From contig MU008217.1 of NCBI GenBank assembly GCA_010909165.1, positions 62,001 to 126,000 on the forward strand: a DNA stretch of 64,000 nucleotides, in the 5' to 3' direction. The stretch comes from Anthoceros angustus (Eukaryota > Plantae > Anthocerotophyta). Positions 1 to 64,000 of this stretch are shown in pieces; position 1 is the stretch's first letter, and every line of letters begins with the position of its first letter. The translations under genes and the position numbers were made by a program. The notes under the pieces are model-generated. The model made no database searches. It was not told the DNA's origin and saw nothing but the letters and a program-made list of their open reading frames with translations.

Positions 1-3000
1 AGACCATTTTACCGAGCACTTATTGTTTGATAGATGTTCAATTTTACCTTTGCATTCGTCCGCATTGGATGACGAGCACCGCCACGCCTTGCTTTCTTTT
101 ATTGAGCTTGATCAAGTCATCAAGACTCAATTTGCCTTCCTTAGCAGCGGTTTCATGCATGTGGTGACCGCCACCGTGGTCCTTTGCCTTAAGCTTGATC
201 AAGTCATGCTTATTCTTTTATTGAGCTTGATCAAGTCATCAAGACTCAATTTGCCTTCCTTAGCAGCGGTTTCATGCATGTGGTGACCGCCACCGTGGTC
301 CTTTGCCTTAAGCTTGATCAAGTCATCCACATTCTTTTATTGAGCTTGATCAAGTCATCAAGACTTAGATGACCACAACGTTGTCTTAGGTCCTCGAGCA
401 ACTCATAATTATTGCTTGGTCGCGAGGAATTCATTATTGCTTGGATGTTTGTGCTCTATAATGTATTTAAAATTGGTCAATATGGATTATTTTTGTGAAA
501 ATATATTCAACCGTGGTGGTTGCTCTCAATATCCTAGGCAAATCAATTGTTAACCGTTGCAAGGATGAGCAATTTTACCGACCACTTATTGTTTGATAGA
601 TGTTCAATTTTACCGACCACTTATTGTTTGATAGATGTTCAATTTTATAGACCACTTATTGTTTGATAGATGTTCAATTTTATGGACCACTTATTGTTTG
701 ATAGATGTTCAATTTTATAGACCACTTATTGTTTGATAGATGTTCAATTTCTTGACCACTTATTGTTTGATAGATGTTCAATTTTACCGAGCACTTATTG
801 TTTGATAGATGTTCAATTTTATAGACCACTTATTGTTTGATAGATGTTCAATTTTACCGAGCACTTATTGTTTGATAGATGTTCAATTTTATACACCACT
901 TATTGTTTGATAGATGTTCACGAGGTGGAGCGTGGCGAGGATGAGCAACTTAACAAACCACTTCTTGTTAGGCTTTCCTAAGGTGCAACGTTGCAAGGAT
1001 GAGCAACTTAACAAACCACTTAGATGATGGCTCCTTTATAGATGACCTTGAATACTAGATACTATACAGGATATTTGATATTTCCTTTCTAGCATCTTCA
1101 AATTGTTTTCTTGTGATAGGTACTATAAATGGATATTTGATATTTCCTTTATGGCACGTTCAAGTTGTTTTCTTGTAATACATACTATTAATGGATATAT
1201 GATATTTCCTTTCTAGCATCTTCAAATTTCATGGCCAAACGGAAAAAACATTACTACAATAATATAAATTAAACCACTTCTTGTTCTTCTTGTTCTTCTT
1301 CATCTTCTTCTTGTTCTTCTTGTTAGGCTTTCCTAAGGTGCAAGGATGATTTCAAGGATGAGCAATTTTACCTTTGCATTCGTCTAGACCATTTTACCGA
1401 CCACTTATTGTTTGATAGATGTTCAATTTTACCTTTGCATTCGTCTAGACCATTTTACCGACCACTTATTGTTTGATAGATGTTCAATTTTATGGACCAC
1501 TTATTGTTTGATAGATGTTCAATTTTACCGAGCACTTATTGTTTGATAGATGTTCAATTTTACCTTTGCATTCGTCTAGACCATTTTACCGACCACTTAT
1601 TGTTTGATAGATGTTCTAATTGTTTTCTTGTGAATACATAAGCATTGGGATTCTCATCTTCTTCTCTTCTTCTTCCTCTTCATCTTCTTCTTGTTCTTCT
1701 TCATCTTCTTCTTCTTCTTCTTCTTGTTTGAATTTTACCGACCACTTATTGTTTGATAGATGTTCAATTTTATACACCACTTATTGTTTGATAGATGTTC
1801 AATTTTATACACCACTTATTGTTTGATAGATGTTCAATTTTACCGCAATCATATATCGACAAGCTAGGGCACAAGTAACACTAAATATGCACAAGTTCCA
1901 CTAAGTACTTAAGCATCTAACTGCACACCAAAGTGTGTAGTTACAAACCTTGGAGGTTAAGTAGGGTGCGATTCGTCTTGCTACACTTATTGTTTGATAG
2001 ATGTTCACGAGGTGGAGCGTGGCGAGGATGAGCAACAACAAAATCCAAATGTAAAATTGAACATCTATCAAACAACAAACCACTTCTTGTTCTTCTTGTT
2101 TGAATTTTACCTTTGCATTCGTCCGCATTGGATGACGAGCACCGCCACGCCTTGCTTTCTTTTATTGAGCTTGATCAAGTCATCAAGACTCAATTTGCCT
2201 TCCTTAGCAGCGGTTTCATGCATGTGGTGACCGCCACCGTGGTCCTTTGCCTTAAGCTTGATCAAGTCATGCTTATTCTTTTATTGAGCTTGATCAAGTC
2301 ATCAAGACTCAATTTGCCTTCCTTAGCAGCGGTTTCATGCATGTGGTGACCGCCACCGTGGTCCTTTGCCTTAAGCTTGATCAAGTCATCCACATTCTTT
2401 TATTGAGCTTGATCAAGTCATCAAGACTTAGATGACCACAACGTTGTCTTAGGTCCTCGAGCAACTCATAATTATTGCTTGGTCGAGGAATTCATTATTG
2501 CTTGGATGTTTGTGCTCTATAATGTATTTAAAATTGGTCAATATGGATTATTTTTGTGAAAATATATTCAACCGTGGTGGTTGCTCTCAATATCCTAGGC
2601 AAATCAATTGTTAACCGTTGCAAGGATGAGCAATTTTACCGACCACTTATTGTTTGATAGATGTTCAATTTTACCACTTATTGTTTGATAGATGTTCAAT
2701 TTTATAGACCACTTATTGTTTGATAGATGTTCAATTTTATGGACCACTTATTGTTTGATAGATGTTCAATTTTATAGACCACTTATTGTTTGATAGATGT
2801 TCAATTTCTTGACCACTTATTGTTTGATAGATGTTCAATTTTAGAGCACTTATTGTTTGATAGATGTTCAATTTTATAGACCACTTATTGTTTGATAGAT
2901 GTTCAATTTTAGAGCACTTATTGTTTGATAGATGTTCAATTTTATACACCACTTATTGTTTGATAGATGTTCACGAGGTGGAGCGTGGCGAGGATGAGCA

Positions 3001-6000
3001 ACAACAAACCACTTCTTGTTAGGCTTTCCTAAGGTGCAACGTTGCAAGGTGGGCAACTCAACCAACCACTTAGATGATGGCTCCTTTATAGATGACCTTG
3101 AATACTAGATACTATACAGGATATTTGATATTTCCTTTCTAGCATCTTCAAATTGTTTTCTTGTGATAGGTACTATAAATGGATATTTGATATTTCCTTT
3201 ATGGCACGTTCAAGTTGTTTTCTTGTAATACATACTATTAATGGATATATGATATTTCCTTTCCAAAGATGTTCTAATTGTTTTCTTGTGGTAGCGATAT
3301 TATATTTATATTTGGTATTTTCTTTTGTGGTATCTTTGAATTTTACCACTTATTGTTTGATAGATGTTCACGAGGTGGAGCGTGGCGAGGATGAGCAATT
3401 TTACCGAGCACTTATTGTTTGATAGATGTTCAATTTCTTTCACGCTCGTATTGGTCCATCTTAGTAACAAAATGGCATGGTTGTGCAACTTAATAATTAA
3501 GTCTCCTCACTTGCCTTCTTAATGTACAACATGTCAATTGGAGAACTAAACTACACCAAATGTAAAATTGAACATCTATCAAACAACAAACCACTTCTTG
3601 TTAGGCTTTCCTAAGGTGCAAGCGGCAATTAGGAGACCCCAATACTTTAGTGTAGATGAGACCATCCAATTTGTACACCTTTGACATAAAGAACTACTCA
3701 TCATATTATGATTTCAAGGATGATTTCAAGGATGATTTCAAGGACTATCAAACAACAAACCACTTCTTGTTCTTCTTCCTCTTCATCTTCTTCTTGTTCT
3801 TCTTCTTCCTCTTCATCTTCTTCTTCCTCTTCATCTTCTTCATCTTCTTCTTGTTTGAATTTTACCACTTATTGTTTGATAGATGTTCAATTTTATACAC
3901 CACTTATTGTTTGATAGATGTTCACGAGGTGGAGCGTGGCGAGGATGAGCAACAACAAAATCCAAATGTAAAATTGAACATCTATCAAACAACAAAATCC
4001 AAATGTAAAATTGAACATCTATCAAACAACAAACCACTTCTTGTTCTTCTTCATCTTCTTCATTTGTTCTTCTTCATTTGTTCTTCTTCTTGTTCTTCTT
4101 CATTTGTTCTTCTTCATCTTCTTCATTTGTTCTTCTTCATCTTCTTCTTGTTAGGCTTTCCTAAGGTGCAAGCGGCAATTAGGAGACCCCAATACTTTAG
4201 TGTAGATGAGACCATCCAATTTGTACACCTTTGACATAAAGAACTACTCATCATATTATGATTTCAAGGATGATTTCAAGGATGAGCAATTTTACCACTT
4301 ATTGTTTGATAGATGTTCAATTTTATAGACCACTTATTGTTTGATAGATGTTCACGAGGTGGAGCGTGGCGAGGATGAGCAACTTAACAAACCACTTCTT
4401 GTTCTTCTTCACCTCTAGGTATTGTATGTATACATGTTTAGTATAGTGATTATTTTTGTGAAAATATATTCAACCGTGGTGGTTGCTCTCAATATCCTAG
4501 GCAAATCAATTGTTAACCGTTGCAAGGATGAGCAACTTAATAATTAAGTCTCCTCACTTGCCTTCTTAATGTACAACATGTCAATTGAGAACTAAACTAC
4601 ACCAAATCTTTATCAAGGTGCCCAATATTGCAAGGTGGGCAACTCAACCAACCACTTAGATGACCACAACGTTGTCTTAGGTCCTCGAGCAACTCATAAT
4701 TATTGCTTGGTCGCGAGGAATTCATTATTGCTTGGTCGCGAGGAATTCATTATTGCTTGGATGTTTGTGCTCTATAATGTATTTAAAATTGGTCAATATG
4801 GATTATTTTTGTGAAAATATATTCAACCGTGGTGGTTGCTCTCAATATCCTAGGCAAATCAATTGTTAACCGTTGCAAGGATGATTTCAAGGATGAGCAA
4901 CAACAAACCACTTCTTGTTCTTCTTCTTCATCTTCTTCATCTTCTTCTTCATCTTCTTCATCTTCTTCTTGTTAGGCTTTCCTAAGGTGCAAGCGGCAAT
5001 TAGGAGACCCCAATACTTTAGTGTAGATGAGACCATCCAATTTGTACACCTTTGACATAAAGAACTACTCATCATATTATGATTTCAAGGATGAGCAACT
5101 TTACCACTTATTGTTTGATAGATGTTCACGAGGTGGAGCGTGGCGAGGATGAGCAACTTAATAATTAAGTCTCCTCACTTGCCTTCTTAATGTACAACAT
5201 GTCAATTGAGAACTAAACTACACCAAATCTTTATCAAGGTGCCCAATATTGCAAGGATGATTTCAAGGATGATTTCAAGGATGAGCAATTTTACCGACCA
5301 CTTATTGTTTGATAGATGTTCAATTTTACCACTTATTGTTTGATAGATGTTCACGAGGTGGAGCGTGGCGAGGATGAGCAATTTTACCACTTATTGTTTG
5401 ATAGATGTTCAATTTTACCGACCACTTATTGTTTGATAGATGTTCACGAGGTGGAGCGTGGCGAGGATGAGCAATTTTACCGAGCACTTATTGTTTGATA
5501 GATGTTCTAATTGTTTTCTTGTGAATACATAAGCATTGGGATTCTCATCTTCTTCATCTTCTTCATCTTCTTCTTCATCTTCTTCATCTTCTTCTTGTTA
5601 GGCTTTCCTAAGGTGCAAGCGGCAATTAGGAGACCCCAATACTTTAGTGTAGATGAGACCATCCAATTTGTACACCTTTGACATAAAGAACTACTCATCA
5701 TATTATGATTTCAAGGACTATCAAACAACAAACCACTTCTTGTTAGGCTTTCCTAAGGTGCAAGCGGCAATTAGGAGACCCCAATACTTTAGTGTAGATG
5801 AGACCATCCAATTTGTACACCTTTGACATAAAGAACTACTCATCATATTATGATTTCAAGGATGATTTCAAGGATGATTTCAAGGATGATTTCAAGGATG
5901 ATTTCAAGGATGAGCAACTTAACAAACCACTTCTTGTTCTTCTTCATTTGTTCTTCTTGTTAGGCTTTCCTAAGGTGCAAGCGGCAATTAGGAGACCCCA

Positions 6001-7005
6001 ATACTTTAGTGTAGATGAGACCATCCAATTTGTACACCTTTGACATAAAGAACTACTCATCATATTATGATTTCAAGGATGATTTCAAGGATGAGCAACT
6101 TAACAAACCACTTCTTGTTCTTCTTCATTTGTTCTTCTTCATTTGTTCTTCTTCTTCATTTGTTCTTCTTGTTAGGCTTTCCTAAGGTGCAAGCGGCAAT
6201 TAGGAGACCCCAATACTTTAGTGTAGATGAGACCATCCAATTTGTACACCTTTGACATAAAGAACTACTCATCATATTATGATTTCAAGGACTATCAAAC
6301 AACAAAATCCAAATGTAAAATTGAACATCTATCAAACAACAAAGAAACATACAACCATATTACATACATATGGTGACCGCCACCGTGGTCCTTTGCCTTA
6401 AGCTTGATCAAGTCATCCACATTCTTTTATTGAGCTTGATCAAGTCATCCACATTCTTTTATTGAGCTTGATCAAGTCATCCACATTCTTTTATTGAGCT
6501 TGATCAAGTCATCAAGATCAAACAACAAACCACTTCTTGTTAGGCTTTCCTAAGGTGCAAGCGGCAATTAGGAGACCCCAATACTTTAGTGTAGATGAGA
6601 CCATCCAATTTGTACACCTTTGACATAAAGAACTACTCATCATATTATGATTTCAAGGATGATTTCAAGGATGAGCAACTTAACAAACCACTTCTTGTTC
6701 TTCTTCATCTTCTTCATTTGTTCTTCTTCTTCCTCTTCATCTTCTTCATTTGTTCTTCTTGTTTGAATTTTACCGAGCACTTATTGTTTGATAGATGTTC
6801 ACGAGGTGGAGCGTGGCGAGGATGAGCAACTTAACAAACCACTTCTTGTTCTTCTTCATCTTCTTCTTCCTCTTCATCTTCTTCATTTGTTCTTCTTGTT
6901 AGGCTTTCCTAAGGTGCAAGCGGCAATTAGGAGACCCCAATACTTTAGTGTAGATGAGACCATCCAATTTGTACACCTTTGACATAAAGAACTACTCATC
7001 ATATT

Positions 7006-7150
7006 ATGATTTCAAGGATGATTTCAAGGATGATTTCAAGGATGATTTCAAGGATGATTTCAAGGATGATTTCAAGGATGATTTCAAGGATGATTTCAAG
7101 GATGATTTCAAGGATGATTTCAAGGATGATTTCAAGGATGATTTCAAGGA
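7006..7150 (+). repeat. 12-bp tandem repeat (ATGATTTCAAGG) x12
   Basis: Perfect repeat; an 11-copy run lies at 9655-9787 and runs of 1-5 copies occur elsewhere. Confidence 0.95.
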
Positions 7151-10100
7151 TGAGCAACAACAAAATCCAAATGTAAAATTGAACATCTATCAAACAATAG
7201 AGAGAACCTTGTGCATCTTTGAATCTTTAGACATTTGGCTTGGGCTCGATATCGATCCCCGCTCCTTCTTGTTAGGCTTTCCTAAGGTGCAAGCGGCAAT
7301 TAGGAGACCCCAATACTTTAGTGTAGATGAGACCATCCAATTTGTACACCTTTGACATAAAGAACTACTCATCATATTATGATTTCAAGGATGATTTCAA
7401 GGATGAGCAATTTTACCGAGCACTTATTGTTTGATAGATGTTCACGAGGTGGAGCGTGGCGAGGATGAGCAATTTTACCGAGCACTTATTGTTTGATAGA
7501 TGTTCACGAGGTGGAGCGTGGCGAGGATGAGCAACTTAACAAACCACTTCTTGTTCTTCTTCCTCTTCATCTTCTTCATTTGTTCTTCTTCTTGTTAGGC
7601 TTTCCTAAGGTGCAAGCGGCAATTAGGAGACCCCAATACTTTAGTGTAGATGAGACCATCCAATTTGTACACCTTTGACATAAAGAACTACTCATCATAT
7701 TATGATTTCAAGGACTATCAAACAACAAAATCCAAATGTAAAATTGAAGTTCAAAACCGCCCAATCATATATGATATTTCCTTTCCAAAGATGTTCTAAT
7801 TGTTTTCTTGTGGTAGCGATATTATATTTATATTTGGTATTTTCTTTTGTGGTATCTTTGAATTTCTTTCACGCTCGTATTGGTCCATCTTAGTAACAAA
7901 ATGGCATGGTTGTGCAACTTAATAATTAAGTCTCCTCACCTTGCCTTCTTAATGTACAACATGTCAATTGGAGAACTAAACTACACCAAATGCTAAAGGA
8001 ATAGAAGTTGATGTGGGAAATAGTTACCACACGTGATTAGACAAAGGCATTTGTTTCGTTCCTTGATGAACTTTGTGACGTGAACTAAGCAATGTCATGC
8101 CTAACACTTCAGCCCAAATGTGGTAACATGGTCATAGTTTTAACCTTATCAATGTTATGAATTGTGTGCTAAACTTACGTCAACTTAAGGCTGGCCTTGA
8201 TTGCCACGAACCTCTTATGTTGAAGCTCACGATGGCCTCCCAAAACTGCTTCTTACTAAGGGCTGTCCATGGCATTCAAACCTTCATCAAAAGGAGCCAT
8301 TCGTATATCTAGTTTGCACACCAAATCTTTATCAAGGTGCCCAATATTGCAAGGTGCAAGCGGCAATTAGGAGACCCCAATACTTTAGTGTAGATGAGAC
8401 CATCCAATTTGTACACCTTTGACATAAAGAACTACTCATCATATTATGATTTCAAGGATGATTTCAAGGACTATCAAACAACAAAACAAAACAAACCTAG
8501 ACTTGTAGGATAAGAGGTTAGTCGAGAGACTTTGCGTTGTGGAATAGCAGGGTTTGACCTACTTTGGGCTTTTCTTGTGAATACATAAGCATTGGGATTC
8601 TCATCTTATCTCCATTTTCAAATTTCATGGCCAAACGGAAAAAACATTACTACAATAATATAAATTAAACCACTAGCACAACAAAAATTAAGGCATAATA
8701 AAGCAAAAAAAAGAATAAAACATAAAACATAAAACAAAACAAAACCTCAAACAACAAAACAAAACAATAGAGAGAACCTTGTGCATCTTTGAATCTTTAG
8801 ACATTTGGCTTGGGCTCGATATCGATCCCCGCTCCTTCTTGTCTGGTGGTAACACAATATCAAGGCGATGTGCTCGCCGTGCATTGAACTTGAGAATTTA
8901 TGGTCTTGGTAATGACATTGTTGCACCACTTGTGGCTGCAAAGGAGTTTCTCAATAGGCTAGAGGTCGATGTGGTCGTTGCTCGAGCCTTGCTTGGAAAG
9001 GATCTTTGGTAGAGACCGCATATTGATTATGACTTTTCACTCCATGGATGATCGCCTCCAGTTATGAAGGCTAGGTCTATGTTACAGACGACTCTTATAT
9101 ATCAATCGATCTTACACCATTGCAATGGAAGATTAAGAAGGAGAAGTTACCGAGCACTTATTGTTTGATAGATGTTCTAATTGTTTTCTTGTAATACATA
9201 CTATTAATGGATATTTGATATTTCCTTTATGGCACGTTCAAGTTGTTTTCTTGTGATAGGTACTATAAATGGATATTTGATATTTCCTTTCTAGCATCTT
9301 CAAATTGTTTTCTTGTGGTATCTTTGAATTTTACCGCAATCTATGTAGTTGCCCAATATTGCAAGGATGATTTCAAGGATGAGCAACTTAACAAAACCAC
9401 TTCTTGTTCTTCTTCCTCTTCCTATAACATGTGCCGCCACACTCCCATTTGGGGTCGTTGGTTTGCCATCAAGATCAAACAACAAAACCACTTCTTGTTC
9501 TTCTTCATCTTCTTCTTCCTCTTCATCTTCTTCATTTGTTCTTCTTGTTAGGCTTTCCTAAGGTGCAAGCGGCAATTAGGAGACCCCAATACTTTAGTGT
9601 AGATGAGACCATCCAATTTGTACACCTTTGACATAAAGAACTACTCATCATATTATGATTTCAAGGATGATTTCAAGGATGATTTCAAGGATGATTTCAA
9701 GGATGATTTCAAGGATGATTTCAAGGATGATTTCAAGGATGATTTCAAGGATGATTTCAAGGATGATTTCAAGGATGATTTCAAGGATGAGCAACTTAAT
9801 AATTAAGTCTCCTCACTTGCCTTCTTAATGTACAACATGTCAATTGAGAACTAAACTACACCAAATCTTTATCAAGGTGCCCAATATTGCAAGGATGAGC
9901 AACTTAACAAAACCACTTCTTGTTAGGCTTTCCTAAGGTGCAAGCGGCAATTAGGAGACCCCAATACTTTAGTGTAGATGAGACCATCCAATTTGTACAC
10001 CTTTGACATAAAGAACTACTCATCATATTATGATTTCAAGGATGAGCAACTTAACAAAACCACTTCTTGTTAGGCTTTCCTAAGGTGCAAGCGGCAATTA

Positions 10101-10965
10101 GGAGACCCCAATACTTTGGGCTTTTCTTGTGAATACATAAGCATTGGGATTCTCATCTTATCTCCATTTTCAAATTTCATGGCCAAACGGAAAAAACATT
10201 ACTACAATAATATAAATTAAACCACTAGCACAACAAAAATTAAGGCATAATAAAGCAAAAAAAGAATAAAACATAAAACATAAAACAAAACAAAACCTCA
10301 AACAACAAAACAAAACAAAACAATAGAGAGAACCTTGTGCATCTTTTGAATCTTTAGACATTTGGCTTGGGCTCGATATCGATCCCCGCTCCTTCTTGTC
10401 TGGTGGTAACACAATATCAAGGATGATTTCAAGGATGAGCAATTTTACCTTTGCATTGAACTTGAGAATTTATGGTCTTGGTAATGACATTGTTGCACCA
10501 CTTGTGGCTGCAAAGGAGTTTCTCAATAGGCTAGAGGTCGATGTGGTCGTTGCTCGAGCCTTGCTTGGAAAGGATCTTTGGTAGAGACCGCATATTGATT
10601 ATGACTTTTCACTCCATGGATGATCGCCTCCAGTTATGAAGGCTAGGTCTATGTTACAGACGACTCTTATATATCAATCGATCTTACACCATTGCAATGG
10701 AAGATTAAGAAGGAGAAGTTACCGCTTCTTACTAAGGGCTGTCCATGGCATTCAAACCTTCATCAAGACTCAATTTCTTTCATGGGGATGAATTTGTGGT
10801 GTTTAGCCCTCGTTCATGCATTTCATTAACATTATTGATTGATTGAAGATTATTTGTCTTGTTTGAATTTTACCTTTGCATTCGTCTAGACCATTTTACC
10901 GCAATCTATGTAGTTGCCATATTTCAATCCTATGACGAAGATCCGTCCTTAGTGGACTTGAATAA

Positions 10966-11171
10966 ATTTCTTCTTCTCTTCATCTTCTTCTTCTTCATTT
11001 GTTCTTCTTGTTCTTCTTTGTTCTTCTTCTTCTTCTCTTCTTCATCTTCTTCTTTGTTCTTCTTCTTCTTCTTCTTCTTCTTCTTCCTCTTCATCTTCTT
11101 CTTCTTCTTGTTCTTCTTGTTCTTCTTCTTGTTCTTCTTCTTCTCTTCTTCTTCATCTTCTTCTTCTTCTT
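10966..11171 (+). repeat. Degenerate (TTC)n microsatellite
   Basis: TTC/TTG/CTC/ATC triplet run; similar runs at 1655-1725, 3765-3850, 4035-4150 and 14350-14520. Confidence 0.9.
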
Positions 11172-14100
11172 ACAGTTATTAATTGTATTTAGAAAACTAT
11201 GAAACTTCTTCACCTCTAGGTATTGTATGTATACATGTTTAGTATAGTGATTATTTTTCACTAGCATAGTAAATAAAAATTATTTATTTAATTATTTATG
11301 TATGCTATTCTTTGCAACAACAAAGAAACATACAACCATATTACATACATATCAGGCCCTTCTTGTTTCCACCTTTAAATTTGCATACTAAATTGTGCTA
11401 ACATGAAGTCTTGCGATATGCAATCTCGCATCACTTGACCATGGTACACATCTAGCTCCGCATCCAAGACCTCTGCACTTTTGACTATGGCGGAGGTTGG
11501 CTACCTCCTCTTCCTATAACATGTGCCGCCACACTCCCATTTGGGGTCGTTGGTTTGCCGCTTGTATTATCATTCGCATATCAATTGCCTCAATGGTCAT
11601 TGGTTTGCCATCAAGATCAAGTGGTTGTTTGGCTTAGTGGTTCGACGAGCTTTTGCCTTAAGCTTGATCAAGTCATCCACATTCTTTTATTGAGCTTGAT
11701 CAAGTCATGCTTATTCTTTGCAACAAAGTCGTGGCTCAAGTATCACAAAGTTAGAGACTTCAACTTAAACTGTGAGACAAGATCAGACAACAAAATCCAA
11801 ATGTAAAAATTGAAGTTCAAAACCGCCCAATCATATATCGACAAGCTAGGGCACAAGTAACACTAAATATGCACAAGTTCCACTAAGTACTTAAGCATCT
11901 AACTTTGTGACGTGAACTAAGCAATGTCATGCCTAACACTTCAGCCCAAATGTGGTAACATGGTCATAGTTTTAACCTTATTAATGTTATGAATTGCGTG
12001 CTAAACTTACGTCAACTTAAGGCTGGCCTTGATTGCCACGAACCTCTTATGTTGAAGCTCACGATGGCCTCCCAAATGTGGTAACATGGTCATAGTTTTA
12101 ACCTTATTAATGTTATGAATTGCGTGCTAAACTTACGTCAACTTAAGGCTGGCCTTGATTGCCACGAACCTCTTATGTTGAAGCTCACGATGGCCTCCCA
12201 AAACTGCTTCTTACTAAGGGCTGTCCATGGCATTCAAACCTTCATCAAGACTTAGATGACCACAACGTTGTCTTAGGTCCTCGAGCAACTCATAATTATT
12301 GCTTGGATGTTTGTGCTCTATAATGTATTTAAAATTGGTCAATATGGATTATTTTTGTGAAAATATATTCAACCGTGGTGGTTGCTCGAGCCTTGCTTTC
12401 TTTCACGCTCGTATTGGTCCATCTTAGTAACAAAATGGCATGGTTGTGCAACTTAATAATTAAGTCTCCTCACTTGCCTTCTTAATGTACAACATGTCAA
12501 TTGGAGAACTAAACTACACCAAATCTTTATCAAGGTGCCCAATATTGCAAGGTGCAAGCGGCAATTAGGAGACCCCAATACTTTAGTGTAGATGAGACCA
12601 TCCAATTTGTACACCTTTGACATAAAGAACTACTCATCATATTATGATTTCAAGGATGATTTCAAGGATGAGCAACTTAACAAAACCACTTCTTGTTAGG
12701 CTTTCCTAAGGTGCAAGCGGCAATTAGGAGACCCCAATACTTTAGTGTAGATGAGACCATCCAATTTGTACACCTTTGACATAAAGAACTACTCATCATA
12801 TTATGATTTCAAGGATGAGCAACTTAACAAAACCACTTCTTGTTAGGCTTTCCTAAGGTGCAAGCGGCAATTAGGAGACCCCAATACTTTAGTGTAGATG
12901 AGACCATCCAATTTGTACACCTTTGACATAAAGAACTACTCATCATATTATGATTTCAAGGATGATTTCAAGGATGATTTCAAGGATGATTTCAAGGACT
13001 ATCAAACAACAAAGAAACATACAACCATATTACATACATATGGTGACCGCCACCGTGGTCCTTTGCCTTAAGCTTGATCAAGTCATCCACATTCTTTTAT
13101 TGAGCTTGATCAAGTCATCAAGACTCAATTGCCTTAAGCTTGATCAAGTCATGCTTATTCTTTTATTGAGCTTGATCAAGTCATCAAGATCAAACAACAA
13201 AGAAACATACAACCATATTACATACATATGGTGACCGCCACGCCTTGCTTTCTTTCACGCTCGTATTGGTCCATCTTAGTAACAAAATGGCATGGTTGTG
13301 CAACTTAACAAAACCACTTCTTGTTCTTCTTCATCTTCTTCATCTTCTTCATCTTCTTCTTGTTCTTCTTGTTAGGCTTTCCTAAGGTGCAAGCGGCAAT
13401 TAGGAGACCCCAATACTTTAGTGTAGATGAGACCATCCAATTTGTACACCTTTGACATAAAGAACTACTCATCATATTATGATTTCAAGGATGATTTCAA
13501 GGATGATTTCAAGGATGAGCAACTTAATAATTAAGTCTCCTCACTTGCCTTCTTAATGTACAACATGTCAATTGGAGAACTAAACTACACCAAATGTAAA
13601 ATTGAACATCTATCAAACAACAAAATCCAAATGTAAAATTGAACATCTATCAAACAACAAAATCCAAATGTAAAATTGAACATCTATCAAACAACAAAAC
13701 CACTTCTTGTTCTTCTTGTTCTTCTTCTTCCTCTTCATCTTCTTCATTTGTTCTTCTTGTTCTTCTTCATCTTCTTCTTGTTAGGCTTTCCTAAGGTGCA
13801 AGCGGCAATTAGGAGACCCCAATACTTTAGTGTAGATGAGACCATCCAATTTGTACACCTTTGACATAAAGAACTACTCATCATATTATGATTTCAAGGA
13901 TGAGCAATTTTACCTTTGCATTCGTCCGCATTGGATGACGAGCACCGCCACGCCTTGCTTTCTTTTATTGAGCTTGATCAAGTCATCAAGACTCAATTGC
14001 CTTCCTTAGCAGCAGCGGTTCCATACATATGGTGACCGCCACCGTGGTCCTTTGCCTTAAGCTTGATCAAGTCATGCTTATTCTTTTATTGAGCTTGATC

Positions 14101-14909
14101 AAGTCATCAAGACTCAATTGCCTTCCTTAGCAGCGGTTTCATGCATGTGGTGACCGCCACCGTGGTCCTTTGCCTTAAGCTTGATCAAGTCATCCACATT
14201 CTTTTATTGAGCTTGATCAAGTCATCAAGACTTAGATGACCACAACGTTGTCTTAGGTCCTCGAGCAACTCATAATTATTTATGTATGCTATTCTTTGCA
14301 ACAACAAAATCCAAATGTAAAATTGAACATCTATCAAACAACAAACCACTTCTTGTTCTTCTTCATCTTCTTCATCTTCTTCATTTGTTCTTCTTCCTCT
14401 TCATCTTCTTCATTTGTTCTTCTTGTTCTTCTTCATCTTCTTCATTTGTTCTTCTTCATCTTCTTCATCTTCTTCATCTTCTTCTTCCTCTTCATCTTCT
14501 TCTTCCTCTTCATCTTCTTCTTGTTTCCACCTTTAAATTTGCAACAAAGTCGGGCTCAAGTATCACAAAGTTAGAGACTTCAACTTAAACCGTGAGACAA
14601 GATCAAACAACAAAATCCAAATGTAAAAATTGAAGTTCAAAACCGCCCAATCATATATCGACAAGCTAGGGCACAAGTAACACTAAATATGCACAAGTTC
14701 CACTAAGTACTTAAGCATCTAACCTGGCACACCAAAGTGTGTAGTTACAAACCTTGGAGGTTAAGTAGGGTGCAGTTCGTCTTGCTACACGGTTATCTGT
14801 AAGTCGTGTGTCAACACCTCCGGAGCCCCGCCTCGAGAACCTCTCGTCCTTGGCAACAGTTGCGTCCCGCATTGGATGACGAGCACCGCCACGCCTTGCT
14901 TTCTTTTTA

Positions 14910-15175
14910 TTGAGCTTGATCAAGTCATCAAGACTCAATTTGCCTTCCTTAGCAGTAGCGGTTCCATACATACGGTGACCACCACCGTGGTCCTTTGCCT
15001 TAAGCTTGATCAAGTCATGCTTATTCTTTTATTGAGCTTGATCAAGTCATCAAGACTCAATTGCCTTCCTTAGCAGCGGTTTCATGCATGTGGTGACCGC
15101 CACCGTGGTCCTTTGCCTTAAGCTTGATCAAGTCATCCACATTCTTTTATTGAGCTTGATCAAGTCATCAAGACT
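14910..15175 (+). repeat. ~119-bp subrepeat (2 copies plus a partial) carrying CTTGATCAAG palindromes
   Basis: TGAGCTTGATCAAGTCATCAAGACTCAATTTGCCTTCCTTAGCAGCGG...GTGACCGCCACCGTGGTCCTTTGCCTTAAGCTTGATCAAGTCAT is repeated. The same block occurs at 100-365, 2165-2430 and 13965-14230. Confidence 0.85.
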
Positions 15176-15380
15176 TAGATGACCACAACGTTGTCTTAGG
15201 TCCTCGAGCAACTCATAATTATTGCTTGGTCGCGAGGAATTCATTATTGCTTGGATGTTTGTGCTCTATAATGTATTTAAAATTGGTCAATATGGATTAT
15301 TTTTGTGAAAATATATTCAACCGTGGTGGTTGCTCTCAATATCCTAGGCAAATCAATTGTTAACCGTTGCAAGGATGAGC

Positions 15381-15726
15381 AATTTTACCGACCACTTATT
15401 GTTTGATAGATGTTCAATTTTACCGACCACTTATTGTTTGATAGATGTTCAATTTTAAAGACCACATATTGTTTGATAGATGTTCAATTTATGGACCACT
15501 TATTGTTTGATAGATGTTCAATTTTATAGACCACTTATTGTTTGATAGATGTTCAATTTTACCACTTATTGTTTGATAGATGTTCAATTTTACGAGCACT
15601 TATTGTTTGATAGATGTTCAATTTTACCGACCACTTATTGTTTGATAGATGTTCAATTTTACCGAGCACTTATTGTTTGATAGATGTTCAATTTTATACA
15701 CCACTTATTGTTTGATAGATGTTCAC
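15381..15726 (+). repeat. 31-bp minisatellite, about 10-11 units (CACTTATTGTTTGATAGATGTTCAATTTT plus a short variable linker)
   Basis: Direct inspection. Equivalent arrays with a largely conserved linker order at ~570-920 and ~2630-2970; scattered single units throughout 1-18300. Confidence 0.9.
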
Positions 15727-18700
15727 GAGGTGGAGCGTGGCGAGGATGAGCAACAACAAACCACTTCTTGTTAGGCTTTCCTAAGGTGCAAGCGTTGCGG
15801 TGGGCAACTCAACCAACCACTTAGATGATGGCTCCTTTATAGATGACCTTGAATACTAGATACTATACAGGATATTTGATATTTCCTTTCTAGCATCTTC
15901 AAATTGTTTTCTTGTGATAGGTACTATAAATGGATATTTGATATTTCCTTTATGGCACGTTCAAGTTGTTTTCTTGTAATACATACTATTAATGGATATA
16001 TGATATTTCCTTTCCAGATGTTCTAATTGTTTTCTTGTGGTAGCGATATTATATTATATTTGGTATTTTCTTTTGTGGTATCTTTGAATTTCTTTCACGC
16101 TGCTCGTATTGGTCCATCTTAGTAACAAAATGGCATGGTTGTGCAACTTAATAATTAAGTCTCCTCACTTGCCTTCTTAATGTACAACATGTCAATTGGA
16201 GAACTAAACTACACCAAATCTTGTAGGAATAGAAGTTGATGTGAAAATAGTTACCACACGTGATTAGACAAAGGCATTTGTTTCGTTCCTTGATGAACTT
16301 TGTGGCGTGAACTAAGCAATGTCATGCCTAACACTTCAGCCCAAATGTGGTAACATGGTCATAGTTTTAACCTTATTAATGTTATGAATTGCGTGCTAAA
16401 CTTACGTCAACTTAAGGCTGGCCTTGATTGCCACGAACCTCTTATGTTGAAGCTCACGATGGCCTCCCAAAACTGCTTCTTACTAAGGGCTGTCCATGGC
16501 ATTCAAAACCTTCATCAAAAGGAGCCATTCAGATATCTAGTTTGTGCACACCAAATCTTTATCAAGGTGCCCAATATTGCAAGGTGCAAGCGGCAATTAG
16601 GAGACCCCAATACTTTAGTGTAGATGAGACCATCCAATTTGTACACCTTTGACATAAAGAACTACTCATCATATTATGATTTCAAGGATGATTTCAAGGA
16701 CTATCAAACAACAAAACAAAACAAAACCTAGACTTGTAGGATAAGAGGTTAGTCGTAGAGACTTTGCGTTGTGGAATAGCAGGGTTTGACCTACTTTGGG
16801 CTTTTCTTGTGAATACATAAGCATTGGGATTCTCATCTTATCTCCATTTTCAAATTTCATGGCCAAACGGAAAAAACATTACTACAATAATATAAATTAA
16901 ACCACTAGCACAACAAAAATTAAGGCATAATAAAGCAAAAAAAAGAATAAAACATAAAACATAAAACAAAACAAAACCTCAAACAACAAAACAAAACAAT
17001 AGAGAACCTTGTGCATCTTTGAATCTTTAGACATTTGGCTTGGGCTCGATATCGATCCCCCGCTCCTTCTTGTTCTTCTTCACCTCTAGGTATTGTATGT
17101 ATACATGTTTAGTATAGTGATTATTTTTGTGAAAATATATTCAACCGTGGTGGTTGCTCTCAATATCCTAGGCAAATCAATTGTTAACCGTTGCAAGGAT
17201 GATTTCAAGGATGATTTCAAGGACTATCAAACAACAAAATCCAAATGTAAAATTGAAGTTCAAAACCGCCCAATCATATATCGACAAGCTAGGGCACAAG
17301 TAACACTAAATATGCACAAGTTCCACTAAGTACTTAAGCATCTAACTGCACACCAAATCTTTATCAAGGTGCCCAATATTGCAAGGATGAGCAATTTTAC
17401 CGACCACTTATTGTTTGATAGATGTTCAATTTTACCTTTGCATTCGTCTAGACCATTTTACCGAGCACTTATTGTTTGATAGATGTTCAATTTTATGGTC
17501 TTGGTAATGACATTGTTGCACCACTTGTGGCTGCAAAGGAGTTTCTCAATAGGCTAGAGGTCGATGTGGTGACCGCCACCGTGGTCCTTTGCCTTAAGCT
17601 TGATCAAGTCATCAAGACTCAATTGCCTTAAGCTTGATCAAGTCATCAAGACTTAGATGATGGCTCCTTTATAGATGACCACAACGTTGTCTTAGGTCCT
17701 CGAGCAACTCATAATTATTGCTTGGATGTTTGTGCTCTATAATGTATTTAAAATTGGTCAATATGGATTATTTTTGTGAAAATATATTCAACCGTGGTGG
17801 TTGCTCTCAATATCCTAGGCAAATCAATTGTTAACCGTTGCAAGGATGATTTCAAGGATGAGCAATTTTACCTTTGCATTCGTCTAGACCATTTTACCGA
17901 GCACTTATTGTTTGATAGATGTTCAATTTTACCTTTGCATTCGTCTAGACCATTTTACCGAGCACTTATTGTTTGATAGATGTTCAATTTTACCGCAATC
18001 TATGTAGTTGCCATATTTCAATCCTATGACGAAGATCCGTCCTTAGTGGACTTGAATAAATTTCTTCTTCTTACAGTTATTAATTGTATTTAGAAAACTA
18101 TGAAACTTCTTCACCTCTAGGTATTGTATGTATACATGTTTAGTATAGTGATTATTTTTGTGAAAATATATTCAACCGTGGTGGTTGCTCTCAATATCCT
18201 AGGCAAATCAATTGTTAACCGTTGCAAGGATGATTTCAAGGATGATTTCAAGGATGAGCAATTTTACCGACCACTTATTGTTTGATAGATGTTCAATTTT
18301 ATGGTCTTGGTAATGACATTGTTGCACCACTTGTGGCTGCAAAGGAGTTTCTCAATAGGCTAGAGGTCGATGTGGTGACCGCCACCGTGGTCCTTTGCCT
18401 TAAGCTTGATCAAGTCATCCACATTCTTTTATTGAGCTTGATCAAGTCATCAAGACTCAATTGCCTTAAGCTTGATCAAGTCATGCTTATTCTTTTATTG
18501 AGCTTGATCAAGTCATCAAGATCAAACAACAAAGAAACATACAACCATATTACATACATATGGTGACCGCCACCGTGGTCCTTTGCCTTAAGCTTGATCA
18601 AGTCATCCACATTCTTTTATTGAGCTTGATCAAGTCATGCTTATTCTTTTATTGAGCTTGATCAAGTCATCCACATTCTTTTATTGAGCTTGATCAAGTC

Positions 18701-20019
18701 ATCAAGACTTAGATGATGGCTCCTTTATAGATGACCACAACGTTGTCTTAGGTCCTCGAGCAACTCATAATTATTGCTTGGTCGCGAGGAATTCATTATT
18801 GATTGATTGATTGAAGATTATTTGTCTTGTTTGAATTTTACCTTTGCATTCGTCTAGACCATTTTACCGCAATCTATGTAGTTGCCATATTTCAATCCTA
18901 TGAAACGCTCCCTCTTGGCCCAGTAGCGGGTGGAAACTACCCGGAAGGATGGAGCTTGCAATTTTTCGTGCAGGGTTTCACGCATTGGAAGAGATGGGGA
19001 AGTGCACACTCTAAGAAATAGGGATGCGCTTACACGACCTTCCACTTGAGCTCAGATGCCTTCGGGCTCACGGGAGCAACAAATAGTGAGGACACAACGT
19101 GAGGCTACAGACGTTCACACCAAATTTATCAAAAACACAGTCAAGGATTGTTGGTTCGGAAATATATATGATACCCAGGGGGTGCAAGAGCTGCTTTCTT
19201 GCAGCCTGGTATCAGGGACAACTCCTGCCCGCGTGCCAGTCGTTGAAAGATGTTTCGCATCTGTGTATCATGGGGGTGTTGGCAAGCTATGATATGTAGC
19301 TGCACACATACACGCGATGAGACGGAGTTAAGGGAGAGGTATGAAAACCTCACAGTACTATGTTTCAAACGGGACTCCTACGTGGGATAACGGGCACTCT
19401 AGATAGTAACAACATTCACAGTGCAGAGTGTCACACAGCAGTATTTGGGCTACGCAGCAAGCGGGTGTGAACGAGCTTCCATTCTTGAGTCAATAGCTTG
19501 TCATGAGTGCAAGGGTGAGCAGTTACAGAAGGTGGTCATCGAACAGGACCAGACTCCTGGCCCGTGTCCCTCTTCACAAGGCACGGACAGCAGCATGAAA
19601 CCAAGAGAAAATGGGCAGGCACATAAGCCTGCCCTGTAGTCAGCACCCATCACGCTCACACTCCAAGAAAAGATACTAAGAAGCCTAAGGGCAGAGCCCC
19701 GCAGTTCGTTCAGTTTGATATTACAGAAAATGGGACTCTTCTTATAGTCTATCCGCATTCACAATCCCTGGTACTCGTTAAGGTGATGGCGGCTCAGAGA
19801 GCCCGATGTTCCAGCACATCTCTAGAAAATACATATTGTATGCTCGTAGAAGGGTAAGGCCAGCTTTAATTACACTTCTTCGGGGACCTCCCAACAGTAC
19901 CCACCGAAATACCGACGACACTATCTCCACTTCATGACGGTGGTGTGGTCGTTCACAGTACCTGGGCATCCTGCCATAGTCTGTCGTTAGCCTCATCTTC
20001 CCACAGCGGTTGCTGAACG

Positions 20020-23000
20020 ATGGCCACAGTATGGCAACCGGACCCGTTGTGGATCCATGAAATTGGTTTGTGCGCAGGGATTGTACTGGGAGCTCCCGCT
20101 CACCTTACTGTAGGGAGTGAATCCCTGGCAATCAAACAATCCAGGTGCAGCAGCGTAAGGAGCTCAGCACTTCCAATTCCGACAAATCGTTTGGGTTGGA
20201 ACGAGTTATCCAGCGATGGTCGTCGCCAGGAGCAGGAGAACTTGTGGCAACAATTTTTTCTGGACCCTACCATGTGGTGGGACAACAGACGAGATAAGAA
20301 GAGTTCCCGTGCGCCTGACTTCCGGCGTAAGGGGTCCGGCGAGGTCCTGTGGTTAAACAACATGTTCAAGCCAGCTTGGGTTGATGAGCAGCTCGTTTCC
20401 TTGGATATGCAGATGGGTCATGGTGCCTCTCCTTCCAAGTCCAGGTCTCCGCACAAGCCTGAACCTGGCAGGCGTACAAGATCGGAAATGGGCGTCGTTA
20501 CGGCTGTAAGTGTGATCACGTTATGTCAGCAGGGGAAGCTTTCTGAGGCCGTTGGAGCCCTGGAATCTCTGGCGCAAACAGACTCTGCTATTTCTCTGTC
20601 TCTGTTTTGCACGGTGCTCAAACTGTGTACAGCTAAGAAGGATTTGGTTGGGGGGCGACGAGTTCATGATCTCAGCGTCAAACTTGGGTACGAGTCGAAT
20701 GCATACTTGGGGAACCATATCTTGCGCATGTATGGATGTGGAGGTAGGCTAGAGGAGGCCATGGATGTGTTCAGCAGGGTAGGCAAACCAGATGTCATCA
20801 CGTGGGGTTCCATCATCTCTGCACATGCCAAACATGGGAAACCTAATGAGGCCATACAACTGTACCATGAGATGCGTAGGTCAGGAGTGAAGGCAAATGG
20901 TCACGTCTTTGTAGCTGCCCTTCAAGCTTGCGCATTTGCCGCCGACTTGGAATCTGGCAGAAAAGTGCACTGTGATGTGTTGCACTGTGGCTTTCCTACT
21001 GACTCTTTTGTTGGAAACTGCCTGGTGGACATGTATGCAAAATGTGGCCAACTGAAAGATGCACGCCACGTTTTTGACAGCATGGCCACAAAGGATGTGG
21101 TGACATGGACTTCCCTGATATCTGGGTATGTAAAATGTGGTGAACTGGAAGACGCACGGAAGGTTTTTGACAGCATGAGCACAAAGGATGTGGTGACATG
21201 GACTGCCCTGATATCTGGGTATGCACAACAAGGACAAGGCCAAGAGGCGCTTGTTGTGTATGGACAGATGGAGCAAGAAGGCCTGATTTTGGCTGACCGT
21301 TTTACTTTTTCTTGCCTTCTTAAGGCCTGTGGGAGTACTGGTGCCTTACAGAAGGGCAGGCAGCTGCACTCACAGATTGTGGAACAAAGACTGCTCGATG
21401 ACGTAGTGTTAGGCAACTGCCTGGTGGACATGTATGCAAAATGTGGTGAACTGGAAGACGCACGCCAGGTTTTTGACAGCATGAACAGAAAGAATGTGGT
21501 GACATGGAATGCCCTGATATCTGGGTATGCTGTGGTGAACTGAAGATGCACAGCATGGACTGATGTGGTGACATGGAATGCCCTGATTGCTGGGTATGCA
21601 GCAAGGACTTGACAGAGGCGCTTGTTGTGTATGGACAAATGGAGCAGGAGGGCCTCATTTGGCTGACCATGTTACTTTTGCTTGCGTTCTCAAGGCCTGT
21701 GCAAGCAATGGTGCCTTACAGAAGGGCAGGGAGCTGCATTCACTGATTGTTGAAAGAGGGCTGCTGGATAACGTAGTGTTGGGCAACTGCCTGGTGGACA
21801 TGTATGCAAAATGTGGTGAACTGGAAGATGCACGCCAGGTTTTTGACAGCATGAACAAAGAATGTGGTGACATGGATGCCCTGATATGCTGTGGTGAACT
21901 GAAGATGCACGCCAGGTTTTTGACAGCATGGCGAGGCGCTGATTGCTGGGTATGCAGCAAGGGCTTGGAGGTATGGACAAATGGAGCAGGAGGGCCTCAT
22001 TTGGCTGACCATATTTTTGCTTGCCTTCTGAAGGCCTGTGCAAGCACTGGTGCCTTACAGAAGGGCAGGCAGCTGCACTCACAGATTGTTGAAAGAGGAC
22101 TGCTGGATGACGTAGTGTTGGGCACTGCCTGGTGGACATGTATGCAAAATGTGGTGAACTGGAAGATGCACGCCAGGTTTTTGACAGCATGAACAAAGGA
22201 TGTGGTGACATGGACCGCCCTGATATCTGGGTATGGTACTTGTGATGATGGTCAGAGCACTAGCTTGTTTTGAGGAGATGTTAGTTGCCGGTATTCAGCC
22301 TGACGGTGCTACTTTTACTTGCTTTTTAGTAGCATGCAGTCATGGGGGACTGGTCCACGATGGTCGCAAGCACTTTGATTCCATGGCTGAACAGTATGGC
22401 ATCAAACCTACTCTTGAGCATTACAATTGCATGATTGATCTTCTTGGGCGTGCAGGCCATTTAGATGAGGCGGAGAAGATGCTTCTATCATGTGAGGGCC
22501 AAAGTAATCTTGTGGGCTTGACGTCTTTGTTGAATGCCTGCAAAAGTCATGGGGATATAGAGAGGGCGATATGGTGTTTTGAAAGCATTGTTAGGCTGGA
22601 CCCCCAGCAGGCCTCCGCATATGTGCTGATGGCGAATGCCTATGCAGATGCAGGAAGGTGGACCGATGTAGACAGGATTGAAACACAGAGAACAGTGGCA
22701 GGAGCTAACAAGAAACCTGCAGTGGCGACCATTGAGGTGAATAAGCAGGTACATAGTTTTTTGGTGGGAGAAAGGAGAGAGGATATTGCTCTTAAGGTAG
22801 AGAGCACGAATGCACGTCTGAAGCAGGAAGGAGGCCACGTACCTCAAACAAAATTGGTGTTGAAGCCAGTGTCTGAGAAGGAAAAGGAAGATGCGCTTTG
22901 CGGGCATGCCGAGAAGTTAGCTCTGGCTTTCGGTCTCTTGAGCACTCCGAGTGGGACACCTCTGGTGGTGACGAAGAATCTACGCATGTGCAGTGACTGC

Positions 23001-23114
23001 CACAGTTCTACGGAGATCATGTCAAGGGTTGAACAGAGAGACATTGTTGTAAGGGATGGGTACCGTGTGCATCGATTTGCCGATGGTTGCTGCAGTTGTA
23101 AGGGTCGACCGTGA
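20020..23114 (+). CDS. PLS-class PPR-E-DYW:KP (GRP-type) protein with an N-terminal OSB-type PDF motif; candidate U-to-C RNA editing factor; frameshifted between ~21530 and ~22250
   Basis: ORF 20020-21543: transit-peptide-like N-terminus, WQQFFLDPTMWWDNRRDKKSSRAPDFRRKGSGEVLWL..PAWV, then L/S/P/SS PPR motifs (DMYAKCG, VVTWTALISGYA). ORF 22233-23114: E1/E2, KPAVATIEV, HAEKLALAFG, KNLRMCSDCH, terminal CSCKGRP. Confidence 0.9.
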
Positions 23115-23467
23115 GAATTTGGAAAGACTAGCCAGTGCTCAAGTGTTCACTCTAAAGAAAATTGACACCCTAAACCCAGACCGGCTGAAGAGTTCGAACT
23201 CAGAACTTTTGAGCGTGTTTATGGTAGTATTTTTAATAGTACTTCAAACGATTGAAAAGCCAATGAATGCGGGTTAAAGGACAAAATCTATAAATTCTTT
23301 ATAGGTATCTACCTATTGTGCCTATGAGTTTTTAGCTATTATTGGTCAAATTGAAAGACAAGCCGAATTGCAAAGGAAGTGACAAAAGAACACCAGAGGC
23401 CAGCGAGAGAAGCAAAAGGATGATGGCACGACCTAACAAAGTGGCTAAAGAAATTTGAGCTTGACAT

Positions 23468-26400
23468 CTACCTTAGAATCCTCTTAACAGCCGACCAGTG
23501 GGTCTTGCCAGGCTCCTTAAGAAACTGTGAGGTCATACTCACAGGTAGTGAAATATCAGGCCTGGTATGATTAGAGCAGAAGATAAGTGACCCCACTGCT
23601 TGTGAATAAGGGACACCCTCCATCTCCTGCTTATCTGCTGCTGAAACTGGCGATTGCTCAATGCTTAACTTGCAGCCTGCTTCCATGGGTGTTGCTGCTA
23701 ACTTTGCATCCATCAACTTATATTTATAAAGCATATCAAATATGTATTTCTCCTGATGTATGATGAGTGTGCCACTTGACGGGTCTCGGAGCAGCTATGT
23801 ACCCAAGCAAAAGGACAGCTCCCCGATATCAACCATGTCAAATCTGCCACATAAGAGAGCCTTAACTCTGTTAATTCCTTCCAGGTCAGTACCCAATAAA
23901 ACACAGTCATCGACATATAGAGCTAACACTACAAATCCTGTTTTGTCTTGTAGAAAGTACACATTGGAGTCAGCGTCACTTTTGACAAAACCAAGGTCAA
24001 GGAGAAACTCGTCGATGCACTGATACCAGGCTCTGGGAGACTGCTTCAACCCATAGATAGTCTTCGAGCTTGAGACCCGGTCCTCCGTCCTTGACCTTGG
24101 CCTCATAGTGCCATATATTTCTTCCTCCAACTTACCATGAAGAAAAGCTGTTTTCACATCCATCTGGTGGATGAACAAGGCGAAGAATGCTGACATGGCG
24201 AACAGAGCACGAAGGGACTGCGCCTTCACCACCGGGGAAAAGGTATCATGGTAGTCTAACCCTGGCACCTGAGAAAACCCTCTAGCAACTAGGCGTGCTT
24301 TGTACCTCGCTATAGTTCCATCAGCTTTGTACTTCAATTTGAACACCCATTTACTGCTGACAATCTTCCTCCCCTTAGGCGGGGGACAAAGCTCCCATGT
24401 TTGATTGTGGATAAGAGAGTCATACTCGGAGGTAACAGCAGCAATCTAATGACGAGATTCAGGACCAGAAACGGCCTCCTTATATGATTGCGGCTCATAG
24501 CCAGGCTGCAAAGCAAGGTGAACAAACTCTCCGACAATCTCATCAGGATTTACTCCCTTGCGAGGAGGCGGTGGATTCCTACAGTACGCCCGATCGGCCC
24601 TCATGACACCTTCCCTTTGATCTGCCTGGCCTTGCGGATCGGCGAGGGGAGCATAAGATCGGGGAGGAACATACTCGACGGGATCATCAACATCTGGATC
24701 GATTGCTGGAAGAACAGGAAGATCGGCAACATCTTCAACCTTAGCTGCATCTGACATCGGTGGATCAGATCAAGAGGCGAGGCGGAGTGAGCAGAGTTGG
24801 ACTGCAGATTGAGAGGGATCTACTGCAGGAAAATCCACTATGTCCATCATGTCAGGATCAAATTCCTCTAATGAACCTTCTGCTGATTCAGTGACTACCA
24901 TGTCAGGAACAACAGCTGAGTCATGAGGAGTTGTCAGGACAGTACGTTCATCAAAAGCTATTGTACGAGCATGAACTACATGACGGGAAGCTGGTTCAAA
25001 CAATTTATACCCATGAATACCAGGTGTGTATCCTATGAACACATGTCTTTTAGATTTGAAAGCAAACTTCTGTCTAAGCTTATCTGGAATATGGGCATAA
25101 GCTGTGCTACCGAAAACTCGGAGATGTGAAATGTCGGGCTTCACTCCTGTCCAGGACTCAAAAGGTGTACAGCTGGGAAGGGAGGACACGGCTAGCCGAT
25201 TCTGCAGATAAGTAGCCGCCTGAACAGCTTCAGCCCAGAAACGAATAGGCAGCCTCCCCTGAAAAAGTAGAGCCCTGGCAGCATCTTGGATCGTCCTATG
25301 TCTGCGCTCTGCTCTTCCATTCATGTCTGAATGATAAGGGATAGTGCCTTGTAATGCCATGTTCCTGACAAAACTCCTGGAATGCTGTCGACAGATACTC
25401 CTTCCCATTGTCCGAGCGGATACACTTCAGTTTGTAACCCATCTGACGTTCTGCATATGCCAGGTATCTCTTAAAGCTATCAAACACATCGCTCTTATGC
25501 TTCAGCAACTCAGTGACAGTGAAATGCGTTTTGTCATCTTCGAAAACAACAAAGTATTTGCTCCTCCCCAACTAGGAGTTGACATTGGGCCACAGATATC
25601 AGTGTGGACTAGATCTAACACTTCTGTGGATTTTCGAGGTCTCCCAGAACCGAAGTGAGATTTGAACTGCTTGCCATGCACGCAAGCAACACAAAGATCG
25701 AGATCGGGTAAGTCGGACTCTGAAAAACCTGTAACCATCTTCTCCTTCAAAAGACGTCGCATTGCTTGAATATTGGGATGACCTAACCTACAGTGCCATC
25801 TAAAAGCAATCTGAGTTTTATTAACTGGAAACTCTGATACTTGAACTGACTGCTGTGACAGGTTTAAGGCAAAATCTAAGAGATACAAATCATACAGAGG
25901 AGTACCTCTAGCAATAACTTCTGAAGGGGCACTCAGTTTGGTAATGACACACTCTAGTCCTTCAAACAAAATACGGTACTGACCAGTTTTGCCTAAGGCC
26001 ATGGTGCTAACCAAATTTTTCTTAAGTGCTGGGACATGTAGGACATTTTCTAACTCCCATGTCTTCCCATTTTGCAAAGTTACTATGACAGATCCCATTC
26101 CCTCAATGGGTATATTTGAGTTATCCCCTAGAACAACTGCATGCTGACTAGGAGATACATTGTACTTAACAAAGGCATTCTTAGAGGAACACATATGGTT
26201 TGACGCACCACTGTCCAAAACCACTGATTCCTACCCTTCGACACTGAAGATAGACAGGTAACCAACAGCCCCGGTGTTGCAGCTCTCGTCACGTTAGATT
26301 CATGTTGCTTGCCTTTTCCTGCATCATCTCTGTTTCTTCCTACAGTCTCTAATCCAATGACCTGGCTTGTGGCAGTAGTTGCACACACCAAGTTTTTTGC

Positions 26401-27939
26401 TGGGCTGCTGTGGATTGGAGCTGGAAGACTCGTAGTTGGACGCTTGTCCTCTACCCCTTCCAAAGCTTCCCGCCCACGCCCGAACTCGCCAGACTTCTAC
26501 TGCGGTAAAAGAGTCAGATCGCCTGTTTATGCCATGGGTAGAGCTAGAACCTCCTTTGTTCATGTGCTTTCTATTGGCCTCCGCCTGCAGGAGAGCACCA
26601 ACAAGTTTCTGAACTGTGAGATTCAGAATCGCAGTGTGGTGGTCGGCCGGAGGATGCGCGAGCTCGAATACTAGAGCTCCAAATTTCGTAGCTTGGAGGA
26701 AGGCTCATCAGGAATTGAACTGCTGCCCTCCCCTCGGATAGGATCACTCCACAAGCAGCCGCCTTGGCTTGCTCTAAACCAGCCACATGACTCTCTCGAG
26801 TCACTTTCCTTCATCTTGTGTTAAAATGGCTTGTTGCTGATGCCTCCGAGATTACATCTTTAGATTCATAAGTGTCATTCAGTAAAGACCAAACTTCATG
26901 TGAGAATTTAATCAGTTTGATATGTGGAATCATCTCCTGAGAAACTGATCCCACAAGGATCGTCCTAGCTTTGCGATCCTTGGAATGCCAATCAAGCTCA
27001 TCCTTGGCTGTCCACAGCTTCCTATTAACTCCTCCAGGAGTCAGTGTGCCGGAGTCTTGGCCAGCAACACGCCGTGGATCGAGCCATCAGCAACATCCAT
27101 AAGTAGTTTCTCCTCAAGAATACACCTCACCCGAAAGGACCAGGCATCAAAGTTATTAGGGGTGAGTCTATCTTTTTCTTGTAGACGGTCAGAGGATTGA
27201 TCTGCCGCCATGATGCCTGTGACTAGGAGAACTACTCTGCAGAGGTTCTCAGGCAAGACATCTTTGCCCTAAGCTCATCAATTTCTGATTTATGGCTTCT
27301 GATTTCTAATTCGGTCCCTGCTGCAGCAACAAACTCTGATTCACTCAATTTCTCTAGACGATCAAGACGTTTTGATAAGATGTCTACTCTTTGAGAGGTT
27401 TCTAAGACAGAAGACTTGACATTCAAGAGAGAATTGAGAAGAGAATCAAACTGTTTCATATCTTCTTGTGAACGGTAGGGTTTACAGGATCTACGCTCTA
27501 CAGACTGCGGAGATGACTGTTTCGATGTGTTGTAAATTGCTGAGCAGCAGGAGATGTCTGATATGCCCCTTAATTGACTGCGGATTGGAGCGATGATCAA
27601 TTATACTAATCAGAATGCTTTCAAGAAACGCACCCGCCTTCCCGCCGAATCGAGATAGTGATTTTCATGCCGCTCAAACTCCTCACCAAAACACTCAAAT
27701 TCAGATATAGGTTGTTGCCTGGCCCTGCTATTCCTAGCAGTGGCTGGCCTCTCCTGCCTGCAAGCACCCTTCCGAGGCATGTTACCTGAACCACATCAGA
27801 CCACGCACATTCTGCTCACTTGCCTAAAGAAGACATTTTTAAGAATCAAGAACCGAAAATGTATTTAGGCAATTATGTACAGAGGATTCATCTGATCATT
27901 ATAATGAGCAGGGCACAGGAGTCGTCTGCTCTGATACCA
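23468..27939 (-). mobile_element. Ty1/Copia LTR retrotransposon, internal region (gag-PR-IN-RT), 3'-truncated within RT
   Basis: Gag NFDAWSFRV and zinc knuckle CNYCHKPGHWIRDC; protease VLDSGASNHM; integrase WHCRLGH..CVAC, HTDICGP, IRSDNGKEY, NGRAER; RT YKARLVARGFSQ, QMDVKTAFLHG, LYVDD. PBS TGGTATCAGAGC (tRNA-Met) at 27928-27939 on the minus strand. Confidence 0.92.
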
Positions 27940-28128
27940 TGTAAACTTTATGTGCTCACAATGAATCATAAGCATGCACACAAAAGAGTAGTAGATTAAA
28001 GAACAAAGTTCACTATACATATGCCAATGGCACAAGCAGTTGTAACTGCTATGAAAAACCTAACTACCTAAAGTATAACCCTAAGAGTATAGGCAATGTA
28101 CTAACAACTAACATTTATTTATTTAACA
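27940..28128 (-). repeat. 5' LTR of the Copia element
   Basis: TG...CA bounded (plus strand TGTAAAC...ATTTAACA) and directly adjacent to the PBS. Confidence 0.75.
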
Positions 28129-30450
28129 GAGACAGTTCTCGTGAAATTGGAGAATTTACGTCCTGCGTCGCACCTGACACCTGACGCTCAAATAAGAAGG
28201 GTGGACGAAGCATGGACAAACTATTTGGCACGGGTGATCTCGAGAATTGAAGAGGGTTTTACCCCTGCATGATAGATCCGACGGAATGCCCGATCTCGCC
28301 ACTGGATCGGAAGAAATTGTGGCAAAGACATATGTCATGGGTGTCCCGGTGGGAACCACACATATGCAGCCATGAAACATTTGTGAGATCTCCCGGGAAA
28401 AACGCTTCCAATATGTGGAGGCACATGTGTCGTGGCCTCACTGCGTGAGATGAGAGTCCTGAATCGATCACAATATTATGCCTGACAAGCGGAAGATGTC
28501 TTTTATAGAGCAAGTCGTACAAGGGATGAACTGATGAAACGGGGGTTCGATGACGATGACTTGGAAATTCAACTTATACAAGGTTCTGGGACTTATTGAG
28601 GATGATGAGGCCCGAAACGATGTATACAAACAAAACAAGGTGGACAACAGGACTCATCTTATGCATAGCGAAGGTGAGGCAAAGTCCGGGAGAATGTAGA
28701 CAAGATCTTCTCAAAGTGGAAGTCGGTGACCGCCAGAGCGTAAGAGGCACAGAAGGGCACAAACAAGAAGGGAAAAGGGAAACGAGGGTGACAAGAGTCA
28801 AGAAAGTGGATGCAACGATGTAAAGCCGAAGACATGTTGGCGAAGCCGAAGTCGCTCCAAGGTATTCCAATGGTGATTGTGGGCATGATTCTCATATCCG
28901 CGAAAGAAGGTTTTGGCCCTTATAGATTTGAAAGGGATGGATGACGAAATTACCTTGCGAAAAAATTCCACATCATCCAAGTTGCTATGGCCAAACACTT
29001 GGGATGCTCATCGCTCGAGGAAGTCCGCTAGAATATCCTTATCACTCCATCGACGAAATGCTTGCGCTGTCGCACTCAATTCGCAGGAAAGGCAGGTTGT
29101 CTCTGTTATGTGTTTTCCTCCGGTAGTAATGTGTGGAGGAGGGAGGCGCCGGCCGCCGCCCGCCTACCCTTCCCACTTCCCACACATGAGTAGGCGGTAC
29201 CCGCCTCAACCCCACCCCTTGGCCGTGGAGAAGGGTGGCGGCCGCCGCGCCCGCTGCCGAACGTGGGACCTTCGGTTCTAATGCCTTTTGTGTTCTGGCA
29301 AGAATCAAGGATGTGGACAACCTCACAAAATTACCGACGATTTCCAACATTTTATCTTCAAGTGAACAACGGAAGGGGCTTGAAAATGAGCAAAGAGATT
29401 TATGGACAAAGATCCGAAGCCGGCTTTCAGATTCAATGTCCCCGGCTACGTATAAACAGTTCGATCAAGTCGAGAAACGAATGTCCCGGATATGCGGGGT
29501 TATTTGAGAGGACGAAACTATGCCCTGTTGATCATGGATGTCCCCCGAGGTTTTGATGTAGGATCTATGGACAAAAGGATGGACATCACAAGTATGAGTA
29601 CAGTGTTCCAGAGCTTTCAGGAGAAAACTACATGCGAGGAGTTCCGGATTATCGCATGGTGGTGGAGGAAGCGCATAGGAGGGAGTTCTCTAAGGAAGTG
29701 GTGCAGAGAGAGGTATGGTATCATTTGTATGGGACAAGACAAACATGAGCAATGACAAAGGAGGGTTTGAAACCGTGAGTACGTGATAAGAGGGTGGTGT
29801 CCAAGGACGGAGTTCCAAGGATAGGGCCACGATGATGCCGAATGCCATGGATGGCATGTTTAATAATGGGAGGACGGTCATAGCATATGACACTGGTGAA
29901 AAGGTGTTTACCTTTCTAATGACAAGGTGGTATGCTGCACCAAAGGTCACTGGCCTTGCGATGAAGCTCATAAAACATTTTCAAGGAAGGGACTGGTGCT
30001 TGATGCATGCTCTGTGAGCGGACAACCATTTAGACCTTGCTTTGTGGACGCCACCCAGACGCCATCGAGGCCGACTTGAGGTGTGCAGCTATATTCCGCA
30101 ACGCATCCATGGGCACGAGGTCACGGGCCAAGAAGAAGAGCTCACTTCGAGCCTCATGAGAGGCCCCTCCCGCTTTGGGCGAAGGAAGTATGCATTGAGA
30201 AGGATGGTTTAAAGGCTGTGGTTCCCTCATCAAAAGAATGATGAGGACAACTGGAGAGCTCTTAGACGGGCAGCAGACTTTGAATGCCGCTTTGGGAGCA
30301 ACTGGGGGGGACGGAGTCGAAGGGTGACGGAGACGAAAGGCAGAGCCTCGAAGAAAATGACAGTTTTGACGAGGAGGAGATGGAACAACTGCGCAATGTT
30401 GCAGGCGTTATGGATTCAAGATCGGCCAGCGCCGATGAGTCGCAATGAGC
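28129..30450 (+). pseudogene. Frameshifted ParB-like domain plus beta-class N4/N6 DNA methyltransferase-like gene, 5'-interrupted by the Copia LTR
   Basis: Manual translation across frames: QIRRVDEAW; GGNHTYAAMKHL (28348-28383); IDHNIMPDKRKMSFIEQV; LLIMDVPRGF (motif IV-like, ~29525-29555); PKVTGLAMKLIKHF|SRKGLVLDACSVSG (motif X/I-like, 29940-30022, after a 1-nt loss in a T run); acidic tail. Confidence 0.55.
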
Positions 30451-30733
30451 CCACCTCATATTCCTCCGATTTAGAGTAGGTAGGTTGAAACTATAGGTCC
30501 TACTTAGGAGGGATCACATTTTTTTGTTGTACAATCAGCCAGCCAGTGGTTCGGGACATTGAAGTCAATGGCTTGGATGTTGAGATAGACGATGTGGGGC
30601 CGCCGCCGCCTCTAATGTAACAATGAACCGAAACTATGTTGTATGCATGTCGCGTGCCACTGTATGAACTTCTGAATTTCACCGCTATTTTCAATGTAAC
30701 GTCAGAAGGCGGTTTCCGAACGGGGCTGCATTC

Positions 30734-32120
30734 ATGCAAGAGGGTCCGACCCCAATCGAAGAGGGTTTGTATATTCACCCCCTTGCAAATTTATCGTGTT
30801 TGTTACCTTTGCAAGTACCCGAGGGAAGGTTCCAATCCATCTCCATGGATTTTGTGACAGCCCTCCCACGTACACGTACAGGAAAAGACAGCATATGGGT
30901 GATTATGGACCGGTTGTCCAAATGCTGTCACTTCATTCCAGTGAATTCCAACATCACAGCTCCAAGGTTGGCCAGCATATTCACAAAGGAAATCTTCAGA
31001 CTCCACGGTTGCCCACAGAACATCGTTTCAGACCGCGACCCCAAATTCACAGCAGGGTTCTGGCGAGCCTTCACCGAAACCCTGGGCATCCGACAGAGTT
31101 TGTCCTCCACATGCCACCGAATGGCGGTCGTAACGCCGACATGTGTGAAGATATGTTGAGGCACTACACGCATGACAAGCAAGGCAAGTGGGAAGAGTTC
31201 TTACCTCTCCTCGAATATGCCTACAACAGCTCCAAACATGCGGCCACAGGAGTGTCCCCCTTCAAGTTGTTATATGGAGAGAACCCACCACCACCTGGAT
31301 TATGGCCAGCTAGCGAAGCCAAATGGAGGAGCGCAGCCGAGGTTGCTGAGGACATCTGGCACGAGGTGCACAAAGCAAAGCAAAATCTTCTGTCAGCTCA
31401 GGACCGCGCCAAAAAGTCGAGCAACAAGCACAGGCGGGAAATTTCTTACACCATCGGCCAATTGGTGTGGTTGCGAATTCGTCCTCACCGGTATCCATCA
31501 CTACTCCAGCAAAAGCACAAGTTGGCGTATCGATTTGCAGGCCCCTTCAAGATCTTACGCAAGGTCAATGAGGTCGCCTACACACTCGATCTTCCAGCCG
31601 GTTGGCGTATGTGTCACACCTTCCATGTGAGCATGTTGAAGCCGATCCGTGAGACCCCACTTGCCCTTGCCGCCCTGCGAGACTCGCGCCAAGGGCAACC
31701 GGGAAACCTGCGCCCGCAGACCGGCTGTTTTTTTCGCCAACACGGTGCAATTCTCCAGGACCGACCACGAAGGACAACTCGACCACCACACCACCGACAT
31801 CAGCCACACCACCCCAGCCAAACAACACAGCATGGAAGCGGAACAAATTTCCCCACCATCCCACCACCGACATCACCACCACCTGACCAAACAACATGAA
31901 TGGGCGGAACAAATTTCCCCACCATCCCCAGCTCACCGACCTCGCCCAACATGATAGAATCCTTGAGGTACGCACTCGTCACTTGCGAAACCGATCTGTC
32001 CGTGATTACTTGGTTGGATGGAGCCAGAACCATACCGCCACTGGGAGCCGGACTTCGCAGACGATTTCCTCACCTCGCCGGCTTGAGGGCTGGAGGGACA
32101 GCCTCTTGCGGTGGGGAGAA
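30734..32120 (+). mobile_element. Ty3/Gypsy chromovirus 3' fragment (integrase plus chromodomain)
   Basis: SISMDFVTALP, IVSDRDPKFTAGFW, LEYAYNSSKHAATGVSPF, RFAGPFKIL (GPY/F module), chromodomain-like DRILEVRTRHLRNRSVRDYLVGW; PPT GGTGGGGAGAA at 32110-32120. Confidence 0.88.
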
Positions 32121-32514
32121 TGTTACGATCGCCAGGAGCAGGAACGACCGTGACGATCACCAGCATGGGAGACGAAGCCACGAGGCGGCGAGGCCCAGCT
32201 AGGTTTTAAGACACGGATGGGGTACCCACAAAACCCAAACATAACGATTGAAGCAGGCGGGCTAGATAAAGCATGCTAGAATAAAATATACTTAGGAAGG
32301 TTAGGTAAAGTAAACGTAATTAGATTAGAACTTCCGTTCACCCTAGGAAGACGTTAGAGTTAGTTACTCGGGCCTTCTTGGCTGAACCCGGAAGCGCCCT
32401 TCTTATACCCCGGACACTAAACAAACAGAGCCAATCATAGACGGCTCATTCGCGTTCTTGAGGACCGGTCCTGGAAAATCAGCTGGGCTTAGACCACAGA
32501 TCGGGAACGTGACA
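32121..32514 (+). repeat. 3' LTR of the chromovirus
   Basis: Follows the PPT; imperfect terminal inverted repeat TGTTACGATC...GAACGTGACA. Confidence 0.7.
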
Positions 32515-33156
32515 GGAGTTCTGATGGCTCTGACGTCTAAGATGAAGCTGCGTGATACCAGCGGTGAGACACTCAACTAGGTCCTGCAGCTCATGAATTT
32601 TGGCGCGAGCAGAAAGGATCTCACTTTCCTTTGCCTGCTTGTCAGGGCGCCGCCTCAATCGAGATGCTGGGGCTGCTGAGGTACATACCATTTTGTATCT
32701 GCCAGAGAAGGGTGTTGGACTCACGCTGCGCCTTGAACAGGTTGATCGGGCTGGAAGCCTCGGTGAAGATTGCCGGGATACTGATGTGTGATGATTCTCC
32801 TGGCAAGCTATGCAGACGAAACCCGTTATGATGGAAGGAAAGTTGTCAGCGTCTATGTTGACCTTCCGCCTGGGCGCACCTGAGGCAATCCCTCTCTTAG
32901 GCATCGTGCCTTGCCGCACATGGGCGCTCGTGCGGATTGCCTAAAGCTCTGATACCAAAAAGCAAGTGCGGATCATTGAGGGGCATGAGCAGGTACGAGC
33001 GAAAGCACGAGAGCGCCGCAGAGAAGAATGAAAAACGGTTATTTTGTTCACGGGAAATTGCTGAATATATACAATGGTGATAAGTCTGTTGTAACTGTTC
33101 ATAAAACTACTAAAGCATATTCAACCTAACATATGGATGAATTAACTATTTCTTCA
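32515..33156 (-). mobile_element. 5' end (LTR, PBS, leader) of another LTR element, probably Copia
   Basis: GCTCTGATACCA (reverse complement of the Met PBS) at 32946-32957; ~200-bp AT-rich LTR-like segment ending ...TTCTTCA at 33156, abutting the array-template fragment. Confidence 0.55.
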
Positions 33157-33808
33157 GTCACCATATGTATGGAACCGCTGCCGCTAAGGAAGGCAAATTG
33201 AGTCTTGATGACTTGATCAAGCTCAATAAAAAGAAAGCAAGGCGCGGCGGTGCTCGTCATCAATCACGGGGCCTTATTGTTCCCAGGTGAGAGGTTCTCG
33301 GCGGGGCTCGGAGGTGTTGACACACGACTTACGGATAGCAGTGTAGCAAGGCACGCACCCTACTTAACCTCCAAGGTTTGTAACTACACACTTTGGTGTG
33401 CAGTTAGATGCTTAAGTACTTAGTGGAACTTGTGCATATTTAGTGTTACTTGTGCCTAAAGTCGATATATGATTGGGCGGTTTTGAACTTCAATTTTACA
33501 TTTGGATTTTGTTGTCTGATCTTGTCTCACAGTTTAAGTTGAAGTCTCTAACTTTGTGATACTTAACCCTGACTTTGTTGCAACCCTAACGGTTATTGTG
33601 GTTCTCTTCTGTGCTCGTCGAACCACTAAGCCAAACAACCACTTGGATCTTGATAGCAAACCAATGACCATTGAGGCAATTGATATGCGAATGATAATAC
33701 AAGCGGCAAACCAACGACCCCCAAATGGGAGCGTGGCGGCACATGTTATAGGAAGAGGAGGTAGCCAACGACCTCCTGCCATAGTCAAAAGTGCAGAGGT
33801 CTTGGATG
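33157..33808 (-). repeat. Isolated inverted, unscrambled fragment of the mosaic-array template
   Basis: Reverse complement matches 11461-11900 and 14540-14980 collinearly, with some divergence. Confidence 0.9.
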
Positions 33809-33809
33809 G

Positions 33810-34460
33810 ATAAGCCGTCCTCCGGACCTTGCCCACATCGGAGTTGCCGCCACGCCTACGTAACTTGGCTGGATAGGCCTTATTATCCACGCGTATCCCT
33901 TATTTCTCACACAAATCCTCACGAAAAAAATGAAAAACCCTTACTAATCGATCCGAAGGGGAGTCAAAGCATCTGTCCCTTGTCCACAGAGCGCAACTAA
34001 GAAAATTTACAAGTACAAACCTATGCAGCAAGGTCACATTTTCATCCCCCTTGCCCATTGAAACCCATGGGGCCTTGGGTAAGGTTTTCTCTCGTTTCAT
34101 CCAGGAGTGCACAAGAGCCTACGACAACGACAGGGCGGGGTTGGCCTCCCCCTTTCCAGTGTCATGGCATATTTCAAGCAACGGGTTTCCATCGCCGTGC
34201 AAAGAGCATTGGCCAGCGCCATCTTTAGGATGATCACGAGTGGTGGAGACGCGGCATTGGCGGCACCAGTGGTAAGTAGGCCCTTCCCTATCTCGGACAG
34301 CGACATCTTGGGGGCGGTTGGGGGTTATAAGGTAGATTAGTGCGGGGAGACGCCCCCCTTGGCCTGTGCCCTGTTGTGGATTGTCCCCTTTTGCCTCGGG
34401 GTAGATGGGATTTCTCATCTTGTTCTTTTTATAAAGTCTCCACATTCTCTCTCTTTCCTA
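33810..34460 (+). mobile_element. 3' end of a CRE-like non-LTR retrotransposon (restriction-like endonuclease C-terminus plus 3' UTR)
   Basis: RPPDL...KYKPMQQGHIFIPLPIETHGALGKVFSRFIQEC...YFKQRVSIAVQRALASAI across frames, matching the KY..F.P...ET.G..G / QR.SIA.QR pattern of CRE-clade elements. Confidence 0.65.
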
Positions 34461-34466
34461 TTGTAT

Positions 34467-34790
34467 AAAACTTAAGTTAAACTTTCTGTTTAGGTGCTTA
34501 ACTTTTAAAACTTAAATTAAACTTTCCTTTTTAGGTGCTTAACTTCTAAAACCTAAGTCAAACTTTCTTTTTAGGTGCTTAACTTCTAAAACTTAAGTTA
34601 AAGTATCTTTTTAGGTGCTTGACTTCTAAAACTTAAGTTAAATTTTCTTTTTAGGTACTTAACTTCTAAAACTTAAGGTAAACTTTCTTTTTAGGTGCTT
34701 GACTTCTAAAACTTAAGTTAAACTTTTTTTTGAAGTATCTAACTTCTGAAAATTAAGGTAAACTTTCTTTTTAGGTGCTTACCTTCTAAC
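34467..34790 (+). repeat. 40-bp tandem repeat, ~8 copies (AACTTCTAAAACTTAAGTTAAACTTTCTTTTTAGGTGCTT)
   Basis: Direct inspection. Confidence 0.9.
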
Positions 34791-35351
34791 TTAATGAAAG
34801 TTCTTAAGTAACCTTAGACTCTTTTGCTAGCTTATTTTCACCCTCAATTTATAGTGAGCGGCCCTTTTCGTCCCAACCCTGGGCGAGGGAGACGGCTTTT
34901 CGCGGGAACATCGGCCTTCCGCGCGGAAGACTTTCAGCACTTGGAAGGCTGCGTTGAATTCGGGCTTTCCGTTGTTCTCTATTCCATTTCTCCTCTCTGA
35001 CTTCCCTCACTTCATCTTGCACCTCTTTCACGTAGCTCGATTTTTTCAAAATTGGAGGAGGAGAAATGGATCTTCCAATATCCTAAATTCTTGGAACATC
35101 TTTCCATGTTTGGGCGTGTAACACACGATCTATGGCACTGCGTTTTGGTATCCAAAATTCCACATGGCCAGCAGGCCCTCAAGTGTCTTGAAACCTCACA
35201 AAACGGTGGATTAAGGTCGGCTGATCACAATCGCGCCCTCTTGCTCAGTCTGCTATCGGGCAATCGGGCCCTCTTCCTCAAACTCTGCGTTGATTCCTTC
35301 CTTTTCTTGAAAACTTGAGAACTAGCCACTAGTCCTCTCACTTTCTTATCC

Positions 35352-38089
35352 TCACGGTCGACCCTTACAACTGCAACAACCATTTGCGAATCGATGCAAA
35401 CGGTACCCATCCCTCACAACAATGTCTCTCTTTTCAAGCCTTGACATGATCTCCGTGGAACTGTGGCAGTCACTGCACATGCGTAGATTCTTCGTTACCA
35501 CCAGAGGTGTCCCACTCGGAGTGTTCAAGAGGCCAAACGCCAGAGCTAGTTTCTCAGCATGCCCACAGAGCACATCTTCCTTTTCCTTCTCACACAGTGG
35601 CTTCAACACCAACTTTGTGTGAGGTACATGGCCTCCTTCCTGCTTCACACGTGCATTCGTGCTCTCCACCTTAAATGCAATATCGTCTCTCTTTTCTCCC
35701 ACCAGAAATCTGTGTACCTCCTTTTTCACCTCAATGGTCGCCACTGCAGGTTTCTTGTTAGCTCCTGCTACCATTCTCAATGTTTCAATCCTGTCTACAT
35801 CGGTCCACCTACCTGCATCTGCATAGGCATTGGCCATGAGCACATAGGCGGGTGCCTGCAGGGGTTCCAGCCTAACAATGCTTTCAAAACACCACACCGC
35901 TCTCTCTATATCCCCGTGGCTTTTGCAGGCATTCAACAAAGTCATCAAGCCCACAACATGACTTTTACCCTCAAATGATAATAGTATCTTCTGTGCCTCA
36001 TCTAAATAGCCGGCACGCCCAAGAAGATCAATCATGCAGGTGTAATGCTCTGCAGTAGGTTTGATGCCATGCTGTTCAGACATGGAATCAAAGTGCTTGC
36101 GACCCTCCTGGACTAGTCCCGCATGACTGCAGGCTACTAGAAGGCAAGTAAAAGTAGAATCATTAGGCTGAACACCGGCAACTAACATCTCCTCAAAACA
36201 AGCTAGTGCCTTGAGACCTTCATCACAAGTACCATAACCAGATATCAGGGCATTCCATGTCACCACATCCTTTGTGTTCATGCTGTCAAAAACCTGGCGT
36301 GCATCTTCCAGTTCACCACATTTTGCATACATGTCCACCAGGCAGGTGCCCACACTACGTCATCCAGCAGTCCTCTTTCGACAATCTGTGAGTGCAGCTG
36401 CCTGCCCTTCTGTAAGGCACCAGTGCTTGCACAGGCCTTCAGAAGGCAAGCAAAAGTAACAGTCAGCCAAAATCTGGCCTCCTGCTCCATTTGTCCATAC
36501 AGAACAAGCGCCTCTGTGAGTCCTTGCTGTGCATACCCAGCTATCAGGGCATTCCATGTCACCACATCCTTTGTGTTCATGCTGTCAAAAACCTGGCGTG
36601 CATCTTCAGTTCACCACATTTTGCATACCCAGATAGGCATTCCATGTCACCACATCCTTCGTGGCCATGCTGTCAAAAACCTGGCGTGCATCTTTCATTT
36701 TGCCACATTTTGCATACATGTCCACCAGGCAGTTGCCAACAAACAAGTCAGTCGGTATACCACTGTGCAACACATCGCGGTGCACTGTTCTACCAGATTC
36801 CAAGTCGGCAGCCAATGCACAAGCTTGAAGGGCAGCTACAAAGACGTGACCATCCGCCTTCACTCCTGACCTACGCATTTCCTGGTACAATTGTACTGCC
36901 TCATTGGGTTTCCCATGCTTTGCGTATGCAGAGATTATGGAAAACCACATGAAGACGTTTGGTTTGCCCACCCTGGTGAACACATCCATGGCCTCCTGCA
37001 GCCTACCTTCACAAGCATACATGCGCAAGATATGATTCCCCAAGAATGCACTCGACTCGTACCCAAGTTTGACAGTGAGATCATGAACTCGTCGCCCCAC
37101 AACCAAATCCTTCTTAGCTGTACACAGTTTCAGCACAGTGTAAAACAGAGACTGAGAAACAGAGTCTGTCTGCGCCAGAGATTCCAGGGCTCCAACGGCC
37201 TCAGAAAGCTTCCCTGCTGACATAACGTGCTCACGGTTACAGCCGTAACGACGCCCATTTCCGATCCTGCACCCAGGTTCAGGCTTATCCCGAGCTGGAC
37301 TTGGAAGGAGGCACCATGACCCATCTGCATATCCAAGGAAACGAGCTGCTCATCAACCCAAGCTGGCTTAAACATGTTGTTTAACCACAGCACCTCGCCG
37401 GACTCCTTACGCCGGAAGTCAGGGTAACGGGAGCTCTTCTTGTGTCGTCTGTTGTCCCACCACAGGGTAGGGTCCAGAAAAAATTGTTGCCACAAGTGCT
37501 CCTGCTCCTGGCGACGATCATCGTTGGAAATCCCGTCCCCACCCATACATTTTCTCGGATGTGGAAGTGCTGGGCTCCTTGCACTGCTGCACCCGGAGCC
37601 CATTTCCGACTCTGCACGTCTCCCAGGTTCAGGATTATCTCGAGAGCTCGAATTGGAAGGAGAGGCACCGTGACCCATGTGCATATCCAAGGAAACGAGC
37701 TTCTCATCAACCCAAGCTGGCTTGAACATCTTGTTTAACCACAGCCCCTCGCCAGACCCCTTACGCCGGAAGTCAGGGGAACGGGAGCTCTTCTTATCCC
37801 GTCTGTTGTCCCACCACAGGGTAGGGTCCAGAAAAAATTGTTGCCACAAGTGCTCCTGCTCCTCGTGGCAACGGCCGGCATCGCTGGAAAAGCCGTCCCC
37901 ACCCGCACACGGTCTCGGAAGTGGGAATGCTGGGCTCCTTACACTGCTGCACCTGGAGGCTTTGTGTGCCAGGGGATGACTCCCTAAGATGCGGAAAGCG
38001 GGAGCTCCTGGTAGAATCCCTGTGTGTGTACACACACCGATTGCAATCTGTTGGGTCCCCAACGAGTCCGGTTGCCATACTGTGGCCAT
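35352..38089 (-). CDS. PLS-class PPR-E-DYW:KP (GRP-type) protein with two tandem OSB-type PDF motifs; several frameshifts
   Basis: ORFs 37130-38089 (MATVWQPD..., two WQQFFLDPTLWWDNRR..PDFRRK..LWL..PAWV), 36606-37223 and 36278-36580 (PPR), 35352-36353 (E, KPAVATIEV, HAEKLA, CSDCH, CSCKGRP). Confidence 0.9.
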
Positions 38090-38898
38090 CGTTCAGGGAC
38101 CGCCGTCAGAAGGTGAGTATGACAACGAACTGAGCCAGGATGCCCAGGTACTGTGCGTGACCACACCATACGAGCTGGCGCTCCGATGCCGGAGCCTAAG
38201 CAATACACATAAAAGTTTCCTCGGCCACTGTGTGGATTTTGCCGTCCCGAAGTTGGTGGGGTTCAAGGGAGCCCCAGGACGGAACAGGGTGACAGAGCTG
38301 CAGGCGGGTGAAGATTTGTCACGAGCCTGGTGGTCTATTGTAGGGCTGAGCCCTTGCTGTGCATACCCAGGTGCAGAAACATCCAGATCATGGACGCCAC
38401 TGCGCTCTTTGGGCAGACCGTTGAAAAAGACACCAACGGTGGACCAAGTGTTTGGGCGGCCACATGGTAGCACCTATGGGTACACAGGAAACACGTAATA
38501 TAGGAATATTGCAGGACAAGTTACTGACGACACCTATTAAAAGTTAGATACGAGGATCGGCGTTTCACTCTGTGCGGCTGTGATACAGGCCACAAAGCCC
38601 CAATTGCTTATACAAGATGAAAATCGAAGCGCATGGGGTTATGAGCACACAAGGCAGGAATAGCGGCTTGTTCTGAATGCTTACACAAATCAGGTAGAAA
38701 CTCCAGGCTATGGGGATGGATGTTTCCGTCTCTGCCCGCTGTTCAGCAGGTTTGTAAGCACTTGCCCTTCACCGTCCAGGTCAGTCCACCAACCCTGTCC
38801 TGGCTGCTGTGAAGGCTGTGGGTTAGTGCGTGTACAGGGGGCGCGTTTGTGAGCGACCTAGTCTTGTCCATGCACCTCCGACCGCGGTCCCTGAACGG
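38090..38898. promoter_or_regulatory. Intergenic region between two divergently oriented PPR-DYW paralogs (possible bidirectional promoter)
   Basis: Head-to-head start codons ~810 bp apart; both are preceded by GCGGTCCCTGAACG(G)ATGGCC. No promoter motif is demonstrated. Confidence 0.35.
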
Positions 38899-41800
38899 AT
38901 GGCCGCAGTATGGCAACCGGATCCGTTGTGTACTCAACAAATTGCAATCGGTGTGTGTACATATACAGGGATTCTACCAGGAGCTCCCGCTCACCTTGTC
39001 TTAGGGAGTCAAACTCTGGCAACCAAAGGCTCCAGGTGCAGCAGTCTACGGAGCCCAGCACTTACACTTCCGAGGAAGTGGGTGGGTAGGGACGGGTTTT
39101 CCACCGATGCCGCTCGTTGCCAGGGGCAGCAGCACTTGTGGCAACAATTTATTCGGGAGCCTACCATCTGGTGGGGCAACCGACGAGATAAGAAGAGCTT
39201 CCGTTCGCCTGACTTCCGGCGGAAGGGTTCCGGCGAGATCCTGTGGTCCAACAACATGTCTTACCCAGCTTGGGTTGATGAGCAGCTCATTTCCTTGGAT
39301 ATGCACATGGGCCGTGGTTCCTGTCTTTCAGAGTCCGCTTTTCCGGATAAGCCTGAACCTGGGAGGCGTGCAGAATCGGAAATGGGCGTCGTTACTGCCG
39401 TTACCGTGAGCATGTTATGCCACCAGGGAAAGCTTTCTGAGGCCGTTGGAGCCCTGGAATCTCTGGCGCAGACAGACTCTGGTGTTTCTCAGTCTCTGTT
39501 CTACACTGTGCTAAAACTGTGTATAGCTAAGAAGGATCTGGTTGTGGGGCGACGAGTTCATGATCTCACTGTCAAACTTGGGTATGAGTCGAGTGCATAC
39601 TTGGGGAACCATATCTTGCGCATGTATGCATGTGGAGGTAGGCTGCAGGACGCCATGGGTGTGTTCACCAGGGTGGGCAAACCAAACGTCTTCATGTGGT
39701 TTTCCATAATCTCTGCACATGCTAAGCACGGAAAACCTAAGGAGGCCATACAACTCTACCATGAGATGTGTAGGTCAGGAGTGAAGGTGAATGGTCACGT
39801 CTTTGTAGCTGCCCTTCAGGCTTGTGCACTTGCTGCCGACTTGGAATCTGGCAGAAAAGTGCACTGTGATGTGGTGCAGAGTGGCATTGCTAATAACTTG
39901 TTTGTTGGCAACTGCCTGGTGGACATGTATGCAAAATGTGGCCAATTGAAAGATGCACGCCAGGTTTTTGACAACATGGCCACAAAGGATGTGGTGACAT
40001 GGAATGCCCTGATAGCTGGGTATGCAAAATGTGGTGAACTGAACGATGCACGCGAGGTTTTTGACAGCATGAACATAAAGAATGTGGTGACATGGAATGC
40101 CCTGATAGCTGGGTATGCAAGATGTGGTAACATGAAGGATGCACGCCAGGTTTTTGACAGCATGCCCATAAAGGATGTGGTGACATGGACGGCGCTCATT
40201 TCTGGGTATGCCCAGCAAGGGCTCGGACCAAGAGGCGCTTGTTCTGTATGGACAAATGGAGCAGGAGGGCCTCATTTGGCTGATGTTACTTTTGCTTGCC
40301 TTCTGAAGGCCTGTGCAAGCACTGGTGCCTTACAGAAGGGCAGCAGCTGCACTCACAGATTGTTGAAAGAGGACTGCTGGATGACGTAGTGGTGGGGCAA
40401 CTGCCTGGTGGACATGTACGCAAAATGTGGTGAACTGGAAGATGCACGCCAGGTTTTTGACAGCTTTGCCGTAAAGGATGTGGTGACGTGGAATGCCCTG
40501 ATAGCTGGGTATGCAAAATGTGGTGAACTGAAAGATGCACAGGTTTTTGACAGCATGAACACAAAGAATGTGGTGACATGGAATGCCCTGATAGCTGGGT
40601 ATGCAAAATGTGGTGAACTGAAAGATGCACACGAGGTTTTTGACAGCATGAACACAAAGAATGTGGTGACATGGAATGCCTGATAGCTGGGTATGCACAG
40701 GGCTCGGACATGAGGCGCTTGTTCTGTATGGACAAATGGAGCAGGAGGGCCTCATTTGGCTGATGCTGTCACTTTTGCTTGCCTTCTGAAGGCCTGTGCA
40801 AGCACTGGTGCCTTACAGAAGGGCAGGCAGCTGCACTCACAGATTGTTGAAAGAGGACTGCTGGATGACGTAGTGGTGGGGCAACTGCCTGGTGGACATG
40901 TATGCAAAATGTGGTGAACTGGAAGATGCACGCCAGGTTTTTGACAGCATGGCCACAAAGGATGTGGTGACATGGAATGCCCTGATAGCTGGGTATGCAA
41001 AATGTGGTGAACTGAAAGATGCACAGGTTTTTGACAGCATGAACACAAAGAATGTGGTGACATGGAATGCCCTGATAGCTGGGTATGCAAAATGTGGTGA
41101 ACTGAAAGATGCACACGAGGTTTTTGACAGCATGAACACAAAGAATGTGGTGACATGGAATGCCTGATAGCTGGGTATGCACAGGGCTCGGACATGACGC
41201 GCTTGTTCTGTATGGACAAATGGAGCAGGAGGGCCTCATTCTGGCTGATGCTGTCACTTTTGGTTGCCTTCTGAAGGCCTGTGCAAACACTGGCGCCTTA
41301 CAAAAGGGCAGGCAGTTGCACTCACGGATTGTTGAAAGAGGACTGCTGGATGACGTTGTGGTGGGCACCTGCCTTGTGGACATGTATGCAAAATTTGGTG
41401 AACTGGAAGATGCACGCCAGGTGTTTGACAGCATGGCCACGAAGAATGTGGTGACATGGACCGCCCTGATATCTGGGTATGGTACGTGTGATGAAGGTCT
41501 CAAGGCACTAGCTTGTTTTGAAGAGATGTTAGTTGCCGGTGTTCAGCCTGATGATGCTACTTTTACTTGCCTTCTAGGAGCATGCAGTCATGAGGGACTG
41601 GTCCATGAGGGTCGCAAGCACTTTGATTCTATGTCTGAACAGCATGGCATCGAACCTAGTAGTGAGCATTACAACTGCATGATTGATCTTCTTGGACGTG
41701 CTGGCCATTTAGATGAGGCAGAGAAGATGCTATTGTCATGTGAGGGCCAAAGCAGTGTTGTGGGCTTGAGGTCTTTGTTGAATGCGTGCAAGATTCACGG

Positions 41801-42362
41801 GGATTTAGAGAGGGCGATGTGGTGTTTCAAAAGCATTGTAAGGTTGGACCCTCAGGATGCGCCCGCATATGTGCTCATGGCCAATGCCTATGCTGATGCA
41901 GGTAGGTGGAGTGATGTAGATAGGATTGAAACACAGAGAAGGGTAGCAGGAGCTAACAAGAAACCTGCAGTGGCGACCATTGAGGTGAATAAGGAGGTTC
42001 ACAGATTTCTGGTGGGAGAAAGGAGAAAGGATATTGCGCTTCAGGTGGAAAGCACAAATGCACGTGTGAAGCAGGAAGGAGGCCATGTACCTCACACAAA
42101 GTTGGTGTTGAAGCCAGTGTGTGAGAAGGAAAAGGAAGATGTGCTTTGTGGGCATGCTGAGAAGCTAGCTTTAGCGTTTGGTCTGTTGAACACTCCGAGT
42201 GGGACACCTCTGGTGGTAACGAAGAATCTACGCATGTGCAGTGACTGCCACAGTTCCACGGAGATTATGTCAAGGCTCGAACTGAGAGACATTGTTGTAA
42301 GGGATGGGTACCGTGTGCATCGATTCACAGCTGGTTGTTGCAGTTGTAAGGGTCGACCGTGA
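38899..42362 (+). CDS. PLS-class PPR-E-DYW:KP (GRP-type) protein with one diverged PDF motif and an internal ~484-bp tandem duplication; frameshifted
   Basis: Start MAAVWQPD (homologous to the paralog starts); WQQFIREPTIWWGNRRDKKSFRSPDFRRK; extra SS motifs; identical-length ORFs at 40408 and 40892; ORF 41160-42362 ends HAEKLA..CSDCH..CSCKGRP. Confidence 0.9.
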
Positions 42363-42832
42363 GAATAATGAAGTGTAGCCAGTGCTCACTGGTGTGAAAG
42401 TGCTTGCTGAGTGAGACATGGACATGTCCGTTCCTGTCCCAACTGAGACATGGACATGGATGGCTAACATTGACCCTGGACCTCTCGCCATCACAGAAAG
42501 AAACAGATTCGAGCGGGGCGGGGGGGACTTCAGGCGCTGCATCTGCCTCGTGTGGACTCGCTTTGGATCTGGGTGGGTCTTGGAGATCAGGGGTCAGGGC
42601 CCCAGTGCAGGGCTGGGTGTTGGGCTCAGATCTTGTGGAATCGGGGCTGTGCTTGCCGGATTCAGCTTGTAGCGGTATGAGAGCGGATTTGCAAGTTTTT
42701 TTGGCTTCTGGTTTTGTGGCTGTCGAAGCAAAGCTGCTAACCTGGAAGGCTCCGGGTCCTGAGGATTGATGCCGGTCTTGGCATCTCCAGTTCATTCCGT
42801 TAAGAGGGTGGTTCAAGGGTGGGTGGGGTACA

Positions 42833-42930
42833 CAAGGCCTGAACAGAGGGACATTGTTGTAAGGGATGGATGGGTAGCGTGCGCATTGATTCGCAGATGG
42901 TTGGTTGCGGATATGAAGGTCGACCGTGAG
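42833..42930 (+). pseudogene. Degenerate fragment of a fourth DYW:KP C-terminus
   Basis: GAACAGAGGGACATTGTTGTAAGGGATGG...GAAGGTCGACCGTGAG parallels 23031-23115 (EQRDIVVRDG...GRP*). Confidence 0.7.
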
Positions 42931-43309
42931 ACTGTTTTTTTTTATCGAAAATTGAGGATGTTTATTTATGATAAGTCCTACATACGTAAAAATCCATGAA
43001 GTTGGGCCGAACAGAGGTCTTCAGAAAGGTGTCCAGACGAAGGAGAACGTGACAGGTCAATCAGGGATGCCATATCAAGAGCTGCTCAGTCAGTGTCACC
43101 AACCATCATGCAAAGACTGAAACACGCACTCACTTCAAGGAAGTGGGGTATATGGAAGACTTCAGAGGAACGTGTTGAGGAGAATGTGACATTGGCAACT
43201 GCAACCGTTCTCCCACGCATGGTCATGCTTGACTTGGGGCTGCTAAGGTCAGCTCATGAAGAAAGAGGTTCTACCAAGTTGGACAACCGTCAATTATTCC
43301 AAGTCCTTC

Positions 43310-43540
43310 CCTATGTTTGTTGTCTTTACAAAGAGTGTGGAGACTTTATAAAGAGAACGAGATGGGAAAATCCCATCTACCCCGAGCGAAAGGGATAATT
43401 CACGACGGGGCACCAGGCTAGGCTAGGCGGCGTGCCCTGCACTAATCTATCTTATAACCCCCAACTAATCTGTCTTATAACCTGCAACCGCCCCCAGATA
43501 GGGAAGGTCTTACTTACCACTGGTGCCGCTGATGCTACAT
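43310..43540 (-). mobile_element. Inverted 3' fragment of the same CRE-like element
   Basis: GTGGAGACTTTATAAAGAGAAC..AATCCCATCTACCCGAG..CTTACTTACCACTGGTGCCGC is the reverse complement of ~34258-34450. Confidence 0.75.
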
Positions 43541-43545
43541 TGTTT

Positions 43546-45005
43546 CTAGAGTGGAAGAGGCTTAGTAAATATATCGGCAGTATCATCCTGGGTATTTATA
43601 TAAGCAACTATCACCACTCCTCTTGAAGTAATATCATGTATATAATGATGACATAGCTCAATATGCATAATGCGAGCATGATAACCAGGATTAACTACTA
43701 AAGCGATAGCCGATATATTATTACAATTGAGCAAAGTAGGTTGAGACTAGGGATGCTTAGTATCACTCAGAAATGAATGTTCTCATTCTACTTCTTTACC
43801 GACTTCAATAGCTTTATATTCAGCATCCGTTAAACTCAAGGCGAAGCTAGTTTGCTCCTTGCAACGCCAACTTTCAGAAGCCCCGGCTAACATAAACAAT
43901 AAATGGAATACTTTGCCCCGTATCATAGCAAATGCCATTTGTCGAGGTACCACTCAAGTACCTCAGGATCCTCTTCACTGCTACCCATTGTACCATGCTC
44001 GGATTCTGAAGGTATTGAGCAGCAGCGTTAACAGCATACATAATATCCGGCCTAGTCCAGTTAGCCAAATAAAGAAGACAACCCACACACGTAGCATAAG
44101 GGATAGCAAGCATATCCTCACACTCAACATCAGATTGTGGGCAGTTCGCTAAAGATAACCAAAACCAACCGTGCACAGAGTCGAAACAAGCTGAGCTAAT
44201 TGCATATTAAATTAGGTTAAATTTTTCCAAACACATTTTTGTCGATGCATAAAAATCCGACCATTAGGGCGATCACGGAGAATTTGAATTCCAAGACACC
44301 ATCGAAGAACGCCAATATCCTTCATATCAAATTCGGCCCTTAACATATCCTTGACACTGTTAATAAGGGTCATACTAGTGTCAAACATGCACACGTCATC
44401 AACATATAAGGCTAAAATTATAAGGTTAGAATGTTGTCAGCAAGATAATAAACACTACTATCAACACGACTAAAGCCGATAAATTTAAGACAACCATCAC
44501 ACTTATAATACCATATATGAGCACTTTGTGTTCAGCCATAGAGGCACTTCAGTAGCTTCCAAAATGTAAGCTCCACGTTAGCATCTTCACAGCCCTGGGG
44601 CTACTGCTTATAAATTTCCTTCTTAAGTTCTCCATTCAAGAATGCGGTGCAACCATCCATTTGATGGATATCTAAATACACCTCTGCGGCTAAGGCTAAA
44701 AGGACCCTCAAGGGGGTTTTAACGACTAGTGAAAAAGTCTCTTGATAATCTAGACCAGCTACCTGGTTATAGCCCTTCACAACAAAGCTAGCTTTATAGC
44801 GTTCAATAGTACCATCAGCATTTAATTTGGTCCTAAAGACCCACTTACAAAGGATGGGTTTATGACCAGGAGAAAGTTTGATTATATCTCATGTATGATT
44901 TTTAAGTAGAGAATTAAACTCACTCTCTATTGCGGCTTTTCACGCTGCACCATTGGGCCCATCCAATGCTTCGCGATAAGTAGCCGGTTCACCATCAATC
45001 GCCTA
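43546..45005 (-). mobile_element. Degenerate Copia RT/RNase H fragment
   Basis: EPATYREAL, CKWVFRTKLNADGTIERYKA, IHQMDG..AFLNGEL, LYVDD, FDMKDIG, TRPDIMYAV, HIELCHHYIHD, ADIFTKPL; stops and frameshifts present. Confidence 0.85.
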
Positions 45006-45304
45006 AAGAGCATGTGCATGAAGAGCCCTAGTCATGTTTGGTGTGGAATCAGCAAAATAAAAAATAGCAACATTAATAGAACCATTTGCTATATTTTCCT
45101 CAGCATAATTTGCATTATCGGGCATATTTCCAGCATTAGTGTGTTCCAAAATATCTGTATTAGCTCGAATACATGTACGGGTTCGGGCGACATTCCCGTT
45201 GAGAGGAATGGCGTGGACGCTCCATTGCCGTCTGCACCCCCGTGTCAACCCGCGCTCTATCATCAAGTAAACGCGCGCCTGCAGGACCATTTGAAGATGC
45301 TTCA

Positions 45305-47215
45305 GGTGCACGCTTCATGTTGGACGCGCGCCTAAAGCATCATTGGAATGCGCTCCTGATCCGGCCGCTCGACCACGTGAATTTGAATGCGCTCTTGATC
45401 CGGCCACTTGACCATCTGCCCCTGCTCGAACATCTGCCCGCGCTCCGTTATGAGCAGCAGTGCTCCCAGATCCAAGGCCAACAGATGGCGATCCCCGCTC
45501 ATCTAATAGCGGATTCTGCCGGGGAGGGGATCGACAGCGCGCTCTGGCCTTGGCTGTCGGCTAGGTGTGGGAGGCCTTGTGCAGCGATGCGACGCAGACC
45601 CTGTCCGTCAGGCTCAGTGCATTGGGTGGATGTGGCCGAGCCGCATCGTCCTGCTGCTCCTCCTCAGCATCTACTGGCGCATTCGCAAGGGGATGCAGGC
45701 CAAAATTGTGGTGCGCCAGATCACGGCCACTATCAGAATAGAGGTGTTTTTAGAAAGGGTTTTATAATGCCCTTTACAATGGAATTTAGGAACGTGTAGT
45801 AAACCAAATCGTTGTAGTGGATGAGACTCTAAAAGCATTGTAAAGAAGGAAATACTTGTGCCACTTTGGTTGTAAAGGGAAACCTCCATTGTAACTTAGG
45901 ATTGATGTTAGGTTTGGGTACATGCCAAGATGCCATGTAACTAAGAAGCCTTGTCAGCATGTCACGTTTGTGGATGCACGCTTCATGTTGGACGCGCCTA
46001 AAGCATCATTGAATGCGCTCGATCCGGCCGCTCGACCACGTGAATTTGAATGCGCTCTTGATCCGGCCACTTGACCATCTCGCTCGAACATCCGCCGCTG
46101 GCAGCGGTGCTCCCGAATCCAAGGCCAGCAGATGGCGATCCTCATCTAATAGCGGATTCGCCGGAGGGATCGGCAGGCGCTCGCCGGCGCCTAGGTGTGG
46201 GAGGCCTTGTGCGGCGATGCGGTGGACATCCGTCGCTCAGTGCATTAGGTGGATGTGGCCGAGCCGCATCGTCTGCTGCTCCTCCTCGGCATCTTGGGCG
46301 CGTCGCAGGGATGCAGAAAAATTAGTCGCGGATCACGGCCACTGCTCGAGAATAGAGGTGTTTTTAGAAAGGGTTTTATAATGCCCTTTACAATGGAATT
46401 TAGGGCGATGTAGTAAACCAAATCGTTGTAGTGGATGAGACTCTAAAGCATTGTAAAGAAGGAAATACTTGTGCCACTTTGGTTGTAAAGGGAAACCTCC
46501 ATTGTAACTTAGGATTGATGTTAGGTTTGGGTACATGCCAAGATGCCATGTAACTAGAAGCCTTGTCGGCATGTCACGTTTGTGGATGCACGCTTCATGT
46601 TGGACGCGCCTAAAGCATCATTGGAATGCGCTCCTGATCCGGCCGCTCGACCACGTGAATTTGAATGCGCTCTTGATCCGGCCACTTGACCATCTCGCTC
46701 GAACATCCGCCGCTGGCAGCGGTGCTCCCGAATCCAAGGCCAGCAGATGGCGATCCTCATCTAATAGCGGATTCGCCGGAGGGATCGGCAGGCGCTCGCC
46801 GGCGCCTAGGTGTGGGAGGCCTTGTGCGGCGATGCGGTGGACATCCGTCGGGGCTCAGTGCATTGGGTGGATGTGGCCGAGCCGCATCGTCCTGCTGCTC
46901 CTCCTCGGCATCTTGGGCGCGTCGCAGGGATGCAGAAAAATTAGTCGCGGATCACGGCCACTGCTCGAGAATAGAGGTGTTTTTAGAAAGGGTTTTATAA
47001 TGCCCTTTACAATGGAATTTAGGGCGATGTAGTAAACCAAATCGTTGTAGTGGATGAGACTCTAAAAGCATTGTAAAGAAGGAAATACTTGTGCCACTTT
47101 GGTTGTAAAGGGAAACCTCCATTGTAACTTAGGATTGATGTTAGGTTTGGGTACATGCCAAGATGCCATGTAACTAAGAAGCCTTGTCAGCATGTCACGT
47201 TTGTGGATGCACGCC
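45305..47215 (+). repeat. ~610-670-bp tandem repeat, 3 copies
   Basis: Units start TGCACGCTTCATGTTGGACGCG at ~45307, ~45976 and ~46587; each has a GC-rich first half and an AT-rich second half. Confidence 0.9.
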
Positions 47216-50200
47216 ACGTCAGCATGTAAGTACAAAGATTTCGGGTTACAACGGCATTTACAACAACCCATTTAAAACGGTATTTACATAACATTCAGCA
47301 ATGCGATTTGCGACGTTTATAAACACGGGTAGTACAAGGGTCATAACAGCGGGTTTTAATATAGGGGTAGCCTTGGTTATATAAACCATAGTTAGTATAA
47401 CCCCAAAGCAATTAACCAGGTTAATGTACCATAGTTAATTAATCATAACTACTATAATCAGAGTAGATAAATCAAGGTAGCCTAACTAGAGTTACTTAAC
47501 CAAGTCTCGTAGTTCATCACGTTGTAACTCGTTGCTACTATCGGCGTTGTAAATGAAGCTAGAATTACTATTTTATAAAATAAATTCAATTGATATTCAT
47601 TCAAAATAAATATAAAATATTATATATTTGTGGTAATACCACAAATATAATTAATGGTGTTTCTGGGCAGGCACTGTGCCATGAATATCAAATTCAAAGC
47701 TAACAGCAAGGAGCATCTGTAGTTTTTGGCTGCGTCCACTCTTGTTGAAGCATTCCAAGCGAAGCGGCCCTCCACACCCCAGACTCTAAACATCGGATGA
47801 TAGCGGCTCCGCAAGATTGTGCAATGCTACACAATCTATGCGGAGGATGCCCGCACATACGAAGTATTCTGCACAAAATAGCATCATCAGTGGTGGGCAG
47901 TCAAAGATAAGAAAAAAAAGATGAAAATAGAATCTGCACATACCGTCCAAACTCCCATCTGCACAAACTCTGAACGTCACGGACCAAATTTACTGTACAA
48001 ACCCTGATCGTTAGGAAAGCACAAAAGGAGACAACGAGAAACAAAGAGGATGTTGATTAGACAGGAATGAGGCAGCTCATCATTCTTGGGCAGAATGTGC
48101 ACATGTTCGGCTTTTGCTCCACCACTGGTGCCTGTATCACACAAAGCATTATTAGTGCAATTCAAGGGATTTTCAAAACCAAGAACATGGTTGAGGGTTT
48201 AGGGCATGCTCACCAACTCCACTACCATTATCCAGGTCAAGGTTTCCACATCTACTGCAAACACAGGTGGTTCCCTTGCCAATTCCACATATGTAAAGCA
48301 ACGTGTCAGCATATGGTTGACAAGGAACCCATCATCTACCACTTGCTTCTGGAGGATGGCGTCCATAACCTTCATGTCGGCAATATCCCCTGCAAGACCA
48401 GATCTCATGTACTCTCTCCACAAAACCGAGGCCTTCATCAACTTACCAGACTTGTCTTGCTGAGAACCCTCCTCGAGCACTTGGATTTTCTTACCTTTCC
48501 AGTAATCATCAAGCTTCATGTGCCACCCTCCTTTGCCAATTTGTGGGTTCCCGGTTGAACCTATCATGAAATCTCCTCCTGAAGGCCACAAGTCCCCCAT
48601 TTGCCAGATGGGAGTGTGGCTTGGGCAATAGAGCTAACTTTCTCTCCTTGGTAATCCTCATCCGCGGCTTTGTGGGACCTCGCCGGACACCTTGCGCCGC
48701 TCAGCCTCAAGCATTAAATCCTAGTACTTGGAATCCATAGATAGTCTTATTGACATATTAACTAGATTTCTTGGAGGCCAGAAACTCCCGAGCACTTCTA
48801 GCACTATTGTACTTCCATTGACGGGCAATCCTGCAAAAAAGTTGGTTAATAATTCTGGCATTGTGTCATGGACCACCTATTTCCTCCCTCACGGTTGCCT
48901 GTACTAGCATTTTTGTTGACTCGGGCTCCAACCAGAAATTGCCAATAAGAGGGTTCATAAACTTGCACATCACCCGGTGAAACCTCCTCTTCGGCCTCCT
49001 GGGCGAGGTTGACCCTGGTACTACCCATCCTGCATCAAAACAACACACTCGGTCAACACAAGGGCCATCATAAAGTGCACACAACGTTAACAAGGGTACA
49101 ACTATCAGAACTTACCAGTTAACTCATCAATATCGCTCAACAGGACCTCATAAAAAGAAAAAACATCAGCCTTGCTTCTCCGTTGATGCCTTGCAGCCGT
49201 AACCCCACCATCCACATTCCTGCCCCCCGGCCTTGAAATCAATACTTCCGTCCTCACGCATGGGTTCACAACCCTCTTCATGTACTTCGTCCTAGAGAGG
49301 GCAAGTTGGAGAGGCCGGATCTGGACAACCCGTTCCATGCTGCACCATTAAATAGGGTGCCTTGTAGTCCGTCTTCGGCCAAGCCCTGCCTCGGGGTATA
49401 GGAAACTCCTAGCCCTACCTTGACCGTGGTGACTGATGCTGAGTAGCAACACAGCTACGAGTGTTATCCAATGTTCTTATATGCACAAAACAAAGTGGGG
49501 ATACCTAGGTGCAAGGTCTGAAATTTGGGTCATAAATGACGGCAGTCCTTTAAGCTCAGTCTCCAACTTCCTGCGCTCCCCAAGCCTAGCCACAACCACA
49601 GGGGGCAGGCTCTGCCACCATAGGCCCGAACTCCGCCACCACCAAGACAGAGGTAGACGCCGCATCCTGCTTGGAATGGCGTTTTGCCTCCCGCTGCTGT
49701 GCCAGCCACTCGCTTAAAACACTCCGCTTCGTAGGTATAGAGTCGCCAACTACGACTTCCACATGAGCAGCCTCGACGTGTATGGACTCCTCTATTCCTA
49801 GCTTGCCTGCGCCACTTCTGCGTGCAAGCTCCTCAACTCAAGCTGGCCACTGCCACTATTGCTGGTAAATGAGAACTTGTGCCCACTGTGGGGTGAACTG
49901 CCTTCGCCCCGGAAATAAGGGAGGCAGTCACAAGCTTCCTTGTGATTGAGTCAAGTTCAACGCAAAACGCTAGCTATTGTGCAACAACCACTATCTTCTT
50001 TCCACCCTTCGCTTGAGCTGCCCGCTTCTGTTTTGTGGCATTTGAGAGCAAAAGTTGTTGTGGTTAGTAGGTCCTATGGAGACGCCATCATAGTCCACTC
50101 TAGCAGGCTCCGAAACCCAACACAAGCCGCTAATGAGACGGAATGACAGCGTGCCCTAGGCCTACGCATATATCGGCATGAGCAAAAACGAGATGGATGT

Positions 50201-50877
50201 AAAGCAACTTATTGTAAGAGCGATGAGCAAACGGTGATTAACAATGCGCCTAAAACCTAGAGAAGTGCTGACAAAATGGCCACCTCTTTAGGCATGCCGG
50301 AGGTGACACAAGTGCGGCCAAGTGTTAAGCAAAGCCTGTATAATGGAGTAAACGTGAGTAGATGCGCTAAGAGTCTAGACTAACAGCAACTGCCATACAA
50401 TGAAACCAAGCAGGTAGAGTCAACATGAGCAGAAATAGGGAGCATGCACAAGCCCTTCGGCCCCTAGATTCCTTTGCTTGGGCCCCGCAATTTCTCGTGC
50501 CTAAGGATCCAACATTCTGCATGCCCAACTCTCCCCCCCGCTTGATTGCAACTAGATTTCTTCGCGCTCAAAACATGCCCACTATTTGTCTCACCATTAT
50601 AACCATAGGAACAACATTATCAATAACTAAATCCGGCCCTATATACAAAAAACGGTGGAATCACAACCCCATGGTCCAATGAAATGGACACTACCCCTGG
50701 ACCAGCACCCTAAACCCTGTTGTCCAAGGAAGGGTTCAAAAACCAAGGAAATTTAGGCTACACATACTCTACTTTGTGTCTGATGCATCAGTCTCAACTT
50801 CTGGTGAGGGGGGGATTTCAGCGCATCAGGGTTGGGCGCCCGAATCTGCAAGGTTTCTTGTTGTCCGTCTGGTTCCA

Positions 50878-53760
50878 AACCCGAGACTTGGACAGTTTGA
50901 TCCGCTCCAGTCCCCTCCCTTTGTGTGTTGTGCCGCTTCACTATAGGGACCATCCTCTTTCAAGCCCCTAGGCCTCCTTTGGCAGCATATTCAGCATGAA
51001 TCATGCACACTTATGTTTCTCTTAGTTTGGGGTCGGTGGTTAAAAGCTTGGACAAAAGTCACGAAGTGTACACCACTGTTGCATGTGTGCATGTTTGGAA
51101 CCCTAAACCCACGCCAGTGCCATTCTTGCGTGCTTCGCACCAGCCGGGTCCCCGCGTGCTTCGCGCCATCCGGATCCCTCCCAAAAGGACACGGCGCGGA
51201 GTGCGGTGGAGGTCTGCTTCCATCAATGATGTACCATCAGACACGGGATCCGGCATCAATCTCATCACAGAGAACACCGCTAGGAAATAGGGTTTCATGA
51301 ACTTTGAACCTTCGACCAAGGTCCTCATAATGGTGGACAAGTCGCATCGGGACCCGGTGGGAGATCTCACCGGAGTCCTTGACCATAGCGGAGCTTCCTA
51401 CATCTTGGACTTTGTAGTCATCAAATGTGGGCCGTTGGGGTATGGGCTGTGCAGGAAGACCCTAGCTCAATCTAAACCAAACTCCAATTCGCCCAGGAAG
51501 AGATCCATTTTTAAATGGTTGATTGGGACCCGAAAATAAGGGAAGGCGGTAGCACTCATACAATGCATTTGAGTGAGTGTTTCGAGTCGGTCGGTGAGGG
51601 GCAGAAGGCAAGCAAAGGCGAGAGCCTGGCGATTAGACCTCGGAGTTGAAGGAAAATTAGGAGGACAAGAGCCGGGGTAAGGAAATTGAAGGAGTTACCC
51701 ACTTCACCTCGGACGAGCTTTTTAGGAATGGGGATGCGGGAAGATGATCCGCGAATGGAGGATGAAGGCTTTGGTCAGCTCGGCAACACGGGAGTGGGAG
51801 GATCAACCCGAGACTTGGGCTTGATCCGCTCGGTCCCTCCCTTTGTGTGTGTGCCGCTTCACTATAGGGACCATCCTCTTTCAAGCCCCTAGGCCTCCTT
51901 TGGCAGCATATTCAGCATGAATCATGCACACTTATGTTTCTCTTAGTTTGGGGTCGGTGGTTAAAAGCTTGGACAAAAGTCACGAAGTGTACACCACTGT
52001 TGCATGTGTGCATGTTTGGAACCCTAAACCCACGCCAGTGCCATTCTTGCGTGCTTCGCACCATCCGGGTCCCCGCGTGCTTCGCGCCATCCGGATCCCT
52101 CCCAAAAGGACCCTGGAGCGCCGGAGGTGCAGGTGGAGATTGCTGGCTGCTTCATCAATGATGTACCATCAGACACGGGATCCGGCATCAATCTCATCAC
52201 AGAGAACACCGCTAGGAAATAGGGTTTCATGAACTTTGAACCTTCGACCAAGGTCCTCATAATGGTGGACAAGTCGCATCGGGACCCGGTGGGAGATCTC
52301 ACCGGAGTCCTTACGACCATAGCGGGAGCTTCCTACATCTTGGACTTTGTAGTCATCAAACCCGCGGGGCCGTTGGGGTATGAACTGTTGCTGGGAAGAC
52401 CCTAGCTCAAGCTGGCCCGAACCAAACTCCAATTCGCCCAGGAAGAGATCCATTTTTAAATGGTTGATTGGGACCCGAAAATAAGGGAAGGCAGAGTAGC
52501 ACTACTGCCACAATGCATTTGGAGCTGAAGTGACTGTTTTCGAGTCGAGTCGCAGACTGAGGGGCCAGAAGGCAAGCAAAGGGCAGGAGCCACAACTGAT
52601 TAGACCTCGGAGTTGAAGGAAAATTAGGAGGACAAGAGCCGGGGTAAGGAAATTGAAGGAGTTACCCACTTCACCTCGGACGAGCTTTTTAGGGAATGGG
52701 GGATGCGGGAAGATGATCCGCGAATGGAGGATGAAGGCTTTGGTCGCAGCTCGGCAACACGGGAGTGGGAGACGATCAACCCAGATGATGTGGAGGACGT
52801 GGAAGTGAAGCCGGGGAATTTTCTAAAATTCAGGAGAGGGATGCATCTTGCCTCGAAGGATGGACTGAAGCAAATGTTGGGAGAATTCTGCGACGTGTTA
52901 AATTTGCCTTCAAGGTTACGGACATGAAAGGGATTCCAAAGAAGTGGGGAGGGCATAAAATTAATTTGAAGCCTGGAGAGCACCCGTAAGGATCTGACAG
53001 TACTTACAAGTTGAACTCAAAACACTCGCTCAAGGTGAAGGAGGTCCTAGACAAGTATTTGGAGGCAGACGTCATCTTTCCAATTGTGAACAACGAGTGG
53101 GTGGCACCTATTGTGGTGGTTCCAAAGAAACATCCCGGCCAAATTCGTGTTTGCTAGGAATGGAGGAAGCTCAATGCAGCCACATGGAAAGATCACTTTT
53201 CGATGCCCTTCGTTGACGATATACTGAACAAGGTGGCCGGGCGGATGACCTACTCCTTCCTGGATGGCTATTCAGGGTACAACCAGCTGCACTTGCGGGA
53301 GTCGGATTGGGAAAACCATTTTCACCACGAAGTGGGGGACATTTGCGTACAAGAGGAGTGCCTTAAGAATGAGGGGAGCACCTGGGTCCTTCATGCGGAT
53401 GGTGACAAATGTCTTTCGGGACTTTCTAAGGGACTTCATAGAGGTGTTCTTGATTGATTTTTGCGTTCACGACGATGAGGACAAACATGTCGGACATTGA
53501 AGGAAGTGCCTAGAACGCTGCCGGGAAATCCAACTATGCTTACACCTGGAGAAGTGCTATTTCAAAATGACAGAAGGGATACTGCTGGGCCATCGTGTGT
53601 CCAATATGGGCATCGGGTGGACCAAGATACGATCAAGATCATCCAGTCTCTCCTGCCACCAACGAACCTAAAGGAGCTAAGGGGGTTCCTAGGAATGGTA
53701 GGTTATTACCAAAGGTTCATTAACTTATTGAACCTAATGAACTTAAAGGAATTCGCTAAA
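50878..53760 (+). mobile_element. Non-chromovirus Gypsy (Athila/Tat-like) protease-RT fragment with a ~920-bp tandem duplication
   Basis: DTGSGINLI protease motif twice (~51240, ~52172); RT EWVAPIVVVPKK..IRVC..RKLNAAT.KDHFSMPFVDDIL..FLDGYSGYNQ, ELRGFLGMVGYY. Confidence 0.85.
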
Positions 53761-54893
53761 TGAGGCTCCACTTCAAGGTCGTCGTAGCCTGGTGGATCCG
53801 TCATCATTGGTGAACTAGGCGACGAAGCTCGGATCCTGCAAAAATTGGGCAACTCCGGTATATTATGATCTTCACTACGGCTCCTTGATGAAGGTGGTGA
53901 AGATTGTCAATAGGGGCCTTCACCGGCACCTAATAATAAGCAAAGTGATTAGGAAAGAGAAGCAATGAAAATGCAGAGATATTTTTGGTAATTATGAAAT
54001 ACCAGAAATATGGTGTTTATTTTATGGGACTCACGTTTGCTAGGTGGATTTCCAAGATCTTCAACTATGACTTGTGATCTGCTAATCCTCGTCTGAATAT
54101 TGAGGAAATCCAGCCCATCATCAGCATCTTCAGCCTCATCTCCGACGCGATAGACTGGACTCCAAGGATTTGCACTAGGAACATCAACACCGGCAGAATC
54201 GTGGAGCCCAGCCTCAGCATGATCACCAAAAATTTGCAACAGGGAATTGTGGCCTGGACCAGCTCAGCGCGCTTCCCAGAAAGGCGCGCCCGTCTGACAC
54301 GGCATGTCGCTGGCCACATGGCGCAAAGTACCAGGCGCGCTATGCCGCTTGGCGCGCGTCTTTGAAGCGCCGCGCGCCGCGGCGCTAGAGGCGGAGGAGC
54401 ATCTCTGCCTCGCCATGGAGGGGATGTTTCATGGGTACGCGAGATATGTCGTGCACTACAACAACAGCGGGTTTAGACCCGCGGTGTTACCGGCCCACTA
54501 CTTACTGCTTTTCCACCAATCGGTGGACAGGGGCGGTTAAAGCCGGAATATGCCCGTTTTGGGCTTTTCGGCTTATTTTCTGCCCCATTTCCATTTTATT
54601 TTCATTTATCCTATTTACAGGCCTATTTCCTGGTTATTAATTCCTGTTTTAGGCCTGATTTTATTTTTTCAGCTTATTAGCCTATTTTCTATAGCTTGTT
54701 TGGCGTTTTAGTTTTAGGCTAATTTTTCCTTTCTGGTTAATAAACTTTTGAAGTTAATTTTGGTTATCTTAAATGAGCTTAAGTTTTAGTAATTTTTCTT
54801 AAGCTGATAACTTTAGATTTAGTGGGAGTCTACTTATATTTTAAGCCTTGTTCTGAAGCTAGTTCTCACACCTACATTCATAGTGAGGGGGAG

Positions 54894-55150
54894 TGATGAA
54901 ATATATCTAGGTTAGGGCACTATTCATTAGGGCACCTTACTTAAACATTAATGTATATCTAGGGCATTAGTTGCTCTAGGTAGTTAGTTGTTATATTAGT
55001 TGCAACTACCTAGTGGTTACAACAACTTATGGTTGTAACCACTTAACCACCTAACCACCTAGCCTATATAAAGGCTTGTACTCTTTACTTTCTTAATTCA
55101 ATTGTAATGCAAGCATCTTTTATGCTTAGAGCTTAGCATGATTTTCATCA
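54894..55150 (+). repeat. 3' LTR preceded by a PPT; abuts Gypsy gag
   Basis: PPT TGAGGGGGAG at 54884-54893; perfect 8-bp terminal inverted repeat TGATGAAA...TTTCATCA; internal TATATAAA. Confidence 0.8.
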
Positions 55151-56170
55151 GGGGTCCGTCCATGCCCCGTCCGCCGATGCAACACCGCATGGGGGCACCC
55201 CCGGGAATCCTCCGGGTAGCGGTGGTCTGCTGGAATTGTGGTAACTCGGGGCACTACTCCAACGCCTGCCCATACCCCACTAGGCAAGGTAATGGAGATT
55301 TCGAGCGCCTGTGTGGAGATTGCAAACAGGCGGGCCATATGGCAGGCAACACCTTGTGCCCGAACCCTCGCACAAGGACGGTGCGCTACGCCACTCCTGC
55401 TGGGGAACCGCGACCACCCACACCCCCCATTCCCAAGGGCTGGCGATCTGCAGATTGAAGACGCCGCGGGCGGAGTGGGAGAGAACACGAGGAACCCGAG
55501 CAGTGGAGGGAGGAAGGTGCGACTAGTGAGGAGGAGAAGGTGGCCATGGAGTCTTGGAGGAGCAGATGCTTGAGGGAGAAATCCAGGCGGATGGGTGGTC
55601 AGCCACAGTGGGCGGTGGTGGAGAGCTAAGAGATTTGCAGCGGACCCACGGCGTGACTAAGGAGTCCCCCACGCCATTCAAGGTGGCAGACTTGATGATG
55701 AACCAACAGCACCTAGTATCGTTTCGGCAGCTGTTGAGAGATAACCCAAAGTACCGGCAGGAGGTCCGACAGGCCATCAAGGAGAGACAACCACGACGGG
55801 GCACCTCTGGCCATAAAACCAAACCGCTAGAGGTGAGGGTGGTATCCCACAGACCAGAGGCGCCGTGGTTCGTGGAAATCGTGAGTGCGTGTCGAGCGTG
55901 CCCCTCGACACGGGTTCAGGGGTCAATCTCATCACGGAGGCCACGACACGACGCTTGGGGTTCACTATGTTTGAGCCCTCCACCAAAACCCTTAGGATGG
56001 CGGACATGTCGAGGCACCCACCTGCGGGGGAGCTGTCCGGAGTCCAAGCAAACATAGCAGGAGCACCCTACACGCTGGATTTCGTGGTCATCAAGCCCGC
56101 AGGACCTTTGGGGTACGAGGTGCTGTTAGGACACCCCTGGCTCGGACTCTGTGGGCCACGGACTCTTCCC
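55151..56170 (+). mobile_element. Gypsy gag (two zinc knuckles) and protease fragment
   Basis: CWNCGNSGHYSNAC, CGDCKQAGHMAGNTLC, LDTGSGVNLI, YEVLLGHPWL; related to the 51-53 kb element. Confidence 0.85.
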
Positions 56171-56224
56171 TTGGGTAGGAAATGAGCTAGGTTTTGTTTT
56201 TTTTTGAGGCGTGGAGTAGGAAAT

Positions 56225-56495
56225 AAGGCGGAAAGGAAGAAATAAGGCCGGAGTACTCCAGACTGCACTCCGGAGTAGGCAAAGGTGCTCTTGACCGCAC
56301 TCCGGAGTGACTCCAGACTATACTCCGGAGTAGGCAGAGGGGCCCCGGACCGCACTCCAGAAGAGCTACGGACTACACTCCAGAGTGGATACACACTGCC
56401 CTCTGGAGCGCACCGTGGTAAGTCCGGACTATACTCCGGAGCAAGGCGGGATAAGTACGCCAAGTAAAGTAACTTAGGAGTCGGAGCATATTTTA
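56225..56495. repeat. Cluster of short ACTCCRGAG palindromic motifs, possibly the subterminal region of a DNA transposon
   Basis: ACTCCGGAG/ACTCCAGA repeated about 8 times within 270 bp. Confidence 0.5.
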
Positions 56496-56672
56496 GGATG
56501 TTCCAGTGGACAATGACCTTGGCCACTTGCCCTCACCACTTTATCGTCCGACATCAACCAGCCATTGGACGTAAATCGGCCTCAACATTCTTATATGCCG
56601 CCTCTACCTTTCCTCACCTTGAGGCTCCGGACTCGCCTCCAATTTCTTCACCCATGGTTGTAAACCGCCTCA

Positions 56673-58400
56673 GACCTCCACGGTCCACCTCACCGTCCTC
56701 CTCGTGCTCTTGGAGCAAACCTCCTTGTTGGACAGCCAATAATCTTCCGAGCGCACTCTCGGATGAAACGCTATCTATCAAGCGTCAGTGTGGCCGAAGA
56801 TATCCAGTGCCATTGCTCGCTTAGCTCCTCCGCTTCCTCCCCGGGGCCCGGTCGGGGTATCTCTTGGTGACGTTGTTGCGCTCCACCAAGCGCCAGGGCT
56901 CCCACACTTCCGCCGCCTTCTTGTGTGCCATTGCCGCGCTCTTCCCGCTCCGCTGTTGGGAATTGTGTCTCAACACTCCTCTGCCTCTCTGTCGCTGCGT
57001 TGGCCTCCAACCACGAAGGTGAGCCGCGTGCAAGAGTGCCTGGGCGCTCGAAAAGACAACGCCAGAGGGCTGGGTGTCTGAGCGCAAGAGACTGCGAAAA
57101 CCGTCGCGAGGTCACGAGGAAGAATGACCTTCGCTCGCGCGACGTCGAGTAGGGCCAAGGTGAGGGCGCGTCTCGCCGGTAATCGCCGTGAGGCCCGCAT
57201 GGCGTACTCTAGCCTTACGCGCGCGTACCTCGGTCTTCTCCGCGTCTCTCTTACGTTGTACAGCGCGTGAATACACCATAACGGCATCGCAACCTCGGTC
57301 ACGTCCGGCTGCATGCCCGTTCACCTCTCAGAACCGTCCACGTGGCCCAGCAAGGTGGATCACCTTAGTGACAATCTTTTGGTGTTCCTGCACACTCTGC
57401 AGCGGGGGAAGAGGGCCGACTGGGGGCGGATCATCTTCGCCCGGATCAACCAGGAGGCTAGGAAGCTACGGAGTGAGAAGCCGCCTCCGTCAGCACGATC
57501 GCCCTTCCTCATCCATGTATGGGGACACCTCAACCTCCACGGTCCACCTCACCGTCCTCCTCGTGCTCTTGGAGCAAACCTCCTTGTTGGCGACCGCCAA
57601 TAATCTTCCGAGCGTACTCTCGGATGAGAGCAACGCTATCAAACGTCCAGACCGCGCTGAAGATATCCAGGTGCCATTGCTCCGCTAGCTCCTCCGCTTC
57701 CTCCAGCCAGGGCCCGAAGTCGGGGTATCTCTTGGTGACGTTGTTGCGCTCCACCAAGCACCAGGGCTCCCACACTTCCGCCGCCTTCTTGTGTGCCATT
57801 GCCGCGCTCTTCCCGCTCCGCTGTTGGGAATTGTGTCTCAACACTCCTCTGCCTCTCTGTCGCTGCGTTGGCCACTCCAACCACGAAGGTGAGCCGCGTG
57901 CAAGAGTGCCTGGGCGCTCGAAAAGACAACGCCAGAGGGCTGGGTGTCAGCGCAAGAGATCGCGAAACCGTCGCGAGTCACGAGGAAGAATGACCTTCGC
58001 TCGCGCGGCGTCGAGTAGGGCCAAGGTGAGGGCGCGTCTCGCCGGTAATCGCCGTGAGGCCCGCATGGCGTACTCTAGCCTTACGCGCGCGTACCTCGGT
58101 CTTCTCCGCGTCTCTCTTACGTTGTACAGCGCGTGAATACACCATAACGGCATCGCAACCTCGGTCACGTCCGGCTGCATGCCCGTTCACCTCGTAACCG
58201 TCACGTGGCCCAGCAAAGGTGGATCACCTTAGTGACAATCTTTTGGTGTTCCTGCACACTCTGCGGCGGGGAAGAGGGCGGTACCGGGGCGGATCATCTT
58301 CGCCCGGATCAACCAGAGGCTAGGGAAGCTACTTGAGTGAGAAGCCTCCGTCACAAGGCGATCGCCCTTCCTCATCCATGTATGGGGACACCTCAACCTC
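56673..58400 (+). repeat. ~860-bp tandem duplication in a probable retroelement accessory ORF region
   Basis: Units start ACCTCCACGGTCCACCTCACC at ~56673 and ~57533; encodes LLVFLHTLQRGKRADWGRIIFARINQE..PFLIHVW. Confidence 0.8.
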
Positions 58401-58894
58401 CTGAAGGAGGGAGAGGAGGAGCGGGCGCTCGGGGGAAAGGGTGGCGGCCTTGCAGGCGGAGGCGTGAGGCGGGCGCCCGGTGAGGTCCAACCTCCCTAAC
58501 AAAGCGGGCCCGGGAGGAAGACGATTGGGAAGGGATTCCGAATTCCATCCGGTTGGAACGGACCCCCTTGCCGCCCCGGGAGGTATGGGAGGATATTCCT
58601 GCCTCCCTTCTTTTGGTCCCGGTAGCGGAGCTCACATGCCGGGCAGGCGCAGCCGGAGGAGGAAGCTGGCGATTGCGGCGCCCGGCGGCCCGGCAACCCA
58701 CCACGGCCCCAGCAGCGGAGCCTCATCGGACGAGGAGAGTCGTCGAGGCGGAAGGCGGCTCCCTGTGAAGTGCCAAAGGCCGCCACCGGTTCCTTTGCCT
58801 ACCTCTGGTGGAGGCGGAGAAGCCGTAGAGGCGGGATGCATGAGGAGCGAGGCCAGCGGCAACCACACACGGGTGATCCTGTCTCCAGAAGAGG

Positions 58895-61200
58895 CAAGCA
58901 GGCCGGCTCGAGGACCCCTCACCACCTCCGAGCCCCAAGCGAAGGCCAGGTGGAGAAGGAGTTAAGCGGCCAAAGCAGGCCAAGGTGGTGGAAGGGCGGA
59001 CCAGGTACTCGGGACTGAAATTCCGGATCAGTCCGGAGAGCCCGATCCGGACTTCCTGGGTATGATATCATGATCCCTAACGGATGAGAGATGCCCGCAC
59101 CCACGGACTTCACAGGTGCGTCCCAGATGGTGGCCCGTGGAGAAGCGGCTGTTGGTTTATAGGTTCACGCAGAATCGAGAATCACGCGCACGGCGAGGCG
59201 ATAGTCTTAAAAGCAGAAAAGTGCAGAGACATATTTCCATGTCCGTGAAAGCAGTTGTAACTAACTAGCTTCTAGGGTTTACCAAAGAGTGCCCTAGGTA
59301 TATTCAATGTAGCTTAACTAATAATTAATATTATCCAACACCCTCTCATTGGATATCGACCATAACCACGAGGCCCCTGGCGGTGCATAAGCCAACAAAT
59401 CTGGAACTTGTAAGATGTACGATTCATGAGTCTTCACCAACGCCCGCAGCTCGCGTTATACCTTGTGCTCCTTGAAATGGCCGCTCGTGCGGCACCCATA
59501 GACAGCGAATCCTGAGGCGCCACCCGCGGTGGACCCCTCGATGTTCGCAAATGCTCCGCCGCCACTCGGACTCGTTCTTGAGGGGCCTCAATAGCTAGAG
59601 AATCACCCGAGTGCGATGAGGGCGAGAGCTCTGCACTATTGATCCGCCGCCATGTCCTGTACATCACAGGCGGGCAAGCAGGCCTCCTGCGACCCCTCAC
59701 CACCTCCGAGCCCCAAGCGAAGGCCAGGTGGAGAAGGAGTTAGCGGCCAAAGCAGGCCAAGGTGGTGGAAGGGCGGACCAGGTACTGTGGACCTCGAGGA
59801 GGTCCTGATCAGTCCGGAGAGCCCGATCCGGACTTCCTCCGGGATCGTGATGGCGGTCCCTAACGGACCGAGAGATGCCCGCACCCACGGACTTCACAGG
59901 TGCGCCCCTGGTGGCTGGAGGAAACGCTTTATAGGTTCACGCAGAATCGTAATCACGCCCGAGAGCAATCCGCCTTAAAAGAAAAGTGTACAGGGAACAT
60001 ATTTCCATGTCCGTGAAAGGTTGTAATAACTAACTAGCTTCTAGGGTTTACCAAAGAGTGCCCTAGGTATATTCAATGTAGCTTAACTAATAATTAATAT
60101 TATCCAACACCCTCTCATTGGATATCGACCATAACCACGAGGCCCCTGGCGGTGCATAAGCCAAACAACTGAACTTGTAAGATGTACGATTCATGAGTCT
60201 TCACCAACGCCCGCAGCTCGCGTTATACCTTGTGCTCCTTGAAATGGCCGCTCGTGCGGCACCCATAGACAGCGAATCCTGAGGCGCCACCCGCGGTGGA
60301 CCCCTCGATGTTGCCGCAAATGCTCCGCCGCCACTCCAGACTCGTTCTTCAGAGGCCTCAATAGCTAGAGAATCACCCGAGTGCGATGAGGGCGAGAGCT
60401 CTGCACTATTGATCTGCCGCCATGTCCTGTACATCACAGGCGGGCAAGCAGGCCTCCTGCGACCCCTCACCACCTCCGAGCCCCAAGCGAAGACGGTGGA
60501 GAAGGAGTTAGCGGCCAAAGCAGGCCAAGGTGGTGGAAGGGCGGACCAGGTACTGTGGACCTCGAGGAGGTCCTGATCAGTCCGGAGAGCCCGATCCGGA
60601 CTTCCTCCGGGATCGTGATGGCGGTCCCTAACGGACCGAGAGATGCCCGCACCCACGGACTTCACAGGTGCGCCCCTGGTGGCTGGAGGAAACGCTTTAT
60701 AGGTTCACGCAGAATCGTAATCACGCCCGAGAGCAATCCGCCTTAAAAGAAAAGTGTACAGGGAACATATTTCCATGTCCCGTGAAAACGGTTGTAATAA
60801 CTAACTAGCTTCTAGGGTTTACCAAAGAGTGCCCTAGGTATATTCAATGTAGCTTAACTAATAATTAATATTATCCAACACCCCCTCTCATTGGATATAC
60901 GACCATAACCACGAGGCCCCCAAGCAGTGCATAAGCCAAACAAATCTGGAACTTGTAAGATGTAAGACAGGATACCAATCAACGCCACCACTGCACGCCC
61001 GCTTGTGCTCCTCAAACGAATGGCTCAAAGACCCATAGACTTGACAGAATCTGAGAGCGCCAGCCACAGTGGACCCTCGATGTTCGCAAATGCTCCGCCG
61101 CCACCTGCACTGCTCTTCGGGACGCCCAATAGCTAGAGAATCACCCGAGTGCGATGAGACGATGACCGCTGACTATTGATCCGCCGCCATGTCCTGACAT
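58895..61200. repeat. ~770-bp tandem trimer, each unit containing a Copia 3' LTR and PPT plus flank
   Basis: LTR-end/PPT junction TATCCAACA|CCCTCTCA at 59340, 60109 and 60880. The first LTR is complete (TGTTGG...TCCAACA, 59150-59340). Confidence 0.85.
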
Positions 61201-64000
61201 CCCAAGGCGAACCCGCTTGAGAGTGGTCGATGAGGTGGCGCCGAGATCTGGCAAGGTTGCTAGCTAAAGCTAAGGCAAGGGAAGAGGCCAAGGACTGGCG
61301 ACCTAAGGAAGTCGCATCTACATCCTGCTCAAGACTCGGTCCTTCAACTACGGAAAACAAGGACGGAGACACCAAGCGAAGGACTTGACAAGGTTGTCTG
61401 AGGAATTCAAAGCGAGAGAGTAAGCGCCCACAGGCCATCTTTATCAAAGAAGGAGGGTGGTCACGGATGGTGGCCAGTGTTGATGATCCTGCACTCGAGG
61501 TCTACATATGCCCGCCACTAAGATTATGATGTTCGATGTAATGTGGAGATGGGGAGGACATGGCCAAATTTTATTTCTTACTATGGTGGCGATCTGCCTT
61601 ACTTGTTTCCCACTCTTGGTGTGGTGGTGCTGCTCACACGCATCGACTTCAAGTATGATGTCCAGAGCAAGAATGGTGAAGAGGTGGCGCCGAGATCTAA
61701 GGTTGCTAGCTAAAGCTAAGGCAAGGAGAAGGCGACCAAGGACACGCTGACCTAAGGAAGTCCGCATCTACATCCCGTTCAGCACCCCGGTCCTTCAACT
61801 ACGGGAAAACGAGGACGGAGACACCAACTGAAGGACTTGACAAGGTTGTGCTGCCCGAGGAATTCAAAGCGAGAGAGTACAAACTGCCCACAGGCCATCT
61901 TTATCAAAGAAGGAGGGTGGTCATGATGGTGGCCAGTGTTGATGATCCTGCACTCGAGGTCTACATATGCCCGCCACTAAGATTATGATGTTCGAACACT
62001 GAGGTGGAGATGGGGAGGACATGACGGAAATTTTATTTCTTACTATGGTGAGCAGTCTGCCTTACTTGTTTCCCACTCTTGGTGTGGTGTGGTCTGCTGC
62101 TCACACGTACTGACTTCAAGTATCAAAGGTCCAGCAAGAATGGTCAAGAGGAGGCGTCGGTCGATGGATGGGGGCGGCAGAGACCGGTGTGAGGGCGGAC
62201 TTTGATCCTCATTTTGTAGAACTGCAGAAATTGGACAAAAATGGCAAGTCTAAGTTTCTGTCTCCTTCTACCTCTGAAGACGAAGGATCATCATAGGCTG
62301 ATTACCATAGGTAGGACTTAGAAGGTGGTTACTTCCCCGAACTTGGTTTTCATCACATGTTCCTCGCTTCCTTACTAGTTTTGGACTTGTTGGACATGTG
62401 AAGTGGGTGTAACACTCCCAAAGCCTCTTTAGACTGATGGTGTTTCAGACGAGGTAAAGCTTTGGTAAGTATGTCTGCCGCATTTTGCTCTGTCGGGATA
62501 TACTCTAACTTAACCTGCTTAGTCTCTACAGCATGCCTCACAAAGTGGTGATGTACTTCTATGTGTTTGGTTCGGGCATGGAAGACTGGGTTTTGTGCTA
62601 GAGCCAAGGCAGACTGGTTATCACAAAAGATGACAGTTGGAGTACGCTGCTCTTGGCCCATATCCGCTAGGAGTCGACGCAACCATATGGCCTCTTTAGC
62701 TGCTTGTGTAAGGGCTGAGTACTCTGCTTCGGTGGAGGAAAGAGAGACTGTTGTCTGCCTCTTCGAAGACCACGTCACCGCACCATCTGCTAACAGGAAA
62801 GCATAGGCAGACACTGACCTTCTGGTATCTTGATCGGCCGCCCAATCCGCGTCACAGTAGCCTACCAAGGTAAGTTCTTCTCCATTATGTGCTCTCTTTG
62901 TATAGTGGATGCCGTGTCCGCTAGTCCCCTTGAGATACCTAAGTATTCGCTGTGTCGATCAGGAGCTCTTCCGGCTCTTTCGAGCATCGAGAAACCATAC
63001 TTACGCGAAAGAAACATCTGGACGAGTATGATTCGAGGTAATATGAGAGCCAATCGCTGCACATAGGGGCGCCTCCATCTCAAGCCTATCTTGATCAGTC
63101 TATGGAGACTGAAGTACTGACAACTTGCAGCCAGCCTCAAGGGGAGTAAGGGCAGTCTTAGCCTCTGTTAGATTGTATTTGTGAAGCATGTCATAGATGT
63201 ACTTTTCTTGATGCACTGATAGGGTTCCACTGGCAGGATCTCTTTGAAGCTGGGTTCCTAAACAATAGGAAAGTTCACCCACATCTACCATATCGAACCT
63301 GCCGCGACAACAGACCCTTCACTCGGGTAATCCCTTCCAAGTGTGTACCAAGTAGAATGCAATCATCTACATAGAGTGCTAAAATGACAAAACCACCTTT
63401 CTCTTGCAGTAGGTAAACATTGGTATCGGCAGAGCTTTTCAAGAAGCCTAATCCTATCAGAAAATCATCTATGCACTCGTACCATGCGTGAGGACTTTGC
63501 TTAAGGCCGTAAATGGTTTTCAACAGTTTACACACCCACTCCTCATTGCCGGTAAGCTCAAACCCTTCAGGTTGTTGCATGAATATCTCCTCCTCTAGTT
63601 TGCCGTGTAGAAAGGCAGTTTTAACGTCCATCGGATGGATGTGAAGAGAGAAAAACGCAGACATGGCAAACAAGACTCTAAGGGACTGTGACTTGACAAC
63701 AGGGGAGAAAGTGTCATGATAATCTAAACCGGGGACTTGAGAAAACCCACGTGCGACAAGTCTAGCCTTATACCTGGCTATGCTACCGTCTGCCTTGTAT
63801 TTCAGTTTGAAGACCCACTTTGAGGTAACAATCTTCCTCCCCGCAGGCGGTGGGCATAGCTCCCATGTCTTGTTCTGTATGAGGGAGTCATATTCTGATT
63901 GGATTGCTGCTTTCCAATGCTTAGCATCTGGTCCAGAGATAGCTTCCTGATATGTGGACGGCTCATGTCCAGGGTTGATAATGATATTCACCATGTCCAC
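60881..64000 (-). mobile_element. Ty1/Copia retrotransposon, RT-RNase H and long 3' region; continues beyond the window
   Basis: EPSTYQEAI, KWVFKLKYKADGSIARYKARLVARGFSQ, MDVKTAFLHG, LYVDD; RNase H GYCDADWA..SSTEAEY..FCDNQSA..RTKHIE..ADILTKAL; PPT next to the LTR at 60881. RT is closely similar to the 23.5-28 kb element. Confidence 0.92.

Follow-up and report, generated by a model that had tools for sequence, protein, structure and literature searches.

Which process builds a highly repetitive block that has no regular repeat unit is the question raised by the left part of a 64,000-nt stretch of Anthoceros angustus DNA (contig MU008217.1, positions 62,001 to 126,000 of the forward strand), referred to here as the window. 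An earlier note had described its first 18,903 nt as a mosaic array, attributed to processive, microhomology-primed re-copying of a single ~4 kb template. The analysis below examines the array, its junctions and the explanations that compete for them.

Extent, composition and coding content of the array

The array occupies positions 1-18903 of the window on the + strand and is cut by the window's left edge. It forms a compositionally distinct, non-coding-like block, with a G+C content of 36% against 45-60% in the flank and a mean 16-mer multiplicity of 3 to 24. Its right edge is sharp, as had been proposed: an array module (other copy at 10835-10937) stops at 18903 after ...CCTATGA and is followed by unique DNA with 44-51% G+C. 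Genes are located to the right of the array, and the plant's many PPR-DYW genes fit a hornwort.

The ORF list and a six-frame reading of the array gave low-complexity frames with nothing meaningful, and a Pfam search with its best open stretches found no match, and a coding origin was rejected. An Rfam search also found no match, and exact-protein look-ups returned no record for two ORFs of the array or for two PPR ORFs. The location relative to telomere repeats was checked as well; no telomere motif occurs in the window, which holds one chance-level near-match at 48191 and leaves the array's left end outside. With no telomere repeats, and with genes on the right, the suggestion of a chromosome end was not upheld.

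Repeat vocabulary and module order

The vocabulary of the array is closed, comprising 3,901 distinct 12-mers in 18,903 nt, and the mosaic character described earlier is borne out. In a de Bruijn graph at k=25, the array breaks down into 541 unbranched pieces, which have a median length of 31 nt and a maximum of 201 nt and are traversed in 2,392 steps. The graph contains 220 junction-type links, occurring 493 times in all, against three SNP-type bubbles. Rearrangements outnumber point differences by ~70 to 1 and module order changes about every 38 nt, in keeping with the observation that frequently used modules are nearly mutation-free. In the remainder of the window, 31 links are of junction type and 17 of SNP type, and 110 longer ones are unclassified; the PPR repeats in the window display ordinary SNPs. 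Individual junctions occur from 1 to 26 times, and the hub words, for which several alternative exits had been claimed, possess 4-6 distinct exits each.

The single ~4 kb template was retained in part: a vocabulary of ~4 kb is present, while a collinear 4-kb template is absent, the best 4.4-kb stretch covering 67% of the array's 14-mers. TRF detected only mini-arrays of at most 12 copies in the array and no kb-scale period; a classical satellite is a long head-to-tail array of a single defined monomer, a pattern that is lacking here. A parse against 14286-18903 produced 275 exact segments, 32 nt long in the median; jumps ran backward 100 times and forward 114 times, without bias. No conclusion is drawn from this parse because its reference is itself scrambled.

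The right boundary and the short repeated units are located as follows.

18903-18904, no strand: sharp right boundary; the final repeated 16-mer ends at 18903 and repetition is 0 beyond
570-920 (others at 2631-2973 and 15380-15725), + strand: mini-array of a 35-bp unit with variable linker, its 23-nt core occurring 60 times in the array
13590-13699 (second at 3951-4033), + strand: mini-array of a 37-bp unit that arose by a strand switch at AAAATTGAA and is related to the 35-bp unit in diverged, inverted form
7006-7153 (second at 9655-9790), + strand: 12 copies of the 12-bp unit ATGATTTCAAGG, which occurs 70 times in the array
10968-11171 (second at 14349-14522), + strand: ~200-nt (TTC/CTT)n tract

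Numerous 100% identical tandem duplications, 12 to 147 bp in size, are also present, and the (TTC/CTT)n tracts might stall replication forks.

Sequence shared at the junctions

The example junctions reported earlier are all present, at 9146 (TTACCG), 10111 (TACTTT), 12070 (CCCAAA), 17563 and 18369 (both ATGTGGT), together with the triple jump at 12373-12391. Removal of 27 small indels of 1-4 nt from the 220 junction types left 193 long-range types. These indels sit at CpG sites or in homopolymers and may be noise of the long-read consensus. They account for some of the apparent junctions with zero or low microhomology.

A junction graph was built and the overlaps were compared with chance, as had been recommended. 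Sequence of at least 6 nt is shared in 182 of the 193 long-range types and less than 6 nt in 11, whereas random joins would share 0-1 nt in 81.5% of cases and at least 6 nt in 0.7%. The association of the joins with microhomology greatly exceeds chance. The distribution of overlap lengths has a step at 6 nt, and its median is ~15 nt; ~70 of the 220 types overlap by less than 10 nt, and over half of the junctions by at least 24 nt (k=41). Junction counts stay level across overlaps of 6 nt up to those above 20 nt, although longer shared words are much rarer, indicating that use climbs steeply with match length. Orientation is almost uniform, as claimed, with no inverted match of at least 28 nt in the array and a diverged module pair of 37-44 nt as its sole inverted relation.

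Patches, nested copies and unequal exchange

Larger copies, short templated patches and related sequence outside the array are listed below.

37-1228 (copies at 2100-3263 and 14863-16028), + strand: 1.2-kb block with ~25 internal junctions; 97-98.6% identity, differences almost all small indels
7767-8842 (second copy at 15996-17073), + strand: 1.08-kb low-copy ancestral-like block
10112-10724, + strand: substitution-free copy (~600 nt) of 8560-9152; the two differ in one patch and in the length of short runs at three places (1-5 nt each)
10416-10451, + strand: templated patch in which 15 nt (8866-8880 version) are replaced by a 30-nt common module; entry TCAAGG, exit TGCATT, in-register return
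11461-11904, + strand: stretch collinear with the diverged single copy 33157-33808 apart from one patch
11651-11717, + strand: 67-nt patch of array modules replacing ~30 nt of the single copy within collinear 11461-11904
11945-12202, + strand: perfect 126-bp tandem duplication, joined at CCCAAA (12070)
12373-12400, + strand: triple template jump in 30 nt (junctions 12373-12391) at GTTGCTC, GCCTTGCTT and TTTCTTT, the first two unique in the array
14539-14979, + strand: ancestral-like segment, 91% identity, collinear with 33583-33157
33157-33808, - strand: single diverged inverted copy of ~650 nt of the vocabulary, 91-96% identity, in an older collinear order

The duplication had been estimated at ~128 bp. 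Alignment was used to check the patches cited. The patches that return in register (10416-10451 and 11651-11717), the triple switch and the strand switch point to copy-choice and not to plain unequal crossover, whose insufficiency had been proposed and is sustained by three in-register templated patches and one strand-switch junction. These features bear directly on ordinary satellite turnover, in which unequal sister-chromatid exchange, SSA and homologous recombination at short direct repeats would suffice and replicative template switching would play no part. In favour of such turnover are the uniform orientation, the preference for the longest shared words with many overlaps above 20 nt, and the free combination of entries and exits at hub modules, and homogenisation would account for the few SNPs. 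As the whole explanation it is rather improbable, given that exchange at 6-9-nt words is not homologous recombination and that neither crossover nor SSA can generate 30-67-nt patches with in-register return, a triple switch in 30 nt or a change of strand. Variants arising wholly by reciprocal homologous exchange are likewise contradicted by the strand switch and by 30-67-nt patches flanked by 6-nt words.

The single copy at 33157-33808 lies 14 kb from the array, with copia and gypsy fragments nearby and no LTR pair or TE ends around it. Its exon-like piece (33159-33284) has no relative among 1.84 billion proteins. This last result counts against an RNA-templated origin, in which a reverse transcriptase (RT) would have switched within or between transcripts, giving a mosaic cDNA that was then inserted into the genome and amplified. 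The near-absolute same-strand bias would suit such a route, as would the vocabulary stretches of 40-45 nt that also occur in contigs from what is probably an RNA run. Events at the DNA level are indicated instead by the perfect local tandem duplications and the in-register patches. The array has neither an RT ORF nor a poly(A) tail, and it shows no target-site duplications and no junctions of spliced exons. On balance this origin is very improbable; the RT involvement raised in the earlier note finds no support, given the same absence of an RT gene, tail and target-site duplication.

Assessment of an assembly artefact

In an assembly, consensus or polishing artefact, the true repeat would be simpler, either a collapsed family or a set of collinear monomers, and read correction, local reassembly or polishing would have turned it into a spurious path through its modules. 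The sequence does resemble a k-mer graph walk with error-free modules, overlaps reach at least 24 nt in over half of the junctions (k=41), and the leftover indels at CpG and homopolymer sites denote imperfect consensus in repeats. Published hornwort assemblies were produced from Nanopore reads with racon and Pilon, or with MaSuRCA (PMC8075897). A de Bruijn mis-walk, however, creates false joins that overlap by k-1 (at least 20 nt), a pattern that does not hold here because ~70 of 220 junction types have overlaps below 10 nt, shorter than any graph walk at k ≥ 21 can leave. The tree-like recurrence of junctions within diverged larger blocks and the normal appearance of ordinary repeats in the same assembly further oppose an artefact.

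A public run (X1), which may derive from the sample behind the window's own assembly, was seen as Logan contigs, from which rare variants drop out, so that single-copy junctions such as 9146 and 10111 may be missing there. The contigs contain 38% of the sampled 31-mers, a low share that would suit an artefact. Over 9795-15794, all 30 of 30 bins are covered, with a word depth of ~100 to 14,500 except in one bin with a depth of 11, and two low-copy pieces have a depth of ~40; a rough comparison puts these depths in the range that the assembled copy numbers predict. The modules are cut into pieces of at most 96 nt, one of which spans junction 12548 at a depth of ~1,000. Of the six loose ends shown, four correspond to alternative exits that also exist in the assembly, one with a single mismatch, and the loose end at 10112 presents only the other context. 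The X1 graph is as branched as the assembled array, with the same exits and at least one junction at ~1,000x, which speaks to some degree against an artefact. The artefact alternative, already raised in the earlier note, is weakened by these contigs and persists at lower weight, as an unlikely explanation that still has to be reckoned with.

Proposed origin and significance

With somewhat better than even confidence, the array is regarded as a real nuclear satellite-like block without a regular monomer, made by repeated template switching among short matches. Its seed would have been a few kb of non-coding DNA, combining a dispersed high-copy repeat family with short fragments of transcribed loci, among them those at 10452-10496 and 10682-10721. 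Recently and repeatedly, DNA synthesis may have left its template and re-annealed elsewhere in the block at matches of at least 6 nt, preferably tens of nt, almost always on the same strand. The process could be replication slippage, or template switching in fork restart or break repair with SDSA/BIR-like out-of-register re-invasion, and its products would include deletions, short templated patches and tandem duplications. Once junctions were in place, larger blocks bearing them would have been duplicated as well. The closed vocabulary, the ratio of junctions to SNPs, the microhomology excess, the patches and the nesting are direct observations. The enzymes and the timing we infer, as we do the trigger, which may have been long CTT/GAA tracts and many direct repeats.

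The nesting of ~25 junctions inside the later-triplicated 1.2-kb block, with multiplicities of 1 to 26, implies many rounds of growth and not one processive run. Of the proposed processive re-copying, the microhomology, the copy-choice patches and the strand switch are therefore preserved, while the single run is abandoned. Pol theta, named earlier as a possible enzyme, is disfavoured by the overlap step at 6 nt and the median of ~15 nt, compared with ~3 nt in plant TMEJ (PMC10923293).

If real, the array represents repeat DNA evolving mainly by rearrangement rather than point mutation (~70 to 1), demonstrates satellite birth without a monomer and preserves, within a single locus, the natural traces of hundreds of template switches. 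Its join rule (at least 6 nt, steeply favouring longer matches) would fit neither plant end joining nor homologous recombination. Heterochromatic or centromeric DNA is reported missing from published hornwort genomes (PMC8075897, PMC10952607). Aperiodic closed-vocabulary blocks would escape tandem-repeat finders, and a real array would offer a candidate sequence for centromere and heterochromatin searches in bryophytes, where tandem-repeat scans found none. A broader proposal, that active genome-wide same-strand switching at matches of ~6-10 nt scrambles genes locally and builds closed-vocabulary blocks of at least 80 kb, possibly the missing heterochromatic or centromeric DNA, is a doubtful extension that we hold to be improbable. 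If the array is an artefact, the fault would extend to many loci of this public assembly, including genes, and would be worth flagging.

Comparison with known systems

No description matching a scrambled satellite with microhomology at its junctions emerged from a literature search. Kilobase-scale satellite monomers are known from potato Sobo and others. Plant satellites can also arise from tandem repeats inside Ty3/gypsy elements (PMC7004042). Like long-monomer and retrotransposon-derived plant satellites, the array is non-coding, AT-richer than its flank and recently amplified, contains internal mini-arrays and is seeded from a dispersed repeat, with a diverged single copy 14 kb off near retrotransposon fragments. 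Unlike them, it has no regular head-to-tail monomer and exhibits scrambling at ~38 nt and rearrangements at ~70:1.

End joining in plants by TMEJ involves a mean microhomology of ~2.4-3 nt and leaves small scars (PMC10923293), and templated-insertion end joining is described as SD-MMEJ (PMC2943611). The array patches at 10416-10451 and 11651-11717 resemble plant Pol theta 'filler DNA', each combining a deletion with an insertion templated nearby after short-match annealing. Where TMEJ uses a few nt of microhomology, the floor in the array lies at 6 nt with ~15 nt as the median, and the array's length runs to tens of kb.

FoSTeS/MMBIR and chromoanasynthesis were reportedly set out by Lee (2007), Hastings (2009) and Liu (2011). 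FoSTeS/MMBIR events usually involve few to tens of junctions, microhomology of 2-5 nt and frequent inversions in a single event. The array shares with them copy gain, microhomology joins well in excess of chance, serial switches (including the triple switch) and short templated insertions. It differs in its hundreds of junction types with overlaps of at least 6 nt, and in place of both orientations arising in one or few events it displays nearly one orientation, one old strand switch and nested junctions of multi-round origin.

Mosaic repeats E3900 and D1100 of the rye B chromosome (Langdon 2000) and overlapping short-repeat arrays in the cucumber mitochondrial genome (Lilly and Havey 2001) are said to provide further parallels, and like the array they are blocks built from fragments of unrelated sequences. 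The rye repeats form a fixed long monomer and the cucumber repeats are organellar, unlike the array, and to our knowledge junction rules like the array's are reported for neither.

Minisatellites are reshuffled by SDSA with out-of-register re-invasion, as in human MS32 and in CEB1 in yeast. The array resembles these in its same-strand scrambling, patchy conversion, expansions and contractions, whereas its vocabulary consists of several kb of unrelated modules and not of variants of one short unit.

Composition and limits of the array

The array, a scrambled block of repeats with a closed vocabulary, occupies positions 1-18903 and is cut by the left window edge. Its G+C content is 35-38%, against 44-60% in the flank, and repeated 16-mers make up 75-100% of most 500-nt bins and 52-65% of three ancestral-like bins. 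The array contains 3,901 distinct 12-mers, corresponding to a vocabulary of about 4 kb reused about fivefold. TRF reports only short arrays; no Rfam family was found, nor any protein-coding signal in the vocabulary. An earlier note, made from the sequence alone, had described a sharp right boundary, near-uniform orientation and a set of example junctions. All three descriptions hold: the final repeated 16-mer ends at 18903 with none in the following kilobase, no inverted match of at least 28 nt occurs within the array, and every example junction is present. The collinear template of about 4 kb proposed there is absent, the share of 14-mers reaching 67% in the richest 4.4-kb stretch and 81% in the richest 6-kb one.

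In a k=25 graph, the array forms 541 unbranched pieces with a median length of 31 nt and a maximum of 201 nt, joined in a 2,392-step walk, with hub words having 4-6 exits. Junction-type links number 220 distinct and 493 in occurrence, or one per 38 nt, and SNP-type bubbles only 3. In the remainder of the window, the same count finds 31 junction-type and 17 SNP-type links, plus 110 longer ones that are unclassified, and aligned tandem units of the PPR (editing-factor repeat) genes carry ordinary substitutions; the imbalance therefore belongs to the array and not to the assembly in general. The window is nuclear land-plant DNA and includes the following features:

20020-23114, 35352-36353 and 38830-42362: PPR-E-DYW editing-factor genes or pseudogenes, downstream of the array
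23798-26224, minus strand: Ty1/copia pol fragments (RVT_2, integrase SH3, GAG-pre-integrase)
30796-31899, plus strand: Ty3/gypsy integrase C-terminal fragment
39907-41481, also 21033-21225 and 36530-36717: PPR tandem array with a 484-bp unit

Neither the Ty1/copia nor the Ty3/gypsy fragments showed an LTR pair, and several PPR-DYW genes have broken frames. At 61220-62156 a 459-bp unit is repeated in tandem (2 copies, 87% matches).

Overlaps at the junctions

Of random blunt joins within the vocabulary, 81.5% show an apparent overlap of 0-1 nt, 17.8% one of 2-5 nt and 0.7% one of at least 6 nt. Among 193 long-range junction types, 11 overlap by 0-5 nt, and the counts step up at 6 nt, with 9, 6, 11, 13, 9, 9 and 10 junctions at overlaps of 6 to 12 nt, beyond which the tail stays flat up to the k-set limit. 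Pure CT low-complexity sequence accounts for just 9 of the overlaps. Since each extra base makes shared words roughly 3-4 times rarer, flat counts mean that use climbs steeply with match length, and the switching process takes the longest match available. Over a few kb of unique sequence, matches arising by chance reach about 9-10 nt at their longest. Another 27 junction types are indel bubbles of 1-12 nt, the majority of them 1-3 nt long and located in A/T runs or at CpG-containing sites; they resemble consensus noise of long reads, or else simple slippage, and are not countable as blunt joins. Near-identical array copies also differ by deletions of 1-4 nt that fall in homopolymers or at CpG-containing sites:

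2483, 2665, 2843, 2911 and 15592: small-indel sites
8705, 10256, 16505 and 16723: small-indel sites in A/T runs

Such deletions resemble typical Nanopore consensus error in methylated repeats, hinting at the assembly technology and at array methylation.

Events that generated the junctions

Segments 8560-9152 and 10112-10724 match over about 600 nt without any substitution, except that the latter carries a patch of 30 nt of the commonest module instead of 15 nt, entered at TCAAGG, left at TGCATT and followed by an in-register return. The version at 8866-8880 is the older state: a contig of X2, a probable RNA run, from another locus runs on into it. In the stretch collinear with the single copy (a diverged inverted relative at 33157-33808, minus strand), about 30 nt are replaced by 67 nt of array modules, and three template changes fall within 30 nt at 12373-12391. 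At AAAATTGAA, a switch to the opposite strand of the 35-bp unit gave rise to the 37-bp mini-array unit, and many tandem duplications, with sizes of 12 to 147 bp, show 100% identity. Crossover was rejected as the maker of the patches, triple switch and strand switch, several features being beyond it. Together with the perfect duplications, these events point to copy-choice during DNA synthesis, and the array junctions would have formed as synthesis changed template.

Perfect tandem duplications include units of 145 bp (5591-5862), 147 bp (12656-12965) and 126 bp (11945-12202); the nucleosome-like size of two of them may be coincidence. Each 484-bp PPR unit comprises three S-type motifs of 90-93 nt, head to tail, with joins at a recurring GTATGCA, and seems to show microhomology-mediated tandem duplication of the same kind at work within genes.

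Evidence from a public sequencing run

Among DNA-type public runs, array sequence was present only in X1 (kept as Logan contigs), which contained 38% of sampled words. Over 9795-15794, X1 contributed 1,268 pieces, 74% of them at least 99% alike, covering 30 of 30 bins, with the longest match at most 96 nt. Word depth per bin was roughly 100 to 14,500, with one bin at 11 and two low-copy pieces at about 40. One piece spans the junction at 12548 at a depth of about 1,000, and of the six loose ends shown, four correspond to exits found in the assembly as well, one with a single mismatch. Uniform modules in collinear monomers would yield long unbranched contigs, so the short X1 pieces indicate raw data as branched as the assembly. 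An artefactual array order is unlikely: the X1 pieces share exits with the assembly, and a graph mis-walk is unable to make overlaps below 10 nt. The artefact reading draws some weight from the possibility that X1 is the assembly's own source sample, from residual indels in the consensus, and from the loss of rare paths in contigs, X1 giving no confirmation for single-copy junctions.

Origin and growth of the array

The single copy is inverted, collinear and 91-96% identical to about 650 nt of the array. The matching array parts are low-copy there and have very high X1 depth, which places them in a dispersed high-copy family. Within the single copy, 33158-33285 is an exon-like open stretch between AG and GTGAGA, with no protein relative among 1.84 billion representatives. 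About 650 nt past the single copy, in TE-fragment-rich surroundings, lies a 40-bp tandem repeat (34466-34789; 8 copies, 85% matches). Array segments 10452-10496 and 10682-10721 share 40-45 nt with contigs of X2, which comes from the same sample, before unrelated GC-rich flanks (one contig of 1,996 nt at depth 266, the other of 563 nt at depth 24); the vocabulary includes fragments of transcribed loci.

A 1.2-kb block (37-1228) occurs in three copies, each with about 25 junctions and ten variant 35-bp units in order. The copy closest to the right boundary has an older first subunit, like the single copy, and the other two are homogenised. This triplication with internal junctions, the uneven homogenisation and junction multiplicities of 1 to 26 reject a single processive run. 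Of the interpretation in the earlier note, template switching survives; the single run, Pol theta, reverse transcriptase and the chromosome end are not supported, and the window shows no telomere repeats.

Comparison with known systems

Published hornwort genomes are reported to have neither long tandem arrays nor recognisable centromeres (PMC8075897, PMC10952607); should this plant belong to the hornworts, aperiodic blocks such as this one would have gone unnoticed in such screens, which is a lead rather than a finding. A literature search found no description of a comparable scrambled satellite. Four classes come closest: TE-derived long-monomer satellites (PMC7004042), replicative complex rearrangements, Pol theta templated insertions, which in Arabidopsis use microhomology of about 3 nt (PMC10923293), and minisatellite reshuffling. 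None of them agrees with the array at once in its junction rule, its density and its scale. The observation stands confirmed, and its interpretation is upheld in part.
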